Below, in pieces: positions 1-64,000 of a DNA stretch of 64,000 nucleotides (position 1 is its first letter; the number at the start of each line of letters is the position of its first letter). The notes under the pieces were generated by a model. The model was not told where the DNA came from and did not search any database. It saw nothing but the letters and a program-made list of their open reading frames with translations. The DNA lies in IMG/VR virus record IMGVR_UViG_3300032116_000002; one strand, written 5' to 3'. The position numbers were made by a program, and so were the translations under genes. This DNA comes from a virus. Taxonomy: Duplodnaviria > Caudoviricetes.

Positions 1-662
1 TACTTGACGGTGAAGTAGTTGGTAATAGCTTCCAAGAACTTATGCGTCAAGCACGCCGTAAAGAAAATGTGCAGGCTGAAGATAGTGTATTTCATATCTT
101 TGATATTTTACCTAGGCGAGCGTTCGGTGAAGGTATTTATAAAGAACCATTGAGTAAGCGAATCAAATACTTGGAAAAAATGCGTCCTTTTATTAACCGT
201 ATGCCCAATGTTGAATTGCTTGAACATATTAATGTTGACCTTGACACAAATGAAGGTCATGATAAACTTAATCGTTATGCCAAAGACATGGTGAATCTTG
301 GTTACGAAGGAATTATGATTAAAGATATTCATGCCTTTTATGTATGCAAACGTAGCACAGATTGGATGAAGTGGAAGCCAACTATTACAGTTGACCTTAC
401 TGTAGTTGCTATTGAACAAGGCACTGGTCGCAATAGTGATAGACTAGGTGCACTTGTGTGTGAGGGTGAAGATGATGGTAAGTATATTACTGTTAATGTG
501 GGTAGTGGTTTCAGTGATGAGGATCGTGACAGTTATTGGGAAAACCAATCCTCAATTATTGGTCGTACAGCCGAAGTACTTTGCGATGCTGTTACTCAAA
601 ACCAAGATGGAAGTTATAGTTTACGGTTTCCTCGCTTTATTCGTTTTAGGGATGATAAATGA
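1..662 (+). CDS. lig: ATP-dependent DNA ligase (5'-truncated by window)
   Basis: Frame open from window start (LDGE motif); EGIMIKD, KRSTDWMKWK, OB fold and LRFPRFIRFRDDK ligase motifs. Confidence 0.93.
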   Translation, partial: LDGEVVGNSFQELMRQARRKENVQAEDSVFHIFDILPRRAFGEGIYKEPLSKRIKYLEKMRPFINRMPNVELLEHINVDLDTNEGHDKLNRYAKDMVNLGYEGIMIKDIHAFYVCKRSTDWMKWKPTITVDLTVVAIEQGTGRNSDRLGALVCEGEDDGKYITVNVGSGFSDEDRDSYWENQSSIIGRTAEVLCDAVTQNQDGSYSLRFPRFIRFRDDK

Positions 663-847
663 TTTACACTTATTTTATTTTAGGAACACTTTGTTTAACT
701 CTTAGTGGCATGTGGTTTGGTTCTATCTGTACGGATTATTACGATGGAGTTAGAATTCAATCTACCCAATATATAATGACCTTACTCACTTTTGTAACTG
801 GTGTTTGCCAATTCATTATGGTATACAAAACAATTGTGCTAGAATAA
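659..847 (+). CDS. small membrane protein
   Basis: Two hydrophobic segments; overlaps ligase stop. Confidence 0.55.
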   Translation: MIYTYFILGTLCLTLSGMWFGSICTDYYDGVRIQSTQYIMTLLTFVTGVCQFIMVYKTIVLE

Positions 848-865
848 AAGTTCTAGGAGATTTAT

Positions 866-1459
866 ATGAATTATAAAATTGAAATTTGGAGTCGCGGTAT
901 TGACGTTGGTATTGGTAAGATTACCAAAGAACAATATGAATATTGGAACGACCGTGATACTCAAGACCTAAATGATGTTTTAAATAACAATTTTGATTAC
1001 GAGGAAAACGAAACTCCTGATGAGGCACGATTGCCCTATGAATACTATAATGAGTATGAAGATGTATTCTTTGGGTTTGGTCCTGACCATGACTATAATG
1101 AAATGACCATTAAAGATAGTGAGGGTAATATTTTATTCATGGGAGATGTTTCAGGCTTTGTAAATGAATACGATCCAAAGTATGAAGTTGGTTTACTAGA
1201 AGGTGGTGAACAAGATTACTATTCTAATTGTTTAGAGCCTGGTCATTATATACAGTGGTGTCAAGGTGGTAAAGGGTTATACTTTGATGGTGAGTTTGAT
1301 GCTGAAAAATTTGACCCATTAAAAATGGTATTTTCTATCCGTGAAACTGATTACGGAGAAATCGTTGTCGGTATAGCATACGACGGTGAAACTATAGAGA
1401 ACCAGGCTGGTGACTACGATATAAAATCCTTTGAGGCATCGGTATTTCATGCTGAGTGA
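866..1459 (+). CDS. acidic hypothetical protein
   Basis: 197 aa ORF with AGGAG RBS. Confidence 0.75.
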   Translation: MNYKIEIWSRGIDVGIGKITKEQYEYWNDRDTQDLNDVLNNNFDYEENETPDEARLPYEYYNEYEDVFFGFGPDHDYNEMTIKDSEGNILFMGDVSGFVNEYDPKYEVGLLEGGEQDYYSNCLEPGHYIQWCQGGKGLYFDGEFDAEKFDPLKMVFSIRETDYGEIVVGIAYDGETIENQAGDYDIKSFEASVFHAE

Positions 1460-1664
1460 CCTAGTAGGTAAATCTCATGTATTTGAGGATGGTATAACCT
1501 TAACGATTTTAGAAGTCAAGCACCGTGACGCAGGCGTAATTTGGGTAGTATATCAGACTAATGATGGAATACATATACCTAAAAAATTGATGATGCCAGA
1601 ATTAGAATTTTTGAATTCATACGGTCATTTGTTCGGATTGAGAAATGTTCCTAAAAATTTTTAA
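1449..1664 (+). CDS. hypothetical protein
   Basis: ATG at 1449 overlapping upstream stop. Confidence 0.5.
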   Translation: MLSDLVGKSHVFEDGITLTILEVKHRDAGVIWVVYQTNDGIHIPKKLMMPELEFLNSYGHLFGLRNVPKNF

Positions 1665-1842
1665 CACACTGAAATATAGTTCAGTAAAAATTTCGATTCA
1701 ATTAAATCCATTGCAATGGCGATGGATTCCATATCATTTTATTGGTAAACTAAATGAGTGGCCTGATGAAAATGTTTATCAATTTATATTCAGTTGGATA
1801 TTTCTCTCGACAAGGGTGTATATTGATGATGGTTCTTGGTGA
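1645..1842 (+). CDS. hypothetical protein
   Basis: Coupled Trp-rich ORF. Confidence 0.5.
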   Translation: MFLKIFNTLKYSSVKISIQLNPLQWRWIPYHFIGKLNEWPDENVYQFIFSWIFLSTRVYIDDGSW

Positions 1843-1855
1843 TAAATAATAAACT

Positions 1856-3403
1856 ATGATATTTGCTTATATAATTCTTTTTACCGCTATAATGCTTAGT
1901 GCTGTAGCAGCTTATTACTCAATAGCAGGACTTACTGCTATTTTTGCTGCGGCTGTACTCCCTGTTATTATTATGGGAGGTACACTAGAGTTAGGAAAAG
2001 TAGTCGCTACAGTATGGCTGCACAATAACTGGAAGAGAATTAATTGGGCATATAAATCATATCTACTACCTGCTATTGTATTCTTAATGCTTTTGACTAG
2101 TATGGGTATCTTTGGCTTTCTATCAAAAGCACATAGTGACCAAAGCTTAGTCAGCGGAGATGCAATGAGTAAGGTTGCAATTTTTGATGAGAAAATTGCT
2201 ACAGAAAAAGATAACATTGCACAATCTAAAAAAGCACTTGAACAAATGAATCAACAAGTTGATCAAATGCTCGGGCGTAGTGACACAGAGCGTGGTGCTG
2301 AACGTGCAGTAAGTATTCGCAAAAACCAAGCGAAAGAACGTGCTGCATTACAAGCAGAAATTACAAAATCACAAAAAATAATTCAAAAGTTACAAGAGGA
2401 ACGTGCACCACTTGCAGCGGAATTTAGAAAAGTGGAGGCTGAAGTTGGACCTATCAAATATATTGCTGCTTTATTATACGGCGACAATCCCGATCAAAAT
2501 ATTTTGGAGCGTGCTGTACGTTGGGTTATTATACTTATTGTTATTGTTTTCGATCCGTTAGCACTATGCTTGATTCTAGCAGGTAATAAGCAAATGGAAT
2601 GGGCACGTGAGGATAAAGAAAAAGCAAAGATGGATGCTGTTGCAGACGATGTTGCTGCAATGAATATCAATGCGGAGCCAGCCGGTGTACAGATACGACC
2701 ATGGACTGAAGAAGAAATTGAGGCATTAAATTCATATGATCCTAATGCGAAAAAGGCTAATGAAGAAATTGCTAAGATTGAAACCGAAGAACCGGTTATT
2801 GATATACCTGAAGAGGTAGCCGAAGAAGTCATTGAAGAACCGGTACAAGAACCTGTACAGGTAGCAGTAGAAGAAAAACCAATTGAAGAAGAAATTCAAG
2901 AAATTTTAGCAAGCAATAATGTAATTACAACCACAGATGATGTACAAGTTGGTGGTACTGAAAACGTTTTACATTTCGACAATTTATTAAAAGAAGCAGC
3001 AACAAGTACAAAACAACCTTTCGTAAGAGTTCAAGATAGTGAGTATGTTGAATTTGAAGGTAAGCGTATGCACGAACGTGTACTACGTAGCCTACATCCT
3101 GAATTTTTCGGTGGGCTTGAAGCAGACAATGAATCAAATAATGGCTTCGGTAGTACCTTCCCTGAATATGCAGTTATGGGAGATTTGTTTATAAGAACAG
3201 ATGTTTTACCAAACCGCGTATTCAAATTCAATAGCAGCAAATGGATAGAAATAAACAAAGAGCATAGCGATAGTTATTTAAATAACAACAAATATCTAAG
3301 TTATCTAGTTGATAAGATTAGCACAGGTGAAGTTGATCCTGAAATACTCACTGTAGCAGAGCAGGATTGTGTTGCTAATTTTATAAGAAATCCAAAGGCT
3401 TGA
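1856..3403 (+). CDS. membrane-anchored coiled-coil protein with acidic linker
   Basis: N-terminal TM helices, coiled coil, further TM, Glu-rich linker; GATAAATA late-type motif at 1841. Confidence 0.8.
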   Translation: MIFAYIILFTAIMLSAVAAYYSIAGLTAIFAAAVLPVIIMGGTLELGKVVATVWLHNNWKRINWAYKSYLLPAIVFLMLLTSMGIFGFLSKAHSDQSLVSGDAMSKVAIFDEKIATEKDNIAQSKKALEQMNQQVDQMLGRSDTERGAERAVSIRKNQAKERAALQAEITKSQKIIQKLQEERAPLAAEFRKVEAEVGPIKYIAALLYGDNPDQNILERAVRWVIILIVIVFDPLALCLILAGNKQMEWAREDKEKAKMDAVADDVAAMNINAEPAGVQIRPWTEEEIEALNSYDPNAKKANEEIAKIETEEPVIDIPEEVAEEVIEEPVQEPVQVAVEEKPIEEEIQEILASNNVITTTDDVQVGGTENVLHFDNLLKEAATSTKQPFVRVQDSEYVEFEGKRMHERVLRSLHPEFFGGLEADNESNNGFGSTFPEYAVMGDLFIRTDVLPNRVFKFNSSKWIEINKEHSDSYLNNNKYLSYLVDKISTGEVDPEILTVAEQDCVANFIRNPKA

Positions 3404-3428
3404 CAATAAATCCATAGTGTAGTATAGT
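3400..3428 (+). promoter_or_regulatory. early sigma70-type promoter
   Basis: TTGACAATAAATC, 17-bp spacer, TATAGT. Confidence 0.8.
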
Positions 3429-3461
3429 ATCATTTCATCAACTACTTTTTGAGGTATTCAA

Positions 3462-4121
3462 ATGAACAAACGTATTTTGGTCGTACTTATTGCAGGCGTA
3501 TTGGCTGGCTGTGGTACATTCGGTAGTAACAAAGGTATCACGCCTGCTGCTGATGCAGTCACACCAATCAAAGAAACAAAAATCACTACTACCTTTACCG
3601 ACGAAGGTGTTAAACTACATTACACTATGTCAGGCAAACTCGAACGAATCGAAGTTGTAGGTGTTGCTCCTGCTTGGAAGCGCAATCATGACATTCTAGC
3701 AGAAGCCGATGCTATGGATAAACTTGTCAAGTTTGTGCATGGCAAAAATGTATCAAGCGACCGTCGCATTAAAATTATTAGCAAGGCTTTGGATCAGGCT
3801 AGCGACCTAACTAGCAACAAGTTTTCAAGCAACGAAGGTGCTGTTGATACTGACAGTAAGGAACTAGAAGCCGAATTGAAAAACGATTCTGGTGAAACAT
3901 CACAACGCCTTAACACTGCCAAACGTAATGCACGTATCGTTGATGAAACAACGGTAAATGCTATTCAAACAATCACAGCCTCAGGTCGTCTAGTAGGTGT
4001 TCGTAAAATAGGCGATAAGGTTAAGGATGATGGCAAAACGTATGTTGCATACTATCAATGGTCTTTTCAGGACATGGATACTGCAACACAGGTTCGTAAT
4101 GCTATGATGAAAGGTAACTAA
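3462..4121 (+). CDS. lipoprotein
   Basis: Signal peptide with LAGC lipobox. Confidence 0.75.
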   Translation: MNKRILVVLIAGVLAGCGTFGSNKGITPAADAVTPIKETKITTTFTDEGVKLHYTMSGKLERIEVVGVAPAWKRNHDILAEADAMDKLVKFVHGKNVSSDRRIKIISKALDQASDLTSNKFSSNEGAVDTDSKELEAELKNDSGETSQRLNTAKRNARIVDETTVNAIQTITASGRLVGVRKIGDKVKDDGKTYVAYYQWSFQDMDTATQVRNAMMKGN

Positions 4122-5134
4122 TGAAACGCATACTTGCGTTACTGTTGATGACATTGGCAGGTGCAGTTTATTCTGCCAATGTCTATGGTCCCATCGAAGT
4201 TACTGGGGTTGGTAAAACTGAGGAAGAAGCTAAAAACAATGGTTTCAAAAAGGCAGTGGAATACGCACTAGGTGCGGCTATTGTAAGTGAGGTTGAAGTA
4301 CAGAATCGTAGTGAAGTAGCCAAAAATTCTGTACTTAAACATAGTGCAGGTTATGTTGACAAATTCAAAATTGTCGAAGTAATGGAAGAACGTAACGGAA
4401 AAGTTTCTGTTACTATGAATGTTTGGGTTAAGCCTAGTATCCTTAACGATTATGTTATGCACAAAAGCAAAGATAATAAAAGGATAGAAGGTGAGACTGC
4501 AGGTGCAAGAATATCGACCTATATCAATGAACGTGAACAAGGTGATACTTTTGTGAATAGTGTTTTGCGTGATTTCCCACACAAAGCATTTAACGTAAAG
4601 CAAGGCAACTTTGAGGTACGATCAAATGACAGTAGGCAGATGGCTATCTTTATTCCTTATACTATATCTTTTAATAGCAAATTTTTATCTGCGCTATCTG
4701 GGGCTTTGAAACAAGTACAGGATAAGGAATGTAATTTTCTTTGCGATGACACACCAAGCTTTAGTATTAGCTATGCAAAGCAGAATGAAATTATAGGTTC
4801 AAGATCCACTTATTATTTCAATGATGCAGTAAGACCGCATGGTGTATGGGCTAAGCTAACGGGTATCAGTGGCTTGCATGAACCACTAAATTCTGTTAAG
4901 GTTAAAACTGATTTTGCAGATTTTAATGGTAACCCAATTTTAACTTACTGCACTGATTTCCAAAGCTTACCAGTTTACAAGCGTGGTAAAAGCTATGGTA
5001 TCGACGGTGGGTCTTGGAAAGAAAACGTAACATTGCAAATTCCTGTTACAGAATCTATTAAAAGTACATTGTCAAATGTTGACCAAATTAAAGTTTCAGT
5101 GGTAAGCCCTCATGAGTGTAAAAACAATTATTGA
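4121..5134 (+). CDS. exported protein, LPP20/FlgT-N-like N-terminus
   Basis: Signal peptide; VTGVGKTEEEAKNNGFKKAVE pattern. Confidence 0.6.
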   Translation: MKRILALLLMTLAGAVYSANVYGPIEVTGVGKTEEEAKNNGFKKAVEYALGAAIVSEVEVQNRSEVAKNSVLKHSAGYVDKFKIVEVMEERNGKVSVTMNVWVKPSILNDYVMHKSKDNKRIEGETAGARISTYINEREQGDTFVNSVLRDFPHKAFNVKQGNFEVRSNDSRQMAIFIPYTISFNSKFLSALSGALKQVQDKECNFLCDDTPSFSISYAKQNEIIGSRSTYYFNDAVRPHGVWAKLTGISGLHEPLNSVKVKTDFADFNGNPILTYCTDFQSLPVYKRGKSYGIDGGSWKENVTLQIPVTESIKSTLSNVDQIKVSVVSPHECKNNY

Positions 5135-5159
5135 GGTTATTAAACAAGATATATACTAA

Positions 5160-6359
5160 ATGACTGAGGAAATTAAACTTAACCATTGCAGTTTTTGCGG
5201 AACTAGTAAAGAGCAAGTAGAAAAATTAATTGTAGGGGACAATGTAGCGATATGCAGCGATTGCGTTGAACTATGTGTTGACCTTATAATTGACGATGTT
5301 AAGATCGAAAAAGAAGAGCCTGTTACTGACCATGATCCACAAAAAATCAAGGCATATCTTGATGAACATGTGATTGGTCAGGAACAGGCCAAAATCGTTT
5401 TAAGTGTAGCGATCGGTAATCACTATAAACGAATCAATAACCCTCCCAAAGATTTGGAAATCACAAAAGGTAATGTATTAATAGTGGGTCCAACTGGATC
5501 TGGTAAAACATTATTAGCCAAGACAGTTGCCAAATATCTTAATGTTCCATTTGTTGTTGCAGATGCCACTAGCCTAACCGAAGCAGGCTACGTAGGTGAT
5601 GATGTTGAAAGCATGATTACTATGTTAGTAAACGCAGCGAACGGTGACGTTAAATTAGCGGAGCGTGGTATTATCTTCATTGATGAAATAGATAAAATTG
5701 CCCGTAAGAGTGAAAGCACAAGCATTACCCGAGATGTATCAGGCGAAGGTGTACAGCAAGCACTACTTAAGCTAGTAGAGGGCACAAAATGTCGAGTGTC
5801 CGCATCGGGTAGTAGGAAGCATCCTAACGCGGATATCAACGAAGTTGATACTAAAAATATCTTATTCATTGCGGGCGGTGCCTTCGTTGGGTTAAAAGAT
5901 ATTATCTCCAACCGTGAGCATGGTACTAGTATAGGATTCGGTGCTAGTATTAAAGATGCAAAAGTTGAAGGGGAGCTTAAAAACCTAACCCCTGATGATC
6001 TAACCAAATTTGGAATGATTCCTGAATTTGTGGGTAGATTTACAACGAGCGTAAGTATTGCTGAATTAGATAAAGAACAATTAATAGAGATATTAACTAA
6101 GGTTAAAAATAACTACATTGACCAATATAAGTATTTGTTTAAGCTGGATGGGGTAGAACTTAATTTTACGGACGATGCACTAGAAGAAATGGTAGAGAAC
6201 ACCCTTAAACTTAAGACAGGGGCTAGGGGTCTGCATACTGAGATAGAACGTGTTCTCATGCCCCATATGTATAACATAAAGCTTTATACGGATAGTAAAA
6301 TTAAAACAATAAGTATAAATAAAGAACAAGTTATAGAACCAAAAGTCAATGTCAAATAA
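5160..6359 (+). CDS. clpX: ATP-dependent Clp protease ATP-binding subunit ClpX
   Basis: CSFC..CSDC zinc-binding domain, Walker A GPTGSGKT, Walker B FIDEIDK, IGF loop. Confidence 0.97.
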   Translation: MTEEIKLNHCSFCGTSKEQVEKLIVGDNVAICSDCVELCVDLIIDDVKIEKEEPVTDHDPQKIKAYLDEHVIGQEQAKIVLSVAIGNHYKRINNPPKDLEITKGNVLIVGPTGSGKTLLAKTVAKYLNVPFVVADATSLTEAGYVGDDVESMITMLVNAANGDVKLAERGIIFIDEIDKIARKSESTSITRDVSGEGVQQALLKLVEGTKCRVSASGSRKHPNADINEVDTKNILFIAGGAFVGLKDIISNREHGTSIGFGASIKDAKVEGELKNLTPDDLTKFGMIPEFVGRFTTSVSIAELDKEQLIEILTKVKNNYIDQYKYLFKLDGVELNFTDDALEEMVENTLKLKTGARGLHTEIERVLMPHMYNIKLYTDSKIKTISINKEQVIEPKVNVK

Positions 6360-6561
6360 AGTTATAGTGTTTGATGGGAACGTAGAGAAAGCCCTTAGAA
6401 AGTTCAAAAAGAAGGTTGCCGAATCGGGTAAACTTCAGGAAGTAAGGGAAAGACAAGAATACGTTAAGCCCACAATTAAACGTAAACTCGCAAAGAGCCT
6501 AGCTAAACGCAGGTGGAAGAAATACCTGCGTGATCAGAAACTCCCACCGAAGTTGTACTAA
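6349..6561 (+). CDS. rpsU: 30S ribosomal protein bS21
   Basis: VEKALRKFKKK..EVRERQEYVKPTIKRK bS21 pattern. Confidence 0.9.
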   Translation: MSNKVIVFDGNVEKALRKFKKKVAESGKLQEVRERQEYVKPTIKRKLAKSLAKRRWKKYLRDQKLPPKLY

Positions 6562-6596
6562 CCAAAATAATTTACTTTTTTACGAATTAAGTTATA

Positions 6597-6666
6597 ATAA
6601 ATACAGTTGTAGATGCCGAATTCGGGTCTACAACTATGTCATTCGCTTATTATAAGGAGACTAAAC
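6597..6666 (+). promoter_or_regulatory. hsp20 leader: TAAATA late-type motif, bulged-G hairpin, SD-overlapping motif
   Basis: ATAAATAC; GTAGAT-G-CC-GAATTC-GG-GTCTAC hairpin; GCTTATTATAAGGAGA; parallels dnaK leader. Confidence 0.6.
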
Positions 6667-7110
6667 ATGACTAATCAAATATCTATTCGTACCTTGGATA
6701 TTCCAAGTATTCACAGATTTGGAATCGGATTCGATTCTATGCTTTATGATCTAGCCCGTCTAGCATCAGCAAATGCTTCAAACTATCCCCCATACAATTT
6801 AGTTAAAACCGATGAAAATAGTTTTGCTATTGAATTGGCTGTTGCTGGATTTAAAGAAGGGGAAATTGATGTATCAGTAGAAAAAAATGTATTGACCATT
6901 AAAGGTTCTAAGAAAGACAGTATACCTGATAACTTTGAGTATCTACATAGAGGTATCAGTCAACGTAATTTTGAACGTACTTTCCCACTAGCAGAGCATA
7001 TTGAAGTTACGGGTGCTTTGGTTCGTGACGGTATGTTAATCATTGATTTGTTCCGTTTGGTTCCCGAATCAGACAAGCCCAAATCTATTGCTATTTCATA
7101 CCTTAAGTAA
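6667..7110 (+). CDS. small heat shock protein Hsp20 (IbpA-like)
   Basis: YPPYNL, IELAVAGF, YLHRGISQRNFERTF, DGML alpha-crystallin motifs; start moved to ATG 6667 after AAGGAG. Confidence 0.95.
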   Translation: MTNQISIRTLDIPSIHRFGIGFDSMLYDLARLASANASNYPPYNLVKTDENSFAIELAVAGFKEGEIDVSVEKNVLTIKGSKKDSIPDNFEYLHRGISQRNFERTFPLAEHIEVTGALVRDGMLIIDLFRLVPESDKPKSIAISYLK

Positions 7111-7121
7111 TATAATAAATA

Positions 7122-7149
7122 AAAGTGAGGGGGCTTTTCTCCTCACTTT
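7122..7149 (+). other. intergenic hairpin before clpS
   Basis: AAAGTGAGG / CCTCACTTT inverted repeat. Confidence 0.5.
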
Positions 7150-7163
7150 AAGTTGAGGAAACT

Positions 7164-7469
7164 ATGTCAAATCCAGAAACAAATATTACAATTAAACCTA
7201 ATTTAAAGATTGTAGAACCACCATTGTACAAGATCATCTATCTAAATGATGATTTCACTTCAATGGAATTCGTAGTGGACAGCCTAATAGAGCATTTTAA
7301 CTATAATGCTGATACTGCTACTAATATCACTAAAAACATCCATGAAGACGGCTCCGCAGTCGTTGCTGTACTACCCTACGAAATAGCAGAACAAAAGGGT
7401 ATAGAAGTTACAGTAGAAGCAAGATCACAAGGTTTCCCATTACAAGTTAAGATTGAACAGGAGGCTTAA
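7164..7469 (+). CDS. clpS: Clp protease adaptor ClpS
   Basis: PPLYKIIYLNDDFTSMEFVV, IHEDG, GFPL motifs. Confidence 0.93.
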   Translation: MSNPETNITIKPNLKIVEPPLYKIIYLNDDFTSMEFVVDSLIEHFNYNADTATNITKNIHEDGSAVVAVLPYEIAEQKGIEVTVEARSQGFPLQVKIEQEA

Positions 7470-8158
7470 ACCTTTACAATCTTAGCCCAGTATATAGGCT
7501 CATTGTCACAAGGATTAGAAATATAATTGACACCATTTAATTCGGTGTCAATTTTTTTGTCTGTACCACCAAACACCCAATGTTTTACTTTACTTTCTGT
7601 GTCAAAATCTAAGCATATATCTGGACTCATACTATCAGTTATATGACTGTCATCTTTAAAGAAAAGTTCTTTGTTTGGTGGGCTTGCACTTAATATGACT
7701 ATGTTTTTCACATCCAAATGCAATTGCATTTTTTTGATTGTAGTGGTAAGATATACTAAATCCTCATTTCTATGAGAACTTAATCTTAATCTATCAAATA
7801 CAGGTACCTCATTTTCGGGTTTAGCGAACCATGTATTAGCACCTATTACAGCTACACCATTTACTACAATCACATTATTGTGTAAGTAAATGACGTTGTT
7901 TATACTTCCACATATCTTTTGTAGTTTGGCTATTCTATCATCTTTGAAAGATACCGTTTCATGTTCAAGCATACCTTCAATATAGAATACACCATGATAC
8001 AATGTAGATAAATGTGCGAGTGCTTTTTGCACTACTTTAAGGTCTGAAGATAAATTACCTGCTATTAAACAGAATAAACTGGTGACCTTACCCTCCCAGT
8101 TGAATTTATCATCCGCTGATAGATTAAGGTCACTAATTAAATCGAAACTTAAACTCAT
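7466..8158 (-). CDS. degenerate metallophosphoesterase-fold protein
   Basis: FDLISDLNL start, IAGNL, HWVFG resemble calcineurin-like motifs with ligands altered. Confidence 0.55.
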   Translation of the reverse strand: MSLSFDLISDLNLSADDKFNWEGKVTSLFCLIAGNLSSDLKVVQKALAHLSTLYHGVFYIEGMLEHETVSFKDDRIAKLQKICGSINNVIYLHNNVIVVNGVAVIGANTWFAKPENEVPVFDRLRLSSHRNEDLVYLTTTIKKMQLHLDVKNIVILSASPPNKELFFKDDSHITDSMSPDICLDFDTESKVKHWVFGGTDKKIDTELNGVNYISNPCDNEPIYWAKIVKV

Positions 8159-8165
8159 TATGAAT

Positions 8166-8185
8166 AAGAGGGACTAAGCCCTCTT
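8166..8185 (-). terminator. hairpin, probable terminator
   Basis: AAGAGGG/CCCTCTT stem 3' of the 8188-8616 gene. Confidence 0.5.
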
Positions 8186-8187
8186 AA

Positions 8188-8616
8188 TTATTTTTTCTTC
8201 TTTTTAGGTGCCGCTTTTTTAACTGCTTCTTTAACGTCTTTTAAGTCAACCTTACCATCTTTGTTAACATCAGCCTTTTCTTTTACTTTAGCTGTTGCTT
8301 TTTTGGCTTTCTCTTTGGTTTTCTTAACTGCTTCTTTAGCATCAGCTAAGTCAACTTTACCATCTTTGTTAACATCTAATGCTTCAGTTAATATTGGCAT
8401 TACAGATAGTTCTTCCTTAACTGGAGGCTCTATCTTATAAGGTGCTTTATCAGCATCACCCTCTTTTGGGCGACTTGTTGGGAATGGCCATGCTTCTGGT
8501 TTTCCACCTGTAACTGAATCTAGTGGGTGACTCCCGTCAGCTTTCTCTTTGTTTAAATGCTTGTATGCAACGTAAGCTACTATGCCTGCTGCTACTACTG
8601 CGATAATAATTTCCAT
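8188..8616 (-). CDS. membrane-anchored protein with two EF-hand-like DVNKDGKVD loops
   Basis: N-terminal TM; DVNKDGKVDL twice; Lys/Ala-rich tail. Confidence 0.7.
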   Translation of the reverse strand: MEIIIAVVAAGIVAYVAYKHLNKEKADGSHPLDSVTGGKPEAWPFPTSRPKEGDADKAPYKIEPPVKEELSVMPILTEALDVNKDGKVDLADAKEAVKKTKEKAKKATAKVKEKADVNKDGKVDLKDVKEAVKKAAPKKKKK

Positions 8617-8687
8617 ACTGTTTCTCCTTCAATGTGTATATATTTATTAATTTGTCCAACGCTGTAATTTTTCGCTAAATACTGATT

Positions 8688-10232
8688 ATGCGTGACTTAT
8701 TAGACAAACTACAATTTATAGCAGAAAGCACTGGACTATCGAATAGAAAGCCAGGCGACATTTTTAAAAATTCTGCTGGCCAAACCATAACTTTTTCAAA
8801 TATAGCATTCTTTCCTGAAGAGGGAGGAAAGTTAGATACCACACAACTACGTGATGTACTAGCGTCAGTTACGAATCAACTTGGAAATATAGAATGGCAA
8901 AATGCCGCAGCAAGAGCAGGAGGGTTTGCTATCGCAAGTTTTGATTCCGAAGCAGGACCTGTTCATTTTGGTTTCTTTTTACAAGAAGTAAAACCAAATC
9001 CAAAAGACAATAAGATTAAAAATGTAATCGGTGATTATAAGTATGCAGGAGCCGCAGCAGCAAAGACACAAGCTAAAATGACTCCACAAGATTTGTTGAC
9101 TAACAAATTAAACCTAACTGCACGTGACATTATGTTACAACTCAGTGAAACTTTAGGAACAGACAGCCCATTATATTACATTGCACACCAAGTTGCCACT
9201 GGAGCACCTTTCCCTATTGAAGTAGAAGCATCCGAACAATTAAGTTTTACAGGTTTCAGAGATTATTTTTGTGAAATACTGCAACCAATAGCATTACAAA
9301 ACGGAAATTACGAAGGTAATGCAAGTGATGCAGCACAGAAATTTTTTGGTGAACCAAGCTTTGCAAACACTTCTATAAACTTTGATGATAGTAAGAATGC
9401 AGGATTAAGTGATAGTGTACTTGAATTACCAGATGGTAGATATGTTAAAATAAGTAGCAAAGGCGAAAAGGGTGCTGAGGCTAGTGTTAAGAATTTAGAA
9501 GATGAAGTTAGTAATGTACAGGATCCTAAATTACTTAGAAAGTATAATGATGTAATTGAACTCATTAGAGAAATGAGACAAGCCGGACAAGCGGGAGCTC
9601 CATTAATCTTAGGTATTCGTTATGGTATAATAGATGAAACGGATGCAGAATTAATAAAATCTTTAAAAGGGTTCAAACCAATTCCTTTAAAATCAATAAA
9701 AGATGTAACCATGCATGGGGCAAGAGTTTCAAAAAATCTAATCAAATTAGCATCAGAAAGAAAAACAAAAAGACCAGAAGCAGTTGCACTTTATTATCAT
9801 TTAATTGCAGCAGTTGCACACAAGGTAGCAGAAAAAGTAAATGAAGAAACTAATTTTAGCCAAGCAGCTAGTGAAATATTAAACAATGGTGCATTAGTAC
9901 AAGTATATACCAATGCAACACAATCAGGTAACAAATGGATACTTGGGGCGTTTAACACTGTATACCCAAGTAAAGCAGTTACAGGTGTTGTATTAAGTGC
10001 AGGTAAAAATTATAGCAGTACTGAAATTAAAGGTAACTTTACATTCAAGATTTTACGAAATGGTGCTAAGGCTAGTATGCTTGATGATACAGAAATCGAA
10101 ACCGGTAAAGAAGAAACGCCTCCCGAATTGGCTACGGTAGCACCAGATATAACTGAACCAAAAGTTATTAAGCAATCAAACATTCAACCAAAAGCCGATA
10201 TCGGCAGATCAAAACGACCAAAGTTAAGATAA
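8688..10232 (+). CDS. hypothetical protein (probably late/virion-associated)
   Basis: 514 aa ORF after GCTAAATA late-type motif; possible PD-(D/E)xK-like D..KISSK segment. Confidence 0.75.
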   Translation: MRDLLDKLQFIAESTGLSNRKPGDIFKNSAGQTITFSNIAFFPEEGGKLDTTQLRDVLASVTNQLGNIEWQNAAARAGGFAIASFDSEAGPVHFGFFLQEVKPNPKDNKIKNVIGDYKYAGAAAAKTQAKMTPQDLLTNKLNLTARDIMLQLSETLGTDSPLYYIAHQVATGAPFPIEVEASEQLSFTGFRDYFCEILQPIALQNGNYEGNASDAAQKFFGEPSFANTSINFDDSKNAGLSDSVLELPDGRYVKISSKGEKGAEASVKNLEDEVSNVQDPKLLRKYNDVIELIREMRQAGQAGAPLILGIRYGIIDETDAELIKSLKGFKPIPLKSIKDVTMHGARVSKNLIKLASERKTKRPEAVALYYHLIAAVAHKVAEKVNEETNFSQAASEILNNGALVQVYTNATQSGNKWILGAFNTVYPSKAVTGVVLSAGKNYSSTEIKGNFTFKILRNGAKASMLDDTEIETGKEETPPELATVAPDITEPKVIKQSNIQPKADIGRSKRPKLR

Positions 10233-10300
10233 ACGGTCACCAAAACTCTTGCATTTCAATACGTGTGTAGTATAATGATCTTTATTTTATAGGGATCATT

Positions 10301-10888
10301 ATGGCACTCGTACCAATCGTTATTGAACACACCAGCAAAGGTGAACGCAGTTATGACATTTATTCACGTTTGCTACGTGACCGTGTTATCTTATTGGAAG
10401 GTGAAGTTCATGACCACATGGCTAATCTTGTTGTAGCACAACTATTGTTTTTAGAAAGCGAAGACGAAACCAAAGATATTTCATTGTATATCAACAGCCC
10501 AGGTGGAAGCGTAACTGCTGGTATGGCTATCTATGATGCAATGCAATTTGTTAAGCCTGATGTATCTACAATCGTAATGGGTCAAGCATGTAGCATGGGA
10601 AGTTTGCTAGCACAAGCAGGTGCGCAAGGTAAGCGTATGATTTTACCAAACGCAAGACATATGATTCATCAGCCTTCAGGTGGCGCCAGAGGTCAGGCAA
10701 CTGATATGCTAATTCAAGTAAATGAAATACTTGAAATGAAACGAAATCTTACTAATATCTATGTCAAGCATAACAGTGTGGGTAAAGCATACGAACAGCT
10801 TGCAGAAGATATGGAACGAGACAACTATATGAGTGCGATTCAATCCGTAGCATATGGTTTAGCTGACAAAGTTATAGATAAACGATGA
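10301..10888 (+). CDS. clpP: ClpP protease proteolytic subunit
   Basis: [22 protein letters not shown] (Ser), MIHQP (His), ERDNY (Asp). Confidence 0.97.
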
Positions 10889-11484
10889 TAAACGATAAGT
10901 TATCCATTACTAGGAAACTAGAAGATTTTAATGCTGATGAAAGAATTCAGGTAAAACTTCTACAAAACCACATACACTTTCTAACCGGAGAAATCAACAA
11001 TGAAACGATTGGTGAGTGTATCAAATGGATAACTTACGAAAACTTAGATACCAAACAAGGTAGAATCTTAACATTGTACATTAATAGTACAGGCGGTGAT
11101 TTATACGAAGCCTTTGCTTTAATAGATATAATGAAAACCAGCACTCACCCAATTCGTGTGATTGGCATGGGTGCTGTAATGAGTGCTGCATTTTTAATCT
11201 TTGCTAGTGGTACTAAAGGTGAAAGATATGCAGCACCTAACACAAGTTTCATGTGTCATCAATTCACAGAAAACATGGAATCAAAGTATCATGACCTTAA
11301 GGCAACAATGAAAGAAAGTGATTTGTGTAATGCAAAAATGGTTAAGATACTACAAGATGCCACTGATCTAAGTGCAACAAAAATCAAAAACAAATTACTT
11401 ACTGCAAGTGATGTTTATCTAACTGCCAAAGAAGTAGTAGACCTAGGTGTTGCAGATTTGATAATAGGTTCGGTTGACAAATAA
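10885..11484 (+). CDS. second, divergent ClpP-family protease
   Basis: YINSTGG, GAVMSAA (Ser), MCHQF (His), DVYLTAKE. Confidence 0.85.
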
Positions 11485-11502
11485 TCCAAAATTTGATAGA
11501 AT

Positions 11503-11739
11503 ATGGGCATGACTGAAAAAACTATATTCTATCTTAAGTGGCTTGCAACTTTTGTAACAATTGTTGGGGCTGTCTGCACAAGCATCAATCTATATCCACT
11601 GGGACCTGCTCTGCTTAATGTAGGTGCATTTCTCTGGTTGATTGTCGCAATTGCATGGCGTGAGTGGTCATTAATTGTCATTAATGCAACACTTCTTGCA
11701 ATTTATACAATAGGTTTACTTATCAAATTGTTAACATAA
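11503..11739 (+). CDS. small membrane protein
   Basis: Three hydrophobic helices; sigma70 promoter TTGACA 11474 / TAGAAT 11497. Confidence 0.7.
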   Translation: MGMTEKTIFYLKWLATFVTIVGAVCTSINLYPLGPALLNVGAFLWLIVAIAWREWSLIVINATLLAIYTIGLLIKLLT

Positions 11740-11745
11740 AAATGG

Positions 11746-11774
11746 TTGACAATGAATCCATTTGGGCATATAAT
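11746..11774 (+). promoter_or_regulatory. early sigma70-type promoter
   Basis: TTGACAATGAATC, 17-bp spacer, TATAAT. Confidence 0.75.
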
Positions 11775-11804
11775 ATCGGTATAGTCAATAACAAGGAGCA
11801 ACAA

Positions 11805-12029
11805 ATGAACGAAGCACTTATCTACGAAAAACCCTACTACGGTATGTTTACTGATGCAGGTAATCTTGTTGTTCATTCTATCGTAAAGGTTGCTAAACAG
11901 AACAATCTGTCGTTTCCTATAGTGAATAAGATGTTGGGCGAATTGTCAGAATTGGAAGGCTTTGAAGAGGCTACTGATACTGCGGTTCGTGAATATGTTT
12001 ACGAAGCAATTTTTGGTTACGGAGAATAA
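11805..12029 (+). CDS. hypothetical protein
   Basis: ATG 11805 after AAGGAG. Confidence 0.7.
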   Translation: MNEALIYEKPYYGMFTDAGNLVVHSIVKVAKQNNLSFPIVNKMLGELSELEGFEEATDTAVREYVYEAIFGYGE

Positions 12030-12030
12030 T

Positions 12031-12267
12031 ATGATTAAGCGTTTTAAGCAAACTCAAAAGTTTCGCATCATCAATGGTCAGGCATGTTTCTATGCTACTG
12101 CTAAACAAATCCGTGAGGGTGTAGGTCAGTTTACTACATTTAATGCTGCTACTCAAAAGGCACTTGATGCACTTGAGTTTTATCGTTCAGGCGATGGTAT
12201 TGAAAGTACTTGTACAGGTCACGCTGGTACTTGGGAAGGTCTGCAAATTCAATTGGATGTAATGTAA
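12031..12267 (+). CDS. hypothetical protein
   Basis: ATG 12031 after GGAG. Confidence 0.7.
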   Translation: MIKRFKQTQKFRIINGQACFYATAKQIREGVGQFTTFNAATQKALDALEFYRSGDGIESTCTGHAGTWEGLQIQLDVM

Positions 12268-12425
12268 TGGAAGCTTTTATTACAATATTAATAGTTTCAC
12301 TTTTTATAAGTTTTATATTTTGGCTAGGCTATATGTGGGGTAAGATGACTGGATACGAAGAAGGCTTCAAGGCATGTCAACTGATCCACAATGAGATACA
12401 AGAATTTATTCAGAGTAATATATGA
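12267..12425 (+). CDS. small membrane protein
   Basis: Coupled ORF with one TM helix. Confidence 0.5.
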   Translation: MEAFITILIVSLFISFIFWLGYMWGKMTGYEEGFKACQLIHNEIQEFIQSNI

Positions 12426-12811
12426 TACAAGTTCCAACTAAAGAAAGCAAAGTGAGGGTCTATGTTCGTTATGACATGGGCCCTCGCATGATTCCCCCTC
12501 AGCCTGATACACAGGTGTTTGAGGGTGTTGTCGTTCCTAATTTCAAATGGTTGAATGATCGTCAGTTTTGTATGACTGGCGATGAATTTATGAAAGTCCG
12601 TGTTATCACTATGGACATGGTTCGTGACATTGAACTGTTAACAGGTTCAATGAAAAATGTTGACACGGATGTAAAAGTATACGAAGTATCAGGCAGTAAA
12701 GGTAACAAATACATTGTTACAAAAAATAGTAAGGGCTGGGACTGCACTTGCCCTGGCTTTCAATTTCGTAAAGCATGTAAACATGTTTCAGAGTTAAGCG
12801 GTAATGAATAG
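12422..12811 (+). CDS. SWIM zinc-finger protein
   Basis: WDCTCPGF..CKH CxC-x-CxH motif. Confidence 0.8.
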   Translation: MIQVPTKESKVRVYVRYDMGPRMIPPQPDTQVFEGVVVPNFKWLNDRQFCMTGDEFMKVRVITMDMVRDIELLTGSMKNVDTDVKVYEVSGSKGNKYIVTKNSKGWDCTCPGFQFRKACKHVSELSGNE

Positions 12812-13043
12812 TAAACAAAGACGTAAGGACAAAAGGCTTTGGAAGTATCGGGTCAAAATGACCTACACAGACTATACTGATTATGATCAAATGTGGAATT
12901 GGTTAGCTGATAGATATGGTAAGAAAGTAAATAGATGTGGTTGGCGTGATAGGATGGGATGGTATCCAGCAATGGAATATGATGTAGTATGGGAATTTGT
13001 TGACCAAAAGAAAATGGTAGAGTTTACATTAAGATGGCTGTAA
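12804..13043 (+). CDS. hypothetical protein
   Basis: Coupled ORF. Confidence 0.6.
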   Translation: MNSKQRRKDKRLWKYRVKMTYTDYTDYDQMWNWLADRYGKKVNRCGWRDRMGWYPAMEYDVVWEFVDQKKMVEFTLRWL

Positions 13044-13282
13044 AGGTAAAAATAAATAACATACAACCAGCATTCAACAATGCACATAGATTACTTTGGG
13101 AGAAGTACAACCCAGAAGGTAGGATCCTGAATCACAGAGAGGTTGAACCATTATGCGTAGAATGGTGGTTGAAGGAACATAACGTACAACTTCATGGCTA
13201 TGTTGGGTTGACGACGGGCTGGGAATACGCGGAGTTCCAAACTGCTGAGGAGATAACACATTTTGTGTTAAAATATAATTAA
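13034..13282 (+). CDS. hypothetical protein
   Basis: Coupled ORF. Confidence 0.6.
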   Translation: MAVKVKINNIQPAFNNAHRLLWEKYNPEGRILNHREVEPLCVEWWLKEHNVQLHGYVGLTTGWEYAEFQTAEEITHFVLKYN

Positions 13283-13522
13283 GTGAAAAATTTATTAGAA
13301 AATTTACAAAAAATACTACCACTAGTATTGCAAGTATTCCAAGCTTTGGGTGTATTTGGGAAGATGTTACCATGGCTTATACTTATTGCTGCAATAGGTG
13401 GTGCAGGTTATTATGTTGTTCTAAATTATAAAGACCCATACAAATGTGTTGACAATGAAATATATGAACAACTAAGGTGGGATAGCAATGTTTACAAATT
13501 TAAAGGCGGTTACTGCGTATGA
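13283..13522 (+). CDS. small membrane protein
   Basis: TM helix, coupled ORF. Confidence 0.55.
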   Translation: MKNLLENLQKILPLVLQVFQALGVFGKMLPWLILIAAIGGAGYYVVLNYKDPYKCVDNEIYEQLRWDSNVYKFKGGYCV

Positions 13523-14358
13523 AAATAGCAATCACAAGTGATGTACACCTTGAGTTCGGTGATCTGGATCTGCATAATGAAGAAAATGCAGACGTACTGA
13601 TCCTCGGTGGTGACATCTTTATTGCTACAGAATTGACCGATTTTGTTCATGATGAGAATGCACAAATTGTTGCAGCTACTAGTTCCGTTCGTGCAAGAGC
13701 AAAACGTTATGTTGATTTTGTAACACGGTGTGCTGAAAGGTTTAAACACGTGGTTCTCATTATGGGCAATCACGAACACTACCATGGTGACTTTGTTAAA
13801 AGTGCTAACATCATTCGCGGCACTTTCGGCGATCTACACAATGTACATTTCTTAGATAAGGAATGGAGAATCATTAATGGCGTATTGTTCTACGGTGGAA
13901 CACTATGGACAGATATGAACGGTGAAGATATTGAAACACTGCACCGTGTTCGTTTCATGATGAATGATTTTAATTGTGTTAAGAATATCACCGAAGATGG
14001 AAAAACGGTGTTCATGCCAGAAGATGCTGTTGAGGATCATTTTGCATTTAGGCGTGGACTAGATGAAGTATTGGCTTTACATCCTAACATGCCTACTGTA
14101 GTAGTTGGGCATCATGCGCCTAGTAAAGCAAGCACACATCCGCGCTATAAAAATGAAATTGTTATGAATGGTGCTTATAGTTCTAATTTGGATAATTTTA
14201 TTTTAGACCGTAGGCAAATCAAACTTTGGACTCATGGACATACGCATGAGGACTTTGATTATATGATTGGTACTACAAGAGTAGTTTGTAATCCTCGCGG
14301 CTATGATGGGTATGAAGCTAAAGCCGATGAGTTTAAATTAAAATACGTTGACATTTAA
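13519..14358 (+). CDS. calcineurin-like metallophosphoesterase
   Basis: SDVHLE, GGD, GNHE, GHHAP, HGHTH motifs. Confidence 0.9.
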   Translation: MKIAITSDVHLEFGDLDLHNEENADVLILGGDIFIATELTDFVHDENAQIVAATSSVRARAKRYVDFVTRCAERFKHVVLIMGNHEHYHGDFVKSANIIRGTFGDLHNVHFLDKEWRIINGVLFYGGTLWTDMNGEDIETLHRVRFMMNDFNCVKNITEDGKTVFMPEDAVEDHFAFRRGLDEVLALHPNMPTVVVGHHAPSKASTHPRYKNEIVMNGAYSSNLDNFILDRRQIKLWTHGHTHEDFDYMIGTTRVVCNPRGYDGYEAKADEFKLKYVDI

Positions 14359-14367
14359 GGAGGAAAC

Positions 14368-15042
14368 ATGTTTTACAGTGATACAATGTATAGAACAGCA
14401 GAACAAATAAATTCGGCTATGGGTCGTGTTTATAACCAAATGGTATTGGCAATTATCAATTCTATGGTAGTGTCCTTTTTAGCCGCAAGTTCACCACCTT
14501 TGATGCAAATGTTGTTTGCCACACCGCTTAAGTGGTTAGTTATCTTTGCACCATTAGCAGCAGTGTTGGCTATCACGTTCCTAATAGACAAGATGAATAA
14601 AACGCAAGCTACGTTTGCACTACATGGCTTTGCTGCATTGATGGGCCTAAGTTTCTCTACTATCTTTGTAGTCTATACTATGGGATCAATAGCTAGTGCG
14701 TTTTTTGGTGCATTCATATTGTTTGCCTGTATGAGTGTGTATGGTTACTTCACTAAACGAAGCCTAGACAGTTTTGGTCAGTTCTTGTTTATAGGACTAA
14801 TCGCTATTATTATCGCTAGCATTGTTAATATCTTTATTGGCAGTTCAGTAGCACAAATGGTTATTAGTGCTATTGCTGTTTTAATCTTTACTGGATTAAC
14901 TGCATATGATACGCAAAAGATTCGTGAAATGATTAGTGTTGAGAATGATGGTAAGGCTGAAGTGTTGGGTGCATTAACATTGTACCTAGACTTTATTAAC
15001 ATTTTCCTAAACTTACTGCATCTATTTGGCAATAAGGAGTAA
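14368..15042 (+). CDS. Bax inhibitor-1/YccA family membrane protein
   Basis: 7 TM helices; AYDTQKI and ALTLYLDFINIFLNLL signatures. Confidence 0.92.
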   Translation: MFYSDTMYRTAEQINSAMGRVYNQMVLAIINSMVVSFLAASSPPLMQMLFATPLKWLVIFAPLAAVLAITFLIDKMNKTQATFALHGFAALMGLSFSTIFVVYTMGSIASAFFGAFILFACMSVYGYFTKRSLDSFGQFLFIGLIAIIIASIVNIFIGSSVAQMVISAIAVLIFTGLTAYDTQKIREMISVENDGKAEVLGALTLYLDFINIFLNLLHLFGNKE

Positions 15043-15043
15043 T

Positions 15044-15610
15044 ATGAAACTCTATCGCATCACTCCTCTTGAAAAAAAGAATGTAGAATATCTTATTGAT
15101 GCATACGAACAATTAGAAGATGGTTCTACTAGAGGTTTTACAGTAAGAGAAATTTGGCGTTGGGGATTAGGATACAGGGAAGAAGATGACCTTGTAACAG
15201 AATACGATTACCATAGTCAAACAATATACTGCGACCCTGACGTGGGTTATGGTGCAGAGTTGGACGACTTAATTACTGTTTACTTTGACTGGAGTGATGA
15301 GTTTACCGAAGAAGAAAGACAAGACATTGAATCACGCTGGCATGATGCAGTAGAAGATGAAGAAGGTCGTTGGGGCACAGCTTGGTTGTATGACGGTGAT
15401 CATAATTTTTCTGTAGACCATAGTAGTGTTACAATTACAGGTCCTGTTAAAATTGATTTACTTGATGAAAACGGTGAACTAATAGAAGAAAATGTTGCGC
15501 CTAAAAAAGAAACTGTTGACCTGTCTTGGAAGACAGTTCCTGATGATGAAATGAAAGTTTGGCCTTTCCCAATTGAGTCTGGTTTTGGTGAAAAAGATAA
15601 AACTAGTTAA
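15044..15610 (+). CDS. acidic hypothetical protein
   Basis: ATG 15044 after AAGGAG; C-terminal WPFP. Confidence 0.75.
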   Translation: MKLYRITPLEKKNVEYLIDAYEQLEDGSTRGFTVREIWRWGLGYREEDDLVTEYDYHSQTIYCDPDVGYGAELDDLITVYFDWSDEFTEEERQDIESRWHDAVEDEEGRWGTAWLYDGDHNFSVDHSSVTITGPVKIDLLDENGELIEENVAPKKETVDLSWKTVPDDEMKVWPFPIESGFGEKDKTS

Positions 15611-15693
15611 CCAATATTGTTGTAATACAAACATACAATTGCTATAATGTGTATACGTTGTTAATCAACGAACTATTTTTAAAAGGAAAACAT

Positions 15694-15954
15694 ATGTTGA
15701 ATAAAGTAACAAAACAAGCAAAACTACTAGAAGCTTTCCGTAATGGTGAGCAGTTAACAGCAGCACAAATCAAACAGCGTTTTGGTATCGCAAACCCAAC
15801 CGCAACTGTTAGCGACCTTCGTTATGAAGGCTTTGCTATCTACGCAAACAAGCGTACCGACAGCAAAGGTCGTGTTTCAACTAAGTATCGTCTAGGTACT
15901 CCTAGCCGCGAAATCGTTGCAGCAGGCTATCGTGCATTGGCGCTTGGTCTATAA
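15694..15954 (+). CDS. small winged-helix DNA-binding protein
   Basis: LTAAQIKQRFGIANPTATVSDLR HTH-like; ATG 15694 after AAGGA. Confidence 0.7.
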   Translation: MLNKVTKQAKLLEAFRNGEQLTAAQIKQRFGIANPTATVSDLRYEGFAIYANKRTDSKGRVSTKYRLGTPSREIVAAGYRALALGL

Positions 15955-15985
15955 AGAGTTCAGCTAGTCACTGGCACAGTTTTAC

Positions 15986-16021
15986 GGCAGCTTTCTGCAA
16001 AAAAGCTGCCTTTTATTTTTT
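15986..16021 (+). terminator. intrinsic terminator
   Basis: GGCAGCTTT/AAAGCTGCC stem plus T-tract. Confidence 0.8.
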
Positions 16022-16026
16022 ATGAT

Positions 16027-16533
16027 ATGAATTTATTTCACAAATTAATGGAAAAGTTAGGTAGGTATAGACTAATACCTGACCGTAGAACTGGTGCAGA
16101 TTATATGCACAGATATTATCTGTTCATAAAAAATCGTAGTTGGTTTCCGGTTAATGTTACATTACATAAAATTGTAAGAAGCGATGATCCCATATTTCAT
16201 GATCATCCATGGCCTTTTGTGACAATTATTCTTAAAGGTGGTTACTGGGAACATATTCCGTTGTTTGATAACCATGGTAAGAAGTTCGCAGAAATAGCCA
16301 AGTGGCGTGGTCCTGGTTCTATTATCTATAGAAAAGCAAAAGAATTTCATTGGATAGAACTAGATGCAGGTAAACCAGCAACAACATTATTTTTTATGGG
16401 ACCACAGCAACGTGAATGGGGTTTCTTAGTAGATGTAAGACAAAAAAGAACTAGATGGGTTAGATACGATCACTATCTAAACAACTGGAAAAAATATCAC
16501 GAAAAATATATTGCTCCGAAAATGAAATTATGA
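16027..16533 (+). CDS. cupin-fold protein
   Basis: HDHPW..GGYWEH and FHWIEL cupin motifs. Confidence 0.7.
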   Translation: MNLFHKLMEKLGRYRLIPDRRTGADYMHRYYLFIKNRSWFPVNVTLHKIVRSDDPIFHDHPWPFVTIILKGGYWEHIPLFDNHGKKFAEIAKWRGPGSIIYRKAKEFHWIELDAGKPATTLFFMGPQQREWGFLVDVRQKRTRWVRYDHYLNNWKKYHEKYIAPKMKL

Positions 16534-16805
16534 ACGAAGATACTAAAGAAATACTACAAATACTACAAGAAGAATGTGCCGAAGTTATTGTGTCTATAAG
16601 CAAATGTATGCGCTTTGGACCAGATCAAATGAAGCCTGGTACTAATGGAACAAACTTTGATCACCTAGAACAAGAGATAGCAGACGTAATGGTTATGGTA
16701 GACTTATTGATTAATAGAAATGTAGGCGTTAGTGCAGAAGCTATTGAAGCCAAAACACTAAATAAAATTGAGAAGCTTAAAAAGTGGAGTAACCTTTACA
16801 AATAA
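16530..16805 (+). CDS. MazG-like NTP pyrophosphohydrolase
   Basis: ILQEECAE..LEQEIADV all-alpha motif. Confidence 0.8.
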   Translation: MNEDTKEILQILQEECAEVIVSISKCMRFGPDQMKPGTNGTNFDHLEQEIADVMVMVDLLINRNVGVSAEAIEAKTLNKIEKLKKWSNLYK

Positions 16806-16816
16806 AAGGAAATCAA

Positions 16817-17188
16817 ATGTTCGAAATTCTTGCAATTTTCATTCTAGTCTACATAGGATTCATACTGGGGCAGGCCTATCAAATCTTTAAAGTTCGTAGC
16901 ATGATAAGACGAATCGCCAGAGATAATGATATCAATTTAGAAGAAGTATTATATGAGGAGGAACCTGAAAATAGCAAGCAAGAAATTATGGTTCTAGAGG
17001 CCGAAAAAATAAACGGTACTCTACTAATTTACAATAAGTTGACTAATGAATTTATCTGCCAAGCAGAAACTATTGAAGAAGCAGCCAGAACTTTCAATGA
17101 CCGCAAAAAAGACGTTTATGGATTGATTAAGTATGATGAAACAGAGATGATGTTCGTTGGTGGCAAAATAGAAAAATCAAAGAAATGA
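16817..17188 (+). CDS. hypothetical protein with N-terminal TM
   Basis: AAGGA RBS. Confidence 0.65.
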   Translation: MFEILAIFILVYIGFILGQAYQIFKVRSMIRRIARDNDINLEEVLYEEEPENSKQEIMVLEAEKINGTLLIYNKLTNEFICQAETIEEAARTFNDRKKDVYGLIKYDETEMMFVGGKIEKSKK

Positions 17189-17721
17189 AAGTTAAGATAG
17201 GTAAATATCCTAAAGGAGCAGGACATCAAAAAATTGATGTGCAGATAGACCGCCATGATACCTATAGCACTGACCACACTTTAGCATATATCATTTATCC
17301 AATGCTGCTACAATTAAAAGAAACTAAGCATGGTGTTCCGGCTGAGTTTGCTGACGTTGGCGGTGAAGATTATAGTTCACAAAGATGTTTTGATTTCTAT
17401 AATGATACTCAACGTGAAGCCTTTGATGAGGGTTGTAAGCGTTGGGATGAAATACTAGACAAGATGATTTGGAGCTTTGAGCAATTAGTCAAAGATGACT
17501 ATGATTCACAATATCATCACGGTACACCTAAGTGGGATTGGATTAAAACAGATAAGAAATTTTTTAATCCAATGACAAACAAATTAGAAGAAACTTACCA
17601 AATGGTAGACAAGAACCCAGATGAGCATTGGTACGATCACGAAGGGCACATGTTACATGAAGATAGAATACAAGAAGGTCTAGAACTTTTCGGAAAATAT
17701 TTTAGAAACCTCTGGGATTGA
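17185..17721 (+). CDS. hypothetical protein
   Basis: 178 aa coupled ORF. Confidence 0.7.
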   Translation: MKVKIGKYPKGAGHQKIDVQIDRHDTYSTDHTLAYIIYPMLLQLKETKHGVPAEFADVGGEDYSSQRCFDFYNDTQREAFDEGCKRWDEILDKMIWSFEQLVKDDYDSQYHHGTPKWDWIKTDKKFFNPMTNKLEETYQMVDKNPDEHWYDHEGHMLHEDRIQEGLELFGKYFRNLWD

Positions 17722-18164
17722 TAGATAAGTTTATGAAGCAAAAGTTCATAGATTTATATATGGATTGGGCTAAACGTGTTGCCCAATTAAGTCACGCAAA
17801 AAGATTACAAGTAGGTGCAGTAATTGTTAAAGATGATTCTGTAATAAGTTATGGTTACAACGGCATGCCAGCTGGTTGGGACAATAACTGTGAAGATGAA
17901 TTCTTACACGAAGATGGCAGCACAACAACCAAAACAAGACCGGAGGTAATTCATGCTGAAAGCAATGCTATTGCAAAACTGGCCAAATCTACTAACAGCG
18001 GCGTTGGTAGTTACATGTTTATCACTCATAGTCCTTGCATTGAATGTGCCAAACTTATATTTCAAAGTGGCATTAGTACTGTTTATTATAATGGAAACTA
18101 TCGCAGCGATGACGGTATTAAATTTTTGGAAAAATCAGGAGTAAATGTTGTCAAATCCAATTAG
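17718..18164 (+). CDS. dCMP deaminase
   Basis: GYNG, HAESNAI, SPCIEC zinc deaminase motifs. Confidence 0.93.
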   Translation: MIDKFMKQKFIDLYMDWAKRVAQLSHAKRLQVGAVIVKDDSVISYGYNGMPAGWDNNCEDEFLHEDGSTTTKTRPEVIHAESNAIAKLAKSTNSGVGSYMFITHSPCIECAKLIFQSGISTVYYNGNYRSDDGIKFLEKSGVNVVKSN

Positions 18165-18360
18165 AGAATGGTATCATACCAAAGTAGATATACCATATGG
18201 TAATTTAGGATCATTAATAGACTGGTGTAAACGTAATTGTAACAGCGACTGGCATTTTACAGAAAGTACAGATATTGTCGAACAGTTTAATCAAGGTGCT
18301 TGGCAGTTTTATTTTAAAGAAGAAAAAGATTATATCAACTTTGTAGTTTGGCAAAAATGA
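18145..18360 (+). CDS. hypothetical protein
   Basis: Coupled ORF. Confidence 0.55.
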   Translation: MLSNPIREWYHTKVDIPYGNLGSLIDWCKRNCNSDWHFTESTDIVEQFNQGAWQFYFKEEKDYINFVVWQK

Positions 18361-18608
18361 AATATTACACCTTTCGTAGGGAATCAAATAATTTTTCGGA
18401 TATTCTAAAAGACTCTAACATTAAAAAACATATATGTGTTAAAATTCTATGGTTAGAACATCTATTCATAGGTATAGATGACAGTGACGAAAGAATTCTA
18501 AGTTATCTTGAATTAAAATACGGTGATTATATCAAACAAAAGGATTACAAAGATAGAACGCCTATCCCACATAAAGACTACATTCCAAAAAAAGATATTA
18601 AGAATTAA
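18357..18608 (+). CDS. hypothetical protein
   Basis: ATGA overlap with upstream stop. Confidence 0.55.
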   Translation: MKYYTFRRESNNFSDILKDSNIKKHICVKILWLEHLFIGIDDSDERILSYLELKYGDYIKQKDYKDRTPIPHKDYIPKKDIKN

Positions 18609-18729
18609 TCTTGTTTACAGATATTAGATTGAGTATGTTGCTCAACAATCAATGCAGGTAAAAAGTACCAAAACAGCATCCACTTAACTTGCAAATCAAT
18701 ATACTCATCTACCATTAATTTATAGTAAC

Positions 18730-19047
18730 TCAAATCTGTTCGCCTCTAATTGCTTTTACTGTATCTACAGTTAAGTTTTGACCAGTAGAAATTACACATG
18801 AAATTTCATTATTGGTTTGTAGCATAGTAAAAGTGCCAGTCTTTTGATTAAACCAAATTGAAGTAACACTATTAACACTATCGTGTGTTATACCAGTAGC
18901 AATCATTACTTCACCAAATTCATTTTCTAAAGTATCTATTACGTAATCAGTATCGCCGCAATGTACTGAATATCCACGTTTGTGCATTCCTTGACTGTAG
19001 CTTAAAGCTGGTAACATCAGACCTAAAATAATTAAAATATTCTTCAT
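18730..19047 (-). CDS. exported hypothetical protein
   Basis: Signal peptide, two Cys; AAGGAAG RBS. Confidence 0.65.
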   Translation of the reverse strand: MKNILIILGLMLPALSYSQGMHKRGYSVHCGDTDYVIDTLENEFGEVMIATGITHDSVNSVTSIWFNQKTGTFTMLQTNNEISCVISTGQNLTVDTVKAIRGEQI

Positions 19048-19292
19048 TACTACTTCCTTAAAAAGGGGACAAGATATAGTCTACAAAAGTATATTTCAAC
19101 TTCCATATTGTGAATATCACAGATCCCAGTACAGCTATTAAAATTATAATGGTTCTGACAAGAACTAATATTTCAATTAATTCTTTGAGCCTAGCTACCT
19201 TTTGTTTAATACTTTTAATTCGTTTTAAAGGCACTTAAGTTTCCAAATAGCAATAGCTATATAATTATATAGCAAGTTTTGGAAAGCAATAA

Positions 19293-19745
19293 CTATGTAC
19301 TTAAACCTCGGTGGCAAGCAAACTCATAAACCTTATACCTAAGATCGTTTAGTGTATTAAGTTCTACAACAAACTCACCTGGACTATAATTTTCTGTGTG
19401 AACTATTTGGTCATTTTCATCTACATAAAAATCGTTTAGTACATGAAATAACTTACGTTTACAATTTAGAACTCCAAAGCTATAAAGTTTTGAAATAGGA
19501 GTATCTGCAATGGCTTGATCTTGTGGATTTTTGAATTGCGCTAAAGAGTGAATTCTTATTAATCCATCTTCAGTCTCGGATATGTTTATAGCTACATAAA
19601 AATCATAGGATTCTTCTTCAATTATGTAGTACCAATCTTCTGAATTGTGTACTAGCTCTTGATCTTTAAATTGAAACCTATAGGCATCCTGTGTAATCGC
19701 AAGAATTGGGACTAATAACAGTAAGCCCAATATTAGGTTCTTCAT
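19293..19745 (-). CDS. exported hypothetical protein
   Basis: Signal peptide. Confidence 0.65.
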   Translation of the reverse strand: MKNLILGLLLLVPILAITQDAYRFQFKDQELVHNSEDWYYIIEEESYDFYVAINISETEDGLIRIHSLAQFKNPQDQAIADTPISKLYSFGVLNCKRKLFHVLNDFYVDENDQIVHTENYSPGEFVVELNTLNDLRYKVYEFACHRGLST

Positions 19746-19861
19746 AATTTGATCCTATAAACAAGTATTTATGCTATTTTGGAATAATATATGTGTTCGC
19801 TAAGACTTAAGACTTATTAATCCTAAATACGACTAAATATATGTATACTTAGGGAGGACAT

Positions 19862-20005
19862 ATGTCTAAAGCAAAGACCGGAACAGGAGTTCAAACTCAT
19901 ACTAGCTTAGCTAAAGCAACTAAGCAAGGTGGTAAAATTAAGACTAGCACTATGAATAAGGACGAGCGTAGGTCACATAAAAAGTACCGTGGCCAAGGTC
20001 GTTGA
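19862..20005 (+). CDS. 47-aa basic protein (not in ORF track)
   Basis: GGAGG RBS; MSKAKTG...RRSHKKYRGQGR; ACTAAATA upstream. Confidence 0.7.
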   Translation: MSKAKTGTGVQTHTSLAKATKQGGKIKTSTMNKDERRSHKKYRGQGR

Positions 20006-20219
20006 CACCAAGGTGAACATTGTAGTATTTGAGGATCATGTATGGGACTTACATGATTCAGGAATCAGTTTTGATAAAAATCTAGAAATAGACAAGTTAG
20101 GTTGGAAACCAGGGGACTATTTTAAACTAGTGAAAGATAATGAAGGACTTAAGTTAGTTAAAATATGCGAACTAGAACAATTTATAATAAAGGGAAAAGA
20201 CCATGAAGCAAATGATTGA
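19989..20219 (+). CDS. hypothetical protein
   Basis: GTG start overlapping upstream gene. Confidence 0.5.
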   Translation: MAKVVDTKVNIVVFEDHVWDLHDSGISFDKNLEIDKLGWKPGDYFKLVKDNEGLKLVKICELEQFIIKGKDHEAND

Positions 20220-20760
20220 CAAAGTAACAGGTAAAGTATTAAGTAGAAGTGAAGCAGAAGCAAAGATTAAGGATAAAGCAGGATGGGTAATTACTGTTAT
20301 AGCATTATTGCTAGCAGTAAACACATATCTTGCTAATGGATATAGTAGCAAAGTACTGAGCAACACTATTGCAGCAAATAATGTATGGGCTTTCTATCAA
20401 GCTAAATCTATTAAACAAACATTAGCAGAACAAAGTTTAGATGATGCGATTGTTCGTGGCGATAAAGCAAAAGCAGAAAAACTTAAAGCAAAAATCGAAC
20501 GCTATGAATCTGAGCCTGAAAAGGGCGAAGGTAAAAAAGAGTTAATGGCAAAAGCACTAAAGCATGAAGCAGATCGTGACTTAGCAAAGAAGCATGGTCC
20601 ATGGATGACATTTGCAGGTACAAGCTACCAACTAGCAATTGTTTTATTATCAGCTAGTATTTTAGCAGTAAGTATGAGTATGTTTTATGCTAGTATCGGC
20701 GTAAGCTTATTTGGTTTCTTATTAATGAGCCAAGGTATTTGGATGTGGATGCCTTTTTAA
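20203..20760 (+). CDS. DUF4337-like membrane protein
   Basis: N- and C-terminal TMs, NVWAFYQAKSIK motif. Confidence 0.7.
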   Translation: MKQMIDKVTGKVLSRSEAEAKIKDKAGWVITVIALLLAVNTYLANGYSSKVLSNTIAANNVWAFYQAKSIKQTLAEQSLDDAIVRGDKAKAEKLKAKIERYESEPEKGEGKKELMAKALKHEADRDLAKKHGPWMTFAGTSYQLAIVLLSASILAVSMSMFYASIGVSLFGFLLMSQGIWMWMPF

Positions 20761-20771
20761 TAATATAATAT

Positions 20772-23700
20772 ATGGTTTTTAGAATCACAGGTGGTATAAC
20801 AATAGATGGTGGTCTGTCAAGTTCCGGTAGAGAACCTGATCCACCAACTAATGTAACAGCTACTAAAGTAAATGAAACAACAGCTAGAATAACAGTAACA
20901 GACCCTGTTAACCAAGGTGGACTACCTATAACAACCTATACAGCGTCAACATATATAGTTACTCAACTAGGTGGTACAGGAGAAGCAACATACTCTACGC
21001 CAGGCACTTACATTTGGACTGCACCAGCAGGAGTAACAAGTGTATGTGTGGTTTGTATTGGTGGCGGTGGTGGTGGCGGTGTAGGTGGCATCCCGTATAA
21101 CGGTTATAACAGTGGGGGTGGTGGCGGTGGTGGACTGGCATATCTTAATAATTATCCAGTAACTTCAGGCTCCACTTATACGGTTGTTGTAGGTGCAGGT
21201 GGGACACGTGGTCTAGCTCCAAATGCAGGTCAACCTGATTCAAATCCACCTACAGTAGGCGGTGATAGTTATTTTGTAAGCAGAAGCGTTTGCATGGGCG
21301 GTGGCGGTAATATAAGAACAGGTGGGTACGACGGAGGCTTAGGTGGAACTTATACTGTAACTACATCTACCGGCTCATATGGAGGTGGCAACGGAGGAAA
21401 AGGCGGAGACTGCGTTAGTAGAGGTTCTGGTGGTGGCGGTGGTGCTGGCGGCTACGAAGGTTCAGGTGGTAACGGCGGTGCATCAAACAATGGAAATGGC
21501 ACCAATGGTTCTTCAGGCGGCGGTGGCGGTGGTGCCGGCAACGGATATTATACTATTGAATCAGAAACTGGCGGGGCCGGAGGTGGTGGAGGAACTGGTG
21601 TACTAGGCAGAGGTGTCGATGGTGCCGGAGCAATATCTATCCCAACTACTGTCTTTAGCACCTACAATCAACCCGGTGGCGGTGGTGGATCAGGCGGTAG
21701 TAGTGGTGGAATAGGCCTCAATCAAGGTGCTGGTGGTGCCGGCGGTTCATATGGTGGTGGTGGTGGCGGTGGTGAGTGGTTTTCCGGCGGTTTAGGTGGT
21801 AATGGTGGCGGTGGCGCAGTAAGAATTATTTGGGGAATCAACGCATCATTTCCAATCAATGCTGGATTAAGTGCAAGTTATGATTTAGTATCTAGCACAA
21901 CATCAAACAGTAATACAATTAACGCTGTTAATAACTATGGCGGCGGTGATGGACCGGTAGAATACATATTCGATGGAGTGACCTTTTACGAAATTCCATA
22001 TAATGCTGCATTTGAACTATCTGATAGTTCCTGGACAATGGAGGCTTTTGTAACTCCAACCACTACTAATGTAGTTAGAGGCATTGTAAATAACTGGAAT
22101 ACAGGCGGTGCATTTGAGTGGTATATAAACGCAAGTAATACTTTAACTTTTAAATACACTTATAATATCAGTGGTGTTTTTGACTACACCTATACTGGAT
22201 CTACAGTAATTCAACCTAATGTAAGAACACATGTTGTCGTACAAAAACAAGGTGCAAATCTTGTTTTCTTTATAAACGGTGTAGCTGATCCTGTGACATT
22301 TGCTGGTAGTTTTAGTAATAGATTTGTAGTTTTTTATAACAATGAAAAGAAGCCATTAAGATATGGTATAGGCAGTGATGGTACAGGGTACTTTACAGGT
22401 AAAATGTCTAATCTACGTATATCAAAAAAGAGTTTCTTATACGGTAGTGGAACAAATTCAAGTTTCCCAGTTCCCTCACTACCATTAGAAATAACTCAAA
22501 GTGTAGTTTCTAGTGGCGGAAGAGATGTAATAGCAAGTTTAGTACCATCAGACGTTTTATTATTAGTGTTATCAGATCCAAAACCAGGTAAAGATAAATC
22601 AAATTATGATTGGTCATCTGCATTAAACGGTACTATAGGGATTACAGGAAAAGTAGAATATGCTTTCAAAGTAACAGCAACTAATGCAGCAGGAACTAGT
22701 CTACTAAGTGAACGCAGTGATATAATAAGATATTTAGGACCTAATGCACCAACTATAGGTTCAGCAACAAGAGTAGGAAACACAAGTGCTTCCGTTACGT
22801 TCACTGCCCCCGCAGATAGCGGTGATGGTCCTGTACTAGATTATATTGTTGTAAGTAGTCCAGGTGGTTTTAATGCCACGGGAGCAAGTAGTCCTATTAC
22901 TGTTTCAGGTCTTGTAAAGGGAACAAGTTATACGTTTACTGCATCAGCACGAAATAAATTTGCAACAGGTACAGCCAGTGCCGCAAGCAATAGTGTAACT
23001 GCTATAGGTATTCCTGACGCTCCTACTATAGGTACAGCAACGATTACTGGATCAACTACAGCAAGTTTATCGTTTACTGCACCAGCTAATACAGGTGGAT
23101 TGCCCATAACAAGTTATACAGTCACAAGTAGTCCCGGAGGAATAACAGCTACAGGATCAAGTAGTCCTATTTCTATAACTGGATTAACGATTGGTCAAAC
23201 TTATACATTTACTGTTACTGCAACAAACAGTCTTGGTACAAGTACTGCAAGTTCAGCAAGTAATAGTATTTCGTTAGTTGTTCCTAATGCACCTACAATA
23301 GGTGTAGCTACTATGACAGGAAAAACTACTGCTACTGTGGTATTTACTGCACCTACAGACAACGGTGGACCTGCGGTTACAGGTTACACAGTAGTAACCA
23401 CTCCTGATAATATTACTGTTAGTGGCACAAGTAGTCCTATCAACATAACAGGATTGACTTTTGGTACAATCTACACATTAAAAGTATACGCAACTAATTT
23501 AATAGGCAATGGTACATTGAGTAGTGCAAGCAATCAAATTGTGTACACAGGCCCAGGTCAAACCTTGTTTACTGGATACAGTACATGGGTAGTACCTGTA
23601 GGTGTAACGTCTATTAGTGTTGTAGCGATTGGCGGTGGAGGCAGTGGCGCAAGTGCTACCACCACTCAAGCTGGCGGTGGTGGAGGGGGCGGTGGTTTAG

Positions 23701-25271
23701 CATATAAAAATAACATCAGTGTTATTCCCGGAGAAACTTTAACTATGGACGTAGGTTCAGGTGGTGTGCAAGGTACGAACGGTAGTTACACTCAAGTAAT
23801 TAGAGACAATTTAGGTCCTAATCAAGTAATATTATTAAGAGCGACTGGTGGCCGAGGAGGAATCACCAACGGCGCAGGTGGAGCCGGCGGCACCCGTGAT
23901 GTCAATTACCCTGGAGATGGTGGTGGTACAGGCGGTGCGGGCGCCGCTGCTACACTACCTAGTTCTACTGTTGCAAGTGGTGGCGGTGGCGGTGGTGGCG
24001 CTGGATATGCTGGCAATGGCGGCAGTGGTGGACGAGATAGAACTAATGGCAATCCTGGAAATGGCGGTGGTGGTGGCGGAGGAGGAGGCGGTAATGGCTC
24101 CGGAAGTTCCGGCGGCGGTGGAGGTGGTGTAGGTCCATGGGGTCAAGGCACTAATGGAACAGGTGGAGGTGCCCAGCAAGGTGGAGGCGGTGGTGGATCT
24201 GGTGGACAGAATGGTAGTTTTAATTTATCAGAAAATGGCGGATGGTACGGTGGAGGCGGGGGTGGCTCAAGACTTGCAACTTCAGGTACACGTTTTGGGG
24301 GCAACGGCGGTAGTGGGGCTATTAGAGTTATATGGGCTGGCGGATCAGGATTAACAAGGCAATTTCCAACTACAAATACAGATGATATTATAGAAGCAGA
24401 CTACTTGGTAATAGCAGGAGGTGGTGGCGGGGGTGCTGGTGGTGCAAGTTATACACAACCTTCAGGTGGTGGCGGCGCAGGGGGATTCGTTACTGCATAC
24501 GATGTTATATTAACTGGAAGAATTACTTATACTATTACTGTTGGTGCGGGAGGGGCAGGTGGATATTCATCAGGAACCTCAGGATCAATTCTTACTGCTG
24601 CTACGAACGGCGGTGGGTCATCAATATCAGGTACTGGATTGACTACTATATCTGCTACAGGCGGAGGGCGTGGTGCGTCTTCAAATCAATTTGAAGCACT
24701 CTTAGGTGGTTCTGGAGGCGGCGGTGGTGCAAGTGGTACTTCAACTGTAAATGGGGCTGCAGGTACTGCAGGGCAAGGTAATAACGGTGGAAATGCTTTC
24801 GGTAGTAGTACTGCACCGTTAGGTGGCGGTGGCGGTGGTGCTGGCGCAGCTGGTCAATCAGGAAACGCAGGTGGAAGTGGTCGTGCTGGAAATGGTGGTA
24901 TTGGTTTACCAAATCCATTTACTGGAGAATATCTAGCTGGTGGAGGTGGCGGATCAGGAACGGATAATATTTATGGATTGAGTGGTGCTGGTGGATATGG
25001 TGGAGGTGGTGCTGGATATACCGGCAACTACAACGTTGGATCAACAGCCACTCCAGGAACTACCGGTACTGGTGGAGGTGGAGGTGGCCTACATCAAGGA
25101 GGCGGAAACCAATATATAACAAACAATGCAGGCAATGGAGGTTCAGGAGTTGTAATATTGAGGTTCGCCGCTGCTATTACACCCACTACTGTAACAGGTA
25201 GTCCTACTATTACAACTGTAGGGAATTACAAAATTTATCGTTGGACCAACAATGGTACAATAGTTTTTTAA
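20772..25271 (+). CDS. large virion/tail protein: three Gly-rich domains, LamG-like domain, FN3 repeats
   Basis: GGGGGG tracts, WTMEAFV..MSNLRISK LamG-like, PxAPTIG..YTFTVTATN FN3 units. Confidence 0.85.
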   Translation: MVFRITGGITIDGGLSSSGREPDPPTNVTATKVNETTARITVTDPVNQGGLPITTYTASTYIVTQLGGTGEATYSTPGTYIWTAPAGVTSVCVVCIGGGGGGGVGGIPYNGYNSGGGGGGGLAYLNNYPVTSGSTYTVVVGAGGTRGLAPNAGQPDSNPPTVGGDSYFVSRSVCMGGGGNIRTGGYDGGLGGTYTVTTSTGSYGGGNGGKGGDCVSRGSGGGGGAGGYEGSGGNGGASNNGNGTNGSSGGGGGGAGNGYYTIESETGGAGGGGGTGVLGRGVDGAGAISIPTTVFSTYNQPGGGGGSGGSSGGIGLNQGAGGAGGSYGGGGGGGEWFSGGLGGNGGGGAVRIIWGINASFPINAGLSASYDLVSSTTSNSNTINAVNNYGGGDGPVEYIFDGVTFYEIPYNAAFELSDSSWTMEAFVTPTTTNVVRGIVNNWNTGGAFEWYINASNTLTFKYTYNISGVFDYTYTGSTVIQPNVRTHVVVQKQGANLVFFINGVADPVTFAGSFSNRFVVFYNNEKKPLRYGIGSDGTGYFTGKMSNLRISKKSFLYGSGTNSSFPVPSLPLEITQSVVSSGGRDVIASLVPSDVLLLVLSDPKPGKDKSNYDWSSALNGTIGITGKVEYAFKVTATNAAGTSLLSERSDIIRYLGPNAPTIGSATRVGNTSASVTFTAPADSGDGPVLDYIVVSSPGGFNATGASSPITVSGLVKGTSYTFTASARNKFATGTASAASNSVTAIGIPDAPTIGTATITGSTTASLSFTAPANTGGLPITSYTVTSSPGGITATGSSSPISITGLTIGQTYTFTVTATNSLGTSTASSASNSISLVVPNAPTIGVATMTGKTTATVVFTAPTDNGGPAVTGYTVVTTPDNITVSGTSSPINITGLTFGTIYTLKVYATNLIGNGTLSSASNQIVYTGPGQTLFTGYSTWVVPVGVTSISVVAIGGGGSGASATTTQAGGGGGGGGLAYKNNISVIPGETLTMDVGSGGVQGTNGSYTQVIRDNLGPNQVILLRATGGRGGITNGAGGAGGTRDVNYPGDGGGTGGAGAAATLPSSTVASGGGGGGGAGYAGNGGSGGRDRTNGNPGNGGGGGGGGGGNGSGSSGGGGGGVGPWGQGTNGTGGGAQQGGGGGGSGGQNGSFNLSENGGWYGGGGGGSRLATSGTRFGGNGGSGAIRVIWAGGSGLTRQFPTTNTDDIIEADYLVIAGGGGGGAGGASYTQPSGGGGAGGFVTAYDVILTGRITYTITVGAGGAGGYSSGTSGSILTAATNGGGSSISGTGLTTISATGGGRGASSNQFEALLGGSGGGGGASGTSTVNGAAGTAGQGNNGGNAFGSSTAPLGGGGGGAGAAGQSGNAGGSGRAGNGGIGLPNPFTGEYLAGGGGGSGTDNIYGLSGAGGYGGGGAGYTGNYNVGSTATPGTTGTGGGGGGLHQGGGNQYITNNAGNGGSGVVILRFAAAITPTTVTGSPTITTVGNYKIYRWTNNGTIVF

Positions 25272-25327
25272 AATAAAAGTAGTATAAAATAATAATAAGA
25301 TCCTTAACATAAAGGGGACGTAGCAAG

Positions 25328-26107
25328 ATGGATCCATTAACGCTATTTGCGTTAGCTAATGGTGCGGTTAAACTTGTAAAGGAAGGATGTAAACTTTACA
25401 AGGACATTAAAGGGGCGGCTGGGGATGTTAAAGATGTCCTCAAAGACCTTGACGACCAATTTCATAACAAATTCAAAGACCGCGCTCCCACGGTAGCAGA
25501 AAAAAATCAATTCATACAAGAAAAAAATCGTATCATTGAACTGAATAAACAGTCAGGTGATACTACCAATATATACACAGAAATAGGCCAGCAATTAGGC
25601 GCATACTTTGACAACTACTATAAGTGTAAGGCAATATTTGAAGAAGAAGAACGCCGTAGTAAGACTGAAGTTTATCACGGAGAAGATAGCTTAGGTAAAC
25701 GTGCATTACAACGTGTGCTTCTTAAAAAACAGCTTCAGCACATGGGCGAAGAACTGCGTGAAATCATGGTGTACAACAGTCCACCAGAACTAGGTGCTTT
25801 ATGGACTGAAGTAAACGACATGATGGAAAAAGTCGGCAAGGAGCAAGCAGGTGCTATTGCCATAGAAATGCAACGCAACAGAGAATTGGCTAAGCAGAGA
25901 GCCAGACGCAATAAAAGAATAAAGTACAGAATATTGTGTTGGAGTTCAAGTAGTATCGCTGTTCTTTATATATGTTGGTTAATGTGGGCGGTAGTGCAGG
26001 TGCGCATTGACAAACACCCTGAATTAGGCGTTTGTTTGTTACCCAAAGGTACTGCCATATATAAATGGTACAATAATTTAAAATGGATAGATTGCGAACC
26101 TAAATAA
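25328..26107 (+). CDS. hypothetical coiled-coil protein with C-terminal TM
   Basis: 259 aa ORF. Confidence 0.7.
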   Translation: MDPLTLFALANGAVKLVKEGCKLYKDIKGAAGDVKDVLKDLDDQFHNKFKDRAPTVAEKNQFIQEKNRIIELNKQSGDTTNIYTEIGQQLGAYFDNYYKCKAIFEEEERRSKTEVYHGEDSLGKRALQRVLLKKQLQHMGEELREIMVYNSPPELGALWTEVNDMMEKVGKEQAGAIAIEMQRNRELAKQRARRNKRIKYRILCWSSSSIAVLYICWLMWAVVQVRIDKHPELGVCLLPKGTAIYKWYNNLKWIDCEPK

Positions 26108-26124
26108 TTCAGCTAAATATTTAT

Positions 26125-26724
26125 ATGAAAATCTTTGAAGTTACAGAACCACAGCGTAGAATGCCCACTCTATATTTGGATATGGATGGCGTACAGGCAG
26201 ACTTTTTTACTCAATGGGCCAATTGGTGGGGCAGAAAGACAGGCAACCCTGATGTTAAATGGTATAAGGACATAGGGGACAAGGCACAGAGAGAAATTTC
26301 AATTGAAACTATGCAAAAAGAAGGCCCTAACTTTGTATACGAATTTTTTGCTACACTTCCTGTATTATCGGGTGCTAGTGAATTATTGTCATATATAAGA
26401 CAAAATAATTTACCCTGCACTATACTATCTGCCCCATTAAGATCACCTAAAGAAGATAAGAGTAAAGCAATTACACAAGCTAGTATTGAGGGTAAAAAGT
26501 ATTGGCTCGCTCAACACGGCGTAGATTTTCCAGCTATATTTGACGGACAAAAAGACAGATATGCTAAAAAAGGTGGTGACCCTAACGTACTAGTTGACGA
26601 TCATAAGAAGTACATTTCAGCCTGGGACGCAGCTGGTGGCATAGGTATATTGCATCGTTGGAATAATGTTGATAATACAATACAAGCATTAAACCAAGTA
26701 TACAGTCAATTTTTAGCTAAATAA
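26125..26724 (+). CDS. HAD-family 5'(3')-deoxyribonucleotidase-like protein
   Basis: LYLDMDGV motif I, LVDDH motif IV. Confidence 0.8.
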   Translation: MKIFEVTEPQRRMPTLYLDMDGVQADFFTQWANWWGRKTGNPDVKWYKDIGDKAQREISIETMQKEGPNFVYEFFATLPVLSGASELLSYIRQNNLPCTILSAPLRSPKEDKSKAITQASIEGKKYWLAQHGVDFPAIFDGQKDRYAKKGGDPNVLVDDHKKYISAWDAAGGIGILHRWNNVDNTIQALNQVYSQFLAK

Positions 26725-26744
26725 TATATTATTAAAGGCATATT

Positions 26745-27704
26745 ATGGACCGCGAATTTTTCAGAAAATATCTAGATATTATAAGTGAATCTAGCCCACC
26801 TCCTTCTGTGATGGAAGAAATTATTGACATTAACGATAGCTTTGACATAGAGTTAAATGAACACTTTGTGATAGAAACAGGTGTTGTTGGCTTCACAGAA
26901 GATGGTATCGTCATTGAAGCAGATGAAACTATATTAGGATTATTAGAAGTAAACGATATTCTAACAGAAGATATAGGATTAGAAGAAACTAAGCCGGGTC
27001 TATGGGCTAACATACATGCTAAACGTGAGCGTATCAAACAAGGTTCAGGCGAGAAAATGCGTAAGCCTGGTAGTAAAGGTGCACCATCTGCACAAAACTT
27101 TAGGGATGCTGCTAAAGAAGGTGCAGGTGAGTACATGGACACTAAGCCATATACTCCTAACACTAAATCAAGTCCACCTAAAATGGATACAAAGCCAGCA
27201 GAAGAAAAACCATTGCAAGGTAATCCAAAAGATTATATTACCAAAGAAGATCAAGGCATTAGTCAACGTGTAAGAAATGATGCGTTTGCAGAGTTAGACA
27301 AAATTAGAAGCGGTGGTACATCTGATTTAGAACAACAGGCTGATACTTTTAGACAAAAGGCTCAGGCTGGTCAAGCAGGTAAGTCTACTAAGTGGAGTGA
27401 AATGTCTCCAGCACAACAAGAAGAATTACGTAGACAAGGTTTTGGTCCTCAAAAAACTACTAATGAAGCAGAATATCAAGGTCGTGAAGTTCCATTAGGT
27501 AAGCCAATGGCAGGTGATGTTAAGAAATCAAAAGTCTATGTTCGCAAACCAAACGGTAAGGTCGTTAAAGTAAACTTCGGTGATAAGAACATGACAATTA
27601 AAAAGTCTAATCCCGCACGCCGTAAAAGTTTCAGAGCAAGACACAATTGCGAGAATCCAGGACCACGTTGGAAGGCAAGATACTGGTCTTGCAGAGCCTG
27701 GTAA
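26745..27704 (+). CDS. multi-domain late protein (probable capsid-internal)
   Basis: GCTAAATA upstream; LWANIHAKR and KVNFG..ARYWSCRAW segments typical of T4-like phage proteins. Confidence 0.75.
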   Translation: MDREFFRKYLDIISESSPPPSVMEEIIDINDSFDIELNEHFVIETGVVGFTEDGIVIEADETILGLLEVNDILTEDIGLEETKPGLWANIHAKRERIKQGSGEKMRKPGSKGAPSAQNFRDAAKEGAGEYMDTKPYTPNTKSSPPKMDTKPAEEKPLQGNPKDYITKEDQGISQRVRNDAFAELDKIRSGGTSDLEQQADTFRQKAQAGQAGKSTKWSEMSPAQQEELRRQGFGPQKTTNEAEYQGREVPLGKPMAGDVKKSKVYVRKPNGKVVKVNFGDKNMTIKKSNPARRKSFRARHNCENPGPRWKARYWSCRAW

Positions 27705-27717
27705 ATAGGAAAATATA

Positions 27718-29016
27718 ATGAGTGATTCAAAATTTTTTAGACAATATTTAGATATATTAAATGAAGGCCCGCCCGCAGGTGTTGGTCCTAACGCACCAGT
27801 TAGACCTGTTGCACCTCAACAACCTGGGCAGCCCGATACCTTTACTAAAATGTTGCCTGGCATGGGTAACAAAGCTATAAATGCAGGAAAAGGACTAGTA
27901 GATCCCTATGCAAAAACTATGGCTAACTTCACACCAGGATCACCATATTATCAGCAGAATGTAGCCAATAATCCTGCAGTTAAGGCCAAAGTAGATGCAT
28001 TTATGCAAACTGCTCCTACAGCCGGTCAGTTAGGTGCTAATATTGATGCAACACAACAATCATTTAATAAAGCTTTGACACAAAAACCAACTGTCGGTGG
28101 TACTAGTGCAGAGTACGAAAAAGCCGCAGTACAAACTGGATTGCCTGCAGTACCGGCACCCACAACAGAAGAAAGAGATGATGATACAGATGATGGCAAA
28201 TTAATGAGAAAGTATATGGACTTCTTAGACGAAGCTCCTATACAAGCTGTCAATCCTAATGATCCTAATGCTGCTGCGTTTGGTAAAAAAATTAATGCAC
28301 CAGCTCAAGCTACACCACAAGTTGCAGCTAATACAGGTCCTGCAACTGCTATAAATCCTAATGATAAAAATGCTGCTGCATTTGGTAAACAGATTAATGC
28401 TCCTGCAGCAAATACACAAACTGCAACTACAACTCAAACACCAACCGCACAACCAGCAGCACATGTCGTAGACCCAAATCGTAAATATGGCGGTGGCTAT
28501 GACCCTACCAAAGTGCAATATGCTTCTACAAGTAGTAACCCAACACAACCTAACCCAGCGCCAGTTAAACAAAACACTGCTACTTCAGCTAATATGGGTG
28601 GTTACGCTCAATCAGCACAACCTAACCCTACACCACCTGCCAAATTAGCAGGTGGAACTACTAGTCAACAAACCAATAATCAAAGTAGTGGATACACTGC
28701 ACAAAGTCAAGCACAAAACACTACGGCAGCGACTAATGCAGCAGCGCCAACATTTACGGGAATGGCAGGAAATACACAACCAACTACTGCACAATCTGGT
28801 TTAGCAGGTCAATATGTATCTGCTAATCAACCTCAAGCAGCTACCACAGCAGCTACTCAGCCAACATCAGATGTATTAGCTACTCAAGCATTGCAATCGC
28901 AAGATCAAGGAGTCGCAGGTACATCAAAGGGTATACCAGCTGCATTTGGTCAAGTAGCAGAAGATGATGAAGATGATGTTGATCTAAAGAGAATTAGAGA
29001 ACTGATTAGAAAATAA
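27718..29016 (+). CDS. low-complexity Ala/Gln/Thr/Pro-rich protein (probable capsid-internal)
   Basis: Internal duplication NPND.NAAAFGK.INAPA; YLDILNE N-terminus. Confidence 0.75.
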   Translation: MSDSKFFRQYLDILNEGPPAGVGPNAPVRPVAPQQPGQPDTFTKMLPGMGNKAINAGKGLVDPYAKTMANFTPGSPYYQQNVANNPAVKAKVDAFMQTAPTAGQLGANIDATQQSFNKALTQKPTVGGTSAEYEKAAVQTGLPAVPAPTTEERDDDTDDGKLMRKYMDFLDEAPIQAVNPNDPNAAAFGKKINAPAQATPQVAANTGPATAINPNDKNAAAFGKQINAPAANTQTATTTQTPTAQPAAHVVDPNRKYGGGYDPTKVQYASTSSNPTQPNPAPVKQNTATSANMGGYAQSAQPNPTPPAKLAGGTTSQQTNNQSSGYTAQSQAQNTTAATNAAAPTFTGMAGNTQPTTAQSGLAGQYVSANQPQAATTAATQPTSDVLATQALQSQDQGVAGTSKGIPAAFGQVAEDDEDDVDLKRIRELIRK

Positions 29017-29017
29017 C

Positions 29018-29983
29018 ATGCGAGCAAAAGAATTTATATTTGAAGCAGATAATAGAACGCCTAGAGAAAAATTTCTAGACCGTGTTATTGGTCCTGAAAG
29101 TGGCGGTAAGCTTGGTATACAAAATAAAAGAAGTGGTGCTCAGGGGTTATTTCAATTCATGCCGGACACTTGGAAAGGAGTAGTAAAAAAAGCTAAACCA
29201 GGTGATCCACATTACGGTATGAGTTTTGATCAAATGAGACATAACGAAAAAGCTCAAAGGTCTGCAGCCGATCAGATAGCAAGAGAATATCAAACAGCAA
29301 TCAAGCGACACGGTATGCCTGATACTCCTACAAGTTATTATTTGTTGCATGGTCATGGACCTAAAGGTGTAGAAATCTTTAAGAATCCTGATAAGCAACT
29401 CAAAGATATTTATCCTGAGTATGTAAGAAATAAAGAAGGAAAGATGGTTAAAAATATTGTATACAGACAAAATCCTAACTTTGATCCTAATCAAAGATTA
29501 AGGGACGTTGTCGCTAATACTGCTTCTAAAATGGGCGATAAAATTACTGATATGTATCCTACTACCAGTAAAACACAACTGGCTAAAAATGAGCCTCAAC
29601 CTGTCAAAGAACCATCTACAATCGATAAGGTAAAGAAAAAAATTACCGATATTGGAACTAACGTGTTAGGTACCGTAGTAGGAGCTAAAGACGCACGTGC
29701 AGGTGAATTGCCGGCAGACACTAAAGCTAAACTACAACAACCAATAGAACCTAAAATCACAACGCAACAAACAATAGAACCGAAACCTATTAGTCAACAG
29801 CAACCAGAACCTAAACCTACACTGCAACAACCACAAACATACAAAGGTGGAATCGATCTTGATTTATTAAAACCAGAACCAAAAACTTATGGCGCTGGAT
29901 ATGATCCTAGTAAAGTTCAATATGCGTATGTAGATGGTAAACCTAATCCTGCTATAAAAAATAAAAACGATTCGGGTAATTAA
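29018..29983 (+). CDS. lytic transglycosylase-like protein
   Basis: PESGG catalytic Glu, GAQGLFQFMPDTW SLT motif; Pro/Gln-rich tail. Confidence 0.8.
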   Translation: MRAKEFIFEADNRTPREKFLDRVIGPESGGKLGIQNKRSGAQGLFQFMPDTWKGVVKKAKPGDPHYGMSFDQMRHNEKAQRSAADQIAREYQTAIKRHGMPDTPTSYYLLHGHGPKGVEIFKNPDKQLKDIYPEYVRNKEGKMVKNIVYRQNPNFDPNQRLRDVVANTASKMGDKITDMYPTTSKTQLAKNEPQPVKEPSTIDKVKKKITDIGTNVLGTVVGAKDARAGELPADTKAKLQQPIEPKITTQQTIEPKPISQQQPEPKPTLQQPQTYKGGIDLDLLKPEPKTYGAGYDPSKVQYAYVDGKPNPAIKNKNDSGN

Positions 29984-30021
29984 ATGATTGACAACTCTTT
30001 ACGAATTTTGTAAAATCATAT

Positions 30022-30207
30022 ATGCCTAGAAAAAAGAAAAATCTACCCAACAAAACCTTTGAAGTAGTTACCAAACAAAATGTAAACGGTGATGTAATTT
30101 TGCCATTGCCTCCTGAGTTAATTAAAAAATTAAAATGGTCTGATGGTGACAATCTTGAATTTTGTGTGGGTAAAGATGGCAATTTTATTTTAAGGAAAAC
30201 TAGCTAA
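30022..30207 (+). CDS. AbrB/MazE-like DNA-binding protein
   Basis: VILPLPPELIKKLKWSDGDNL pattern. Confidence 0.7.
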   Translation: MPRKKKNLPNKTFEVVTKQNVNGDVILPLPPELIKKLKWSDGDNLEFCVGKDGNFILRKTS

Positions 30208-30737
30208 TGGACGATATGAGCAGGAGTCAAATACCAAGTTTAACAAGTTCAGATTTAAGCACCATCACATTATCTGATTTAGATACAATTACGATTGATA
30301 ACACTATAGATACTTTTGATCTATCAGGTTTAGAACCTATCACAATAAATTTAAGTAATGTAGGTAGTGGTGGGTCAGGATACGCTAACACTTATTCTGG
30401 TTCAGGTGGTGCTGGAATATATTCATCACCGACACTTACTGGCAGTTATACAGTTCCAAGCACAGTATGGGCTACAAATATAGCACAGCCTACTATGACA
30501 ACAAACAATGGTGTTACAACCATGACACAAGATGTTGAGATAAAAGGCAACTTAAAAGTTAACGGTAAAGACATAAATGGACTACTCGAAAGAATTGAAG
30601 AAAAACTAGCAATATATCAACCTGCACCTGAACTAGAAGAAAAATGGGAAGAACTTAGAGAGTTGTCAAGAAGATACAAAGAGTTGGTCGCCGACATTAG
30701 AGAAAAAGAAAAGATTTGGGACATACTCAAAAAATAA
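30207..30737 (+). CDS. hypothetical protein
   Basis: Ser/Thr-rich N-terminus, coiled-coil C-terminus. Confidence 0.7.
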   Translation: MDDMSRSQIPSLTSSDLSTITLSDLDTITIDNTIDTFDLSGLEPITINLSNVGSGGSGYANTYSGSGGAGIYSSPTLTGSYTVPSTVWATNIAQPTMTTNNGVTTMTQDVEIKGNLKVNGKDINGLLERIEEKLAIYQPAPELEEKWEELRELSRRYKELVADIREKEKIWDILKK

Positions 30738-30799
30738 TTGACAACAAATATGCTTTGTGATACTATAATAATACATTCAACTACCACAGTGTTATCATT

Positions 30800-31192
30800 A
30801 TGACAATGCATCTAGCACATCCTGCTCTGACTACTTTAGGCAAACGCAAGGGCAAGCAAAAGTTCGCAAGCTCCGAACAGAAGCGCAAGTTGCAATTGTT
30901 GCAACAAGACTGGGAACGCAAGCAACAAGAATGGCTCAAGATGAGCAACCCTGCACTTGTTAACAAAAAGTCAACACCATCACGTAAGTTACCCAATCTA
31001 TCAGTTCCAGCCGATCGTAGTACAAAACATATTCCCAGCGTTGACACAGGCATCAAAGGTGCAGTCAACGTCAAACAACCAATGCAATATACCGGTGACA
31101 AGATTATCGGTATCGGCACTATGCACAAGTCCAATGCAGTGCCCATCTTTAATGATGAAGCAGCCAAGGACATTAGCAAGATGAGGAGATAA
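30800..31192 (+). CDS. conserved phage hypothetical protein
   Basis: [19 protein letters not shown] motif; sigma70 promoter at about 30738. Confidence 0.7.
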
Positions 31193-31202
31193 TTGCAACA
31201 CG

Positions 31203-31418
31203 ATGGCTAAAGAAGAAGCATTAAAATTAGATGGTAAGGTAACTGATGTATTACCTAACGCAATGTTCAGAGTACAATTAGAAACTGGACAAAATGTTAT
31301 AGGTTACATTTCAGGTAAAATGCGTCAGCATGACATTAAAGTATTGCTCGGCGATACAGTTGAATTAGAATTCAGCTTATATGACCTAACTCGCGGTAGA
31401 ATAACACGCCGTCGATAA
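31203..31418 (+). CDS. infA: translation initiation factor IF-1
   Basis: [43 protein letters not shown]. Confidence 0.96.
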
Positions 31419-31437
31419 TCACACTAAATACTCTACA

Positions 31438-31989
31438 ATGTATGATATTGTAGATAGAATAGACGAATCCCGAAGAAAATCAATTGAGTTGGAGCCACTC
31501 CGCTATTCCGACTCGGATCTCTCACCTGTAATTTCAAGCAAAACAATTGACTATCATTATCATAACCTAGCTAAAGGTTATGCAAAAAGATATAAGAATA
31601 AAGAAGGTGATGATGACTTCAATTATGCAGGTGCTTTCTTGCATAATATCTACTTTGCACAATTTCGCAAACCTCAAGACAGTAATACACCCAACGGTCC
31701 TGTATTAAATTTAATAAGAAGAAAGTATGGGTATTGGCGTGACTTTAAAGAAGTTTTTAAAGAAGAAGCCATGAAGATACAGGGCAGTGGTTGGATATAT
31801 CTGACCTACACAGGAGAGATAAAAACCATTGTCAATCATGAGGTTCGTAACGATATACTATTACTGATTGACTGGTGGGAACATTCGTATTTTCTTGATT
31901 ATGGTCCTGATAAGAAAAGTTATCTTGACAATACTTGGAAAATTATTAATTGGGTACATATCAACACCCGTTGGGGTAAAAACTTATAG
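31438..31989 (+). CDS. Fe/Mn superoxide dismutase
   Basis: YHY, LHNIYF, QGSGW, DWWEHSY metal-ligand motifs. Confidence 0.9.
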   Translation: MYDIVDRIDESRRKSIELEPLRYSDSDLSPVISSKTIDYHYHNLAKGYAKRYKNKEGDDDFNYAGAFLHNIYFAQFRKPQDSNTPNGPVLNLIRRKYGYWRDFKEVFKEEAMKIQGSGWIYLTYTGEIKTIVNHEVRNDILLLIDWWEHSYFLDYGPDKKSYLDNTWKIINWVHINTRWGKNL

Positions 31990-31998
31990 GAAAATGTA

Positions 31999-32328
31999 AT
32001 GAATCTTAAAATTTCAGATAGCGTAATAAACAAAGTAAATGAATTAATTGCTGAAGAACAAAACCCAGATTTAAAACTTAGAGTGTTTGTCCAAGGAGGC
32101 GGGTGCAGTGGCTTTCAATATGGGTTCACTTTTGATGAAGTTATGAATGAAGATGACTTTGAAATCCAAGCAGGGGAGTTAAAAGTGCTTGTGGATAGCA
32201 TGTCTGCACAGTATCTCTATGAGGCTGAGATTGACTATACAGAAGATTTGCAGGGTGCCAGCTTCAAAATCAAGAACCCAAACGCTCAAACGACTTGTGG
32301 ATGCGGATCTAGCTTTAATCCTTTCTGA
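31999..32328 (+). CDS. erpA: Fe-S cluster insertion protein ErpA (HesB/IscA family)
   Basis: GGCSGFQYG and CGCGSSF motifs. Confidence 0.92.
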
Positions 32329-32352
32329 TAAATACTAGATAAGGGGTTATAG

Positions 32353-34491
32353 ATGGCTATTTCAGGACAAAAACTAGTCAATATAGGGATACAGAATCAA
32401 GCAAGCAACAGTGATTCCCTATATACTGCGTTTAATAAAATACAAGATAATTTTTCCAATCTGTTTGCTAAGGCGAGTCCTTACAATACATTCACAGGTA
32501 ACATTGGAATCTCTACAGAAACTAATGAAGTTACTGGTACAGTAACAATAACCAACACTGGTGTCACAAAAATAACTCCGGGTACCGGTATCACACTAAG
32601 TGGTAGCAACGGAGAAGTTGTTGTAAGTGTTTCTGGAAATGTCACAGGTAATCTAGTAGCTGGTGTAACAAGAGTTGGAGTATTAAGTAACAGTCTTACT
32701 GTATCAAACAACCAAATTGTCAGCACTGGTAACATTGAAATTGAAATGCCTAAGACAGGCATTACTGCTGGTCAATATACAGCCCCAACTGTTACAGTAG
32801 ATGAATACGGTCGTATCACAAATATTGCTAATACAATTAGCACGGGAACAGTTACAAGTGTAGCGGTAGCTCCAGGTAATGGTATCGCAGTATCAGGTAG
32901 TCCAATCACAAGTGATGGTGTTATAACGATTGTTAACACAGGTGTTACACGATTAACTGCTGGCACAGGTATAACTTTAAGTGGTAGTAATGGTGCGGTT
33001 ACTATTAGTGCCGGTATCACAAGAGACATAGGAACAGTAACTAGCGTAGGTATTTCTAGTAATACATTATCAGTTGCAGGTGGTAGAGTAACGACCTCAG
33101 GTAATATCATCGTAGAACTACCGGATAACTTAAGTGTTGTTGGTAACATTGATTCCAGAAATTTAATTTGGGATGAAGGTAACGCTAAAACTATAGCAAA
33201 TAGTAAGTTTGAATCTACAATAGAAACACAATTAGGTAATGTTGGTACTATTAAAATTGCAGGTGGTACTAATGGTCAAGTATTGCAAACAGATGGAACT
33301 GGAAATCTGACATGGACAACATTACCAACACCTAATATTCCTGCAGCAGTAGTAGCAGGTGGTAGCAACACACAAATTCAATTTAATAATGGTGGCACGT
33401 TTAGCGGGCACTCTGGATTAACTTATAACAGAATCACAGGTAGATTAACAGCTACCTCATTGAACGTAAATTCAGATTCAGTAATTACTGGTAACATTAC
33501 CGTTAATGGTAATAACTCAGTAATCAATACCTTGGCAGTTCTTAATGGCGCTGAAGTTGATGGGAACGTCACGATAGGTGGTGCGGTAACAGCAAACGCA
33601 TTAAACATTCTCGGTTCCGGTAGACTTACAGGTAATTTATCAGTTCAAGGATTTATATCTGCTACCAAACCAATTACAGGAACAAATAATGCTCAAGTTG
33701 CTACAACATCATTTGTAGCAGAAGCAATTAATGTAGTAAACAACCAAAAAGCAAATGTAAATAGTCCTGCTTTCAGTGGAGTACCAACAGCGCCTACAGC
33801 AAATACAGCAGGTGCCGGCACTACTCAAATTGCTACAACTGAATATGTAAAATCTGTAGTTAATAATACATTAATAAGCCCAGTAAGTGGATATGTGATT
33901 CCAAGTGGTGTTATAGTTATGTGGTCGGGTTCCATTGTAAACATTCCTAGTGGTTGGAAACTATGTGACGGTACTAATGGTACACCTAACTTACGTGATA
34001 GATTTGTATTAGGTGCAGGTGGTGCTTACGCGGTAGGTGCAACAGGTGGAAGTGCAAATGCTATAGTGCCAAGTCATACACACTCTGCTATTTCTACATT
34101 CACTGGATATAACTTACCTACTCATACTCACAACATTACAGACACAGGACATGATCACCGCGTGAGAGATCCTGGTCACTATCATGACTTGAAGGGCGAT
34201 CAAGGTACACAGTTTTATGCAATCAATGATAGAAATAATATCCCTAAAGACACTGGATCATTTAGAGCGCAGGGCCCTAGCGCAAGTCGTGATGCTCAAT
34301 ATTTACCTTTTACTAGCCCTACCTTTACTGGAATTGGCGTAGATAGAAATGCTACAGGAATAACCATAAATGCTGCTAGTGCTGGCACACCAGGAGGTAC
34401 TGTAGCAACAGTAATAGATTCTACCGGATCTAGTGTATCAAATGCAAATATGCCACCGTATTACGCACTCTGCTTTATCATGAAAACCTAA
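32353..34491 (+). CDS. tail fibre/baseplate-attachment protein with collar-like domain
   Basis: GVTRLTAGTGITLSG repeats; PSGVIVMWSG..GWKLCDGTNGTPNLRDRF collar motif. Confidence 0.85.
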   Translation: MAISGQKLVNIGIQNQASNSDSLYTAFNKIQDNFSNLFAKASPYNTFTGNIGISTETNEVTGTVTITNTGVTKITPGTGITLSGSNGEVVVSVSGNVTGNLVAGVTRVGVLSNSLTVSNNQIVSTGNIEIEMPKTGITAGQYTAPTVTVDEYGRITNIANTISTGTVTSVAVAPGNGIAVSGSPITSDGVITIVNTGVTRLTAGTGITLSGSNGAVTISAGITRDIGTVTSVGISSNTLSVAGGRVTTSGNIIVELPDNLSVVGNIDSRNLIWDEGNAKTIANSKFESTIETQLGNVGTIKIAGGTNGQVLQTDGTGNLTWTTLPTPNIPAAVVAGGSNTQIQFNNGGTFSGHSGLTYNRITGRLTATSLNVNSDSVITGNITVNGNNSVINTLAVLNGAEVDGNVTIGGAVTANALNILGSGRLTGNLSVQGFISATKPITGTNNAQVATTSFVAEAINVVNNQKANVNSPAFSGVPTAPTANTAGAGTTQIATTEYVKSVVNNTLISPVSGYVIPSGVIVMWSGSIVNIPSGWKLCDGTNGTPNLRDRFVLGAGGAYAVGATGGSANAIVPSHTHSAISTFTGYNLPTHTHNITDTGHDHRVRDPGHYHDLKGDQGTQFYAINDRNNIPKDTGSFRAQGPSASRDAQYLPFTSPTFTGIGVDRNATGITINAASAGTPGGTVATVIDSTGSSVSNANMPPYYALCFIMKT

Positions 34492-34548
34492 TTTTTGGTG
34501 ACTCTTTTTCCCTGTATTTTGATAAATACAGTATAAGGAGTCACTAAA

Positions 34549-37500
34549 ATGGCACAACAAATTCCAGTACAAACAATAATAGATCCTAAAACAGATACGG
34601 GATTAACCAACTATAATACAACGATTTCCAAGGTTCCTACGAACGCAGCGAACGTTTTCGTTACCAGTGTTACAAACAACACGACCCAAATTAACACACA
34701 GGTGTTCCAAACTCAAACAAACGCTAACGCAGCGGCTGGGGCATCTACTCAAGTACAATTTAACGACCGCGGGATACTAGCAGGTAGCCCGGGTTTCACA
34801 TACAACACTAATACAAGTTCATTAATTGTAACGGGGAACGTCACTACAAGTACGATTCGTACTAACACATTGCTATATCAAAATGGCGATCCAATGATGT
34901 TTTCGTATTCTAATGCGAATGTAACTAGCTTCTTACCAACATATGGTGGCAATTTAAGCGCAACGCAAGTAACAGCATTAAACTTTGTGGGTAACGGTGC
35001 GTTATTAAGTAATATCACAGGCTCAACTGTTACTGGTACAGTTGCATCTGCTAATTATGCGACTGAATCTAACAGAGCTAATACAGTAATGTCAGCTAGT
35101 CAGCCAAACATTACTAGTGTTGGCACATTATTAAATCTAACAGTTGAAGGAAGTGTACAAGCTAACAATATTTCAGCAACAAACTCAATATTTGCTAACA
35201 GAATTGCAGGTGATGGTGCCAACATTAGCAATATCACTGGTGCATTTGTTACTGGAGTAGTTGCTAATGCTAATTACGCTGCATTATCAGGAACAGCAAA
35301 CACTGTTAGCACTTCTGCTCAACCTAATATTACTAGTGTTGGTATACTAACTGGATTACAAGTTGGTGGTAACCTATTAGTAAGCAATGCAGATTTAGGT
35401 AACATGGTTTATGCTAACCATTACAGCGGTAATGGTAGTATGCTTAATAATTTAACCGGTGCTAATGTAACTGGTGTAGTACCAATGGCAGAAGAATCGA
35501 ATGTGGCAGTAAACGTTAGTTCAAGTAGCCAGCCAAACATTACAAGTGTTGGTACACTAACAAGCTTAACAGTGACAGGTGCAATTACAGGAAGCAATGT
35601 AAACTTTGACACAGTTAACGCACAGTTCTTAGTAGGCGATGGCGGTAACATTACAGATATTGCTGCAACAGAAATCGTTGGTACAGTTGCTAATGCAACT
35701 CATGCCGCAGTAGCAGCAACAGCTAATACAGTAGCTGGTGCTAATGTAACTGGAACAGTTGCTAATGCTACACATTCAAATACTTCAGCAGTTGCTTATA
35801 GTGTTGCTGGTGCTAACGTTACCGGAACAGTAGCAGATGCAGCACATGCAATCGTTGCTGATAGTGCTAATAGTGTTGCAGGTGCAGACGTAACTGGTAC
35901 CGTAGCAAATGCAACCCATGCAATTAGTTCAGATAGTGCAAGTAGTGTTGCTGGTGCTAACGTTACAGGTCAAGTGTCCAATGCATTAGTTTCTGGCACG
36001 GTTTATACAAATGCACAGCCAAACATTACAAGTGTTGGCACATTAACTAGCTTATCTGTAACAGGAAATGTAAGCGCAGGTAACATAACAGTATCCGGAG
36101 CAATTAGTGCTGCAAGTGTAGCAGGTGATGCTATTAACCTAAGTAATATTCCCGGTGCTAATGTAGCAGGTACTGTTGCAAATGCAGCATATTCCACAAC
36201 AGCAGGTGTAGTAAGTATTAGTTCACAACCAAACATCACTAGTGTTGGTACATTGACAACGGTTGAAGTACTAACATCAGCAAACGTTGGCCAATTAAAT
36301 GCAAACGGTAATGTATCAGGTAATGTAATAAGTGGTAATTTATTTGTAGGCAGTGGCGCTAACTTAACAAACATACCAGCAGCAAATATTTCTGGAACTG
36401 TAGCCAATGCTACTTATGCTGTTAATGCCAATGCAGCTAATGCATCACTTGTAGCAGCAACAGTTACAGACAGTAGCCAACCTAACATTACTAGTGTTGG
36501 TACTCTAGCAAGTGTTACTGTATCCGGAGTGTCCAACTTTGGTGCAGTAGGAAATGTTAAGATTACAGGCGGTGCTAGTGGTCAAGCACTCGTAACAGAC
36601 GGTGCAGGTAATCTAAGCTTCTCAACCGTCGCTACAGAATCATATGTTACTTCAGAAATTTCTAATGTGATTAATGGTGCACCTGGTGCACTGAACACAT
36701 TAAATGAATTAGCAAATGCATTAGCAAATGATGCTAGCTATTCAACCACAATCACAAACGCATTAGCTTTAAAAGCCGACAGTTCTAGTTTGGCAACAGT
36801 AGCGACTAGTGGTAGTTACAGTGACTTAACAAACAAGCCAACATTATTTGATGGTGCATATAGTAGTTTAACTGGATCACCAACACTAGCTACAGTAGCA
36901 ACAAGTGGTAGCTACAATGATTTAAATGACAAACCAAGCATACCTAGCTTAACTGGCTACGCTACAGAAACTTATGTAACAACCTCATTAACTTGGTCTA
37001 ACGTAAGTAGTAAGCCAACATTTGCTACAGTTGCAACAAGTGGTGCATATGCAGACTTAAGTGGTCTACCAACATTGGGTAATATTGCTAGTGCAAACTT
37101 CGATGGTAGTGCAAGTAACGTATTATATGGCAATGGTGTATTCGCTGCTGCGACTGGTGGCGGCGGTGGCATCACACTAACCAGCTTAAGTGTATCATCA
37201 ACTACAGCATCCGGTGGTGGAAGTCTATCATATGACAATACAACGGGCGCATTTACATTTGCTCCTGCAAGTATCCCAAGCTTAGCTACAGTAGCAACAA
37301 GTGGTAGCTATAGTGACTTAACAAACAAGCCAGCATTGTTTGATGGGGCTTATACTAGCTTGACTGGAGCACCAGCATTATTCGACGGTGCGTATTCTAG
37401 TTTAACAGGAGCACCTAGCTTAGCTACAGTTGCAACAAGTGGTGCATATAGTGACTTAAGTGGTACCCCAACATTAGCTACAGTAGCAACAAGTGGTAGC

Positions 37501-37683
37501 TATGATGACTTAAGTGACAAGCCAAGTATACCAAGTATCACTGGTCTATTAAGTTGGACTACAGCGCCAGCTACCGCAGCTTCAACGGGAACTACGGGTC
37601 AGATAGCGTATGATTCAGGATATCTATATGTATGTGTATCTACAGATACTTGGGTGCGCACTGCATTAAGTACATGGTCGTAA
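34549..37683 (+). CDS. long tail fibre protein with tandem repeats
   Basis: 6x QPNITSVG, several VAGANVTGTV, 6x ATVATSGxYxDL; WVRTALSTW C-terminus. Confidence 0.85.
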   Translation: MAQQIPVQTIIDPKTDTGLTNYNTTISKVPTNAANVFVTSVTNNTTQINTQVFQTQTNANAAAGASTQVQFNDRGILAGSPGFTYNTNTSSLIVTGNVTTSTIRTNTLLYQNGDPMMFSYSNANVTSFLPTYGGNLSATQVTALNFVGNGALLSNITGSTVTGTVASANYATESNRANTVMSASQPNITSVGTLLNLTVEGSVQANNISATNSIFANRIAGDGANISNITGAFVTGVVANANYAALSGTANTVSTSAQPNITSVGILTGLQVGGNLLVSNADLGNMVYANHYSGNGSMLNNLTGANVTGVVPMAEESNVAVNVSSSSQPNITSVGTLTSLTVTGAITGSNVNFDTVNAQFLVGDGGNITDIAATEIVGTVANATHAAVAATANTVAGANVTGTVANATHSNTSAVAYSVAGANVTGTVADAAHAIVADSANSVAGADVTGTVANATHAISSDSASSVAGANVTGQVSNALVSGTVYTNAQPNITSVGTLTSLSVTGNVSAGNITVSGAISAASVAGDAINLSNIPGANVAGTVANAAYSTTAGVVSISSQPNITSVGTLTTVEVLTSANVGQLNANGNVSGNVISGNLFVGSGANLTNIPAANISGTVANATYAVNANAANASLVAATVTDSSQPNITSVGTLASVTVSGVSNFGAVGNVKITGGASGQALVTDGAGNLSFSTVATESYVTSEISNVINGAPGALNTLNELANALANDASYSTTITNALALKADSSSLATVATSGSYSDLTNKPTLFDGAYSSLTGSPTLATVATSGSYNDLNDKPSIPSLTGYATETYVTTSLTWSNVSSKPTFATVATSGAYADLSGLPTLGNIASANFDGSASNVLYGNGVFAAATGGGGGITLTSLSVSSTTASGGGSLSYDNTTGAFTFAPASIPSLATVATSGSYSDLTNKPALFDGAYTSLTGAPALFDGAYSSLTGAPSLATVATSGAYSDLSGTPTLATVATSGSYDDLSDKPSIPSITGLLSWTTAPATAASTGTTGQIAYDSGYLYVCVSTDTWVRTALSTWS
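35100..37520 (+). repeat. coding repeats within tail fibre
   Basis: Near-identical DNA e.g. AGTGACTTAACAAACAAGCC at about 36820 and 37313. Confidence 0.8.
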
Positions 37684-37698
37684 TTTTTAGTACCCATT

Positions 37699-37724
37699 AA
37701 AAAAGCCCCGTAAGGGGCTTTTTT
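37699..37724. terminator. bidirectional terminator between convergent blocks
   Basis: AAAAAAGCCCC-GTAA-GGGGCTTTTTT. Confidence 0.9.
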
Positions 37725-37941
37725 ATTTTACTTGTTTAAGCATGTGATCAGAATATTTATTGTCACACATTGATATAACATCACTAAACGGCCATTCTAA
37801 ATAAAACGGACAACCGTTCTCCCACTTACTATTCTTTTTGAAAAACTTAAGTTCGTTCAAATCCTCACGTTTACTCGGATCAAAATAGCGTCTGCGTTGT
37901 GCAAACCTATGTAGTACAGTTATGTGTTCATAACTGTTCAT
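37723..37941 (-). CDS. hypothetical protein
   Basis: Coupled ORF. Confidence 0.6.
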   Translation of the reverse strand: MNSYEHITVLHRFAQRRRYFDPSKREDLNELKFFKKNSKWENGCPFYLEWPFSDVISMCDNKYSDHMLKQVK

Positions 37942-38129
37942 TAACTACGTTCCATTTGTGTAGCTTCGGTAATAAGTGCGGTGACTTGATTAAGATCGTT
38001 ACATAAAATCTTTACACTAGTCCAATCGTCGTTATCATCTCTACCGCTTATTTCAAAAAGAAAACCATTGTCGTACATGCGGATACTCATATCCTCATCG
38101 ACTTTGGCTAGTTTATCAGAAATTTTCAT
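37941..38129 (-). CDS. hypothetical protein
   Basis: AGGAG RBS. Confidence 0.65.
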   Translation of the reverse strand: MKISDKLAKVDEDMSIRMYDNGFLFEISGRDDNDDWTSVKILCNDLNQVTALITEATQMERS

Positions 38130-38176
38130 TCATACTCCTAAGGAAAGATAGGGGCAACAAGTGCCCCTGTATACAA

Positions 38177-38527
38177 TTATTCAACCGTTGCAGTTGCTTT
38201 GCCGCGGGCTTTGATTGCGTTGAGGCTTGGCTTCGGTGCCTTAGTAGCCTTAACTTTAACTTCGCCACTCTTTGCAGTCTTTTCACGATCTGCAAGGCTG
38301 TCAGCGATGAGTGCCTGATCGTCAGGGCTCTGAAAATCCTGATGACCTTGTAGATACTTGAGTGCATCTACCTTACTCATTGCACTAGGCAATTCCATCA
38401 AATCGATGCGAGTTGCACCGCCCTTAGTAAACTGCTTAACACGGCGAATCAAATCATCAGTAAAGCGAACCTTACTGTTACCGTTGTGAGTTGTGATACC
38501 TGCTACTTTGAACACTTGCTCAGTCAT
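38177..38527 (-). CDS. hypothetical protein
   Basis: GAGG RBS; downstream hairpin AGGGGCA/TGCCCCT at 38150-38168. Confidence 0.7.
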   Translation of the reverse strand: MTEQVFKVAGITTHNGNSKVRFTDDLIRRVKQFTKGGATRIDLMELPSAMSKVDALKYLQGHQDFQSPDDQALIADSLADREKTAKSGEVKVKATKAPKPSLNAIKARGKATATVE

Positions 38528-38640
38528 ACATAGACCTCTTAAGGTTAGTTAATAATAAAATTAAAATGTGTTTATCACACAAGTATAATGATAACACCGA
38601 TTCTTTTTAATGTCAACAATCGGTGTTACCAAAATCAGAT

Positions 38641-39054
38641 TTAGTTGCCCAAAACGTAGGGTTTATTCCAACGACCAATGTTAACATCGATATACCAGCC
38701 CACATCAAAATAATCGGTTTGGATATCCGAGTTATCGTGGTTGCCGTCGTTCATTGCATGTAGAATTTCACGCAGGAACTGTTTGGCAACACCATCGAAA
38801 TGTTCATGATACCAAAACGGGTTAACATCGATATAATCTACTGCAGGGCGAAAACCACCGTATTGTGCGTAACGTGGGTTGTCAATATTGAAACTATTGT
38901 AGTTGCCAATAAAATCAATTGCACCCGACTTGATGGTCAAGCAAAGGGTCATGTGATTACGGACACTTAGTGAACCCTTAACACCATACTTTTTAAGAAT
39001 TGCCTTAACGACTGGGGCGATTTTTGCTTTACGTTCCTGAGACATGTATGCCAT
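38641..39054 (-). CDS. conserved phage early protein (LPD29-like DxxTDYFD motif)
   Basis: DNSDIQTDYFDVGWY; AAGGAG RBS. Confidence 0.7.
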   Translation of the reverse strand: MAYMSQERKAKIAPVVKAILKKYGVKGSLSVRNHMTLCLTIKSGAIDFIGNYNSFNIDNPRYAQYGGFRPAVDYIDVNPFWYHEHFDGVAKQFLREILHAMNDGNHDNSDIQTDYFDVGWYIDVNIGRWNKPYVLGN

Positions 39055-39086
39055 TTGTTGCTCCTTGTTTGTCAGTTAATGTAGCT

Positions 39087-39115
39087 ATTATATATCCGAA
39101 CCGATTTATTGTCAA
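39087..39115 (-). promoter_or_regulatory. early promoter
   Basis: TTGACAATAAATC, 17-bp spacer, TATAAT. Confidence 0.85.
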
Positions 39116-39312
39116 CCAAAATTAAATTCTAATACCAAAAGAATTTGTTCGGCCACAGTGACGCAAGCTTCCGGGCATTTTAGCAGTAACAGTTTTTGGG
39201 GTTTTTTGTGGCTTGCAAATAACTACTTTGTAACCCTCAGTACTTACATATTCAACAATTACTTTTTTGTTAACGGTTTTCATAACTAGCCCTTTATCAA
39301 GTTAGTAAAGCT

Positions 39313-39341
39313 ATTATATACCCAAACCGATTTATTGTCAA
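39313..39341 (-). promoter_or_regulatory. early promoter
   Basis: TTGACAATAAATC, 17-bp spacer, TATAAT. Confidence 0.85.
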
Positions 39342-39660
39342 GTTTTGGGCGTGTTTCTTGAGGGAAACTTTTTGCACCACATACATTTCTCACTTTTATT
39401 TCCGTAGAAATATAAGCCCGTATCGGGAAACTTTTGTTTACATGCCTTACATGTAAACACTTTCATTTCCACTTCTGTTTCTTTTTTAGCAACCTTTTTA
39501 GGCGTTACTTTCTTCGCTGGTGTTTCCTTCGCTACTGACTTTTTGGGTAATGGCATGTAATCTATCCGCACAGTTTCGAATGTCCTCGCTAAGCTTGCCT
39601 ACACCAATATTGGATTCGACAAACCTAGCGATATTGTGTAATTCTATAACTGCACTTTCA

Positions 39661-39825
39661 TTAGTTGTATCCAACTTCGTAGTCCTCTGGTTCTAGCATA
39701 TCTGCCTCAAGTACAGCATCCTGATAGGTATTTGCTTCTAGTTGAATTACTTGACCATCAGCAAAACATGCCATATAGCCACCTGTTGCAGGATCAGATT
39801 CAACACTTACTAGAAAATTTCCCAT
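39661..39825 (-). CDS. 54-aa hypothetical protein (not in ORF track)
   Basis: MGNFLVSVESDP...; GAGGA RBS. Confidence 0.55.
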   Translation of the reverse strand: MGNFLVSVESDPATGGYMACFADGQVIQLEANTYQDAVLEADMLEPEDYEVGYN

Positions 39826-40145
39826 TACATAGTCCTCTTAATATAGTTGATAACAGCCATTGCTTCAGTAAAATCAGTAATGTTATCATCGGTGTTACTT
39901 TCAATAACAGCCATTACTTGACGTTTACGATTCAACCCACTGAATGTGACGGTTGTGTTTAAAACTTTATAATCATTGTCTTTGTACGTACCCATTATTG
40001 CTCCTTTGTTTTAACAGTTTCTTTTTTCTCTGGCATCATAGTACTAGTGTACTCTGCCGATTTCTGTATGTCTTTACCCATGCCTGCAATTGTGTTACAA
40101 GCGGTCAAAGAAAACATTGCAATAAATGCTACTATAATTTTCATA

Positions 40146-40439
40146 TCAATCCCACTCCTTGTGATCACCTAACTTTTCGTTATAATCATAACCATCCATG
40201 TACTCAGTAATTTCTTCCCTAGTAAGTTTAATTACTCTAGTACCATTCCCAGTCCCTTCGGGGTACCAATGAGGATCACGCGGGCGGCGATAATAACTAT
40301 CAGCACGACCTCGGTCATACAAACCACCGTGACGGTTACGGTCAAATTGCGGTTCGTCTTTTAAAATACGAATAACTTTTTCTTTAGTAATTTCCATATT
40401 AATCTCCAAGATAGATACCACCTGCTTGACGGCGCTCAA
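40146..40439 (-). CDS. hypothetical protein
   Basis: RHGGLYDRGRADSYY motif; true start probably about 40398. Confidence 0.65.
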   Translation of the reverse strand: MSAVKQVVSILEINMEITKEKVIRILKDEPQFDRNRHGGLYDRGRADSYYRRPRDPHWYPEGTGNGTRVIKLTREEITEYMDGYDYNEKLGDHKEWD

Positions 40440-40599
40440 GTTCCCATTGACGGTGCAAACGCTTGATCAACCATTGGGTAAAATCTTTGACTGCACCAAA
40501 ATCTTTTACACATACCTTGTGACGCTGGCGAATATCTTTTTCCTGCGCAACATCAAACCCTAGTGACTTGAACAAAGCTAGTTGTCGTTCTGTTAACAT
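40399..40599 (-). CDS. hypothetical protein
   Basis: GGAG RBS; directly behind early promoter. Confidence 0.65.
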   Translation of the reverse strand: MLTERQLALFKSLGFDVAQEKDIRQRHKVCVKDFGAVKDFTQWLIKRLHRQWELERRQAGGIYLGD

Positions 40600-40630
40600 G
40601 ATTACTCCGTATCAATCAATCAATACCGTT

Positions 40631-40659
40631 ATTATATGCCCAAACGGATTTATTGTCAA
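40631..40659 (-). promoter_or_regulatory. early promoter
   Basis: TTGACAATAAATC, 17-bp spacer, TATAAT. Confidence 0.85.
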
Positions 40660-40696
40660 CCGTTATCATATTTGCAATAAATGGATAAATATCATT

Positions 40697-40921
40697 ATGA
40701 CAAGATTACAATTTTATCACTATATAAAGCAATTCATTCTTTATTTTCCTACACCGACATCTTTTGTACTAGGAGTGTTATCACTTACCGGTCCAAGTTA
40801 TATATGTGGGCAACATGGATACGAAATGTCCTTAATGTGGTTTTTAATGAGTTTAGCACATAGTAAAGTATACATTGATTTTGTAGAGCAATACTTTTGC
40901 CCAAACAAACATAAACATTAA
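40697..40921 (+). CDS. small membrane protein
   Basis: ATG 40697 after GATAAATA late-type motif. Confidence 0.5.
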   Translation: MTRLQFYHYIKQFILYFPTPTSFVLGVLSLTGPSYICGQHGYEMSLMWFLMSLAHSKVYIDFVEQYFCPNKHKH

Positions 40922-41125
40922 TTACCTAGATAGCATCTTAGCTAGGTAGTTGTGTATCTCAGCCATTTCCTCATGATCCACATAAAAATCAGTCAATGGA
41001 TCGTAATACTTGCCCTCTTTTGGATCGTAGTACAATACACGACCATCTGAGTAGAAGAAAGGACCCTCTAGACCTTTGCGGGGCTGCCAGCGATTATCAC
41101 GCTCGTTTAAGATTTTGTATGCCAT
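40922..41125 (-). CDS. hypothetical protein
   Basis: GLEGPFFY..YYDPKEGKYYDP. Confidence 0.65.
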   Translation of the reverse strand: MAYKILNERDNRWQPRKGLEGPFFYSDGRVLYYDPKEGKYYDPLTDFYVDHEEMAEIHNYLAKMLSR

Positions 41126-41302
41126 ATTATTTGTAGGTTTTAACGTCCCAGATAAGAAACAAACCAATGCCTAACCAAAATAGACCCGTCATTACATTAC
41201 CTAATGCAATGTTTACAAGCCCACTCATTACGTTTAGATATCCAATTGAATATCCAATTATAGCACGGTGCTTCCAAAACCAATCTACAATTTTCGTTTT
41301 CA

Positions 41303-41530
41303 TCATTCCACCCCAAAATGTTTTTTAACATCATCAACACAACGGCGAACTTCCCAGTCCTCACGATTTAGGTCGCCCATAAATCGTCTGTTCAATACAC
41401 CAATACAATCCTTGACAATCAGATCCGCAAACTTAAGTATGGCAGTGCGGTCGTACTCATCCATCTCATCCCAACAGCCTTGTGCTGTTAGTCCGGCTTC
41501 GTACATAAGGTCATCAAATTTATTTGTCAT
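41303..41530 (-). CDS. hypothetical protein
   Basis: Coupled ORF. Confidence 0.6.
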   Translation of the reverse strand: MTNKFDDLMYEAGLTAQGCWDEMDEYDRTAILKFADLIVKDCIGVLNRRFMGDLNREDWEVRRCVDDVKKHFGVE

Positions 41531-41754
41531 AGTTTAGTTTTAATACTTTGAATAACTTCCTCTGCCTCATCGGTAGTTTCAACTTGATCGATTATTGCAA
41601 GCTTCATCATTTCAATGAGGCTATAACAATCACGTTGGTCTTGTTTAGGCAGTGTAGATATAAAACTTTCAACACCTTCCATTGTTTCAATAGCCCACAT
41701 GATATCACATAATGCAGCTTGCTTTTCTGTTAAGCCTTCTAGTTCGAATAACAT
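41527..41754 (-). CDS. hypothetical protein
   Basis: GGAGG RBS. Confidence 0.65.
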   Translation of the reverse strand: MLFELEGLTEKQAALCDIMWAIETMEGVESFISTLPKQDQRDCYSLIEMMKLAIIDQVETTDEAEEVIQSIKTKL

Positions 41755-41886
41755 TTAGCCTCCGTATATCAGTAATGCTACTATAAAACCGGCTACAAAA
41801 GCAAGCATTAAGTTGACCATTTTGTCGCCAGTTTCAGGACTTGGTGTAGGAATAGCATCGATAAAATTTTCTAAAAATCTTTTCAT
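41755..41886 (-). CDS. small membrane protein
   Basis: C-terminal TM. Confidence 0.5.
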   Translation of the reverse strand: MKRFLENFIDAIPTPSPETGDKMVNLMLAFVAGFIVALLIYGG

Positions 41887-41887
41887 A

Positions 41888-42079
41888 TTAAAGCCCCCAA
41901 TAGCAATTACACAAAAAATCTGCGGTTTCGTTATCATACAAATAACTTAAAGTTTTCCATACAGAATCTTCAACATTATTGTATTCGCGGAAACCCGTGT
42001 AAAGATTTTTAAAATACATTTCATCCCCACGGGCTTCGGTATATCTTTCGGCTCGTTTTAAGAATTCTAGTGTGTACAT
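41888..42079 (-). CDS. hypothetical protein
   Basis: GAGGA RBS. Confidence 0.6.
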   Translation of the reverse strand: MYTLEFLKRAERYTEARGDEMYFKNLYTGFREYNNVEDSVWKTLSYLYDNETADFLCNCYWGL

Positions 42080-42233
42080 TTTTATTCCTCTTATACCATC
42101 TGTAAGGGGTTACGGCGACGCAAGTGTGCGAGTGCCTGCTCTTTGCTATCAAACCTTCCTGAGATCGGGGTTTGATGACGACCACGCACAATGTACCATC
42201 CGTTCAGTAATTTATTGAATACGATTTTCATAA

Positions 42234-42506
42234 TTACATACTCCAGTAAGTTTCGCTGGACGGGCTGCAATAGTAAGGAGTGTCGTAACGCTCCTGAAAC
42301 TCTTTACCATTCATCATGTTTTTGCGGGTGATATAAGTTTCAAAAACTTCAACAATAAAACCCAACTTACGCTTGCCTTCAGCAACCGCTTGGATGTAAT
42401 CTTTGGTGCTAGGAGCAAAATCTTGTTTTGCATACAAGCGGCGACCTTCTTTGGTACGCTTGTCAGACTTGTAAATCTCAAGAGTGTATTCGGTAAGCTT
42501 CGACAT
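42234..42506 (-). CDS. hypothetical protein
   Basis: AAGGAG RBS; behind early promoter. Confidence 0.7.
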   Translation of the reverse strand: MSKLTEYTLEIYKSDKRTKEGRRLYAKQDFAPSTKDYIQAVAEGKRKLGFIVEVFETYITRKNMMNGKEFQERYDTPYYCSPSSETYWSM

Positions 42507-42536
42507 TTACTTCTCCTTATCAGTGACTATAACGAT

Positions 42537-42565
42537 AGTATATCGCCAGTTGGATTTATTGTCAA
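42537..42565 (-). promoter_or_regulatory. early promoter
   Basis: TTGACAATAAATC, 17-bp spacer, TATACT. Confidence 0.85.
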
Positions 42566-42753
42566 GTTTCGGGTGAATATTTTTTGTGTTTTTGTTGTCT
42601 TTTATACAACATTTTGCTTTTGACAACTTTGGGTTTGAATGGGAGGTCGTTATCAAAAAGAACACGGTGTGCCCTAGTTTTGATGGGTGTTACAAAAGTG
42701 ACAACTTCTCGTTTCATGATAGTAAAATAATAACATCTATTTATGATACCATC

Positions 42754-42782
42754 ATTATAATACTAATTGGATTTATTGTCAA
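42754..42782 (-). promoter_or_regulatory. early promoter
   Basis: TTGACAATAAATC, 17-bp spacer, TATAAT. Confidence 0.85.
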
Positions 42783-43078
42783 CCAATTGCAAACTGTACT
42801 TGTTTTACACTTTTGACAACAAAACTTCTCCAGCCCATTGCTTCAACATCATACACGGCTATTGAGTTTTCGGGAGTTGCTTTGGGCTTTCTGTTCTCGT
42901 TAACTACAGTAGGAGGGAGTAGCATTGGATCAAGTGTGCATTTCATCACCCGTTCAGTGCCATCTTTTTTCATAAAGGTGACAGTAACGGTTGTTTCTTT
43001 TAGCACACCTGATATCCAAGTTTTGAAGGTACTCCACTCAACGTCTGTCCATGAACTTGCTGGCGTAACATTATTCAT
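42779..43078 (-). CDS. WYL-like/SH3-fold protein
   Basis: VTFMKKDGTERVMKCTL..VYDVEAMGWRSF. Confidence 0.7.
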   Translation of the reverse strand: MNNVTPASSWTDVEWSTFKTWISGVLKETTVTVTFMKKDGTERVMKCTLDPMLLPPTVVNENRKPKATPENSIAVYDVEAMGWRSFVVKSVKQVQFAIG

Positions 43079-43386
43079 TGCTCAACTCCAATTTCTTCAC
43101 AGGCTTCGTTGACTTTAAACATATCGTCAAAGAATCTATATCCATCTTCTAACAGTCTGCGAGTATAAAATTTATTAAAGAAAAATGCCAGCATTATTTG
43201 TACAGGCAACCAAGTTAATGTAACTACTCCAAATATCCATATGGCAAAGTGTACCAATGCCATTGAATAGTGGCCTCTGAGCAGAGGTACCCAGAAGCCA
43301 AAAAATAAATAGGTCCAACTGAACCCATAATAACCACGCTTTACAATACCCGTAGTAGGGTGACGCATTCTAATTGATTTTGCCAT
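43075..43386 (-). CDS. DUF2628/HrgC-like membrane protein
   Basis: GFSWTYLFFGFWVPLLRG..LLEDGYRF. Confidence 0.65.
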   Translation of the reverse strand: MAKSIRMRHPTTGIVKRGYYGFSWTYLFFGFWVPLLRGHYSMALVHFAIWIFGVVTLTWLPVQIMLAFFFNKFYTRRLLEDGYRFFDDMFKVNEACEEIGVEQ

Positions 43387-43823
43387 TATTCTTTCATAGG
43401 TGTAAAAAATGCGGTCTTAATTTTTTCAGGTGTCCATGACTTTAAGTAGTCATTGTCACTATAACAAAGTTTGACTGCTTCTTCCTCTGAAATAACACGA
43501 TGACTAGATATTGTCTCGCCCAAATGTAGTTGACTGAATTCTTTTGCTTCTTCCATAGTTACAGTATCAAGTGCCCATTCTGCTTTACCAATTGGTACTT
43601 CTATACAGTATCTATGCCTGAACATTTGAACAGTTTCAACCAAGACCCACTCTGTATTTACACTTTTTTCAATTTTTGAGAGGATTACGGTTCCGTCTTC
43701 TTCAATGTCCCATTTAAGTTCATCACCCTCTTTCCAGTTAAGGTCTTGGATCATTTGATCAGGGAGCTGAACAACGGCGTCACCATCTTCGTTTGTAAAT
43801 ACTTCAAGTTGTCCGAATTTCAT
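43386..43823 (-). CDS. protein with N-terminal AbrB-like domain
   Basis: VVQLPDQMIQDLNWKEGDELKW. Confidence 0.65.
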   Translation of the reverse strand: MKFGQLEVFTNEDGDAVVQLPDQMIQDLNWKEGDELKWDIEEDGTVILSKIEKSVNTEWVLVETVQMFRHRYCIEVPIGKAEWALDTVTMEEAKEFSQLHLGETISSHRVISEEEAVKLCYSDNDYLKSWTPEKIKTAFFTPMKE

Positions 43824-43952
43824 TTTATATATTCCTCTGCGTATCTTAAGGCTAATTCATAGTTCTCAAAATTACTCACAAAACTATGACCCATATCATT
43901 AGTGACAACGACAAAGAATTTCTTGTCATTTTCTTTGAACAAAATACTACGC

Positions 43953-44222
43953 TTATTGCTCGTCTGGAATATCTGTAGTGGTTTCATAATCGTATAAACT
44001 TTGCTTCCAATCAGCTCCTACATAATATTCAAGTAATATTTCCATTGCTTTTTTATAGCGTTTGTTTGCCTTTAAATCTTCTTTTTGATAGGGCTTCAAA
44101 TTTTCTTTACTATCTTTTAAATTTCTAATATCACTCTTTAGATTTTTGTAATCCTGAATCATAACACTACGAAAAATGCTATCTACTGCATCACTGGTAA
44201 GTTCAACCTTCAACATTGTCAT
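43953..44222 (-). CDS. hypothetical protein
   Basis: Coupled ORF. Confidence 0.6.
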   Translation of the reverse strand: MTMLKVELTSDAVDSIFRSVMIQDYKNLKSDIRNLKDSKENLKPYQKEDLKANKRYKKAMEILLEYYVGADWKQSLYDYETTTDIPDEQ

Positions 44223-44751
44223 CTCCTTCTAGTTGGATTTCATTAAGTTCTTGTTTAATTTTGGCATAGCGTTCTTCACGTTCTTTTTCTTCTTTAATTC
44301 CATGCTCAGTCAATTCTACATCACTTTCGCAATAAGGACAAATCTTTCGGGGGTCATCAATCTCATTGCCCTCTTTATCTTCCCAAGACCATTGTGCATC
44401 ATAGCTTTGTCCATTCCATTTACACTTAGTACATTTATGTGTAGGTTCTGGTGGGGGAGGTTCGTGATGCCAGCTATCCTCATCTCCGTACTCGTATGTA
44501 ATTTCATATCCGCCTTTGCGGTCTGTCCACCAATCATCATATTGGCGTTCCCACTCTAACTCTACATCATTATTCCAGGCGTCTTGTATAATTGATTCTA
44601 TATCGGCTTCACCTGATTCTACTTCTTGCCAAAGTTTTTCTAGTTCATCTTCATCATAATCTGGATAAATTTCTTCTAGTGTATCCTTTGTAAATTCAAT
44701 TGCAAATTGACTATCAACTTGATGCCATTCATGTTTAACTAGAGTTACCAT
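44203..44751 (-). CDS. acidic protein with CxxC..CxxC zinc ribbon
   Basis: CTKC and CPYC pairs. Confidence 0.7.
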   Translation of the reverse strand: MVTLVKHEWHQVDSQFAIEFTKDTLEEIYPDYDEDELEKLWQEVESGEADIESIIQDAWNNDVELEWERQYDDWWTDRKGGYEITYEYGDEDSWHHEPPPPEPTHKCTKCKWNGQSYDAQWSWEDKEGNEIDDPRKICPYCESDVELTEHGIKEEKEREERYAKIKQELNEIQLEGDDNVEG

Positions 44752-44760
44752 ATTTTTCCT

Positions 44761-45072
44761 TTAGGCTGTGAACCATTCATCTTGGTCTTGTGTTATAAGT
44801 GTTTCTGCTCCATCATACTCATCAATACGAAACTTTGTACCTTCGGGTACCCAGTATATGCCCAATCCTTCAACGCCACCGAAATAATGATCGTCACCAT
44901 AAAACTTTTCGCAATGTGCTAAAATTCTATCATGTGGCCAGTCAAGTTCAATCATTTTGACAACATCAGGATCAAACAACAATTCGGGAATGTGATGCCA
45001 TGAATACCATCCAGCACCAAACCCTGCTGATACTAATACAGCAACTTTTCCATCTCTTATTAACTTGTTCAT
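44761..45072 (-). CDS. conserved phage hypothetical protein
   Basis: VSAGFGAGWYSW..FRIDEYDGAE. Confidence 0.7.
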   Translation of the reverse strand: MNKLIRDGKVAVLVSAGFGAGWYSWHHIPELLFDPDVVKMIELDWPHDRILAHCEKFYGDDHYFGGVEGLGIYWVPEGTKFRIDEYDGAETLITQDQDEWFTA

Positions 45073-45073
45073 T

Positions 45074-45280
45074 TTATTGTTTTTTCAACCTCGCACACTT
45101 AGCCTTGACTTCAATAGGTGTGTTATCTAATTTTTCTGCTAATTCACAATCATAGGTTACGCTATATTTTTCAATATCGTTTAATCTTAACCAACTATAA
45201 ACACCGAAACCGAAAAATAGTAGCCATGAAACTACCAAGGCACAAGTGGTAAGGAACAACTGCATTTGTAATCTACGCAT
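45074..45280 (-). CDS. small membrane protein
   Basis: TM plus VTYDCELA..KAKC. Confidence 0.55.
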   Translation of the reverse strand: MRRLQMQLFLTTCALVVSWLLFFGFGVYSWLRLNDIEKYSVTYDCELAEKLDNTPIEVKAKCARLKKQ

Positions 45281-45300
45281 AATGCTATTGTACTATAATT

Positions 45301-45615
45301 TTATTTAAAAGTATTGAGTTTTGGGCAATATTGTTTGAGTAATTCTAGTTCACGCTGGTGCGCTTCTGCTTTACCGCGCACAATTTCAACAACACCATAA
45401 TTGAATGCACTAGTACCATGCTTGCGAATACTATTATACAATGCCCAATCTTTGTTTTCAGCAAATGCTCGTTGGACATGCTTGCGTATGCGTACATGTA
45501 GTGATTTTTTGACCGTACTATTCTTATTTGTAATACCAATGTACTGCTCGTTTGTTGCAGTATTAGTAATTACATAAATGATATGATTACGATCTGATCT
45601 GCGTTTTCTAGTCAT
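45301..45615 (-). CDS. GIY-YIG family protein
   Basis: IIYVITN..QYIGIT motif, conserved Arg and Glu. Confidence 0.75.
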   Translation of the reverse strand: MTRKRRSDRNHIIYVITNTATNEQYIGITNKNSTVKKSLHVRIRKHVQRAFAENKDWALYNSIRKHGTSAFNYGVVEIVRGKAEAHQRELELLKQYCPKLNTFK

Positions 45616-45621
45616 GCCAAC

Positions 45622-45650
45622 ATTATAGCACTAACCGGATTTATTGTCAA
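45622..45650 (-). promoter_or_regulatory. early promoter
   Basis: TTGACAATAAATC, 17-bp spacer, TATAAT. Confidence 0.85.
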
Positions 45651-46101
45651 GTTTGGCTAAATGTTTCTTATTTGCTAACTCTAGGGCTTCTGTTAACAAT
45701 TTGTTAACACGGTTATCTACATCTATTTCCCACGGGCAATTTTTGTACTCGTCATAATCAATCTGATCTGGAGGCTTATTGTAGTATGGTATTCCACGCC
45801 AATAATATACACCTTGCTTAATTTCTAGTAGCTTGGTGTGTCTTTGGTTAACATGTATCAATTCATGTACTAGGATAGTAGGAATTTCATTTGCCTGAAG
45901 TGTACTGTTTATGCCAATTCTATAATAAATGTTTTTGTCAACACCACCGTAAACTTCATTTGGTAAATCGTATAAACAAATTTCTAGTGAATTGGGTAAT
46001 TCGATGAGGGTAGAAACTGCATCAACAATACTTGTGATAACAGTTTCTATGAGATGGGTTTTGTGAGTATTTCTGTAATAGAACTTTACTTGTGTTGCCA
46101 C
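45631..46101 (-). CDS. zincin-like metallopeptidase
   Basis: HELIHVNQ (HExxH) and PWEID. Confidence 0.7.
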   Translation of the reverse strand: MATQVKFYYRNTHKTHLIETVITSIVDAVSTLIELPNSLEICLYDLPNEVYGGVDKNIYYRIGINSTLQANEIPTILVHELIHVNQRHTKLLEIKQGVYYWRGIPYYNKPPDQIDYDEYKNCPWEIDVDNRVNKLLTEALELANKKHLAKLDNKSG

Positions 46102-46391
46102 TAGTGCAAGGTCCTGTTGTTTACAAAATCAACATATTGTTCTACTTGCTCTACTAGGTCTTCCTTACTATAACCTAATTGTGCAAGTAGTGGGAGAACT
46201 TCTATAAACAACCCAAATGTGGCAGTTCCGTATATGTAGTTTTCATCTTCATTGCCATAATCAAAATCTTGTATTAATGGCATGATAGTATTTTCTATAA
46301 ACTCACTAGCTTTTTTACCGCTTTCTTCATACTGCCAATCTTCATATGCTTCTTCTTCTATTTCTTGTATTACATCATTGGCTTTTGTCAT
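46101..46391 (-). CDS. acidic hypothetical protein
   Basis: Coupled ORF. Confidence 0.6.
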   Translation of the reverse strand: MTKANDVIQEIEEEAYEDWQYEESGKKASEFIENTIMPLIQDFDYGNEDENYIYGTATFGLFIEVLPLLAQLGYSKEDLVEQVEQYVDFVNNRTLH

Positions 46392-46427
46392 GTTAGTCTT
46401 TCATAAGAATTACTACTATATATCTAT

Positions 46428-47318
46428 TTAGACTGAACCGTAATTATGTATGGTTTTCATTGATTTTTCTATAAGATAGCTTCTTTCCTTACTGGACCTT
46501 GCACCAAGTATGACCACATTGAAAAGTTTATTTTCTGAGTTTACTAGCATTGTTATACAAAATCCAGCAGCGTTTGTAAAGCCTGTTTTGATAGTCACTA
46601 TGCCCTCTTTACCGAACATAGTACTTGTAGGTCTAGCACGAATTTTATAAGTTTTCTTGCCCTTCGTTGCAGTTACGGTTACGTTTTCCATACTTGCTGC
46701 TTCACGAAAGATTGTATAATAACTCGCTGCTTTAGTGAGTTGAGTTATGTCTGTCAGTGTACTTCTATTATTGGCGTCAAGCCCAGTTGGTTCATAAAAA
46801 ACTGTATTGTGCATGCCGAGTTCTCTAGCATTCTTATTCATCTCATATATGAATGCGTCGAACCCGCCTGGATAATTTTGTGCCAATGTCATTGCTGCCA
46901 AATTATCACTATGTACTAAACTTAGTTTAACTAAATCTATTCTGGTAAGTTGCATACCTTTAGATAATCTAGTATGATTACCTAAACTACTTTGCACTGT
47001 GATAACTTCATTTAGATTTTGATTATTTTTAACTACAGTGTATACCGTCATTAATTTACTAATGCTGGCAATACTTGATCTGGCATAATTATCTTGGTTA
47101 CCTTGTACAATAGAATTATCAGTTAGGTTAACTAATAATACATTTGCGGTAGTGTTGATGTACTTTGGCTGTTGCAATTTTGGTTTGCGTTTTGCCTTTT
47201 TGTACACAGATTTATGCACATATTGCTTTTTCTTTACTGGCTTGCGAACTTCTTTCGCATCGATAGCCGTACTAAAAGCCAATAATAGTGTTGTTAATAT
47301 TAAAAAAATCTTCTTCAT
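46428..47318 (-). CDS. D-Ala-D-Ala endo/carboxypeptidase (PBP7/PbpG-like, S11)
   Basis: Signal peptide; SISK (SxxK), SDN, KTG motifs. Confidence 0.9.
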   Translation of the reverse strand: MKKIFLILTTLLLAFSTAIDAKEVRKPVKKKQYVHKSVYKKAKRKPKLQQPKYINTTANVLLVNLTDNSIVQGNQDNYARSSIASISKLMTVYTVVKNNQNLNEVITVQSSLGNHTRLSKGMQLTRIDLVKLSLVHSDNLAAMTLAQNYPGGFDAFIYEMNKNARELGMHNTVFYEPTGLDANNRSTLTDITQLTKAASYYTIFREAASMENVTVTATKGKKTYKIRARPTSTMFGKEGIVTIKTGFTNAAGFCITMLVNSENKLFNVVILGARSSKERSYLIEKSMKTIHNYGSV

Positions 47319-47407
47319 AGAGTATTTGTCACTATCAAACCCTTATTATAAACGCATTTTTTACGCATGTCAAACATAAAGGTTTGGTAAAAATATAAAT
47401 GTTCCGT

Positions 47408-47476
47408 TGTAATTGTTTAGTGTGTAGGGTTACTGTATTATTACATTCAGTTGCGCAGAAGAAACAAACAATTACA
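47408..47476. promoter_or_regulatory. inverted repeat in divergent intergenic region
   Basis: TGTAATTGTTT 47408-18 / AAACAATTACA 47466-76; ACAGTAATACTGT near-palindrome at about 47528. Confidence 0.4.
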
Positions 47477-47571
47477 AACGAAAAAAGGTGTTCTGAAGTA
47501 CTATATGTACTATAGCTGATGAACCATACAGTAATACTGTCTTAAGTACTATTATAATATAAGGATTCACC

Positions 47572-48279
47572 GTGATTAACTTTACAAAGCCCGTTCATTT
47601 ATATTTTACCCGTGAAGAAGATTTAGAAGAACTATGCACAACAGAAGAACTCATACAGAAGATTGATTCTATGTCTCGACAAGTAATCATGTGTACCAGC
47701 TGGTCAGAATTACCTGATAAGCTAAAACTTAATCCACTGTCTATTTGTTTTAACTATAGAGAACTAGCACACAGTTCAGCAATGGAAATAGTAAACATGG
47801 TTAAAACAATGAGCAAATTAGTTAATTTGCCCTACGAAATAAAACTATCTGTTGATGTTGGAAAAGACACCCCCTACAACACAATTAAATTATTACAAAA
47901 AAGTGATATTTTAGGAATAATACCTCGTCCTTCTGACTTTGGTTGGGATGAGTGCTTGAAAGGTGCGAATGCTTTATGGTCAAACATCCCTTACTGGCCT
48001 AAACACATACTTGAAAAATTGCCAGGTAATAAGTTAAAAAATACAAATTTACAAGCGGTCTCAAATCATATTAAATTGACAGCTCGACAACAACAAATTT
48101 ATTCGTTAGTTTCAACAAGAGGCGCAAGCAATAAAGTTATTGCTAAAACCCTAAACATCAGTGAAAGCACAGTTAAGCTTCATGTAAGTGCAATACTCAA
48201 AAAATACGGTGTTCGTAATCGTACACAATTAGCAGTATTTGCAGGTAATCATGGACTAGTAAAAGCTAGACTTCAGTAG
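47572..48279 (+). CDS. LuxR-family HTH transcriptional regulator
   Basis: LTARQQQI..SNKVIAKTLNISESTVKLHVSAILKKYGVRNRTQL. Confidence 0.88.
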   Translation: MINFTKPVHLYFTREEDLEELCTTEELIQKIDSMSRQVIMCTSWSELPDKLKLNPLSICFNYRELAHSSAMEIVNMVKTMSKLVNLPYEIKLSVDVGKDTPYNTIKLLQKSDILGIIPRPSDFGWDECLKGANALWSNIPYWPKHILEKLPGNKLKNTNLQAVSNHIKLTARQQQIYSLVSTRGASNKVIAKTLNISESTVKLHVSAILKKYGVRNRTQLAVFAGNHGLVKARLQ

Positions 48280-48327
48280 TAAATCTATAGTACTGCCCAA
48301 AACAACATTCTATTCTTTAAATATTTT

Positions 48328-48356
48328 TACAGCGAGTGAAAGGTTCATTCGCTGTA
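48328..48356 (+). other. 5'-UTR hairpin
   Basis: TACAGCGAGTGAA-AGG-TTCATTCGCTGTA. Confidence 0.6.
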
Positions 48357-48390
48357 GTTTTTTCATTTTAATTAGAATAGGAATAATAAA

Positions 48391-48996
48391 ATGGCAATTG
48401 AAGATATGGTAAATGATGTTCGTTTTGAACAACAAGCTCAAGCCTCTGAAATTATCAAAGAGGGATTAAAAGAATCTTACAACACCCAAGGAGCAATTAA
48501 AGACTCTCGTTTTGATTTAAATGCTCGTATAGGTAGCTTAGGCGACCTGGTAGATAACCGCTTCTTTGATGTTGGTCGTGATACGCAAGATATTCGTGCG
48601 CAAATCATCTCAGCACAACAAGCAATGGTAACAGGGTTTTTAGGTTCTCAGAAAGATGCTGAAATCAATGCACTTAGAACACAAGTTGAACTATCTAAGC
48701 AAACAACTTATCTAAGCGATAAGATTGATGCTGGTAATGCAAAAACCCAAGACTTAATCAATGCATTAAGACAAGCCGACCAAGATCGTTATTTAATAGA
48801 GCGCAACACTGAATTAGTTGCTGCACTAGATGATAATCGTTTTTGGAGACATCGTTGGGACGATGGTCAATGGCAATCATTGAACACACGCCTACAGGCT
48901 TTTCAAAGTGATTTAGCTGATACTCGTCAGGGTATGGTTAACTTTGGTACAATGGCAGGTGTTGGTCAATCATCAACACAAAATCAGGTTCGCTAA
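48391..48996 (+). CDS. helical hypothetical protein (probably abundant)
   Basis: Flanked by 5' hairpin and terminator. Confidence 0.8.
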
Positions 48997-49006
48997 TTAT
49001 ACCTGT

Positions 49007-49030
49007 AAGGGCAGGCAACTGCCCTTCTTT
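49007..49030 (+). terminator. intrinsic terminator
   Basis: AAGGGCAG-GCAA-CTGCCCTT-CTTT. Confidence 0.75.
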
Positions 49031-49039
49031 GTACATACT

Positions 49040-49600
49040 ATGAATCCTCTAGACAGAAAACTAATAGAAATTTATAATTATCTTCATAGATTACAATCTG
49101 AAGATTATATGTACGCCATACAGGCATTACAATACGCTGAAAACTATAATACTAATGGGAGCGATATAATAAATGTCGAATCAAACATTCCCGGACCCCC
49201 AGGGCCACCAGGACCTCAAGGACCTCAAGGACCGAGTGGACCACCTGGAGAACAAGGCCCTAAAGGTGAACCAGGACCTCCAGGACCTATTGGCCCACCT
49301 GGAGAGTGTGCTTGCAAATGCAAGGCAATTTTGGTATCGCAAGACTATGTTGCTACATTGGATGATAATTATATTGGTGTTAATAGTACTGGACCGGTTA
49401 CTATCACACTTCCCGCAAATTGTACAGATTGCTGCCAAATTACTGTGAAAGCAGAAATGGGACCGCCACTAGGAAATCGTAAAATAACAATCAACACAAT
49501 CGATGAAGCCACTATAGACGGAGATGACGATTACGTAATGAGTATTCCATACGAATCTGTTCAATTAATCTGTAGGGGTGGAAACTGGCACATAATATAA
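49040..49600 (+). CDS. collagen-like protein with Cys-rich C-terminal domain
   Basis: About 12 Gly-X-Y triplets, CACKC; start moved to ATG 49040. Confidence 0.85.
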
Positions 49601-49611
49601 AGGAGCTAAAA

Positions 49612-49839
49612 ATGGATTATTATAGTTATTACAAATACACAAGACCACATGATTATGATTACTATGGATATCGTAGATACCCATATAGATATTACCCAAT
49701 ACATAGACCGTATCCATATTACTACGGAGGATATGGAGGCATCTATGGTAGTAACATATCAAGCATAAATCAAAGTTTAATAAATTCTGGTTCGATGAGC
49801 AATGTTTATCAAAATGCTTTAATAAATCAATTAAGATAA
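49612..49839 (+). CDS. Tyr-rich small protein
   Basis: MDYYSYYKY..RRYPYRYYP..PYYYGGYGG; AAGGAG RBS. Confidence 0.75.
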   Translation: MDYYSYYKYTRPHDYDYYGYRRYPYRYYPIHRPYPYYYGGYGGIYGSNISSINQSLINSGSMSNVYQNALINQLR

Positions 49840-49854
49840 AAAAGGATAACAAGA

Positions 49855-50592
49855 ATGTCATACCTTTCAAACCCAACAAGTAAAACAGAATATGGTGTAG
49901 TACAAGTAGGTGATTTCATTAATGTACTTGATGGTATCATTTCATTAGAGCAAGACTTAGGCCCTAATGCTAATGTTACATTCAACAACGCTAATGTAAC
50001 CAATCAATTAACTACACTAAACGCTAATGTAACAAACAATTTATATGCAGCAGGAAATTTAGTTTTAACTGCCGTAGACCCTAATGCAGGAGATGGCATC
50101 AACATTTCTAATGTAGGTACTAATGGCTACACTTCATTCTTTACCGTAACTAACACAGGTGTACTAAGCCTGGCAAACGGTGCAGGTATATCAACATCAA
50201 GCGGTAACGGTAATGTAACTATAACTAACACCGGTGTGTTAAGTTTAACAGCAGGTCCTGGTATTAGTTTAACAGGAGCTACTGGTAATATTACTATATC
50301 TGCGACTGGAGCAGACCTAATTAGTGTACTAGGTGTTACTGGTAACTACACTGCTACACTCAATGACGAATACATCGGGGTGTACAGTGCTGCAGCCGTT
50401 ACTATCACACTACCAACAGGAGTCAACGGTCGTGTGTACTACATCAAAGATGAATATGGACAAGGTAGCGGTAAGATAACTATTCAACCACAAGCTGGTG
50501 AAAAGGTTGATAATAAAACTAATTACGTTATCAGTGTGCCTAACCAAAGTGTCAATGTGGTGTTTCGTGCTGGATCTTGGTGGATAATTTAA
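49855..50592 (+). CDS. beta-repeat fibre-like protein
   Basis: TGVLSL.AG.GIS repeats; C-terminal DEYIGV..VTITLP domain similar to that of the 49040 protein. Confidence 0.75.
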   Translation: MSYLSNPTSKTEYGVVQVGDFINVLDGIISLEQDLGPNANVTFNNANVTNQLTTLNANVTNNLYAAGNLVLTAVDPNAGDGINISNVGTNGYTSFFTVTNTGVLSLANGAGISTSSGNGNVTITNTGVLSLTAGPGISLTGATGNITISATGADLISVLGVTGNYTATLNDEYIGVYSAAAVTITLPTGVNGRVYYIKDEYGQGSGKITIQPQAGEKVDNKTNYVISVPNQSVNVVFRAGSWWII

Positions 50593-50604
50593 TTGAGGTT
50601 ATAA

Positions 50605-51087
50605 ATGTCACTTTTAAGTAATTTAACTCCCATGACGAAAGAAAGACTAGAATTGTTAAGAATGGCAAAAGAAATGCTTTTCAATGAATACATTGACAGA
50701 AAAGCACAACTTCATAATACATGGTTAACAGAGGCAGATGTTGCTTGGAAAACAAGAAGGGTAAGAATTCCTTACCCCGCATTTCCTCCCTACCCTGACA
50801 ACGAAATAATTATTGCTAAAGCAATACAATTAGAAAGATTTTTGAGTAGTCAGGAAAAAGAAGAAACACCTGTCGAAAATAAACAACCAGAAGTTCAGGT
50901 GCAAGTGGAAACAGTTGAACCTAAAATAATAGAAACCAAAACAGTTGAAGAAGTAAAAGAAGAAAAGGTTTCTAGTATAGTACCAACTATATTAGAAGAA
51001 AATGCGTATTTCAAGAATGGAGAAGATTCTAAAGAAATATTAGCTGATAAACCAAGTTTGTTACCAAACTGGTTCGCAAGAAAATAA
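50605..51087 (+). CDS. hypothetical protein
   Basis: RLELLRMAKEML..YPAFPPYP..IIAKA; GAGG RBS. Confidence 0.7.
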   Translation: MSLLSNLTPMTKERLELLRMAKEMLFNEYIDRKAQLHNTWLTEADVAWKTRRVRIPYPAFPPYPDNEIIIAKAIQLERFLSSQEKEETPVENKQPEVQVQVETVEPKIIETKTVEEVKEEKVSSIVPTILEENAYFKNGEDSKEILADKPSLLPNWFARK

Positions 51088-51096
51088 GGAGATAAC

Positions 51097-51264
51097 ATGT
51101 ACAAAAAAATCACACATTATATTATAGAAGAACATTTTGACGGTGCTAACGCAATTGTAGACAAAATGTTTGCCGAAACAGGTAACAATGTCGCTAATAC
51201 GACAGTCACAACGACAACTACCACAACGGAAACACCGGAGGAAGGCCTAAAAAAAAGTTCATAG
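51097..51264 (+). CDS. 55-aa ORF, probable N-terminus of frameshifted protease
   Basis: AGGAG RBS; MYKKITHYIIEEHFD..; ends just past an A8 run. Confidence 0.65.
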   Translation: MYKKITHYIIEEHFDGANAIVDKMFAETGNNVANTTVTTTTTTTETPEEGLKKSS

Positions 51265-51983
51265 TAAAGCCTAGTCTTCCGGATGATAGAGATCATATTT
51301 ACGTACCTATTGGTGGAACTATTCCTGATAGGTTTACTATTAAAAATTTTGATAGTCCCGTAGACAACCAATGGGAACTAGGTAGTTGTAGTGCAAATGC
51401 TTTAGTCAATGCATATGAAAATCTAGTTAATCAATTACATCCAACTAAAGCCGAAGAGTTAAGTAGGCTTTTTGTTTATTACAATACAAGGGCACTTCAC
51501 GAAAATGTTACGGTTGACAGTGGTGCCTATCTTAGAGATACAGTCAAAGCTGTTGAATCATACGGCATATGTACAGAAGATTATTGGCCATACACTCCTT
51601 ATAGGTTTGATCAAAAGCCAAGCACGACTGCATATAATGATGCTAGACAAAGAAAACTGAAAAATTATAAAAGAGTATCAACTGTTGATTCTGTTATAGA
51701 TGCATTGGCTCATAAAAAACCTGTAGTATTTGGTACAACAATATACGGTGATTTTTTAAATCTTAATAGTTATAGTTCAACACTTGTAGAACCTACAACT
51801 AATGACATTAGTTTAGGTGGTCACGCTATGTGTTTTGTAGCATATGATAAACCTAATAAATTATTTAAAGCTAAAAATAGTTTTGGAAAACGATGGGGAG
51901 ATGAGGGATATTGTTATATACCTTTTGACTATATAACAAACTACGGATATGATATGTGGGTGTTTGACTTAGATATGATGTAG
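51249..51983 (+). CDS. papain-like (C1A) cysteine protease, reached only by -1 frameshift or indel
   Basis: Open frame with QWELGSCSANA (Gln/Cys), GGHAM (His), KNSFG (Asn); no ATG/GTG/TTG before 51705. Confidence 0.8.
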   Translation, partial: KKKFIVKPSLPDDRDHIYVPIGGTIPDRFTIKNFDSPVDNQWELGSCSANALVNAYENLVNQLHPTKAEELSRLFVYYNTRALHENVTVDSGAYLRDTVKAVESYGICTEDYWPYTPYRFDQKPSTTAYNDARQRKLKNYKRVSTVDSVIDALAHKKPVVFGTTIYGDFLNLNSYSSTLVEPTTNDISLGGHAMCFVAYDKPNKLFKAKNSFGKRWGDEGYCYIPFDYITNYGYDMWVFDLDMM

Positions 51984-51984
51984 T

Positions 51985-52061
51985 TGGTCGGAGTACGAGG
52001 ATTCGAACCTCGGACCCCCTGCTCCCAAAGCAGGTGCACTACCAGGCTGTGCTATACTCCG
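51985..52061 (-). tRNA. tRNA-Pro(UGG)
   Basis: Cloverleaf, CCA encoded. Confidence 0.95.
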
Positions 52062-52065
52062 AAAC

Positions 52066-52139
52066 TGGTTGCGGGACCCGGAATCGAACCAGGAACTGGA
52101 GCTTATGAGACTCCCGAGATGCCGTTTCTCTATCCCGCG
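52066..52139 (-). tRNA. tRNA-Met(CAU), initiator-like
   Basis: C1:A72 mismatch and A11:U24, but lacks the three G-C anticodon-stem pairs. Confidence 0.85.
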
Positions 52140-52146
52140 TCTGTTA

Positions 52147-52419
52147 TTAACCTGTTCTATGAATGATGTGAAAACCAAACTGAGTTTGCACAGGCTCACT
52201 TACTTGTCCTATTTCTAATGCGTAAGTAGCATCTTCAAAGGGCTTAACCATTTGACCTTTACCAAACAAACCTAAATCACCACCATTCTGTCCACTAGGA
52301 CATCTTGAAACTTGTTTTGCCATAGTTGCGAAATCAGCAGCTTGGCTTAGTAGTTGACTCTTTATCATGTTTGCTTGTTCTAAATTTTCTACTAAAATAT
52401 GACTTGCACGAACTTGCAT
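52147..52419 (-). CDS. ppiC: parvulin peptidyl-prolyl isomerase
   Basis: ASHILV, SRCPSGQNGGDLG, GQMVKPFE, TQFGFHII. Confidence 0.95.
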   Translation of the reverse strand: MQVRASHILVENLEQANMIKSQLLSQAADFATMAKQVSRCPSGQNGGDLGLFGKGQMVKPFEDATYALEIGQVSEPVQTQFGFHIIHRTG

Positions 52420-52439
52420 AATTTATCCTTGTATGTTAG

Positions 52440-52638
52440 TGTAAGGCTACTCGCTCCCACAAGCCCCTTACTGAGTTGTTGCCCTGTCCACTACATTTCT
52501 CTTTTGGTAAGGTGTAGTTCCAACCTACGACTTTTCTGGCACCCATGTAAGCGGGTTCTGAGGCAGATCGTATGCGCCCTGGCTTTCTGGTTTGCCAACC
52601 ACCCCCATTTCATAACGCAGATGGGACTACGGGATACT
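52440..52638 (-). ncRNA. structured ncRNA A (about 200 nt)
   Basis: GC-rich, no credible ORF, multiple hairpins; 17-nt identity with RNA B. Confidence 0.7.
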
Positions 52639-52716
52639 TGGAGCAACGGGTGAGATTCGAACTCACGGCTTTAGGGTTTTGCAGACCCTTGCATTGGGCC
52701 TCTCTGCCACCGTTGC
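52639..52716 (-). tRNA. tRNA-Cys(GCA)
   Basis: Cloverleaf, CCA encoded. Confidence 0.93.
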
Positions 52717-52717
52717 A

Positions 52718-52912
52718 TTATTTCAATAGTTCAATCAACCTTTGCTTTGATTCTTCTGTCAAGAATAATTCACACTTTACCTGATCGTGTGGGAACTTTG
52801 CAACGTCCCAATGTGTATAGATTCTTAACACTTGAAAATTACTTGGGGTATCACAATTCTGTAACTCTGCATATGTTTTAAATCCATCATTCTCATTCAA
52901 CAAAATTTTCAT
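52718..52912 (-). CDS. hypothetical protein
   Basis: ATG 52912 after AAGGA. Confidence 0.6.
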   Translation of the reverse strand: MKILLNENDGFKTYAELQNCDTPSNFQVLRIYTHWDVAKFPHDQVKCELFLTEESKQRLIELLK

Positions 52913-52930
52913 TGTAATATCCTTATTGTT

Positions 52931-53004
52931 TGGCGTCCCGGCAGGGATTTGAACCCCGACCAACGGTTTTGGAGACCGGTATGCTGCCGTTACACTACCG
53001 AGAC
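52931..53004 (-). tRNA. tRNA-Trp(CCA)
   Basis: Cloverleaf, CCA end. Confidence 0.92.
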
Positions 53005-53012
53005 ATTATACT

Positions 53013-53216
53013 TTACTTGTACTTACTAAGATACTCTTTTGGGTTTATTAAACCCTGTTCGATTTCATTTAATGCAGTTACTACAGGTTTATCTTTGGTG
53101 ACTATTTTAGGGGCATGTCCTGAACGTAATTCACGCACCCTAGCACTAGCGATTAAAACTAAATCATATAAGCCACCTGCTTTTTTTGCTGCTACTTCTG
53201 ATGTTCTACCTTTCAT
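53013..53216 (-). CDS. rpoZ: RNA polymerase omega subunit
   Basis: YDLVLIASARVREL..GHAPKI..DKPVVTALNEI. Confidence 0.85.
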   Translation of the reverse strand: MKGRTSEVAAKKAGGLYDLVLIASARVRELRSGHAPKIVTKDKPVVTALNEIEQGLINPKEYLSKYK

Positions 53217-53235
53217 ATTACTTCCTTATGATGTT

Positions 53236-53310
53236 TGGTAGGGGATAACGGGGTCGAACCATTGACCTTCGCCTTGTAAGGGCGCTGCTCTACCACTGAG
53301 CTAATCCCCT
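53236..53310 (-). tRNA. tRNA-Val(UAC)
   Basis: Cloverleaf. Confidence 0.93.
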
Positions 53311-53375
53311 AGTATTTTTTATTAGGTACGAAATTCTCTATCGGTTGATAGATATTTAAGTGAAGTGATTAAAAA

Positions 53376-53558
53376 TTAATCTGAGACTTTTTCAATTCTT
53401 ACGGACAAATCTTCTTGGGTCAAGAATTTGCTTGGTAGAGTATTGTTATCTCTTTCAGCAATGATTCCGTCAGTGACAGACTTAGGATTATATCTTTCCT
53501 GACCTGTTAAGTCCATAGACTTGTAAAAAATTTCGTTAATGTAGACATTGATTTTCAT
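53376..53558 (-). CDS. hypothetical protein
   Basis: ATG 53558 after GATAAATA. Confidence 0.55.
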   Translation of the reverse strand: MKINVYINEIFYKSMDLTGQERYNPKSVTDGIIAERDNNTLPSKFLTQEDLSVRIEKVSD

Positions 53559-53585
53559 ATAACTATTTATCACTTTACATTAAAA

Positions 53586-53668
53586 TGGTGCGCATAGAGG
53601 GACTCGAACCCCCACCCGTTGAGACCAGAACCTAAATCTGGCGCGTCTACCAATTTCGCCATATGCGC
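53586..53668 (-). tRNA. tRNA-Leu(UAG)
   Basis: Type II cloverleaf. Confidence 0.94.
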
Positions 53669-53676
53669 ATAATACT

Positions 53677-53760
53677 TGGTGCCCAGAGCCGGACTCGAAC
53701 CGGCACGCCTTGCAGCGAGGGATTTTAAGTCCCTTGTGTCTACCATTTCACCACCTGGGC
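53677..53760 (-). tRNA. tRNA-Leu(UAA)
   Basis: Type II cloverleaf. Confidence 0.94.
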
Positions 53761-53769
53761 ATTCTAACT

Positions 53770-53844
53770 TGGAGCGGGTGACAGGGATCGAACCTGCGAC
53801 GAACAGCTTGGAAGGCTGACACTCTACCACTGAGTTACACCCGC
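53770..53844 (-). tRNA. tRNA-Gly(UCC)
   Basis: Cloverleaf. Confidence 0.95.
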
Positions 53845-53853
53845 ATTACATCT

Positions 53854-53930
53854 TGGTGCCTCCGAAGGGACTCGAACCCCTAACCAACGGATTATGAGTC
53901 CGCTGCTCTGACCGATTGAGCTACAGAGGC
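53854..53930 (-). tRNA. tRNA(CAU), elongator Met or Ile2
   Basis: Cloverleaf; identity not resolvable by eye. Confidence 0.88.
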
Positions 53931-54000
53931 AATTTAATTTGTTTTTAAAGAACGATTTCAATATGTGTATTATACTGCTAAAAACTTTATTTGTCAACAG

Positions 54001-54225
54001 TTAAACAAAATCATCTGACCCAAAATACTCTGCTACTTTTTCTCTTGCTTCTTTTCTATTCAGTGCAGGAATCTTTACTGTAGCAATATTATTTTTTATT
54101 TTGATGTTAAAAGGAACTATACCATTTGGTGTCCAGTTATCTTCAACACGAACCTTAACAGTAAATTCTTTAAGGTTCATTAATCTTTCAATTACTTGTT
54201 GCGTTAAATCTGATGGACTTTGCAT
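54001..54225 (-). CDS. hypothetical protein
   Basis: ATG 54225 just 3' of tRNA-Thr. Confidence 0.6.
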   Translation of the reverse strand: MQSPSDLTQQVIERLMNLKEFTVKVRVEDNWTPNGIVPFNIKIKNNIATVKIPALNRKEAREKVAEYFGSDDFV

Positions 54226-54237
54226 AGTTAAGTTAAA

Positions 54238-54312
54238 TGGTGCTGGCAGTAGGAATCGAACCCACAACCTACTGATTACAAATCAGTTGCTCTACCGTTG
54301 AGCCATGCCAGC
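54238..54312 (-). tRNA. tRNA-Thr(UGU)
   Basis: Cloverleaf. Confidence 0.95.
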
Positions 54313-54322
54313 GTATTCTGTA

Positions 54323-54484
54323 TTACTTAGTCCTACTTGCAATCGCACGTTGAATTTTCATACGATGCTTTGGTCTACATGTTTCAAGCATTTTGGTAAG
54401 TTGTTCTACATTAAGTGGACCTAATTTAGTCTTACCTGTTTTTGTTTTCATTGGATCACGTTTAAAATCTTTTTTTGCACTCAT
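54323..54484 (-). CDS. 53-aa basic protein (not in ORF track)
   Basis: GAGGA RBS; MSAKKDFKRDPMKTK... Confidence 0.6.
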   Translation of the reverse strand: MSAKKDFKRDPMKTKTGKTKLGPLNVEQLTKMLETCRPKHRMKIQRAIASRTK

Positions 54485-54504
54485 ATATCCTCACATAAAA
54501 AACT

Positions 54505-54580
54505 TGGCTCCGGTGGTAGGGCACGATCCTACGACATACGGATTAACAGTCCGCCGTTCTACCAACTGAACTACACCGGA
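54505..54580 (-). tRNA. tRNA-Asn(GUU), non-canonical T-loop
   Basis: Cloverleaf; T-loop AUCGUGC. Confidence 0.88.
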
Positions 54581-54609
54581 ATTGACTCTATTCTAACAGT
54601 TAAAATTCT

Positions 54610-54703
54610 TGGCGAAGAGTATTGGATTCGAACCAATGATCCGGCTTTTGACCAGATGCCTTCTTAGCAGGAAGGTGCCTTCGACCAACTCGGCCAACTC
54701 TCC
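54610..54703 (-). tRNA. tRNA-Ser(GCU)
   Basis: Type II cloverleaf. Confidence 0.93.
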
Positions 54704-54710
54704 TTAAAAC

Positions 54711-54953
54711 TTAATACTTCTCTGTAATCTTTTCTATTCTATCAAAACTTTGTTTCAATGTCAATTCATATCTAACCTGATTAAGGTTAATTGCATAAAT
54801 TATATAGACACCATAAACAAACAATGCACCTAATATAGTCCAGCCAATTTGCTCACTATCAAGTGTTAGTAAAAAAGCAATTAGCAAAGGAGCAACTGTT
54901 GCTAATACAACCATTATTAATGTTCTTTTTAGTGCAATTAATTTTTCATTCAT
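54711..54953 (-). CDS. small membrane protein
   Basis: Two TMs; behind early promoter. Confidence 0.65.
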   Translation of the reverse strand: MNEKLIALKRTLIMVVLATVAPLLIAFLLTLDSEQIGWTILGALFVYGVYIIYAINLNQVRYELTLKQSFDRIEKITEKY

Positions 54954-54964
54954 AACAATTCCTT

Positions 54965-54993
54965 ATTGTATATCAAACAGGATTTATTGTCAA
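54965..54993 (-). promoter_or_regulatory. early promoter
   Basis: TTGACAATAAATC, 17-bp spacer, TACAAT. Confidence 0.8.
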
Positions 54994-55289
54994 CTGTTTT
55001 CTTTGTTGTCATCTTTGTAAAACTTTTCCTGTTTATGTTTCTTTTCTTGCAACGTTTCTTCACCGAAAAACTTTCGAGGATTACCGCACATATAACACTT
55101 TGGATCTCCGCAATTAAAAATCTTTGTTTTGTGGCTACGATGTGGTTGCGTCATAAACGGCATTTTGCTCATAGCAGAACTAAGCTTGTGATATCCATAA
55201 TTCTTAGCTAATTGTAACTGTCTTTTTATCTTTGTTGCTTTTTGATGGAGTCTCTCACTGTGTCTAATTTTATCTGATTCATCTGACAT
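54990..55289 (-). CDS. basic protein with CGDPKCYMCGNPRK motif
   Basis: GGAGG RBS. Confidence 0.7.
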   Translation of the reverse strand: MSDESDKIRHSERLHQKATKIKRQLQLAKNYGYHKLSSAMSKMPFMTQPHRSHKTKIFNCGDPKCYMCGNPRKFFGEETLQEKKHKQEKFYKDDNKENS

Positions 55290-55306
55290 ACACCCTCCTT
55301 AACATT

Positions 55307-55397
55307 TGGCGGAAGCGGACGGAGTCGAACCCTCAAGGGCCTATTAAGCCTCAACTGTTTTCAAGACAGGTACCATCGCCAATTGGTTTGCGCTTCC
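55307..55397 (-). tRNA. tRNA-Ser(UGA), atypical D-arm
   Basis: Type II cloverleaf; overlapped by the HNH ORF. Confidence 0.85.
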
Positions 55398-55836
55398 TTT
55401 TGTTTCTTGATTTATAAGTTGGTAATTGGGAATCACAATTACTACAAACAAATCTTAAATTTTCTATCCTATTATCATTGTTTATGCCGTTTATGTGATC
55501 TAGTATTAATGTCATTGGCTTACCTTGCCACATTGGTTCTATACCACAAATACCACAAACATAATCAATTAATTTTTTTGCTTTTATCCTTGCTTTAACA
55601 CTATGTCTAGAATAACTAGAATTTTCACAAAACACAACATCATCTGGGTATTTTTGATCGTAATGTTCGGGTCTGCCTGTTTTTAATCCTAAGTTCCATG
55701 GTTTAGCACCTTTTTTTCTACCTGCATTTGGTGAATGAAAATGCTTTATTTTGTTAGGATTATTAACACACGACATTTCATGTGCTTTTAGTGAACCTTT
55801 GTTTTTAATTTCTCTTTGACAATATGTGCAATTCAT
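55351..55836 (-). CDS. HNH homing-type endonuclease
   Basis: CGICG..LDHINGINNDNRIENLRFVCSNCD. Confidence 0.88.
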   Translation of the reverse strand: MNCTYCQREIKNKGSLKAHEMSCVNNPNKIKHFHSPNAGRKKGAKPWNLGLKTGRPEHYDQKYPDDVVFCENSSYSRHSVKARIKAKKLIDYVCGICGIEPMWQGKPMTLILDHINGINNDNRIENLRFVCSNCDSQLPTYKSRNKRKRKPIGDGTCLENS

Positions 55837-55894
55837 AATAGTATCCTCTACTATTATTTATGCTTTAACGCAAAAAATCGTCAAATAGCTGCGT

Positions 55895-56134
55895 TTAGCC
55901 ATTCTTCCTTTTTATTATCATTGCTACATATGTTCCTGTAAATGCACCTAATAATGCAGGTATCAACATCAAATTATCGTTAACAAAGCTTATTAGAGCT
56001 ATACTATATATTAACATAACGATTGATGCAAGTGTACTGGCAACCAAAGGCTTATCTTCGGCAATAGCTTTTATATAATAGGTATTCACTATATCGGTAA
56101 AAAATACAGCAAAAAATGTGATGATATATGACAT
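55895..56134 (-). CDS. small membrane protein
   Basis: Three TMs. Confidence 0.6.
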   Translation of the reverse strand: MSYIITFFAVFFTDIVNTYYIKAIAEDKPLVASTLASIVMLIYSIALISFVNDNLMLIPALLGAFTGTYVAMIIKRKNG

Positions 56135-56138
56135 TGGG

Positions 56139-56210
56139 TTAGTCCTGCAGGAATCGAACCTGCATCATTGCAATCGGAATGCAGTATCTTATCCATTAGA
56201 CGAAGGACTA
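56139..56210 (-). tRNA. tRNA-Arg(CCG)
   Basis: Cloverleaf; 3' end ACCCA, so CCA not encoded in register. Confidence 0.88.
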
Positions 56211-56214
56211 AAAT

Positions 56215-56288
56215 TGGAGCGGGTAGCGAGAATCGAACTCGCAAATAATCCTTGGCAAGGATTCAGGTTACCTTTACATCATACCCGC
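56215..56288 (-). tRNA. tRNA-Gly(GCC)
   Basis: Cloverleaf. Confidence 0.92.
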
Positions 56289-56296
56289 TTGAAACC

Positions 56297-58207
56297 TTAA
56301 TTAGTTTCTTTTACTTCTGCGTCTACTACATTAGGATCACCTTCTGCTTTTTGTGCGTTTGGATCACCTTCTGGCATTTCTTTATTGCGCTTTTCTGCTT
56401 CATATGTAATAGTTTTGCGATATAGTTCACCGAGTTCTTCAGTGGCTTTGTCCATATCTTCTTTACTATCACCTTTAGCAACTTCTTTGTATTTACTAAT
56501 ACTATCAAGCATTGAAGTTTTTTCTTCTTCAGGAATATAGCCTTCAAGATTTTCAATTTGCTTTTCAAGCATACCAATTTGATTATCCAAACTGTTACGT
56601 GCTTGTACAAGTTCTACAACCTTTTTATCTTCCTCAGCATTTAACTCAGCGTCTTTGACCATTTGTTCAATTTCTTGTTCAGATAATCCAGAACTTGCTT
56701 TGATAGTAATTTGCTTTTCTTTGTTAGTTTTCTTGTCAAGAGCCTTAACTGATAGTATACCATTTGCGTCAATGTCAAATGTTACTTCAATCTGTGGCAT
56801 GCCTCTTGGTGCAGGATCAATGCCCTCTAGTGTAAACTCACCTAGTCCTTTGTTACCTACAACAATTTCACGTTCACCTTGGAAAACTTTAATTGTAACA
56901 GCAGGCTGATTATCGTCTGCTGTACTAAAAGTTTGGCTTGCCTTTGTAGGAATCGTTGTATTCTTTTTGATAAGTTTAGTCATAACACCACCTAGTGTTT
57001 CAATACCTAAACTTAAAGGTGTAACATCCAACAACAGAACATCAGTGCGATCACCACCTAAGACTTGACCTTGAAGTGCAGCACCAACTGCAACTGCTTC
57101 ATCAGGGTTTACATCTTTACGAGGTGCCTTACCAAAAAACTTTTCTACTGCTTCTTGTACTCTTGGCATGCGAGTCATACCACCAACAAGAATCACTTCA
57201 TCAATATCACTGATACTTACACCAGCGTCTTTGATTGCAACTTCACAAGGCTTAATGCTACGTTGAATTAACTCTTCAACCAAACCTTCTAATTTAGCAC
57301 GTGTGATTTTAACGTTAAGATGCTTTGGTCCTGTTGCATCAGCAGTGATATAAGGTAAGCTTACATCAGTCTGTGTTGAACTTGATAGTTCAATCTTAGC
57401 ACGTTCTGCTGCATCTTTAAGTCTTTGTAATGCTAATACATCTTTAGTTAAATCTACACCACTTTCTTTTTTGAACTCATCAACTAGATGATCCATAATT
57501 CTTTGGTCAAAATCTTCACCACCTAAAAATGTATCACCGTTAGTTGATAATACTTCAAATTGTTTTTCACCTTCGACATTAGCAATATCAATAATACTAA
57601 TGTCAAATGTTCCACCACCTAAGTCATAGACAGCAATTTTTCGGTCCTTCTTGTCCTGTTTGTCTACACCGTAAGCTAATGCTGCCGCTGTAGGTTCGTT
57701 AATAATACGCAATACTTCCAGACCCGCAATGCGTCCTGCGTCTTTAGTTGCTTGTCTTTGACTATCATTAAAATATGCTGGAACTGTAATAACAGCCTTT
57801 GTGACTTCTTCACCTAAGAAATCTTCTGCTGTCTTTTTCATTTTACGCAAAACTTCAGCACTGATTTGTGGAGGTGCTAGTTTCTTGTCATTCACTTCTA
57901 CCCAAGCATCACCGTTATCTGCTTCTACAATCTTATATGGCATTAGATCGATATCTTTTTGGACTGCTTGTTCTTTGAATTTGCGCCCAATCAATCTCTT
58001 TGATGCATACACCGTGTTCTTTGGATTAGTAACAGCTTGACGCTTAGCTGGCGCGCCAACAACGATTTCACCGTCCTGCATGTAGGCGATAATGCTTGGG
58101 GTAGTTCTTGCACCCTCGCTGTTCTCTAATACTTTTGGATTTTTGCCATCTATGATAGCAACGCATGAATTGGTAGTACCTAGGTCAATACCTATAATCT
58201 TTGACAT
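56297..58207 (-). CDS. dnaK: Hsp70 chaperone DnaK
   Basis: [31 protein letters not shown]. Confidence 0.98.
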
Positions 58208-58274
58208 GTTATTTCTCCTTTAATAAGCAAGATTACTTCAGTGCCCGATAGGCGCAACTGAGATATGTATTTAT
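58208..58274 (-). promoter_or_regulatory. dnaK leader resembling hsp20 leader
   Basis: ATAAATAC; TCAGT-T-GC-G-CC-TATC-GG-GC-ACTGA hairpin; GCTTATTAAAGGAGA. Confidence 0.6.
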
Positions 58275-58305
58275 ACATTATTTTTACTAAAAATACAAAT
58301 ATATT

Positions 58306-58380
58306 TGGTAGCAGGAGAGGGATTCGAACCCCCGATAGCTTCCGTATGAAGGAAGTGCATTACCTCTTTGCTATCCTGCC
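58306..58380 (-). tRNA. tRNA(CAU), Ile2 or Met
   Basis: Cloverleaf, loop UUCAUAC. Confidence 0.82.
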
Positions 58381-58430
58381 ATATACTTTCGTACATTTAT
58401 TTGTTACAAGTAACAAATATATAACTTTAT

Positions 58431-58628
58431 ATGGAAATAGAATTTATTTCATTATACAAACTCGGAGTAGGATGCATCCTAGTGAGGTATGAAGATATTA
58501 TAACAATGGAGTACACTCCACTAGGATATACTCGTATTGAATTTGGGTACGGCGAACATCTTATTGTTGAAGAAGATATAATTTGTATAATGAAAAAAAT
58601 TCAAGCAGCTAAAACGCTAAGTGAATAA
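58431..58628 (+). CDS. hypothetical protein
   Basis: 65 aa ORF filling a tRNA spacer. Confidence 0.45.
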   Translation: MEIEFISLYKLGVGCILVRYEDIITMEYTPLGYTRIEFGYGEHLIVEEDIICIMKKIQAAKTLSE

Positions 58629-58704
58629 TGGTGCCGCCTGTTGGTTACGCTCCAACCTATCCGGCTCTTCAAACCGGCGCTTTCACTAGATTAGCTTAAG
58701 CGGC
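58629..58704 (-). tRNA. tRNA-Phe(GAA), non-canonical T-loop
   Basis: Stems intact; T-loop AGCGUAA. Confidence 0.82.
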
Positions 58705-58706
58705 AT

Positions 58707-58783
58707 TGGGGTGAAGGACGGGACTCGAACCCGCAACCACTGGATCCACAATCCAGGGCTCTACCAATTGAGCTACCAACACC
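58707..58783 (-). tRNA. tRNA-His(GUG)
   Basis: G-1:C73; two U-U mismatches in acceptor stem. Confidence 0.88.
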
Positions 58784-58788
58784 ATTGA

Positions 58789-58968
58789 TTATGTTGCACG
58801 CCATTCTACACGACCATACTGGTCTATATGTGCAATACTTTGCATACGTTTGACTTCAACATATTCACGTTTCTCAGTAATAATTTCACCACCACGTTGT
58901 ACTAATTCATTTACTTTAATCTTTGCTACAGAATTAATAGGTTCAAATTTTTTAAACTTGATCTCCAT
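58789..58968 (-). CDS. 59-aa hypothetical protein (not in ORF track)
   Basis: GGAGG RBS; MEIKFKKFEP... Confidence 0.6.
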   Translation of the reverse strand: MEIKFKKFEPINSVAKIKVNELVQRGGEIITEKREYVEVKRMQSIAHIDQYGRVEWRAT

Positions 58969-58990
58969 TTTACACCTCCGATTTATAAAT

Positions 58991-59092
58991 ATGTAGTGTA
59001 GCGGTTAATCTAGCACACAAGGATGCCAACGTAAAGAGTTTTCTAGATTTCCTCTATACCTAGTCGAAGGCCAAATTGTCGCTACACTACAT
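58991..59092 (-). ncRNA. 102-nt stem-closed RNA element
   Basis: Perfect 13-bp terminal inverted repeat ATGTAGTGTAGCG/CGCTACACTACAT. Confidence 0.45.
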
Positions 59093-59665
59093 CACAGGTC
59101 CATTACCATTTTTAAAACCAACAGTACCGCCTTCTTCTACAATACGTTTGATAACTTCTTCAAACAATATAGGGCGATAATCTGTTTGTTCTACACAAAC
59201 ACAATGATATCTTGGGTCGATTTTATATTCACCGAAAATTTCTGCTTTAACTCTCTGATAATGCAGATGTCCATGAATATTAGTACCGAACCTTGCGAGA
59301 CTATCTGTATGAATAGGAATATGACTTAATATCATTCCATTCATTACATGATAGCCACGAATATCTCTAAAGTATTCAGTGTATTCTTCTAATCTAAAAA
59401 TGTCGTGGTTACCCTTAATAAGAACCTTATCTCCATTAAGCCTTGCTAGAGTTTTAAGTGCTTTACGATTAATCACAACATCACCGAGATGGTAAACTTT
59501 ATCGTTTGGACGAACGGTTTCGTTCCAACGTTTTACCATTTCTTCATCCATCTCATCTGGGTCATCCCAGGGTCTGAGTTTAGTTCCATCATCACGAAGG
59601 AACTTACAAACGCCAGCATGACCAAAATGCGTATCAGAAACCAAAAAGTTTGCTGGCATAGTCAC
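59087..59665 (-). CDS. calcineurin-like phosphoesterase
   Basis: SDTHFGH, HLGD, GNHD, SHIP, HGHLH. Confidence 0.9.
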   Translation of the reverse strand: MTMPANFLVSDTHFGHAGVCKFLRDDGTKLRPWDDPDEMDEEMVKRWNETVRPNDKVYHLGDVVINRKALKTLARLNGDKVLIKGNHDIFRLEEYTEYFRDIRGYHVMNGMILSHIPIHTDSLARFGTNIHGHLHYQRVKAEIFGEYKIDPRYHCVCVEQTDYRPILFEEVIKRIVEEGGTVGFKNGNGPVM

Positions 59666-59710
59666 TCCTTAAATAAAAAAATTATAACACAAAAACAATT
59701 TACTGTCAAT

Positions 59711-59787
59711 TGGCACCCCAGGAAGGATTCGAACCTCCGACTCCTGCGTTCGTAGCACAGTACTCTAGTCCACTGAGTTACTGGGGC
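59711..59787 (-). tRNA. tRNA-Arg(ACG)
   Basis: Cloverleaf. Confidence 0.94.
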
Positions 59788-59796
59788 ATATATTGA

Positions 59797-59872
59797 TGGT
59801 GGGGGCTATGGGAATCGAACCCATTTAATCTACTATGTCATAGTAGCGACTAGCCATTCATACCTAGCCCCT
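59797..59872 (-). tRNA. atypical tRNA-Val(GAC)-like gene
   Basis: Perfect T-arm and ACCA, anticodon stem intact; D-stem largely unpaired; A1:C72. Confidence 0.55.
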
Positions 59873-59946
59873 CGCCGACCCGGGGTTTCCCTCCTTGCAG
59901 TCGGTGAAGTATTTATTGCCCAACACCATTAAAAATAAATACAAAA

Positions 59947-60648
59947 ATGCATATACATATATTTGGTCACAGCATTTGTGCCAGAGCAGGTTGGAAACAT
60001 GACAAACCCGAACCTGATCTATTTGTTGATAGATTAATTAAAAAATATAATATACCTAAATCAAACTATCACGCTGTTAATCAAGGCAGTGAAGAAAGAA
60101 TATTATATTTTTTAAAAAAAGTTAAAAAGATTGACTTGGCGATAATCTTCCATGGCACTCCGCAACATTTCTTTTGTCCTGCGTGGTCTAGTGATTTTCA
60201 TTTAGTAGACCAAGACAAATATTGGGAAAATGATTACCCCAGAGATTTGTATTACATGCCTGAAATACTAAAAGATAAACCAAAAGAACCTAATCCTGAT
60301 ATAATATTAGATAAGAAAAATTATCAAAAATCATATGAAAATTTTGTAAAACACTTTTATACACCTGAATTAAATCGCAATAGACACTATGGCGCATTAA
60401 TTCAAATTGATCAATATTTAAATCACAAAAAAATACATGCAATTCATTGTGTACTAAAAAACACATTACCAACTTGGTTCGAGTTTAGTAATGGTATAGT
60501 AGACAATGAACTTGCAGAGTTGCAAAAACAAAACAGTAAGTTCTATACCGGACCTCAAAACAGCGGCAATTTAATCAGTGAAGAAGGTAATATCTACATT
60601 GCTAACAAACTTACTGATTACATAGAACAATTAACTGGCTGGGGATGA
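59947..60648 (+). CDS. hypothetical protein (SGNH-like fold possible)
   Basis: IFGHSIC start, QGSEERI, N..SEEGN end. Confidence 0.65.
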   Translation: MHIHIFGHSICARAGWKHDKPEPDLFVDRLIKKYNIPKSNYHAVNQGSEERILYFLKKVKKIDLAIIFHGTPQHFFCPAWSSDFHLVDQDKYWENDYPRDLYYMPEILKDKPKEPNPDIILDKKNYQKSYENFVKHFYTPELNRNRHYGALIQIDQYLNHKKIHAIHCVLKNTLPTWFEFSNGIVDNELAELQKQNSKFYTGPQNSGNLISEEGNIYIANKLTDYIEQLTGWG

Positions 60649-60711
60649 TGGACTCGAACCACCGAATGTCGGAATCAAAATCCGATGCCTTACCAACTTG
60701 GCGAATCCCCA
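60636..60711 (-). tRNA. tRNA-Gln(UUG)
   Basis: Cloverleaf. Confidence 0.94.
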
Positions 60712-60712
60712 A

Positions 60713-60862
60713 TTAACTTGGTATTACTTTTGGTATATACGGTACATTTCTAGGACCATGTCTTTGCTCAAATAACATACGTGCTTCCTGTAAATCTTTA
60801 GCATAGACACGATCTTTAATATCACCTTGCGGTGTTCTTACTGTAGTTTCATACATTGGCAT
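60713..60862 (-). CDS. 49-aa hypothetical protein (not in ORF track)
   Basis: AAGGAG RBS; MPMYETTVRTPQG... Confidence 0.65.
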   Translation of the reverse strand: MPMYETTVRTPQGDIKDRVYAKDLQEARMLFEQRHGPRNVPYIPKVIPS

Positions 60863-60880
60863 AACAAACTCCTTAGAGGT

Positions 60881-60908
60881 AAGAAAAGGTAGCTAAGCTA
60901 CCCTTTTC
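60881..60908 (-). terminator. intrinsic terminator 3' of pqqA
   Basis: GGTAGC-TTA-GCTACC followed by TTTTCTT. Confidence 0.8.
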
Positions 60909-60932
60909 ATTATGTTGATTGAAAATCACTGA

Positions 60933-61004
60933 TTAGCGATTTGCAATGTACATAGTGATTTCAAAACCAAAACGCATATCAGTTGCACTAGGTGTTGTCC
61001 ACAT
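60933..61004 (-). CDS. pqqA: PQQ cofactor precursor peptide PqqA (23 aa, not in ORF track)
   Basis: MWTTPSATDMRFGFEITMYIANR with E-x3-Y core; AAAGGAG RBS. Confidence 0.93.
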   Translation of the reverse strand: MWTTPSATDMRFGFEITMYIANR

Positions 61005-61024
61005 GTTACTCTCCTTTGAATTTA

Positions 61025-61083
61025 AAATACATGTACTGCACATGTATTTAAGAGATTGTACAACACAAAAATGGTACTGTCTA
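61025..61083 (-). promoter_or_regulatory. pqqA promoter and 5' hairpin
   Basis: TAGACA (61083-78), 17-bp spacer, TACAAT (61060-55); AAATACATGT/ACATGTATTT 10-bp hairpin. Confidence 0.7.
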
Positions 61084-61125
61084 TACGCATAGTATTGAAC
61101 GATAGCTAGTGAAAATCATTAAACT

Positions 61126-61217
61126 TACCATATAGAAACACATTCCTGGATTGTCGTAAAACCCTCCATAGCCCCGAGCGCCATTATTTTTATATTCGAA
61201 TGTGTTTTTATATGGTA
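61126..61217 (-). repeat. 20-bp inverted repeat overlapping tRNA-Lys 3' end
   Basis: TACCATATAGAAACACATTC / GAATGTGTTTTTATATGGTA, one mismatch. Confidence 0.7.
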
Positions 61218-61288
61218 GGGGCACAGAGATTCGAACTCTGGACACACGGATTAAAAGTCCGCTGCTCTACCTACTGAGCTATACCCCC
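61213..61288 (-). tRNA. tRNA-Lys(UUU)
   Basis: Cloverleaf. Confidence 0.95.
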
Positions 61289-61315
61289 ATCATCTTTCGA
61301 GGTTTGTCGCTTTCC

Positions 61316-61483
61316 TTATTCATCTTTATCACCTTTATTTCTCATGCTTCTTGTTTTAGCACTTCTTTCTGAGGATTTGACTGCCTCACGAATGAAATGT
61401 CTTTCACGTTCCTTATTAAAACTAAGGATCGCAATAGCCTTTTCTGCTTTCTTTATTTTTACTGCCTTTGGATCGTAACCCAT
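61316..61483 (-). CDS. 55-aa basic protein (not in ORF track)
   Basis: AGGAG RBS; MGYDPKAVKIKK... Confidence 0.6.
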   Translation of the reverse strand: MGYDPKAVKIKKAEKAIAILSFNKERERHFIREAVKSSERSAKTRSMRNKGDKDE

Positions 61484-61583
61484 ATTAATCTCCTATTTAA
61501 AATTTCTATCAATTAATGCTAACAACCAAATAACTCCGATAATAACTGCCATTGCCCCATTGTAGTTCTCCTTATAGTTATAT

Positions 61584-61667
61584 TGGTGGGGTGTACTGGG
61601 ATCGAACCAGTCATGTCAAAGACGGCGGATTTACAGTCCACTGCATCACCATTGATGCTTCCACCCC
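61584..61667 (-). tRNA. tRNA-Tyr(GUA)
   Basis: Type II cloverleaf. Confidence 0.92.
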
Positions 61668-61668
61668 A

Positions 61669-61875
61669 TTTAATGCTCTGACAGACCTCGGAGGTAATTA
61701 TACCGCATCAAGCACCGAGTAGTCTCAGTACCATCACACACGGCCTCCACCCTCTCCACGACAGGTCCCGTTCTCGCATTGCCAGCGCACTTTCGGTTTA
61801 AAGTGTACCACCCGTAGTTGTCATACTACTTCTCATCGTGCGGGTCACACTATCTGCTGACTAAGCAGAACGTTC
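61669..61875 (-). ncRNA. structured ncRNA C (about 205 nt) filling the tRNA-Asp/tRNA-Tyr spacer
   Basis: GC-rich, at least 5 hairpins; shares a two-hairpin module with RNAs A and B. Confidence 0.65.
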
Positions 61876-61952
61876 TGGCGACACCAAGGGGGTTCGAACC
61901 CCTGACCTCCGCCGTGACAGGGCGGCATTCTAACCAGCTGAACTATGGTGCC
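61876..61952 (-). tRNA. tRNA-Asp(GUC)
   Basis: Cloverleaf. Confidence 0.95.
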
Positions 61953-62103
61953 ATTGTTCTACACTCTGCTACTAACTTACTTTTTACAATTGTTAATCTT
62001 TTATTCCAAACATACTCTGCATCTCTACATTCTTTTTCTGTGGCATACTTTGAGTATTGGGTATAGTTGTCAGGAAACTGTAACCAAAATACTAAAATCC
62101 AAG

Positions 62104-62568
62104 TCATCTCACACCCAAATAATGTTTGTTTACATAGCTTTGTATTGCTTGATGACTTACATTACTGATATGCACGCCTGGAGCAACATTACGCCTACCT
62201 GAACTATCAAAGTAATTTCTTGTTTCTATACCATAGACACCATAGTTAACCTGTGCTGTATGATATGCACCAATTGTAACAATAGAGTAGGGCTTATGTT
62301 TTACGTTTTTTAAAACATGTTTAATGCTTTCTGCACCCTTACTATACCCATATAACTGATACTGTTTATTATTTCTATTAATAAACTTTACTGCTAAATG
62401 TGCTTGATTCCAACTATATGTCATTGCACATGCATTCTGCTTTTTTGCATATTGATTAAAGGCACGACTATCAAATAAATCATTGATACCTTTGAAACCA
62501 ATAACGAACTTGTCACAGGCAAAACTGTTCTGTGTTACAAGTAATAAAATAAAAAATAATGTTCTCAT
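62104..62568 (-). CDS. exported small alpha/beta-hydrolase-like protein
   Basis: Signal peptide; GYSKG nucleophile-elbow motif. Confidence 0.65.
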   Translation of the reverse strand: MRTLFFILLLVTQNSFACDKFVIGFKGINDLFDSRAFNQYAKKQNACAMTYSWNQAHLAVKFINRNNKQYQLYGYSKGAESIKHVLKNVKHKPYSIVTIGAYHTAQVNYGVYGIETRNYFDSSGRRNVAPGVHISNVSHQAIQSYVNKHYLGVR

Positions 62569-62584
62569 ATTAGTTTTGTAGCCT

Positions 62585-63118
62585 ATACTATATGCCTAAC
62601 TCAACAGCTTTACACGTGTTTACTGTTTATTGTTTCGGTTACATAACGCCTGCGCCAGCCTCTGTGCTTACAGGCTACAAAATTAATATGCTTAGGCCAC
62701 GCTTTTCCACGGTCGCCCCCAAGCTGGAGTTGTTGCCCTGTCCGAACACTAAAGGACCTTTGCCGCGTAGTGTCCACGCTGCTATGTTGTCTGAAACACC
62801 GGAGACACCACATCGAAATGCAGAGTCTATGTTTCGCTAAAGGTGCCATAGCCACCTGGACTTTATCGTATTACCAAACGCTACTTTCAGGAAAGTAGTA
62901 ACCGGAATCTTGCTTCTTTGATTCGGCGAGCTGTCCTACTTCAAGCAGGCTCACACTGGTCGCCCTGAGGTGAAGCACCTCAGTTACTCTAGATTAATAT
63001 TAATGCTAACAAGGACAGGCCTATTACATGATACCGAAGGCATTACTGTATCAAACCCTTGCTAAACTCTTTTCAGAGACAGAACGCACATTTTCTGTTT
63101 TGTTTTTAATCTTCATTT
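62585..63118 (-). ncRNA. large structured ncRNA B (about 540 nt), GOLLD/ROOL-class candidate
   Basis: Own early promoter; nested long-range helices and many hairpins; no credible long ORF. Confidence 0.72.
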
Positions 63119-63124
63119 GCCGCT

Positions 63125-63153
63125 AGTATAACAGCAAATCGATTTATTGTCAA
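63125..63153 (-). promoter_or_regulatory. early promoter driving ncRNA B
   Basis: TTGACAATAAATC, 17-bp spacer, TATACT. Confidence 0.85.
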
Positions 63154-63157
63154 ACTT

Positions 63158-63234
63158 TGGTGCCTGCTCTTGGAATCGAACCAAGCACCCCCGCGTTATC
63201 AACACGGTGCTCTAACCGAATGAGCTAAGCAGGC
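63158..63234 (-). tRNA. tRNA-Ile(GAU)
   Basis: Cloverleaf. Confidence 0.95.
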
Positions 63235-63238
63235 AAAC

Positions 63239-63314
63239 TGGCACACCCAACCGGATTCGAACCGGTGTATTCACCGTGAAAGGGTGATGTCCTAGGCCTC
63301 TAGACGATGGGTGC
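63239..63314 (-). tRNA. tRNA-Glu(UUC)
   Basis: Cloverleaf. Confidence 0.95.
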
Positions 63315-63386
63315 GTAAAACTGTTAAAGAACTAAAAATAATTCAGACATTTTATCTCGTTTTGGATTTAATGTCAAGTTGTTGTT

Positions 63387-63462
63387 TGGTGGAGGTGACA
63401 GGGATCGAACCTGCGACCTACGGCTTGCAAAGCCGCCGCTCTCCCAACTGAGCTACACCCCC
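63387..63462 (-). tRNA. tRNA-Ala(UGC)
   Basis: Cloverleaf, G3:U70. Confidence 0.95.
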
Positions 63463-63472
63463 AAATTAAATC

Positions 63473-63549
63473 TGGCCTGACCAGAGGGATTCGAACCCCC
63501 GACTTACTGCTTAGAAGGCAGTTACTCTATCCAACTGAGTTATGGTCAG
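63473..63549 (-). tRNA. tRNA-Arg(UCU)
   Basis: Cloverleaf. Confidence 0.95.
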
Positions 63550-63583
63550 AAAGTAATGATTGTACTATAACTGCGATTATTTG

Positions 63584-64000
63584 TCAAGCCTGAAGAATTG
63601 TATATTTGTCAATTTTCATTTTATCAATTTGTTCCAATATTTTTGTTGCTAAAATTGCATTAGTTTCAGCGGTTAAGTGTATTGGACTTACTCCCCAACG
63701 GTGTCGAGGATCCATATAAACAAATTGATCGTCAAGTTCTACTACTGGTAAATCGCTTCCATGCTTTCTTTTAAAATGCTGAACCATAACATCTAACCAA
63801 CGTAATACATAAGGTCCATTTTTAGGATCATTCATGAATCTGTAGTTGTGATAGAATGGTATGTTTTCTTTTAGATTTATTGTGTACGGAACAATTTTTT
63901 GCTTGCTAATGTAACACTTTGATGCTAGTTTTGTTTTGACTAAAATAATTCTGTCCTGAAACAGTTGTTTCATCTGTACAGCAAAATCAACTAACAACTC
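63584..64000 (-). CDS. hypothetical protein (5'-truncated by window)
   Basis: Open frame to window edge; HRWGVSPIHL. Confidence 0.55.
   Translation of the reverse strand, partial: ELLVDFAVQMKQLFQDRIILVKTKLASKCYISKQKIVPYTINLKENIPFYHNYRFMNDPKNGPYVLRWLDVMVQHFKRKHGSDLPVVELDDQFVYMDPRHRWGVSPIHLTAETNAILATKILEQIDKMKIDKYTILQA

Follow-up and report, generated by a model that had tools for sequence, protein, structure and literature searches.

Three folded RNAs within a phage tRNA gene array

The window analysed here, a stretch of 64,000 nt from the viral contig IMGVR_UViG_3300032116_000002, carries the tRNA gene array of a freshwater phage. Three gaps in this array encode non-coding RNAs on the minus strand, each folded and about 200 bases long, in the following called A, B and C (Table 1). 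The minus-strand sequences quoted for them in an earlier sequence-only reading were all present in the window as described. RNA A, at the array's far end, starts one base past the CCA of tRNA-Cys (52639-52716). RNA C makes up the whole spacer between tRNA-Asp and tRNA-Tyr. The latter was recognized with the Rfam tRNA model and not called by ARAGORN; its 5′ end would set the 3′ end of RNA C.

RNA B had been delimited as 62585-63118, of which only the core in Table 1 is conserved; the remainder consists of a lineage-specific leader and tail. In the upstream comparison, lineages other than the near relatives L095, L158, L152 and L109 have a B-type RNA that begins at the UUCC of PKa. The promoter-like site preceding B agrees with the consensus at 11 of 12 positions and is a candidate promoter by this consensus match alone. 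An open reading frame (62104-62568) begins 118 nt past RNA B, which leaves some room for a leader role of B.

No conserved open frame was found among the relatives, and member lengths differ by non-multiples of 3. Judged from sequence comparison, A, B and C are real, selected, structured phage non-coding RNAs, and we tentatively regard them as neither coding nor classical cis-regulators.

Table 1 Features of RNAs A, B and C in the window. "Count" refers to the structure counts on alignment A2 (A-type), 30 sequences (B-type) and 19 sequences (C-type).
Feature	Position	Strand	Basis or remark
RNA A, A-type member of the 17-mer family	52440..52638	-	model R1, 188.5 bits, full length
A PKa, 5′ strand UCCC	52631..52634	-	partner: terminal loop GGGA, 52455-52458
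A PKb, 5′ strand	52627-52630	-	partner in H1 loop, 52617-52620; double changes in 4/4 pairs
A hairpin H1	52621-52625 with 52604-52608	-	A-type count
A helix X	52601-52603 with 52589-52591	-	GGU/ACC stem of the sequence-only reading; nearly invariant
A pseudoknot Y	loop UGGC 52594-52597 with GCCA 52580-52583	-	97.5% paired
A hairpin H2	52576-52579 with 52561-52564	-	A-type count
A pseudoknot PKc	H2 loop 52568-52572 with 52526-52530	-	94% paired
A hairpin H3	52553-52556 with 52541-52544	-	A-type count
A helix H4	52513-52517 with 52491-52495	-	double changes in 5/5 pairs
A 17-mer, mini hairpin (A-U, G-C, G.A, G.A, loop CAAC)	52473..52489	-	exact match and member tallies
A terminal hairpin H5	52441..52471	-	two stems, 98% and 89% paired
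A H5 outer stem	52466-52471 with 52441-52446	-	A-type count
A H5 inner stem	52459-52463 with 52450-52454	-	internal loop GG/UAG outside, loop GGGA
RNA B core, B-type member	62686..62910	-	model R1, 30.4 bits, E = 3.5e-7, full length
B PKa	62904-62907 with 62705-62708	-	B-type count
B H1	62892-62898 with 62881-62887	-	B-type count
B X	62878-62880 with 62867-62869	-	B-type count
B Y	62874-62876 with 62857-62859	-	B-type count
B H2	62853-62856 with 62842-62845	-	B-type count
B PKc	62847-62852 with 62781-62786	-	B-type count
B H3	62830-62835 with 62793-62798	-	B-type count
B H4	62768-62774 with 62745-62751	-	B-type count
B 17-mer	62727-62743	-	exact match
B H5	62690-62724	-	B-type count
B 5′ leader	62911..63117	-	upstream comparison; kept only in near relatives
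Promoter-like site for RNA B	63125..63153	-	TTGACA, 17-nt spacer, TATACT, extended -10 TG
RNA C, member of the second family	61668..61875	-	model R2, 231.8 bits
C helix C1	61864-61868 with 61854-61858	-	C-type count
C helix C2	61846-61850 with 61838-61842	-	C-type count
C helix C3	61825-61829 with 61814-61818	-	C-type count
C PKb	61807-61810 with 61794-61797	-	C-type count
C H1	61800-61805 with 61788-61793	-	C-type count
C X	61785-61787 with 61775-61777	-	C-type count
C helix C4	61764-61768 with 61683-61687	-	C-type count
C helix C5	61751-61754 with 61691-61694	-	C-type count
C helix C6	61740-61744 with 61702-61706	-	C-type count
tRNA-Tyr (GUA), long variable arm	61585..61667	-	Rfam tRNA model, 35.2 bits

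One family with two paralogues, RNAs A and B

The 17-mer noticed earlier is indeed identical in A and B. The window contains no further site within 3 mismatches (chance expectation 0.09), nor the complement of the 17-mer. Outside the window, the exact 17-mer occurs in 25 IMG/VR contigs and a degenerate pattern in more than 120 contigs among the matches listed, from uncultivated, mostly freshwater phages. The sequence-only reading had proposed covariance models as a check. Model R1, built from A-type sequences only, matches both A and B over their full length, its score on B stemming mostly from the common 17-mer and H5. The helix order PKa, (PKb), H1, X/Y, H2/PKc, H3, H4, H5 is common to both types and was derived for B independently of the A-type; most B-type members have a degenerate PKb. 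By model match and alignment, A and B are homologous, paralogues of one family with at least 163 distinct members.

The fold comprises seven hairpins and four pseudoknots. Across the 11 helices of the A-type, 90.1% of the alignment cells are paired, compared to 36–48% in register-shifted (slid) controls, with double changes in 37 of 52 pairs. The B-type reached 87.6% (controls 35–44%), and 66 distinct sequences of the whole family aligned to the model reached 91% (controls 30–46%). PKa joins the 5′ end to the loop of the 3′-terminal hairpin, and both sides covary across relatives (UCCC/GGGA, CCUC/GAGG, CCCC/GGGG). PKb, X/Y and H2/PKc form the three other pseudoknots, in which hairpin loops are tied to distant strands; in the A-type, double changes occur in 4/4 pairs of helix Y and 5/6 pairs of PKc. 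In many A-type members PKa takes all four bases of the tetraloop, a sterically awkward arrangement for a single molecule, so that this pairing may be between molecules.

The 17-mer itself contains a nearly invariant mini hairpin of 12 nt (A-U, G-C, R.R, G.N, loop YAAC) between H4 and H5. It is flanked by GGAC and C and adjoins the conserved H5 internal loop GG/GU(A/G)G. Among the 163 distinct members, pair 5:16 is A-U in 154 and G-C in 8, and pair 7:14 shows G.A/A.G covariation (G.A in 102, A.G in 57, U-A in 3). The succession of GGAC, mini hairpin and C, then H5, which we use as the family criterion, is found at 52441-52489 in A and at 62690-62743 in B.

RNA C represents a second family

In the sequence-only reading all three RNAs formed one family, with GGAGAGGG of C as the counterpart of the 17-mer. 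This unity holds for A and B; C comes from another family, and its supposed counterpart is not one. R1 gave no match to RNA C at E ≤ 10, the C model misses A and B, and neither the mini hairpin nor H5, which mark the 17-mer family, is found in C. The C-type alignment shows a separate conserved core of its own, with 94.8% of cells paired against 34–48% in the controls. RNA C is, on this alignment, a member of a second family, as well supported as the A/B family. Strong covariation in both families agrees with the suggested selection on structure.

A two-hairpin module in the same order

All three RNAs contain, in the same order, two hairpins 0–2 nt apart near their 5′ ends. The stems of the first hairpin are CCCAU/AUGGG in A, CUACUUU/AAAGUAG in B and CACUUU/AAAGUG in C. 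In B, the stem exists as 7 bp with the loop CCUG, and the GAAA formerly taken for the loop end is part of the stem. The second hairpin likewise appears as had been described, with 3-bp stems (X in Table 1; GGU/ACC, CGU/ACG and CGC/GCG), UGGYAA loops and A(G/U)AA tails. A descriptor of this hairpin found 3 sites in 128 kb (both strands), all within A, B and C, compared to a mean of 0.18 in Markov simulations, where three were reached in 0 of 300, a significance that is overstated because the descriptor was written after the data had been seen. A covariance model of the B module (R3) hit the right place in A (4.7 bits, E = 0.085 within RNA A alone) and in C (2.1 bits, E = 0.36 within RNA C alone). 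For C, this model comparison does not show a common origin of its module with that of B.

The two loops had been likened to T-loops that grip the tRNA elbow. An interdigitated double T-loop consists of two mutually intercalated pentanucleotide T-loops, in each of which positions 1 and 5 form a reverse-Hoogsteen pair. In the A-type, helix Y joins UGGC of the second loop to a GCCA further downstream, and PKb joins the first loop to the 5′ segment. Since both loops are occupied by covarying Watson-Crick pseudoknots, they are not free T-loops, and the pairing of loop positions 1-4 in helix Y counts against a double T-loop there. As the T-loop is a three-dimensional motif, this argument applies to the A-type and not to B or C.

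Linkage to tRNA genes and expression

A tRNA gene on the same strand lies within 3 kb of 159 of the 165 A/B-family members listed, and a tRNA 3′ end directly adjoins 56 of the 113 A-type members listed. In three contigs (L204, L216, L224), A, B and C are found within 0.3–2 kb of each other, and in a complete 364-kb phage a single A and a single B occur, 120 kb apart, and no C. RNA C often, but not always, stands beside A and B. The proposed co-expression fits this arrangement: placed in tRNA arrays, these RNAs are probably made together with the tRNAs.

An exact 153-nt metatranscriptome contig spans positions 52470-52622 of A, and RNA-library contigs cover 62757-62972 and 62830-63015 of B, running across position 62910, the 5′ edge of its core. 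Such contigs hint at expression of A and B; none is shown for C. RNA-library depth on A and B was 177–570 in X20 and about 0 over the ORFs 55028-56200, 60111-60501 and 62066-62456, in assembled metatranscriptome contigs, from which neither the ends and strand of an RNA nor its true abundance can be read and in which DNA may be included. None of the neighbouring genes pointed to a partner protein.

Comparison with known RNAs

A, B and C matched no Rfam model at gathering score or E ≤ 10, including searches with 200-nt pieces, and blastn against 50,697 GenBank phage records returned nothing. Their closest analogues may be GOLLD, ROOL and the species 1/2 RNAs of T4. GOLLD and ROOL are abundantly transcribed phage and prophage RNAs, frequently located close to tRNA islands, with several pseudoknots and without known protein partner or function (PMC12286853). 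A, B and C are likewise phage-encoded and located by tRNA islands, and A/B have several pseudoknots. However, they match neither Rfam model, differ in helices and conserved motifs, and measure about 200 nt compared to roughly 580 and 800 nt. The T4 RNAs (rnaC, rnaD; 119 and 139 nt) are small, stable and located directly 3′ of a tRNA in the phage cluster (GenBank T4 annotation), presumably being released by tRNA processing. Searching the T4 region with R1 and R2, filters off, gave no match to rnaC or rnaD (best E = 0.28, elsewhere in the locus).

Short UGGNA-like loops and a genomic tie to tRNAs are also reminiscent of the T-loop binders RNase P (S-domain), T-box (stem I) and the L1 stalk. RNase P RNA was rejected: there was no Rfam match and no P4 pseudoknot formed from CR-I and CR-V, the AAAGUCC resembling CR-I/CR-V by eye is not conserved in the B-type, and ACCC...GGGU is the local covarying hairpin H3 in the A-type. 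A T-box leader was rejected as well, with no Rfam match and neither an aminoacyl-tRNA synthetase gene nor a terminator downstream. Covariation mining of IMG/VR has yielded thousands of unnamed candidate structured RNAs, some beside tRNAs (Fremin et al. 2023, PMC10690425); the main text of that study holds nothing like the A/B or C families. Both families appear to be new, as no Rfam model or searched literature, the 2023 study being compared by its main text, matches them.

Possible modes of action

Small HDV-like ribozymes beside phage tRNAs are thought to free tRNA 3′ ends, and the knotted core described here might similarly cut its own 5′ edge and release the upstream tRNA. Half of the A-type members listed, and RNA C, begin 1–5 nt past a tRNA CCA, and ribozymes typically have nested multiple pseudoknots and a core that hardly varies. 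We nevertheless hold self-cleavage to be unlikely: B-type RNAs have promoter-like sites of their own and often lack an upstream tRNA, RNA contigs continue over the 5′ edge of the B core, no Rfam ribozyme model (HDV-like, hammerhead, twister, hatchet, pistol) matched, and tRNA 3′-end trimming is already a task of host enzymes. Quite improbable, too, is binding of the tRNA elbow or 3′ NCCA end by UGGN loops or T-loop-like turns, with the RNAs chaperoning, storing or decoying tRNAs or distracting tRNA-cleaving defence nucleases. The tight tie to tRNA arrays, the complementarity of tRNA 3′ RCCA to UGGY, the C-type X loop, invariant in 19/19 sequences, and GGGUGGUAC of C, which seems to recur unchanged within the T-box core, speak for binding. 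Yet in the A-type UGGC finds its GCCA inside the RNA and PKb occupies the H1 loop; helix Y covaries to non-CCA sequences (UGAC/GUCA, UGCC/GGCA, UAGC/GCUA), so that tRNA does not constrain this helix; some B-type members (e.g., L147, L152) lack UGG altogether; and no T-box or RNase P model matched.

The paired hairpins might instead be cis elements of the tRNA operon that act on RNA polymerase or processing nucleases, carrying transcription through the array or setting cleavage sites, with no free-standing RNAs formed. The put RNAs of HK022 are adjacent hairpins acting on the transcribing polymerase, and the closely spaced hairpin pair near each 5′ end, long polycistrons rich in stable hairpins, and the strong promoter-like site before B, at the head of an array stretch, would suit such signals. 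Such signals would need far less than a fold of 200 nt with 5′-to-3′ closure and four covarying pseudoknots, however; A lies at the far array end, A and B are 120 kb apart in the complete genome, and RNA-library depth on B is far above that on the downstream ORF, which makes this reading very unlikely. We also see rather little chance that PKa forms between molecules and joins subunits head to tail into RNA-only rings or cages. Covariation looks alike for intramolecular pairing and pairing of identical molecules, full pairing of the 4-nt loop partner of many A-type members would be difficult inside a single molecule, and ROOL and GOLLD form homo-oligomeric cages (PMC12286853). But this reading draws on analogy with ROOL and GOLLD, RNAs 3–4 times larger; members with larger loops could form PKa intramolecularly, and in this window the PKa strand of B is internal, after a 200-nt leader.

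We favour, as moderately probable, that A and B are paralogues of one undescribed phage non-coding RNA family of about 200 nt and C a member of a second, often co-travelling one, all presumably being stable RNAs that may act in trans. Going by their anatomy and known tRNA operon processing, host enzymes trimming the flanking tRNAs would cut them from tRNA polycistrons, RNase P acting on the downstream tRNA and 3′ trimming on the upstream one, or transcription would start at an own promoter, as for B in this window. The RNAs would then accumulate in stable form and might, as RNA-only or RNA-protein particles, work in trans, perhaps in the manner of the tRNA-island RNAs GOLLD, ROOL and T4 species 1/2, the conserved mini hairpin together with the internal loop offering a possible working surface. 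Phages appear to carry two widespread RNA families beside their tRNA genes, with structures well supported by covariation.

Setting of the RNAs within the tRNA array

The window derives from a 117.8-kb IMG/VR virus record with an estimated completeness of 33%, and represents its minus strand. At least 87% of the sampled words from positions 53201-63200 were found in 14 freshwater or lake DNA runs. ARAGORN predicted 24 tRNA genes in a minus-strand array at 51985-63549, and Rfam added four weaker tRNA matches, including one to a tRNA-Tyr at 61587-61667. The three RNAs, here called A, B and C, lie in this array together with several protein-coding genes.

Coordinates of the three RNAs and of further features in the tRNA array
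Feature	Position	Strand	Remarks
RNA A	52440-52638	-
RNA B	62585-63118	-	core 62686-62910
RNA C	61668-61875	-
tRNA-Tyr, anticodon GUA	61585-61667	-	long variable arm, encoded CCA; Rfam tRNA 35.2 bits; missed by ARAGORN
Weak tRNA-like match	58632-58704	-	43.2 bits; not called by ARAGORN
Weak tRNA-like match, long arm	55310-55397	-	31.9 bits; tRNA-Sec model 44.6 bits; not called by ARAGORN
Weak tRNA-like match	59800-59872	-	29.7 bits; not called by ARAGORN
Hsp70/DnaK gene, full-length	56297-58207	-	inside array; E=7e-256
Parvulin-type PPIase	52147-52419	-	inside array
HNH endonuclease	55351-55836	-	inside array
190-aa ORF	59087-59665	-	weak calcineurin-like phosphoesterase (metallophosphoesterase) match below Pfam cut-off; in relative locus L006 at 3755-4324

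The commonest protein neighbour of these RNAs is the 190-aa ORF (24 loci), which might have a role in RNA end healing. An RNase H-like ORF is located near the RNAs in 11 loci, and no consistent RNA-binding protein partner was found among the neighbouring genes of the RNA loci. RNA A is followed after ~20 nt by the start of the PPIase gene, both in the window and in L006. Elsewhere in the window, a ROSE_3 RNA thermometer was matched at 6607-6672 on the plus strand (53.7 bits versus a gathering score of 43); this match is unexpected in a phage, and the same phage has its own DnaK.

The 17-mer and the spread of the A/B family

All strings quoted in an earlier, sequence-only reading of this region were found in the sequence. 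The 17-mer common to A and B, GGACAGGGCAACAACUC, occurs exactly at two sites in the window, and no other site lies within three mismatches (chance expectation 0.09). The exact 17-mer is present in 25 IMG/VR contigs, a degenerate form of it matched more than 120 viral contigs (a lower bound, among the matches listed), and at least 163 distinct members of the A/B family were counted. In viral, genome and metagenome scans combined, the downstream motif of the family accompanied 89 of 202 17-mer sites. Matches in bacterial and archaeal genomes were rejected as family members, since none of the 58 had the downstream motif and their flanks were unrelated and mostly coding-looking. Their number agrees with a rough estimate that so large a collection would give ~70 hits by chance, and they gave no prophage or host lead.

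Both by eye and by alignment, the family comprises two forms, the A-type, often located directly 3′ of a tRNA, and the B-type, often located behind its own promoter-like sequence. The degenerate pattern fixes GGAC, G6, G8, AAC, C15 and C17, so that only the N positions are informative in the following tallies over the 163 distinct members listed: positions 5:16 are A-U in 154, G-C in 8 and A.C in 1; 6:15 are G-C in all; 7:14 are G.A in 102, A.G in 57, U-A in 3 and A.A in 1; 8:13 are G.A, G-C, G-U or G.G; and 9-12 read (C/U)AAC. By these tallies, the 17-mer forms a hairpin of 12 nt that contains purine-purine pairs and is preceded by GGAC and followed by C.

A pseudoknotted fold common to A-type and B-type RNAs

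The A-type structure was derived by hand and counted on a MAFFT alignment of 20 sequences. It consists of eleven helices, PKa, PKb, H1, X, Y, H2, PKc, H3, H4 and the two-part terminal hairpin H5 (PK, pseudoknot). PKa joins the 5′ UCCC to the terminal hairpin loop, PKb joins the H1 loop to the 5′ segment next after the PKa strand, and PKc joins the H2 loop to a strand 40 nt downstream. X is the 3-bp stem already noticed in the sequence-only reading, and in Y a downstream GCCA pairs with the UGGC of the X loop. Cells were paired in 90.1% of cases versus 36-48% when the partners were slid by 1-3 columns, changes on both sides occurred at 37 of the 52 pairs, and all five measures for the alignment lay above all 500 shuffles. 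PKa is especially instructive: by lineage, its pairing UCCC/GGGA is replaced by CCUC/GAGG, CCCC/GGGG, CCU/AGG or UUCCU/AGGAA.

A covariance model built from A-type sequences only (R1) aligned end to end with both RNAs, scoring 188.5 bits for RNA A and 30.4 bits (E=3.5e-7) for RNA B. Much of the score of B comes from the shared 17-mer and H5; we therefore derived the B-type structure independently, from 30 sequences, and obtained identical helices in identical order, with 87.6% of cells paired versus 35-44% in the controls. Double changes are numerous in each of H1, PKc, H3 and H5. In most B-type members PKb is degenerate and H1 has a tetraloop, and the length of H3 is highly variable. Aligned to the model, 66 distinct family sequences had 91% of cells paired versus 30-46% in the controls, in an alignment that is structure-fitted and leans towards the fold. 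The z-scores from minimum free energy folding of single sequences (A, 0.49; C, -1.54; B, -2.29) were uninformative, as expected for pseudoknotted RNAs. Taken together, the fold of these RNAs is well supported. An ACCA tail or an H/ACA-like ACA box after H5 was considered as a further element and dismissed as not conserved, being present in a subset of members only.

RNA C represents a separate family

Two strings from RNA C were found in 15 and 10 IMG/VR contigs, respectively, and 19 distinct homologues align well. Nine C-type helices are paired at 94.8% in these 19 sequences versus 34-48% in the controls, with double changes in C1-C6 and H1; invariant stretches are long and include the entire X hairpin. 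The covariance model built from C-type sequences (R2) scored RNA C with 231.8 bits and did not match A or B, nor did R1 match C. Thus, of the single family of three proposed in the sequence-only reading, the kinship of A with B holds, whereas C is separate.

The proposal had started from a two-hairpin module in all three RNAs. In C, the order is as in B: first a strand that pairs with the H1 loop, then H1, a 3-bp hairpin with a UGGCAAU loop, and AGAA. A descriptor of the second hairpin (3-bp stem, loop containing UGGYAA, tail A(G/U)AA) matched three sites over the two strands (128 kb in total), and these are the sites in A, B and C; simulated Markov sequences averaged 0.18 sites and never reached three in 300 runs, a rarity that is indicative only, because the descriptor was written from the data. 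A model built from 23 B-type 5′ modules (R3), run at window scale with filters off, found neither A nor C. Searched within RNA C alone, it aligned at the exact place of the module with just 2.1 bits (E=0.36), and its scores were weak within each RNA, A included. That C has the module in common with A and B is plausible rather than demonstrated.

C-type RNAs may also adopt an alternative fold, in which the invariant GGGUGGUA pairs with UACC(U/G)CC (window 61751-61810 and 61691-61700, minus strand). This pairing competes with helix C5, the covariation-supported helix.

Linkage of the RNAs to each other and to tRNA genes

Loci fetched by C-type strings contain A-type (86-165 bits) and B-type (28-34 bits) RNAs within 0.3-2 kb on the same strand, and C is sometimes present at loci fetched by the 17-mer. 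A complete phage of 364 kb lacks C but has single copies of A and B, separated by 120 kb; one fragment has all three RNAs, and two fragments have C alone. From these occurrences, A and B look like a constant pair of paralogues and C like a frequent companion. A-type and B-type copies lie 0.5-6 kb apart on the same strand in many contigs (L204, L216, L224, L228, L241, L244, L098, L022 and L012), and two A-type copies, 380 nt apart, in L264.

A same-strand tRNA was found within 3 kb of 159 of the 165 distinct members listed. In 56 of the 113 A-type members listed, the tRNA 3′ end lies 130-175 nt before the 17-mer, that is, the tRNA abuts the RNA. In the window, RNA A starts one base after the CCA of tRNA-Cys, and RNA C begins with the base that follows tRNA-Asp and stops at most a few bases short of tRNA-Tyr. 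Judging from how tRNA operons mature, tRNA-processing enzymes would release A and C. RNA B is preceded by a promoter-like site, a consensus match only, with 11 of 12 consensus positions and an extended -10 TG; a search of the minus strand revealed no terminator for B. A conserved string resembling GTGTGTTTCAATATGG, probably a phage-specific promoter, directly precedes the first base of B-type (L143, L022, L106, L098 and L144) and C-type RNAs (L206, L207 and L213) in several lineages.

Expression and coding potential

Contigs of four metatranscriptome runs were placed on 51900-63600. RNA A is covered by an exact contig of 153 nt (52470-52622) and RNA B by a contig of 220 nt with one mismatch (62757-62972). 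In run X20, the depth was 177 at 52531 and 280-570 across the B core, versus 0-1 in the ORF stretches 55028-56200, 60111-60501 and 62066-62456. This difference speaks for abundant RNA from A and B and against contamination by DNA; the contigs give neither ends nor true levels. A contig joint skipping 62793-62835 matches relatives with a shorter H3. Among the contigs listed, no RNA-library contig lies on RNA C, and the depth in its bin may belong to tRNA-Asp.

The sequences do not look coding: none of the frames stays open throughout the members, with a minimum of 27-45 codons of ~67 for the "longest open stretch", and member lengths differ by non-multiples of three. A, B and C are real, conserved, expressed-looking structured RNAs.

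Comparison with known RNAs and possible function

With Rfam 15, A, B and C had no match at gathering thresholds, none at E≤5 in a search of the array, and none at E≤10 when stretches of ~200 nt were searched under lax filters. BlastN against 50,697 GenBank phage records gave no match either, and in the searchable literature the 17-mer string appeared only in its DNA form, in two unrelated papers on human KIF4A. The two families, which have no match in Rfam or among the cultured phages of GenBank, are apparently undescribed.

On visual inspection, A and B look similar to CR-I/CR-V of RNase P. This identity was rejected, as Rfam gave no match and the motif is not conserved in the B-type and forms a local hairpin in the A-type. 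The sequence-only reading had likened the two short loops to T-loop motifs and suggested, as a speculation, that the RNAs may bind tRNAs in the way RNase P and T-box leaders grip the tRNA elbow. In the A-type, these loops are not free T-loops: covarying Watson-Crick pseudoknots occupy both the loop of hairpin 1 and the UGGC of hairpin 2. In the B-type, pairing of the loop is limited to its GG, with a CC further downstream, and UGG is absent from some members; in the C-type, the loop of hairpin X is invariant. The Rfam models of RNase P and T-box both remained without a match, and the window has no complement of the 17-mer. These results leave tRNA binding as a possible but unsupported activity, and the T-loop and tRNA-elbow proposal unsupported.

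To our knowledge, it is rare for large structured RNAs to combine several covarying pseudoknots with a near-invariant core; in the past, such RNAs have proved to be ribozymes, riboswitches or RNA machines. We offer as a speculative and rather improbable proposal that giant freshwater phages make new classes of catalytic or self-assembling RNA, with the A/B family as one and the C family as a separate one. The near-invariant, G.A-containing mini hairpin and the neighbouring internal loop could then provide an active site with tRNA or some other RNA as its target; alternatively, the covarying pairing of the 5′ end with the terminal loop could join copies head to tail, giving an RNA-only particle.

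In their biology, GOLLD and ROOL come closest: they are pseudoknotted RNAs of unknown function that phages encode near tRNA islands and that form RNA-only cages (PMC12286853). The T4 species 1 and 2 RNAs, located directly after tRNA-Arg, were also compared, and none of these RNAs is related to ours by sequence or structure. With two families of ~200 nt tied to tRNA arrays in well over a hundred uncultivated phage contigs, the A/B and C families join GOLLD, ROOL and the T4 species 1 and 2 RNAs in marking phage tRNA islands as a reservoir of functional RNAs. Their size of ~200 nt brings direct probing, cleavage assays and cryo-EM within reach, which makes the role of tRNA-island RNAs more tractable.

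What the first reader, a model, noticed from the sequence alone, without database searches (positions are those of the whole stretch)
52440..52638. RNA A looks like a minimal about 200-nt version of the 3' core of RNA B
Seen: beyond the shared 17-mer (52473-89 = 62727-43), both RNAs place a 6-bp helix of different sequence directly 5' of it (ACUACA/UGUAGU in A, ACACUA/UAGUGU in B). Both have AAAG(U)CCAGG leading into a hairpin followed by U(C/U)AG, and a GGGG tract after the 17-mer. A starts immediately after the CCA of tRNA-Cys and ends in a GUAAGG..GCU/AGCCUUAC hairpin just before the ppiC start. Inference: a naturally minimised core domain released by tRNA 3' processing, useful for defining the functional core of the larger RNA.
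Basis: partly seen in the sequence, partly recalled or inferred. Interest (0 to 1): 0.68.

Follow-up and report, generated by a model that had tools for sequence, protein, structure and literature searches.

The report
Four-pseudoknot phage RNA, two paralogues
RNA A is not a trimmed piece of a bigger RNA but a normal full-length copy of an uncatalogued, intricately knotted 200-letter RNA that large freshwater phages keep among their tRNA genes, often as a pair of diverged copies; what it does is not yet known.

Summary
The listed motifs are present and A and B are true homologues, but A is not a minimised core of a larger RNA. A (52438-52637, minus strand, about 200 nt) and the central 219 nt of 'RNA B' (62690-62908) are full-length paralogues: a model built from either subtype aligns the other end to end. 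Among 232 distinct members from uncultured phages, A-type RNAs have a median of 200 nt and B-type 188 nt. The rest of 'RNA B' is separate, shuffled cassettes. Covariation supports seven stems and four pseudoknots, one locking the 5' end onto the 3' hairpin loop. ppiC follows only 6 of 125 A-type copies, so A is not a ppiC leader. Two-copy loci always hold one A and one B, but the end-locking pairs covary within each copy and 9 of 14 complete genomes have one copy, so there is no support for heterodimers. No Rfam match; not GOLLD, RNase P or theta ribozyme. Release by tRNA processing is plausible, not shown; function is inferred only. The scan noted this family before (copy B; probably other phages too).

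The parts
52438..52637 (-). RNA A: full-length A-type member of the family (about 200 nt; last paired base 52441)
   Evidence: CM R1 182.6 bits; CM R2, built from B-type only, aligns it over all 193 positions at 38.5 bits, E 7.6e-12
52630..52634 (-). PK-c 5' strand (UCCCG); pairs with the loop of the terminal hairpin, (U)GGGA at 52455-52459
   Evidence: compensatory variants such as CCUCG/UGAGG, GCACU/AGUGC, CCCUGU/ACAGGG, ACC/GGU; own pairs score 10.98 against 9.20 +/- 0.25 swapped, 0 of 300 swaps as high
52604..52625 (-). P2 hairpin (52621-25/52604-08); B equivalent 62892-98/62881-87
   Evidence: 94.7% of cells paired, 4 of 5 pairs with two-sided change; 99.2% in B-type
52580..52603 (-). PK-a (GGU 52601-03 with ACC 52589-91 in the P3 loop) and P3 (52594-97/52580-83); B has CGU/ACG at 62878-80/62867-69
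   Evidence: PK-a 95.6% paired with GC/CG and UA/CG swaps; P3 89.9%. In the B alignment PK-a scored only 63% because of a register shift
52526..52579 (-). P4 (52576-79/52561-64), PK-b (P4 loop 52567-72 with 52526-31) and the short P5 (52552-55/52542-45); P5 spans 14 nt in A and 43 nt in B (62793-62835)
   Evidence: P4 97.8%, PK-b 86.3% with 6 of 6 pairs covarying, P5 98.3%; B-type P4 91.5%, PK-b 90.2%
52490..52525 (-).
   Evidence: PK-d own against swapped: A 11.58 vs 9.73, B 15.66 vs 12.19, 0 of 300 each; P6 register is less certain in A-type
52473..52489 (-). Conserved 17-mer: near-invariant GGAC followed by a 3-4 bp hairpin with an AAC(A/U) loop
   Evidence: variants GAGU/GCUC and GAGC/GCUC keep the stem; no variant at the second G and one distinct variant at the A in IMG/VR scans
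52441..52471 (-). P7 terminal hairpin with invariant G/RG internal loop and G-U pair; its loop is the PK-c partner
   Evidence: 96.8% paired, 6 of 10 pairs covary, 3 never vary
62690..62908 (-).
   Evidence: CM R2 197 bits; CM R1, built from A-type only, aligns it over all 206 positions at 45.2 bits, E 1.1e-13
52639..52716 (-). tRNA-Cys(GCA) with encoded CCA, directly upstream of A
52147..52430 (-). ppiC (parvulin-type rotamase, 52147-52419) with SD AAGGA at 52426-52430; a neighbour, not part of the element
   Evidence: Pfam PF00639 E 7e-23; follows 6 of 125 A-type copies

Best explanation
What it is (about 90% sure): a stand-alone structured non-coding RNA of about 200 nt, one of two paralogous subtypes in this phage, placed in the tRNA array the way a tRNA gene is. 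How it most likely works: it is co-transcribed with tRNA-Cys and ppiC. Host tRNA-maturation nucleases cut a few bases after the upstream CCA, and after the RNA where a tRNA follows, and so release it (inferred). It folds into a compact four-pseudoknot shape in which the first bases pair with the loop of the last hairpin (pairing shown by covariation), which would shield both ends and make it long-lived (inferred). It then acts in trans as a binding surface, through the invariant GGAC, AAC loop and P7 internal loop, as a decoy or modulator for a host protein or ribonucleoprotein of translation or RNA-based defence (inferred; the partner is not identified). A and B would be old duplicates kept side by side, each able to work alone.
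For: End-to-end cross-alignment of the two subtypes. 232 distinct members, 180-219 nt. Whole-structure covariation: A-type 92.8% paired, 33 of 43 pairs with two-sided change, 0 of 500 shuffles as high, slid controls 34-51%; B-type 87.0%, 23 of 45 pairs. End-locking PK-c. Neighbours vary freely: at least eight tRNA identities upstream, and tRNAs, other cassettes or 11 unrelated ORF clusters downstream. The spacer from CCA to the RNA is about 1-7 nt, like tRNA-tRNA spacers (median 6). Some B-type copies start just behind a sigma-70-like promoter. Short invariant motifs in an otherwise freely covarying scaffold point to a conserved contact surface. Pieces of A-like and B-like sequence occur in contigs of freshwater RNA libraries, one identical to A over 153 nt (weak evidence).
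Against: No partner, end or strand was observed: one search used contigs, which cannot show ends, strand or level and may contain DNA. Invariant bases fit a catalytic or ligand pocket equally well. In this genome no tRNA follows A, so its 3' end needs another cut or it stays on the ppiC mRNA. My pattern searches were anchored on the 17-mer, so its invariance is partly built in. Related sequences inflate the shuffle tests.
Confidence: 0.42

Rival explanations
1. One reading: A is a naturally minimised 3' core of a larger (about 540 nt) RNA B.
For: A is about 20 nt shorter than the B copy in this genome, and its P5 is 14 nt against 43 nt.
Against: B-type median is 188 nt, below A's 200. Only 9 of 44 B representatives have the long P5, and they sit among short ones in the tree. 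The 5' segment of 'RNA B' (63005-63118) lies 0-46 nt downstream of B cores in 14 loci and 97-963 nt upstream in others, and 62910-63004 is found next to only 7 of 125 B-core loci.
Confidence: 0.04
2. A ribozyme that helps mature the phage tRNA precursor, in cis like theta ribozymes or in trans like a small RNase P.
For: Compact multi-pseudoknot fold with invariant bases; 70 of 125 A-type copies lie within 12 nt of a tRNA 3' end; theta ribozymes occupy such a position (PMC10879173); none of 15 genomes has a canonical RNase P RNA.
Against: The spacer is not fixed (about 1-7 nt), the upstream tRNAs mostly encode CCA, and many copies have no adjacent tRNA. An HDV-like descriptor matches 4 of 107 members and not A (3 of 321 shuffles; no positive control). 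No Rfam ribozyme or RNase P match at E up to 10.
Confidence: 0.15
3. It forms RNA-only homo-oligomers like GOLLD and ROOL, with PK-c or another pseudoknot made between molecules.
For: Same genomic setting. In ROOL a kissing loop found by covariation proved to be intermolecular (PMC12286853). Covariation cannot tell intramolecular from homo-oligomeric pairs.
Against: A quarter to a third of their size, and no sequence or model similarity to the GOLLD copies in the same phages.
Confidence: 0.15
4. A free aptamer that soaks up a small signalling molecule or metal (an RNA sponge).
For: Riboswitch-like compactness and invariant junction bases without a fixed downstream gene.
Against: No riboswitch family match and no direct evidence for any ligand.
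Confidence: 0.1
5. A and B act as an obligate heterodimer.
For: All 23 two-copy loci hold one A and one B, never two of a kind (the loci are not all independent).
Against: PK-c complementarity is better within copies than across copies in 19 of 19 pairs (22.9 against 15.9). 9 of 14 genomes at least 90% complete have a single copy.
Confidence: 0.05
6. A is a cis-regulatory leader of ppiC.
For: The SD lies 10 nt after the last stem and no promoter-like or terminator-like site lies between them on the minus strand.
Against: ppiC follows 6 of 125 A-type copies and no B or D copy; only 27 of 232 members precede an SD plus ORF, in 11 unrelated clusters; ppiC also occurs in other loci.
Confidence: 0.04

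Closest known systems
GOLLD (RF02032) and ROOL (RF03087) RNAs
   Different: This RNA is about 200 nt and complete as such. No match to the GOLLD model. True GOLLD copies occur at separate sites in 7 of 29 phages that carry this family, and model R1 finds nothing significant in them.
T4 RNA C and RNA D (rnaC, rnaD)
   Same: Small phage RNAs of unknown function (PMC9697503) that, from my own knowledge, lie in the T4 tRNA cluster and are processed from the tRNA precursor.
   Different: No blastn match among 50,697 phage records for five family members. From my own knowledge the T4 RNAs are shorter and end in CCA; here ACCA follows the last stem in only 15 of 244.
Theta (HDV-like) ribozymes
   Same: Pseudoknotted RNA starting within a few bases of a phage tRNA 3' end (PMC10879173).
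   Different: Much larger, different helix order, variable spacer, encoded CCA upstream, no HDV-like descriptor match in A; freshwater rather than gut phages.
tmRNA and Y-RNA-like (YrlA) tRNA mimics
   Same: A string of H-type pseudoknots followed by GGAC and a short hairpin loosely recalls the tmRNA 3' region (resemblance from memory).
   Different: No Rfam match over A or B, no UUCRA T-loop, no CCA end, no acceptor stem formed from the two ends.

Membership tests
GOLLD | Match to the conserved 3' domain model RF02032 (cut-off 150 bits) | tested here: not met
   Best hit in the own genome 6.4 bits, outside A and B; real GOLLD copies score 198-216 bits at other sites
GOLLD | Length of several hundred nt with a variable 5' half | tested here: not met
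   Members are 180-219 nt and are bounded by tRNAs or promoters
GOLLD / ROOL | Location in phage tRNA arrays | tested here: met
   133 of 149 members have a tRNA within 1 kb
GOLLD / ROOL | RNA-only homo-oligomeric cage | not testable with these tools
   Needs mass photometry or cryo-EM
ROOL | Match to RF03087 | tested here: not met
   No hit over A or B at E up to 10
Theta / HDV-like ribozymes | Nested double pseudoknot with catalytic C in J4/2 | tested here: not met
   Descriptor matches 4 of 107 members, not A; 3 of 321 shuffles; no positive control was run. The covarying helices have another order
Theta / HDV-like ribozymes | 5' end flush with a tRNA 3' end | tested here: inconclusive
   Within a few nt in about half of the A-type copies, but the spacer is variable and absent in the rest
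Theta / HDV-like ribozymes | Self-cleavage in vitro | not testable with these tools
   Bench assay
RNase P RNA | Match to RF00010 with the P4 catalytic helix | tested here: not met
   0 of 15 genomes at E up to 0.01; the control rang in 11 of 14 known genomes
tmRNA / Y RNA / T4 RNA C-D type tRNA mimics | T-loop and encoded 3' CCA | tested here: not met
   The hairpin loop is AAC(A/U), not UUCRA; ACCA in 15 of 244; no Rfam hit
Cis-regulatory leader / riboswitch | Consistent position upstream of one gene class | tested here: not met
   27 of 232 precede an SD plus ORF, in 11 clusters

The most novel reading that the evidence does not exclude
The family is a new class of catalytic or ligand-binding RNA: a roughly 200-nt four-pseudoknot ribozyme (or aptamer) used by large freshwater phages to mature or protect their tRNA pool, with two specialised subtypes kept side by side.
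Probability: 0.2. Interest if true: 0.9.

Novelty: new variant of a known kind. Interest (0 to 1): 0.55.

Why it matters
Compact natural RNAs with this many covarying pseudoknots and invariant junction bases are rare, and those known are mostly ribozymes, riboswitches or ribosome-binding elements (own knowledge). This one is common in large freshwater phages, absent from Rfam, from the cultured-phage records searched and from the GTDB genomes scanned, and comes with hundreds of natural variants in three subtypes. At about 200 nt it can be transcribed, probed and solved directly. It offers a tractable way into the old question of what the non-tRNA RNAs in phage tRNA clusters do. The practical correction is that the unit to study is 190-220 nt, not a 540-nt RNA with A as its fragment.

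Tried and rejected
Rfam at gathering and E-value thresholds: nothing over A or B. Single-sequence folding is uninformative: z = 0.56 for A, as expected for a fold rich in pseudoknots. My first idea, that the 5' end pairs with GGACAGGG, failed (the variants break it) and was replaced by PK-c. No partner for the invariant GGAC could be shown. An encoded CCA tail was rejected. RNA C (61669-61875) as a third member: no hit with HMMs or with CM R1 with filters off. Cellular members: 10 pattern hits in GTDB contigs, none confirmed by the models. Cultured phages: no match for five queries. Literature: the 17-mer is not printed in any searchable paper and topic searches found no description. The 10,006 candidate viral RNAs of PMC10690425 could not be checked because no supplement is held, so the family may be an unnamed entry there. 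Sequencing runs held only small shares of the stretch and were contigs only, so ends, strand and level could not be read. Structure-aware MAFFT was unavailable, so some registers (PK-c, P6, PK-d, PK-a in B) were tested outside the alignment or are under-counted. The tree is unrooted, weakly supported for B (81/33), and its groups were defined by sequence, so no direction of descent is claimed.

Full report
Setting. The window lies in a 117.8-kb virus record (CheckV 33% complete). Positions 51985-63549 hold a minus-strand array of at least 24 tRNAs. Neither A nor B matches any of 4227 Rfam families, even at E up to 10 on short stretches.

Observation. The 17-mer occurs exactly twice in the window, 0.09 expected. 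Two details need correction. AAAG(U)CCAGG is found in only 3 of 107 representatives, and by structure its CCAGG is one base out of register between A and B. The 6-bp helix before the 17-mer is the second stem of a pseudoknot, not a simple hairpin.

The family. Pattern scans of IMG/VR and JGI contigs followed by profile searches gave 232 distinct full-length members: 125 A-type (186-210 nt, median 200), 89 B-type (180-219, median 188) and 18 of a third type. Many are close relatives; 107 remain below 85% identity. 133 of 149 checked have a tRNA within 1 kb. They lie on contigs up to 400 kb. No member was confirmed in GTDB genomes or in cultured-phage records.

A is not a fragment of B. A covariance model built only from A-type sequences aligns 62688-62913 over all 206 positions (45.2 bits, E 1e-13). 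A model built only from B-type sequences aligns A over all 193 positions (38.5 bits). B-type cores begin within 12 nt of a tRNA end in 22 of 89 cases and directly behind a promoter-like site in five. The extra length of this genome's B copy is one expanded helix, P5 (43 against 14 nt), present in 9 of 44 B representatives.

Structure. In order: 5' strand of PK-c; hairpin P2; a 3-nt strand pairing into the loop of P3 (PK-a); P4, whose loop pairs downstream of P5 (PK-b); P6, whose loop pairs with the strand just before the 17-mer (PK-d); the 17-mer with a 3-4 bp hairpin; terminal hairpin P7, whose loop takes the 5' end (PK-c). On 45 A-type sequences 92.8% of cells pair, 33 of 43 pairs change on both sides, no shuffle of 500 reaches this, and sliding the partners drops pairing to 34-51%. 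On 44 B-type sequences the figures are 87.0% and 23 of 45. PK-c and PK-d were also tested by swapping partners between sequences: 11.4 against 9.73 +/- 0.17 and 13.05 against 10.17 +/- 0.22, 0 of 300. PK-c is invariant within B and D types, so its covariation comes from A-type and cross-type comparison; PK-d showed no signal in D-type. Relatedness inflates such tests, and the structure was derived from these same sequences, but the slid controls and the many different pair types make the helices secure. Variants of the 17-mer keep its small stem; GGAC is nearly invariant, although the searches were anchored on it.

Not a ppiC leader. ppiC (PF00639) follows 6 of 125 A-type copies. Others are followed by tRNAs (27), other cassettes or unrelated ORFs; 27 of 232 members precede an SD plus ORF, in 11 clusters.

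Two subtypes. All 23 two-copy loci hold one A and one B (not independent). Of 14 genomes at least 90% complete, 5 carry two copies and 9 carry one. In 19 of 19 parsed pairs the end-locking contact fits better within a copy than across copies. So the pair looks like an old duplication with retention of both forms, not an obligate heterodimer.

Expression. Contigs of freshwater RNA libraries include a 153-nt piece identical to A (52470-52622), A-like pieces in two other runs, and a piece over 62757-62972 that crosses the 5' boundary of the B core. These are contigs: they show presence only, not strand, ends or level, and DNA may contribute.

Mechanism. Shown: a conserved stand-alone fold, its limits, free choice of neighbours, and a spacer after CCA of about 1-7 nt like that between tRNAs (median 6). 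Inferred: release by host tRNA-maturation nucleases (from established knowledge of polycistronic tRNA processing); stabilisation by PK-c and P7; action in trans through the invariant bases on a host protein or ribonucleoprotein (confidence 0.42 for the whole). Rivals: ribozyme 0.15, homo-oligomer 0.15, aptamer 0.10, heterodimer 0.05, ppiC leader 0.04, minimised core 0.04.

Comparison. It shares its setting with GOLLD and ROOL (PMC12286853) and with T4 RNA C and D (PMC9697503), and its position behind a tRNA recalls theta ribozymes (PMC10879173). It fails the membership tests for each: GOLLD copies occur separately in 7 of 29 of these phages and share nothing with model R1; no RNase P RNA match; no HDV-like topology in A; no CCA end. 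I found no published description, but could not check the candidate list of PMC10690425. Earlier notes of this scan describe the B copy as a 219-nt undescribed family and, probably, the same family in another phage.

Verdict. A real, undescribed four-pseudoknot RNA family. Interest 0.55.

Noticed in passing
window 63005-63118 (-): Separate conserved cassette that lies upstream or downstream of B-type cores in different phages (28 loci).
   Followed up: partly
window 62910-63004 (-) and 62585-62687 (-): Two further small non-coding cassettes flanking the B core, found in 7 and 16 loci.
   Followed up: partly
window 61669-61875 (-): RNA C is conserved in 32 loci but is not hit by this family's model; it looks like another uncatalogued family that may share a P2/P3-like module.
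   Followed up: partly
L166, L030, L217, L159 and others, directly after the member: A recurrent cassette beginning CCAUAUUGAAGCAC and closed by a complementary 3' strand often follows or precedes members; an unnamed hairpin-bounded RNA.
   Followed up: no
L483-L488 (G007, G008, G014, G022, G026, G028; also G009): GOLLD RNAs above the Rfam cut-off in 7 of 29 freshwater phages; the two printed (L483, L485) appear to carry a tRNA-like insert near their 5' side.
   Followed up: no
window 55311-55397 and 55351-55836 (-): A tRNA-Sec-like hit (44.6 bits, cut-off 47) overlapped by the 3' end of an HNH endonuclease ORF.
   Followed up: no
window 61587-61667, 58632-58704, 59800-59872 (-): tRNA genes found by Rfam but missed by ARAGORN.
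   Followed up: no
G009:C1:291720-291947 (L177 about 5112-5159): A divergent 228-nt second copy with an altered 17-mer region, scoring 53.7 bits with R2; possibly a fourth subtype.
   Followed up: no
L008, L024, L055, L091 and L086, L090, L102: Some A-type copies are followed by a conserved 53-aa ORF (7 loci) or a 144-aa membrane-like ORF (5 loci).
   Followed up: no
window 56297-58207 (-): A full-length phage-encoded DnaK inside the tRNA array, 65-67% identical to proteobacterial DnaK.
   Followed up: partly

Follow-up and report, generated by a model that had tools for sequence, protein, structure and literature searches.

The window analysed here, a stretch of 64,000 nucleotides from a virus contig of 117.8 kb, encodes on its minus strand a genuine PqqA, the precursor peptide of the cofactor PQQ, in a 72-nt gene that stands alone on the contig, is conserved in other phages and shares its regulatory architecture with the pqqA genes of bacterial hosts. 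From sequence comparisons, the gene is likely to be a functional pqqA of host origin that acts as a minimal auxiliary metabolic gene of a freshwater jumbo phage and feeds the PQQ pathway of the host. The cassette that contains it would be a captured orphan pqqA locus of a host, kept under selection.

Identity of the gene and anatomy of its cassette

The product, MWTTPSATDMRFGFEITMYIANR, scored 40.7 bits (E 1.4e-10) on TIGR02107 in a search of the NCBIfam HMMs and 41.3 bits on PF08042 in a search of the Pfam HMMs, for which the PqqA family cut-offs are 20 bits and 21.1 bits, respectively, and the same ORF was the single PqqA match when the 117.8-kb contig was searched in all six frames (E 2.6e-10). 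The E-x3-Y motif, whose Glu and Tyr provide the atoms of PQQ, is present as Glu15 and Tyr19 within ...GFEITMY..., and the peptide also has W-x-x-P, a length within the range of about 20-40 aa typical of PqqA and every conserved PqqA position, so that the PqqA pattern recognized in the preliminary description of this DNA is borne out by both family models. A longer reading of 36 amino acids from an ATG at 61043 was rejected, as this start lies inside the 5' hairpin, has no Shine-Dalgarno site and is used by no homologue.

Table 1. Features of the pqqA region (window coordinates)
Feature	Position	Strand	Description
pqqA	61004..60933	minus	23 codons + TAA; product MWTTPSATDMRFGFEITMYIANR; Glu15/Tyr19 are the cross-link pair
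pqq box	61122..61106	minus	TTAATGATTTTCACTAG; 17-bp imperfect palindrome, centre 110 nt upstream of ATG
sigma-70-type promoter (predicted)	61083..61055	minus	TAGACA-17-TACAAT; promoter scan, 10/12 matches
5' UTR hairpin	61049..61025	minus	11 pairs, one of them G-U, around a loop of 3 nt; minimum-energy fold agrees with centroid fold
Shine-Dalgarno site	61017..61011	minus	AAAGGAG, 6 nt 5' of ATG; read directly
Intrinsic terminator	~60908..60881	minus	10-pair G+C-containing hairpin GGTAGC-TTA-GCTACC, then TTTTCTT
tRNA-Lys(ttt)	61213..61288	minus	ARAGORN; neighbour upstream of the cassette
tRNA-Gln(ttg)	60636..60711	minus	ARAGORN; neighbour downstream, beyond a 49-aa ORF

The gene belongs to a cassette of about 240 bp that consists of a box, a promoter, a 5' hairpin, a Shine-Dalgarno site, the 23-codon ORF and a terminator (Table 1). 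The 72-nt ORF and the features that had been described around it (a sigma-70 promoter, a 5' hairpin, an AAAGGAG ribosome-binding site and a U-tailed terminator) were all recovered in place, with 11 pairs in the hairpin. The promoter match alone is not significant, since a scan of 1 kb gave one promoter-like site versus 2.9 by chance; the predicted promoter is credible because it aligns with the host pqqA promoters, ATAG...(C/T)GTA(C/T)(A/T)AT, at an equal distance from the box. In this alignment the -35 region, the -10 region and the position of the hairpin all match the host pqqA promoters. A stable fold of the 5' UTR (defined as z < -1.64), expected for 5% of pqqA loci, occurs in 41% of the viral loci and 30% of those of hosts, with sequences that differ, and the 3' flank is structured in 73% of viral versus 94% of host loci. 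The predicted 185-nt transcript of the window has a fold z of -3.9, beating 200 of 200 shuffles. Most homologous ORFs are preceded by sites of the AGGAG/AAGGA type, and a few by the weaker cores GGA or GGG. Between the pqqA terminator and tRNA-Gln is an ORF of 49 aa (60713-60862, minus), which has a TAAGGAG site of its own.

The gene had been described as lying inside a tRNA array, which is correct for this locus, flanked as it is by tRNA-Lys and tRNA-Gln, but does not extend to phage pqqA in general: a tRNA gene is found within 500 nt of pqqA at three of 120 viral loci (among the matches listed), and in the larger relative G001 (see below) pqqA is outside the main tRNA array. On these grounds the position in the array was rejected as a part of the system; it is a trait of this phage group.

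Distribution and conservation of pqqA in phages

A tblastn search of 50,697 phage records with the peptide matched P19250A (a phage of LD28), Venkman, MEP301, MEP401/402, four Melnitz isolates (Melnitz infects OM43) and an uncultured freshwater podovirus. A complete ORF with a Shine-Dalgarno site and 34-41 bits on TIGR02107 is present in P19250A, Venkman, MEP301, MEP402, Melnitz and the uncultured complete genome ctXG6705, and MEP401 has the tblastn match only. The preliminary description had suggested that gene callers miss such a gene, and in all six records (five cultured, one uncultured) it is either unannotated, as in P19250A, Venkman, MEP301 and MEP402, or passed over in favour of a gene called on the opposite strand, as in Melnitz and ctXG6705. 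In Melnitz (MZ577097.1), pqqA is on the plus strand at ~76134-76208, directly before tRNA-Leu, and the record annotates a hypothetical protein (gene 152) opposite it. Two tblastn matches in 'Acinetobacter phage MD-2021a' (CAKLQF020000010.1) were discarded, as they belong to a complete pqqABCDE operon next to ppk and the sequence resembles a bacterial chromosome.

A search with a degenerate DNA pattern for an 11-residue core of the peptide extended the distribution to at least 120 IMG/VR contigs with pqqA. All 120 of the viral matches listed have an intact ORF of 23-25 aa. Trp2, Pro5 and the position of the stop codon, which the pattern left free, are invariant in these 120 copies, and Pro5 is encoded by four different codons among them; Glu15 and Tyr19 are also invariant in the 120 listed homologues, at positions that the pattern constrained. 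No pqqB-E genes were found in the flanks of the 120 listed loci. Among the copies found, the closest nucleotide relatives of the window ORF are viral (61/72 identical positions versus 57/72 for the closest bacterial copy). Rarer types of PqqA also occur on viral contigs, with ten contigs of a DLRLGLEVTLY-like class and one of an alphaproteobacterial type, and the core of the Pseudomonas/Acinetobacter type (DLRIGFEVTMY) had no match in 2.9 million IMG/VR contigs. Other-type viral PqqA peptides are encoded by stand-alone ORFs on IMG/VR contigs, with no pqqB-E in their flanks; examples are MWKKPEFVDLRLGLEVTLYISNR, which we take to be enterobacterial, and MKWSAPIVQEVCVGMEVTSYESAEIDTFN, presumably of Methylobacterium type.

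In bacterial genomes the core pattern is found mainly in Methylophilaceae, and also in Methylophaga, Burkholderia/Caballeronia, Limnobacter, Rhodoferax and some methanotrophs. The peptide of the window is a mosaic, with an N-terminal half like those of Methylophilaceae and a C-terminal half like those of Limnobacter, Rhodoferax and other Burkholderiales, in agreement with the Burkholderiales-type sequence noted at the outset. The window also encodes a full DnaK/Hsp70 (56300-58207, minus; 851 bits), the best listed matches of which, across about 200 genomes of the order that contains Methylopumilus, are 67-77% identical, so that this protein does not discriminate the host. Methylophilaceae have 3-12 copies of pqqA and a single pqqBCDEFG (Beck et al. 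2014, PMC4109929). Orphan pqqA genes unlinked to pqqBCDE account for 81 of 120 bacterial loci; because these bacterial copies are also unlinked, the lack of linkage does not disqualify the phage gene.

A host orphan pqqA could have been gained by illegitimate recombination and be a neutral passenger that has not yet decayed and is useless to the phage. The cassette is host-like down to its operator and promoter and tiny enough to be cheap to carry, and its expression from the phage genome is a prediction. This reading is nevertheless unlikely. The 120 listed viral copies are all intact, and the codons for their invariant residues vary synonymously; phages of unrelated families have the gene, some of them with genomes of 35-44 kb and little room to spare; and the nearest copies found to that of the window are viral, not bacterial.

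A candidate operator in common with host pqqA genes

The upstream regions of host pqqA genes contain a 17-bp palindrome with the consensus CT(C/A)ATGA-WWW-TCAT(G/T)AG, termed here the pqq box, of which a search of the accessible literature found no published description. On a matrix built from the boxes upstream of host pqqA genes, the site upstream of the phage gene, TTAATGATTTTCACTAG, scores 15.0 bits, compared with 13.9 bits for the 99th percentile of the host background, and is the top-scoring site across the 117.8-kb contig. Of the upstream regions, 53 of 120 from hosts and 34 of 109 from viruses have a box above the 99th background percentile, the centre of which has a median position of -119 in the former and -83 in the latter. 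The phage locus has the arrangement of a host-type pqqA regulon, namely a box about 105-125 nt upstream of the start codon followed by a (C/T)GTA(C/T)(A/T)AT -10 element.

Genome-wide scans of three Methylophilaceae (Ca. Methylopumilus universalis, Methylobacillus flagellatus and Methylophilaceae KH-45) found 3-5 distinct sites per genome, and a control with the reversed pattern found 0, 0 and 1 sites. All exact matches are located 106-122 nt upstream of a pqqA, and therefore the box is specific to pqq genes. In M. flagellatus, three of three sites are upstream of pqqA; Methylopumilus has one further site about 1 kb upstream of pqqC. We take the core of the box, ATGA-N3-TCAT, to resemble the E. 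coli Fur consensus; a general Fur/iron box was rejected as its identity, as there are only 3-5 sites per genome, the exact matches are all at pqqA, an imperfect site precedes the pqqB-C region and a few further imperfect sites are unassigned. The similarity of boxes, promoters and spacing suggests that the phage pqqA is probably under the control of the regulator that acts on host pqqA genes. A second box, TAAATGAAAATCACTAG, is found at 60188-60204 of the window (minus; 14.9 bits), about 900 nt from the first. It lies within an oppositely oriented ORF of 233 aa (59947-60648) and is not followed by a pqqA-like ORF; these two sites are the only ones above 11 bits in the 117.8 kb.

The same box lends itself to a reading in which the cassette is a decoy, present in many copies that titrate the box regulator, or with a peptide that ties up PqqD/PqqE, such that PQQ synthesis is rewired and not fed. 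The top pqq box of the contig lies at pqqA with the second 900 nt away, and the specificity of the box for pqq genes in host genomes would suit a titrating role. A decoy is very unlikely, because no conserved PqqA position is lost from the peptide, which retains Glu15 and Tyr19 and should be a substrate, not an inhibitor, and because a strong box is found with 34 of 109 viral copies, whereas the ORF is found with all.

Stand-alone status and phage origin

In reverse orientation, the window corresponds to G000:C1:20805-84804, part of an IMG/VR virus record 117,813 bp long, which has a G+C content of 36.6% and is estimated by CheckV to be 33% complete. It contains 24 tRNA genes (ARAGORN), tail-fibre proteins (PHROGs) and DnaK. 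A 356,312-bp IMG/VR record, G001, which is 96% complete, has a dnaK with 71% nucleotide identity and much of the same tRNA array, and therefore the contig is part of a jumbo phage genome. When phage records were searched with the region by megablast, only tRNA genes matched, in E. coli phages. Elsewhere on the contig, G000:C1:16917-18357 encodes an AhpC-like peroxiredoxin, with a CMD/AhpD-like protein two genes on. The phage origin assigned in the preliminary description agrees with the tail fibres, the 24 tRNAs and the virus record, and the existence of cultured carriers adds to the case that this is a host-derived metabolic gene on a genuine virus genome.

No pqqB-E genes had been seen in the window, and none was found on the whole 117.8-kb contig (33% complete by estimate), where PqqB, PqqC, PqqD and PQQ-dependent or methanol dehydrogenases are absent and the scores of the radical SAM ORFs against the PqqE model (TIGR02109) are 22-25 bits, compared with a cut-off of 381. 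PqqC, PqqD and a true PqqE are also absent from G001 and from G005, a 66-kb genome that is 100% complete, each of which has exactly one pqqA. Searches for PqqC were positive in five of five candidate host genomes, so that the negative results for PqqC in the phages carry weight. The absence of pqqB-E partners from the phage makes the gene dependent on the PqqBCDE of the host. Partner genes could be located in the absent part of the contig, given its completeness and the identity of only 71% between its dnaK and that of G001.

Six radical SAM ORFs form a 9-kb block (G000:C1:6269-15251) about 5.5-14.5 kb beyond the end of the window. Two of them (444 and 470 aa) match the twitch-domain family NF033640 at 325 and 400 bits, and in these two the SPASM/twitch part precedes the radical SAM core. 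Among the neighbours of the block are one ORF with a weak likeness to GT2 and one with a weak likeness to carbamoyltransferases. The radical SAM genes of the contig are not PqqE, which is a new point here. If the peptide were instead the substrate of these six enzymes, 9-17 kb away, it would become some modified peptide other than PQQ, and the two ORFs of the twitch/SPASM type, common among peptide maturases, lend the idea some appeal. It is highly improbable: the likeness to PqqE is that of a generic core (22-25 bits versus 381), no PqqD/RRE domain was found on the contig, the cluster and pqqA are on opposite sides of the tRNA array, the complete 66-kb G005 has pqqA and no PqqE-like match, and the 5-kb stretches around pqqA of P19250A, Venkman and MEP301 have no annotated radical SAM gene.

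The 801 nt around pqqA, including both flanking tRNAs, recur with hardly any change in 14 DNA metagenome runs, most of which have a freshwater or lake-water label, each with at least 91% of the sampled words of this region, which argues against a chimera at pqqA. That the locus is host chromosome or an assembly chimera, as its host-like gene and promoter might suggest and as the preliminary description had allowed for, is thus a negligible prospect, the more so as tail-fibre genes and the 24-tRNA array are on the same contig and the 356-kb relative G001 also has one pqqA.

Proposed role and relation to known systems

With the phage gene as a source of precursor, the host RNA polymerase would transcribe pqqA, host PqqD would bind the peptide, and PqqE would cross-link Glu15 to Tyr19, as in the established route to PQQ; a protease, PqqB and PqqC would then complete the cofactor. 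The extra peptide would keep the periplasmic PQQ-dependent methanol/alcohol dehydrogenases charged, and these would provide energy and C1 carbon for phage replication. One peptide is spent per PQQ, whereas PqqB-E are catalytic, so that the precursor would be the one component to run out if host transcription falls during infection and, being consumed one per cofactor, would be the component worth carrying. PQQ itself is a stable cofactor, and some hosts take up external PQQ. We infer that the gene is expressed in infection, that its product is processed to PQQ and that the phage benefits. RNA-library contigs from three studies, assembled sequences and not stranded reads, overlap the ORF and cover parts of the cassette and also the promoter region (60944-61053, 60997-61156 and others); they disregard the ends of the predicted transcript and may represent read-through from a tRNA operon or carried-over DNA.

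Resupply of the precursor fits the gene dosage of Methylophilaceae, with 3-12 pqqA versus one pqqBCDEFG (PMC4109929), and it fits the link between phage pqqA and phage-borne methanol dehydrogenase (PMC7678222). One such case is G004 (IMGVR_UViG_3300025120_009955), a 72-kb phage fragment in which a full-length PQQ-dependent methanol/ethanol dehydrogenase (C1:34049-35731; 628-aa frame, 608 bits on TIGR03075) is 6 kb from pqqA (C1:41890-41952).

The phage gene resembles the canonical pqqABCDE(F) operons of Klebsiella, Methylorubrum and Acinetobacter in its matches to the family HMMs, its length, W-x-x-P and E-x3-Y, but differs from them in having no linked pqqB-E. A closer likeness is to the orphan pqqA genes of Methylophilaceae (PMC4109929), with which it has in common the type of peptide, a monocistronic arrangement, its own promoter, a 3' hairpin and a box at equal distance; unlike these copies, it is on a phage genome, lies between tRNA genes and encodes a mosaic peptide. 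For the proposed role there is an analogy in psbA (D1) of cyanophages, with which the phage resupplies a fast-consumed component of the energy system of the host while the host keeps the remaining machinery. In place of a protein subunit, the phage pqqA would supply a 23-aa precursor that is consumed in cofactor synthesis.

Viral PqqA and the resupply hypothesis are already published: Coutinho et al. 2020 (Microbiome 8:163, PMC7678222) reported PqqA in phages of Lake Baikal Methylophilaceae (VP_266) and proposed the same function. Those phages are like the present one in having a stand-alone PqqA in a large freshwater phage of a methylotroph with ~35% G+C, and a related contig has a methanol dehydrogenase, as does G004. 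That study gives neither the anatomy of the cassette nor an operator box, both of which are described here; it ties phage radical SAM genes of a generic kind to the synthesis of PQQ, whereas such genes fail the PqqE test here; and it states that P19250A is without these genes, whereas an intact pqqA was found in P19250A. The Melnitz paper does not mention pqqA, and viral pqqA was listed once more in 2026. What is new is the breadth of the distribution, at least 120 IMG/VR contigs and cultured Methylophilales phages in which the gene had been missed, together with a putative pqq-specific operator common to hosts and phages.

Significance for phages of methylotrophs

Standard annotation misses pqqA, and surveys of viral metabolic genes therefore under-count it. 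It is possible, although offered tentatively, that stand-alone pqqA is a signature gene of the phages of PQQ-dependent methylotrophs, overlooked in every cultured Methylophilales lineage found and perhaps plugged into the pqqA/pqqB operator. If this is true, the phage pqqA would respond to the signal by which the host registers its demand for PQQ and, at 72 nt, would rank with the smallest auxiliary metabolic genes and provide a cheap marker for the prediction of methylotroph hosts. Several pqqA phages are cultured with their hosts, namely Venkman and Melnitz on Methylophilales H5P1, P19250A on IMCC19250 and MEP301 on FZCC2181, which already puts the hypothesis within reach of bench work; the culture medium as published includes 1 nM PQQ. 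The pqq box offers a handle on the regulator of PQQ synthesis in Methylophilaceae. Major consumers of methanol include the Methylophilaceae (marine OM43, lake-dwelling LD28/Methylopumilus), whose methanol dehydrogenases are PQQ-dependent. If resupply of the PQQ precursor by their phages is routine, infection would have a direct effect on the oxidation of methanol in surface waters.

What the first reader, a model, noticed from the sequence alone, without database searches (positions are those of the whole stretch)
62585..63153. About 540-nt ornate non-coding RNA with its own early promoter (GOLLD/ROOL-class candidate)
Seen: a consensus early promoter (63153-63125) fires into a GC-richer gap with no credible long ORF. 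Nested long-range helices: UAGGCC 63023-18 with GGCCUA 62698-93, and CUGUCCU 63018-12 with AGGACAG 62937-31. Local hairpins: CUGAGGU/ACCUCAG 62965-83, GAAUC/GAUUC, GGUG/CACC, GUCU/AGAC, AGCCU/AGGCU, AACAG/CUGUU. Established: GOLLD and ROOL are large ornate RNAs found next to tRNA genes in phages and freshwater metagenomes. Inference: this is a member of that class or a new one; its size suggests a shortened variant.
Basis: partly seen in the sequence, partly recalled or inferred. Interest (0 to 1): 0.75.

Follow-up and report, generated by a model that had tools for sequence, protein, structure and literature searches.

The report
New structured RNAs in phage tRNA array
The supposed 540-nt "ornate RNA" is really a promoter-driven string of four separate non-coding RNA cassettes in a giant freshwater phage's tRNA array. 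The central one is a 219-nt pseudoknotted RNA of a previously undescribed, strongly conserved family that is not GOLLD or ROOL.

Summary
The promoter (63153-63125), the GC-rich stretch and the lack of a real ORF are confirmed. The stretch is not one 540-nt RNA and matches no Rfam family, including GOLLD and ROOL. Comparison with about 90 viral and metagenomic loci splits it into four independently conserved modules.

- **A** (about 63107-63005): a roughly 100-nt covarying RNA.
- **S** (63004-62908): a hairpin-rich spacer seen only in two close relatives.
- **B** (62907-62689): the core. It has 59 distinct homologues and 97% of cells paired against 34-45% in slid controls. It folds as a multi-helix junction with an H-type pseudoknot, an invariant linker and a 3' hairpin.
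- **U** (62688-62569): a 120-nt RNA closed by a helix of about 20 bp.

B nearly always lies in tRNA arrays. It often starts 1-6 nt after a tRNA CCA end or just after a -10 box, and there is one strong copy per complete jumbo-phage genome. A diverged paralogue lies at 52635-52439. U always, and B in half of its relatives, carries palindromic loops that change only into other palindromes, which suggests self-association. Function is unknown.

First readers of this scan noted look-alike stretches in tRNA arrays of four other genomes; these notes are unchecked.

The parts
63125..63153 (-). Sigma-70-type promoter, TTGACA / 17 nt / TG-n-TATACT. The predicted start is near 63118.
   Evidence: 11 of 12 matches, TG present. 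Both hexamers are invariant in five relatives. The start site is inferred from spacing only.
63005..63107 (-). Module A: an independent structured RNA of about 100 nt. It has an A-rich leader, two small hairpins, and a closing helix UUAGCAAGGG/CCUUGUUAG around a GAUAC...GUAUC hairpin.
   Evidence: Found by nhmmer in 19 or more other loci, upstream of B, directly downstream of B or about 900 nt away. In alignment A9, 8 of 20 pairs show compensatory changes.
62908..63004 (-). Spacer S: hairpin-rich filler. It includes the perfect hairpin 62983-62965 and a GGCGA...UCGCC stem. It is seen only in the window and in L226 and L246.
   Evidence: Other close relatives carry a different segment about 100 nt shorter here.
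62689..62907 (-). Module B: the 219-nt core RNA of a new family. It comprises P1, P2, P3, the pseudoknot S1/S2, P5, P6, the linker and P7.
   Evidence: Covariance model R1 scores 198 bits, E 5e-62. There are 59 distinct homologues.
62841..62857 (-). Hairpin S1 ([A]GGUG ... CACC[U]). Its loop 62852-62847 (GCUAUG) pairs with 62786-62781 (CAUAGC) to form an H-type pseudoknot.
   Evidence: The closing pair is C-G in 46 sequences and A-U in 13, with no exception. The loop-to-distal helix covaries as AU/CG/GC and UA/GC.
62793..62835 (-). P5, long form, capped by a UUCG tetraloop. This is the variable-length arm of B.
   Evidence: 22 long forms carry UNCG, GNRA or CUUG loops. Another 30 are 12-nt forms with a central 4-nt palindrome.
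62725..62743 (-). Invariant segment GGACAGGGYAACAACUC(C)A. Its 5' part (62742-62736) is the proposed 3' strand of P1; the rest is the linker to P7. It is shared by all variant classes, including the paralogue at 52489-52473.
   Evidence: Invariant columns in A5, A6 and A8.
62690..62724 (-). P7 hairpin: a 7-bp stem, a GG / U(G/A)G internal loop, a short upper stem and a loop CGUGGAAAA.
   Evidence: Compensatory changes in 3 of 7 lower-stem pairs and in the upper stem. Conserved in classes 2 to 4.
62569..62688 (-). Module U: a 120-nt RNA closed by a clamp helix of about 20 bp. The 8-nt palindrome ACACGUGU at 62619-62612 lies at its apex. The 3' arm ends at the ATG of the next ORF.
   Evidence: In A10, 99% of cells are paired against 29-45% in slid controls, and 16 of 32 pairs have double changes. 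Palindrome variants are listed. Single-sequence z-score is -2.12.
62104..62568 (-). 154-aa ORF with a signal-peptide-like N-terminus, probably co-transcribed. It has no Pfam family.
   Evidence: It is 45% identical to a hypothetical protein of Limnohabitans phage DC31.
52439..52635 (-). Diverged paralogue of B (class 2). It starts 3 nt after the CCA of tRNA-Cys and lies upstream of a parvulin-type PPIase gene.
   Evidence: R1 scores 27.4 bits, E 2e-7, covering the full model.

Best explanation
The stretch is a polycistronic non-coding transcription unit in the tRNA array of an uncultured jumbo phage, probably from freshwater. Host sigma-70 RNA polymerase starts near 63118 and reads through four independently evolving RNA cassettes (A, S, B, U) into a small secreted-protein gene.

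B is the principal element. It is a compact RNA of 190-220 nt with this proposed layout:
- a terminal helix P1;
- hairpins P2 and P3;
- an H-type pseudoknot, in which the loop of hairpin S1 pairs with a strand about 60 nt downstream;
- a variable arm P5 and hairpin P6;
- an invariant segment and linker, GGACAGGGYAACAACUC(C)A;
- a 3' hairpin P7 with a conserved internal loop and a UGGNAA-type loop.

B behaves like a gene that occupies a tRNA slot. In other phages it begins 1-6 nt after a tRNA CCA end, or about 6 nt after a -10 box. It often ends 1-11 nt before the next tRNA.

Inferred steps: the tRNA-processing nucleases (RNase P for the downstream tRNA, 3' trimming of the upstream one) release B as a stable RNA, and it then acts in trans as a folded RNA. 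U in this window, and the 12-nt-P5 forms of B in other phages, expose palindromes that change only into other palindromes. I therefore infer that these RNAs self-associate by symmetric loop-loop pairing. In kind they would be small counterparts of the RNA-only assemblies formed by OLE, GOLLD and ROOL.

Their cellular target is not known. My guess is the tRNA or translation machinery, or an RNA-directed host defence.
For: Shown:
- No Rfam family matches.
- There are 59 distinct B homologues. Of structure cells, 97.2% are paired against 34-45% when partners are slid. Nineteen pairs have changes on both sides against 3-11 in the slid controls. None of 500 shuffles reaches the observed covariation score (earlier version).
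- The pseudoknot closing pair switches C-G to A-U without exception. By eye on A8, the class-2 paralogue keeps the topology with different letters (UACGAU loop against AUCGUA).
- G-U pairs fall on the minus strand only.
- The ORF is broken in homologues.
- Of 63 copies, 61 lie within 3 kb of tRNAs. Fourteen start 1-6 nt after a tRNA and 14 end 1-11 nt before one.
- Promoters lie at a fixed 6-nt distance from UCCGG in seven or more loci.
- Complete genomes of 355, 214 and 163 kb each hold one strong copy, and the two largest also a weak second one.
- B was not found in 151 sampled Burkholderiales genomes, three MAGs or 50,697 phage records.
- Modules A and U are separately supported.
- All 30 twelve-nt P5 forms (nine distinct sequences) carry ACGU, UCGA, CUAG or UGCA at loop positions 3-6.
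- All 20 distinct U copies carry a 6-12-nt palindrome at the apex, in eight variants.
- The same signature was used as evidence for intermolecular kissing loops in OLE and GOLLD (PMC12286853).
Against: - There are no expression data, so the transcript ends, stability and processing are all inferred.
- In this window B is flanked by neither a tRNA nor a promoter, so how its ends form here is unknown.
- The window's own B has a UUCG-capped P5 without a palindromic loop, so dimerisation of this copy is unsupported.
- P1 and the linker are invariant, so their pairing is untested by covariation. Two sequences give conflicting hints about the register of P1.
- Palindromes could act at the DNA level, as protein sites.
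- Sequences are related by descent, so shuffle statistics overstate significance.
Confidence: 0.7

Rival explanations
1. One reading: one RNA of about 540 nt, of the GOLLD/ROOL class or a shortened variant, folded by nested long-range helices.
For: One promoter may drive the whole stretch, since no terminator is predicted inside it. B is followed directly by U or a U-like cassette in at least 14 of 59 loci. A true GOLLD sits in one related array, L253.
Against: No GOLLD or ROOL match appears at E<=10 or anywhere in the 118-kb record. A, B and U occur apart and in other orders. B is bounded by tRNAs on both sides in several phages. The proposed long-range partners are used in local covarying helices. 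Close relatives replace about 200 nt of the 5' part by an unrelated segment of about 100 nt.
Confidence: 0.05
2. B is a ribozyme, either self-cleaving or a processing enzyme, that helps mature the tRNA array. One possibility is that it cuts at its own 5' edge just after the upstream tRNA's CCA, as theta ribozymes are proposed to do.
For: More than 60 invariant positions are concentrated in junctions, around a pseudoknot. That pattern is typical of catalytic or ligand-binding RNAs. Fourteen copies start 1-6 nt after a tRNA CCA. Theta ribozymes next to phage tRNAs are a precedent (PMC10879173).
Against: No known ribozyme family matches. Many copies start at a promoter or lie far from any tRNA, as in this window. 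The upstream tRNAs encode CCA, whereas only 4.5% of theta-associated tRNAs do, and a 2',3'-cyclic phosphate product would block charging (general knowledge). The spacing to CCA varies.
Confidence: 0.12
3. The stretch is a cis-acting leader. B and/or U would be a 5'-UTR regulator (a riboswitch or an RNase III processing signal) for the 154-aa gene. The clamp of U would hide or expose the start codon.
For: The 3' arm of U ends exactly at the ATG, there is no Shine-Dalgarno sequence, and the roughly 20-bp clamp would suit RNase III. U and this ORF travel together in the closest relatives.
Against: In L100, L101, L305 and L069, U is not followed by an ATG. B is mostly followed by tRNAs or other cassettes. 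The palindromic apex is not explained. No terminator or anti-terminator alternative was found.
Confidence: 0.08
4. The cassettes are selfish or DNA-level elements, such as miniature mobile repeats or targets of homing or restriction enzymes. The RNA itself would have no function.
For: The cassettes shuffle between contexts. Stem-clamped inserts appear between B and U in L002 and L005. Palindromes are typical protein sites.
Against: There is one strong copy of B per genome rather than many. Compensatory changes preserve pairing, with G-U only on the transcribed strand, and include a pseudoknot. The palindromes differ in sequence while keeping self-complementarity, which does not fit a sequence-specific protein site.
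Confidence: 0.04
5. The region encodes small proteins: the 81-aa ORF 62855-62610 on the minus strand, or the 82-aa ORF 62592-62840 on the plus strand.
For: Both ORFs are open in the window.
Against: Homologues have an in-frame TAA in short-P5 forms, 1-nt indels inside otherwise invariant sequence, and a roughly 30-nt length difference. A 110-nt insert splits the ORF in L002 and L005. The substitution pattern follows base pairs, not codons.
Confidence: 0.01

Closest known systems
GOLLD RNA (Rfam RF02032) and ROOL RNA (RF03087)
   Same: Complex, pseudoknotted non-coding RNAs of unknown function, encoded by phages next to tRNA islands (PMC12286853). Homo-oligomerisation there was supported by palindromic loop covariation, and a like signature is seen here in U and in short-P5 forms of B. 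A real GOLLD lies 1 kb from the B copy of locus L253.
   Different: No sequence or structure match. B is 190-220 nt and U about 120 nt, against about 600-800 nt or more. The architecture differs. No multimer has been shown.
Stable RNAs of the phage T4 tRNA cluster (species 1 and 2, RNA C/D); recalled from memory
   Same: Small RNAs of unknown function that occupy slots between tRNA genes, are co-transcribed with them and are released by tRNA-processing enzymes.
   Different: B has no detectable similarity to any deposited phage genome by blastn. It is larger and pseudoknotted. Its processing here is only inferred.
HDV-like theta ribozymes next to phage tRNAs (PMC10879173)
   Same: A structured RNA placed directly 3' of phage tRNA genes.
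   Different: Theta ribozymes are minimal HDV-like folds in gut phages, and only 4.5% of their tRNAs encode CCA. B is three times larger, has no HDV-family match, follows CCA-encoding tRNAs and also occurs away from tRNAs.
   Same: Apical loops carry 4-8-nt palindromes that are replaced only by other palindromes (U; B). This is the pattern expected for symmetric loop-loop pairing between two copies.
   Different: No experimental evidence here. phi29 pRNA uses two complementary, non-palindromic loops. The window's own B lacks the palindromic loop.

Membership tests
GOLLD (RF02032) | Scores at or above the Rfam gathering threshold (150 bits) with the family covariance model | tested here: not met
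   No match at E<=10 in 62400-63300, none in the window at gathering score, and none in the 118-kb record at E<=1. Positive control: L253:1711-2173 scores 215.5 bits.
GOLLD (RF02032) | Very large RNA (many members over 800 nt) with a universally conserved 3' region | tested here: not met
   The conserved units are 219 nt (B), about 120 nt (U) and about 100 nt (A), and they occur separately.
GOLLD / ROOL | Encoded by phages or prophages near tRNA islands | tested here: met
   Of 63 B copies, 61 lie within 3 kb of tRNAs. The window has 24 or more tRNA genes.
ROOL (RF03087) | Scores at or above the Rfam gathering threshold (99.1 bits) | tested here: not met
   No match. Caveat: no positive control for ROOL matched.
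HDV-like / theta ribozymes | Minimal nested double-pseudoknot HDV fold recognised by the HDV family models, placed 3' of tRNAs that mostly lack an encoded CCA | tested here: not met
   No HDV-family match at E<=10. Upstream tRNAs end in an encoded CCA. Cleavage itself is not testable here.
Any Rfam 15 family (4227 models) | A match of A, S, B or U to a curated model | tested here: not met
   Only the flanking tRNAs and chance-level hits appear in 62400-63300 at E<=10. The same holds for B copies in 20 related loci.
Self-associating RNAs with symmetric kissing loops | An exposed self-complementary loop sequence that covaries only between palindromes | tested here: met
   U: eight palindrome variants in 20 distinct copies, including the window's ACACGUGU. 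B: ACGU, UCGA, CUAG or UGCA in all 30 twelve-nt P5 forms. This is not met by the window's own B, which has a UUCG cap.
Self-associating RNAs with symmetric kissing loops | Physical dimer or oligomer formation | not testable with these tools
   Needs native gels, SEC-MALS, mass photometry or cryo-EM.
Stable RNAs of phage tRNA clusters (T4 RNA C/D type) | Co-transcribed with tRNAs and released by RNase P and 3' trimming | not testable with these tools
   The positions fit: 14 copies abut a tRNA upstream and 14 abut one downstream. No transcript data are available.

The most novel reading that the evidence does not exclude
The tRNA arrays of these jumbo phages encode a toolkit of small RNA-only building blocks (B, U, A and stem-clamped cassettes). 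They would be cut out by the tRNA-processing machinery and assemble through palindromic kissing loops into defined homo-oligomers. That would make them a miniature, modular counterpart of the GOLLD/ROOL nanocages. B's invariant pseudoknotted core would provide a new catalytic or tRNA/ribosome-binding activity.
Probability: 0.25. Interest if true: 0.85.

Novelty: new variant of a known kind. Interest (0 to 1): 0.66.

Why it matters
Large structured RNAs next to phage tRNA genes (GOLLD, ROOL) are among the most striking RNAs whose function is unknown. They were recently shown to form RNA-only cages. This work defines at least three further families from the same genomic niche that are not in Rfam. 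Each has clear boundaries, a testable secondary structure that includes a pseudoknot, and sequence signatures of self-association.

At 120-220 nt they are small enough for routine in vitro transcription, chemical probing, native gels and cryo-EM. They may therefore be an easier route to what tRNA-island RNAs do during infection. The work also shows that gaps in phage tRNA arrays can be dense mosaics of separate RNA genes, which matters for annotating huge phage genomes.

Tried and rejected
- **Rfam.** Searches at the gathering score and at E<=10 found nothing on the stretch.
- **Folding energy.** MFE z-scores of the whole stretch and of B alone are not significant, so folding energy was dropped as evidence.
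- **Deposited phages.** blastn of the 592 nt against 50,697 phage records gave no match.
- **Upstream ORF.** Related loci sought through the upstream 137-aa ORF gave none.
- **14-mer scan.** It returned mostly chance hits and had to be filtered with nhmmer.
- **Gapped-pattern scans.** All 120 genome hits were chance matches in GC-rich bacteria, so absence from bacteria is not established by that route.
- **Model R1.** It found nothing in three MAGs, 151 Burkholderiales genomes or Limnohabitans phage DC31.
- **Partner protein.** Clustering ORFs within 5 kb of 59 copies found no recurrent real protein. The top clusters are spurious ORFs that overlap the RNA.
- **GOLLD co-occurrence.** A Rfam scan of ten further loci found no GOLLD, so co-occurrence is rare.
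- **Literature.** Searches by sequence words and by topic found no description. The supplement of the 10,000-motif viral catalogue is not held.
- **Comparisons by eye, all dropped.**
  - RNase P CR-I/CR-V and P4: the would-be partner is the covarying P7.
  - T-box and T-loop motifs: the loop UGGNA fits only loosely.
  - CsrA GGA sites and rrn boxA (UAACAA).
  - Group II domain 5.
- **Linker pairing.** Mutual-information scanning found no partner for the invariant linker.
- **P1 register.** It could not be settled.

Full report
**Setting.** The window is the reverse strand of positions 20805-84804 of a 117.8-kb IMG/VR virus record. CheckV rates the record about 33% complete. The minus strand between 52 and 63.5 kb carries 24 tRNA genes by ARAGORN and 27 Rfam tRNA matches. 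DnaK and a parvulin-type PPIase lie among them. The only cultured relative found for a neighbouring gene is Limnohabitans phage DC31 from freshwater. Complete relatives that carry the same RNA have genomes of 355, 214 and 163 kb. The window therefore comes from an uncultured jumbo phage, probably from freshwater.

**Checking the observation.**
- The promoter is real by consensus: TTGACA, 17 nt, TG-n-TATACT at 63153-63125. It is invariant in five related contigs.
- The stretch is GC-rich, 0.44-0.50 against 0.30-0.36 in the flanks. It holds only ORFs of 82 aa or less.
- Folding energy is not better than shuffled sequence: z is -1.38 for 557 nt and -0.43 for the core. The hairpins alone are not evidence.
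- Rfam gives nothing on 62400-63300 even at E<=10 apart from the flanking tRNAs. GOLLD and ROOL are absent from the whole record.

**Finding relatives.**
- The downstream 154-aa ORF led to five viral contigs. There the non-coding DNA is better conserved (about 90%) than the gene (85%), but only from 62911 downstream. The 5' 200 nt are replaced by about 100 nt of different sequence. Two contigs carry a 110-nt insert after 62689.
- Pattern scans of IMG/VR and of metagenome contigs, filtered with nhmmer, gave about 90 loci.
- These loci show that the stretch is a mosaic of modules A, S, B and U.

**Module B (62907-62689) is the core.** Fifty-nine sequences under 97% identical align over 190-220 nt with sharp borders.

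*Non-coding status.*
- Short forms have an in-frame TAA.
- About half lack one C inside an otherwise invariant run.
- One arm differs by about 30 nt between forms.

*Hand-curated structure* (window coordinates are in the parts list):
- P1;
- P2;
- P3;
- hairpin S1, whose loop pairs with a distal strand (S2);
- P5;
- P6;
- the linker;
- P7.

*Covariation support.*
- On alignment A6 the structure has 97.2% of cells paired, against 34-45% when partners are slid.
- Nineteen pairs have changes on both sides, against 3-11 in the slid controls.
- None of 500 shuffles reaches the observed covariation score (an earlier version is).

*Pseudoknot.*
- A mutual-information scan revealed it. The S1 closing pair is C-G in 46 sequences and A-U in 13, without exception.
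- The S1 loop GCUAUG pairs with CAUAGC and covaries as AU/CG/GC and UA/GC.

*Limits.*
- G-U pairs occur only on the minus strand, so selection acts on the RNA.
- P1 and the linker GGACAGGGYAACAACUC(C)A never vary, so their pairing is untested.

**Model search.**
- A covariance model, R1, finds one strong copy in the window (198 bits).
- It also finds a diverged full-length copy at 52635-52439 (27 bits, E 2e-7). That copy starts 3 nt after the CCA of tRNA-Cys.
- Similar weak second copies, about 190 nt or only about 87 nt long, exist in other loci.
- All share the invariant segment and linker plus P7. By eye on A8, the 190-nt class keeps the pseudoknot with other letters.
The model confirms it.

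**Genomic behaviour of B.**
- Of 63 copies, 61 have tRNAs within 3 kb, often 10-20 of them.
- Fourteen begin 1-6 nt after a tRNA that ends in an encoded CCA. Fourteen end 1-11 nt before the next tRNA. Several do both.
- In at least seven loci a TTGAC(A)/TA(C/T)AAT-type promoter sits with its -10 box exactly 6 nt before UCCGG.
- So the 5' end of the RNA is at P1, whether made by initiation or by processing.
- Complete genomes hold one strong copy each.
- B was not found in 50,697 deposited phage genomes, in phage DC31, or in 154 betaproteobacterial genomes.
- No protein gene recurs beside it.

**Modules A, S and U.**
- *Module A* (about 63107-63005) is found in 19 or more loci: upstream of B, immediately downstream of it, or about 900 nt away, and often just before tRNA-Glu. 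Eight of its 20 predicted pairs show compensatory changes.
- *Module U* (62688-62569) has 99% of cells paired against 29-45% in controls. Sixteen of 32 pairs have double changes, most of them in a terminal clamp of about 20 bp.
- U ends at the ATG of the 154-aa ORF here. In other loci no ATG follows, so it is not simply a leader.
- *Spacer S* (63004-62908) is seen only in the two nearest relatives.

- Both long-range helices fail. GGCCUA is the 3' strand of P7. UAGGCC/CUGUCCU lies in A's own closing helix, where GGCC is not conserved.
- Four local hairpins survive, as listed in the observation check.

**Palindromes.**
- P5 of B comes in two kinds.
  - Twenty-two long forms are capped by UNCG, GNRA or CUUG tetraloops. 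The window's copy has UUCG.
  - Thirty are 12-nt forms whose loop positions 3-6 are always ACGU, UCGA, CUAG or UGCA.
- The apex of U always carries a 6-12-nt palindrome, in eight variants including CCGGCCGG, CCAGCUGG, CUAGCUAG, CCUGCAGG and CCUCGAGG. The window has ACACGUGU at 62619-62612.
- Adjacent central nucleotides cannot pair within one hairpin. The same pattern was taken as support for intermolecular kissing loops in OLE and GOLLD (PMC12286853).
- As a rough estimate, four independent 4-nt palindromes at a fixed place have a chance probability near 1e-5, and the U series far less. Descent among sequences weakens these figures.

**Interpretation.**
- Shown: the stretch is a set of conserved, strand-specific, structured, non-coding RNA genes in tRNA-array slots. 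The main one belongs to a family absent from Rfam 15 and from the literature I could search.
- Inferred: release by tRNA-processing enzymes, stability, action in trans and self-association.
- Unknown: the target. The many invariant junction nucleotides around a pseudoknot would also suit a ribozyme or a ligand pocket. I rate a processing ribozyme at about 0.12.
- The nearest known things in kind are GOLLD and ROOL (one true GOLLD lies in the array of L253), the T4 tRNA-cluster stable RNAs, and theta ribozymes. Membership of each tested family fails.

**Earlier notes of this scan.** First readers flagged look-alike GC-rich, ORF-free stretches in the tRNA arrays of four other genomes. These are unchecked notes and I did not use them as evidence.

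Noticed in passing
window 52439-52635 (-): A diverged paralogue of the core RNA lies 3 nt after tRNA-Cys. It shares the invariant GGACAGGGCAACAACUCAG segment and the P7 hairpin. A 90-aa parvulin-type PPIase gene follows at 52419-52147.
   Followed up: yes
window 61500-61875 (-): A second GC-rich (0.52-0.54), ORF-poor stretch lies between tRNA-Lys and tRNA-Asp. Reverse-strand ORF translations look tRNA-like (GFEP, GIEP), so there may be uncalled tRNA-like genes or further RNA cassettes.
   Followed up: no
L253:1711-2173 (+): A bona fide GOLLD RNA (215.5 bits) with an embedded tRNA lies in the same array as a B copy (3245-3432), a mini-B (3588-3674) and a U copy (3673-3799).
   Followed up: partly
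L002:3744-3879, L005:3793-3879; also upstream of the promoter in L003, L004, L005 and L006: Inserts of about 65-135 nt are bracketed by the inverted repeat UAUUGAAGCAC ... GUGUUUCAAUA (stem-clamped cassettes). One in L005 has a GGTTCGATTCC T-arm-like core. They sit between B and U, or just before promoters, and B often starts right after CAAUAUGG.
   Followed up: partly
window 6607-6672 (+): A match to the Rfam ROSE_3 RNA thermometer (53.7 bits; gathering score 43) overlaps the start of a 165-aa ORF (6613-7110). A heat-shock-type thermometer in a phage that also encodes DnaK is unusual.
   Followed up: no
window 56297-58207 (-): A full-length Hsp70/DnaK gene (850 bits to PF00012) is embedded in the tRNA array.
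   Followed up: partly
L320:1121-1319 (+): A group I intron match (61.6 bits; gathering score 50) lies in a related array, about 750 nt downstream of its B copy.
   Followed up: no
L030:9221-9270, L229:3636-3685, L092:8174-8223: A further recurrent cassette follows B. It begins UUAAUUGUGUUAUUAUGGAAAAUUCCAGUG and has a U-like 5' arm, so B-then-U-like adjacency may be commoner than counted.
   Followed up: no
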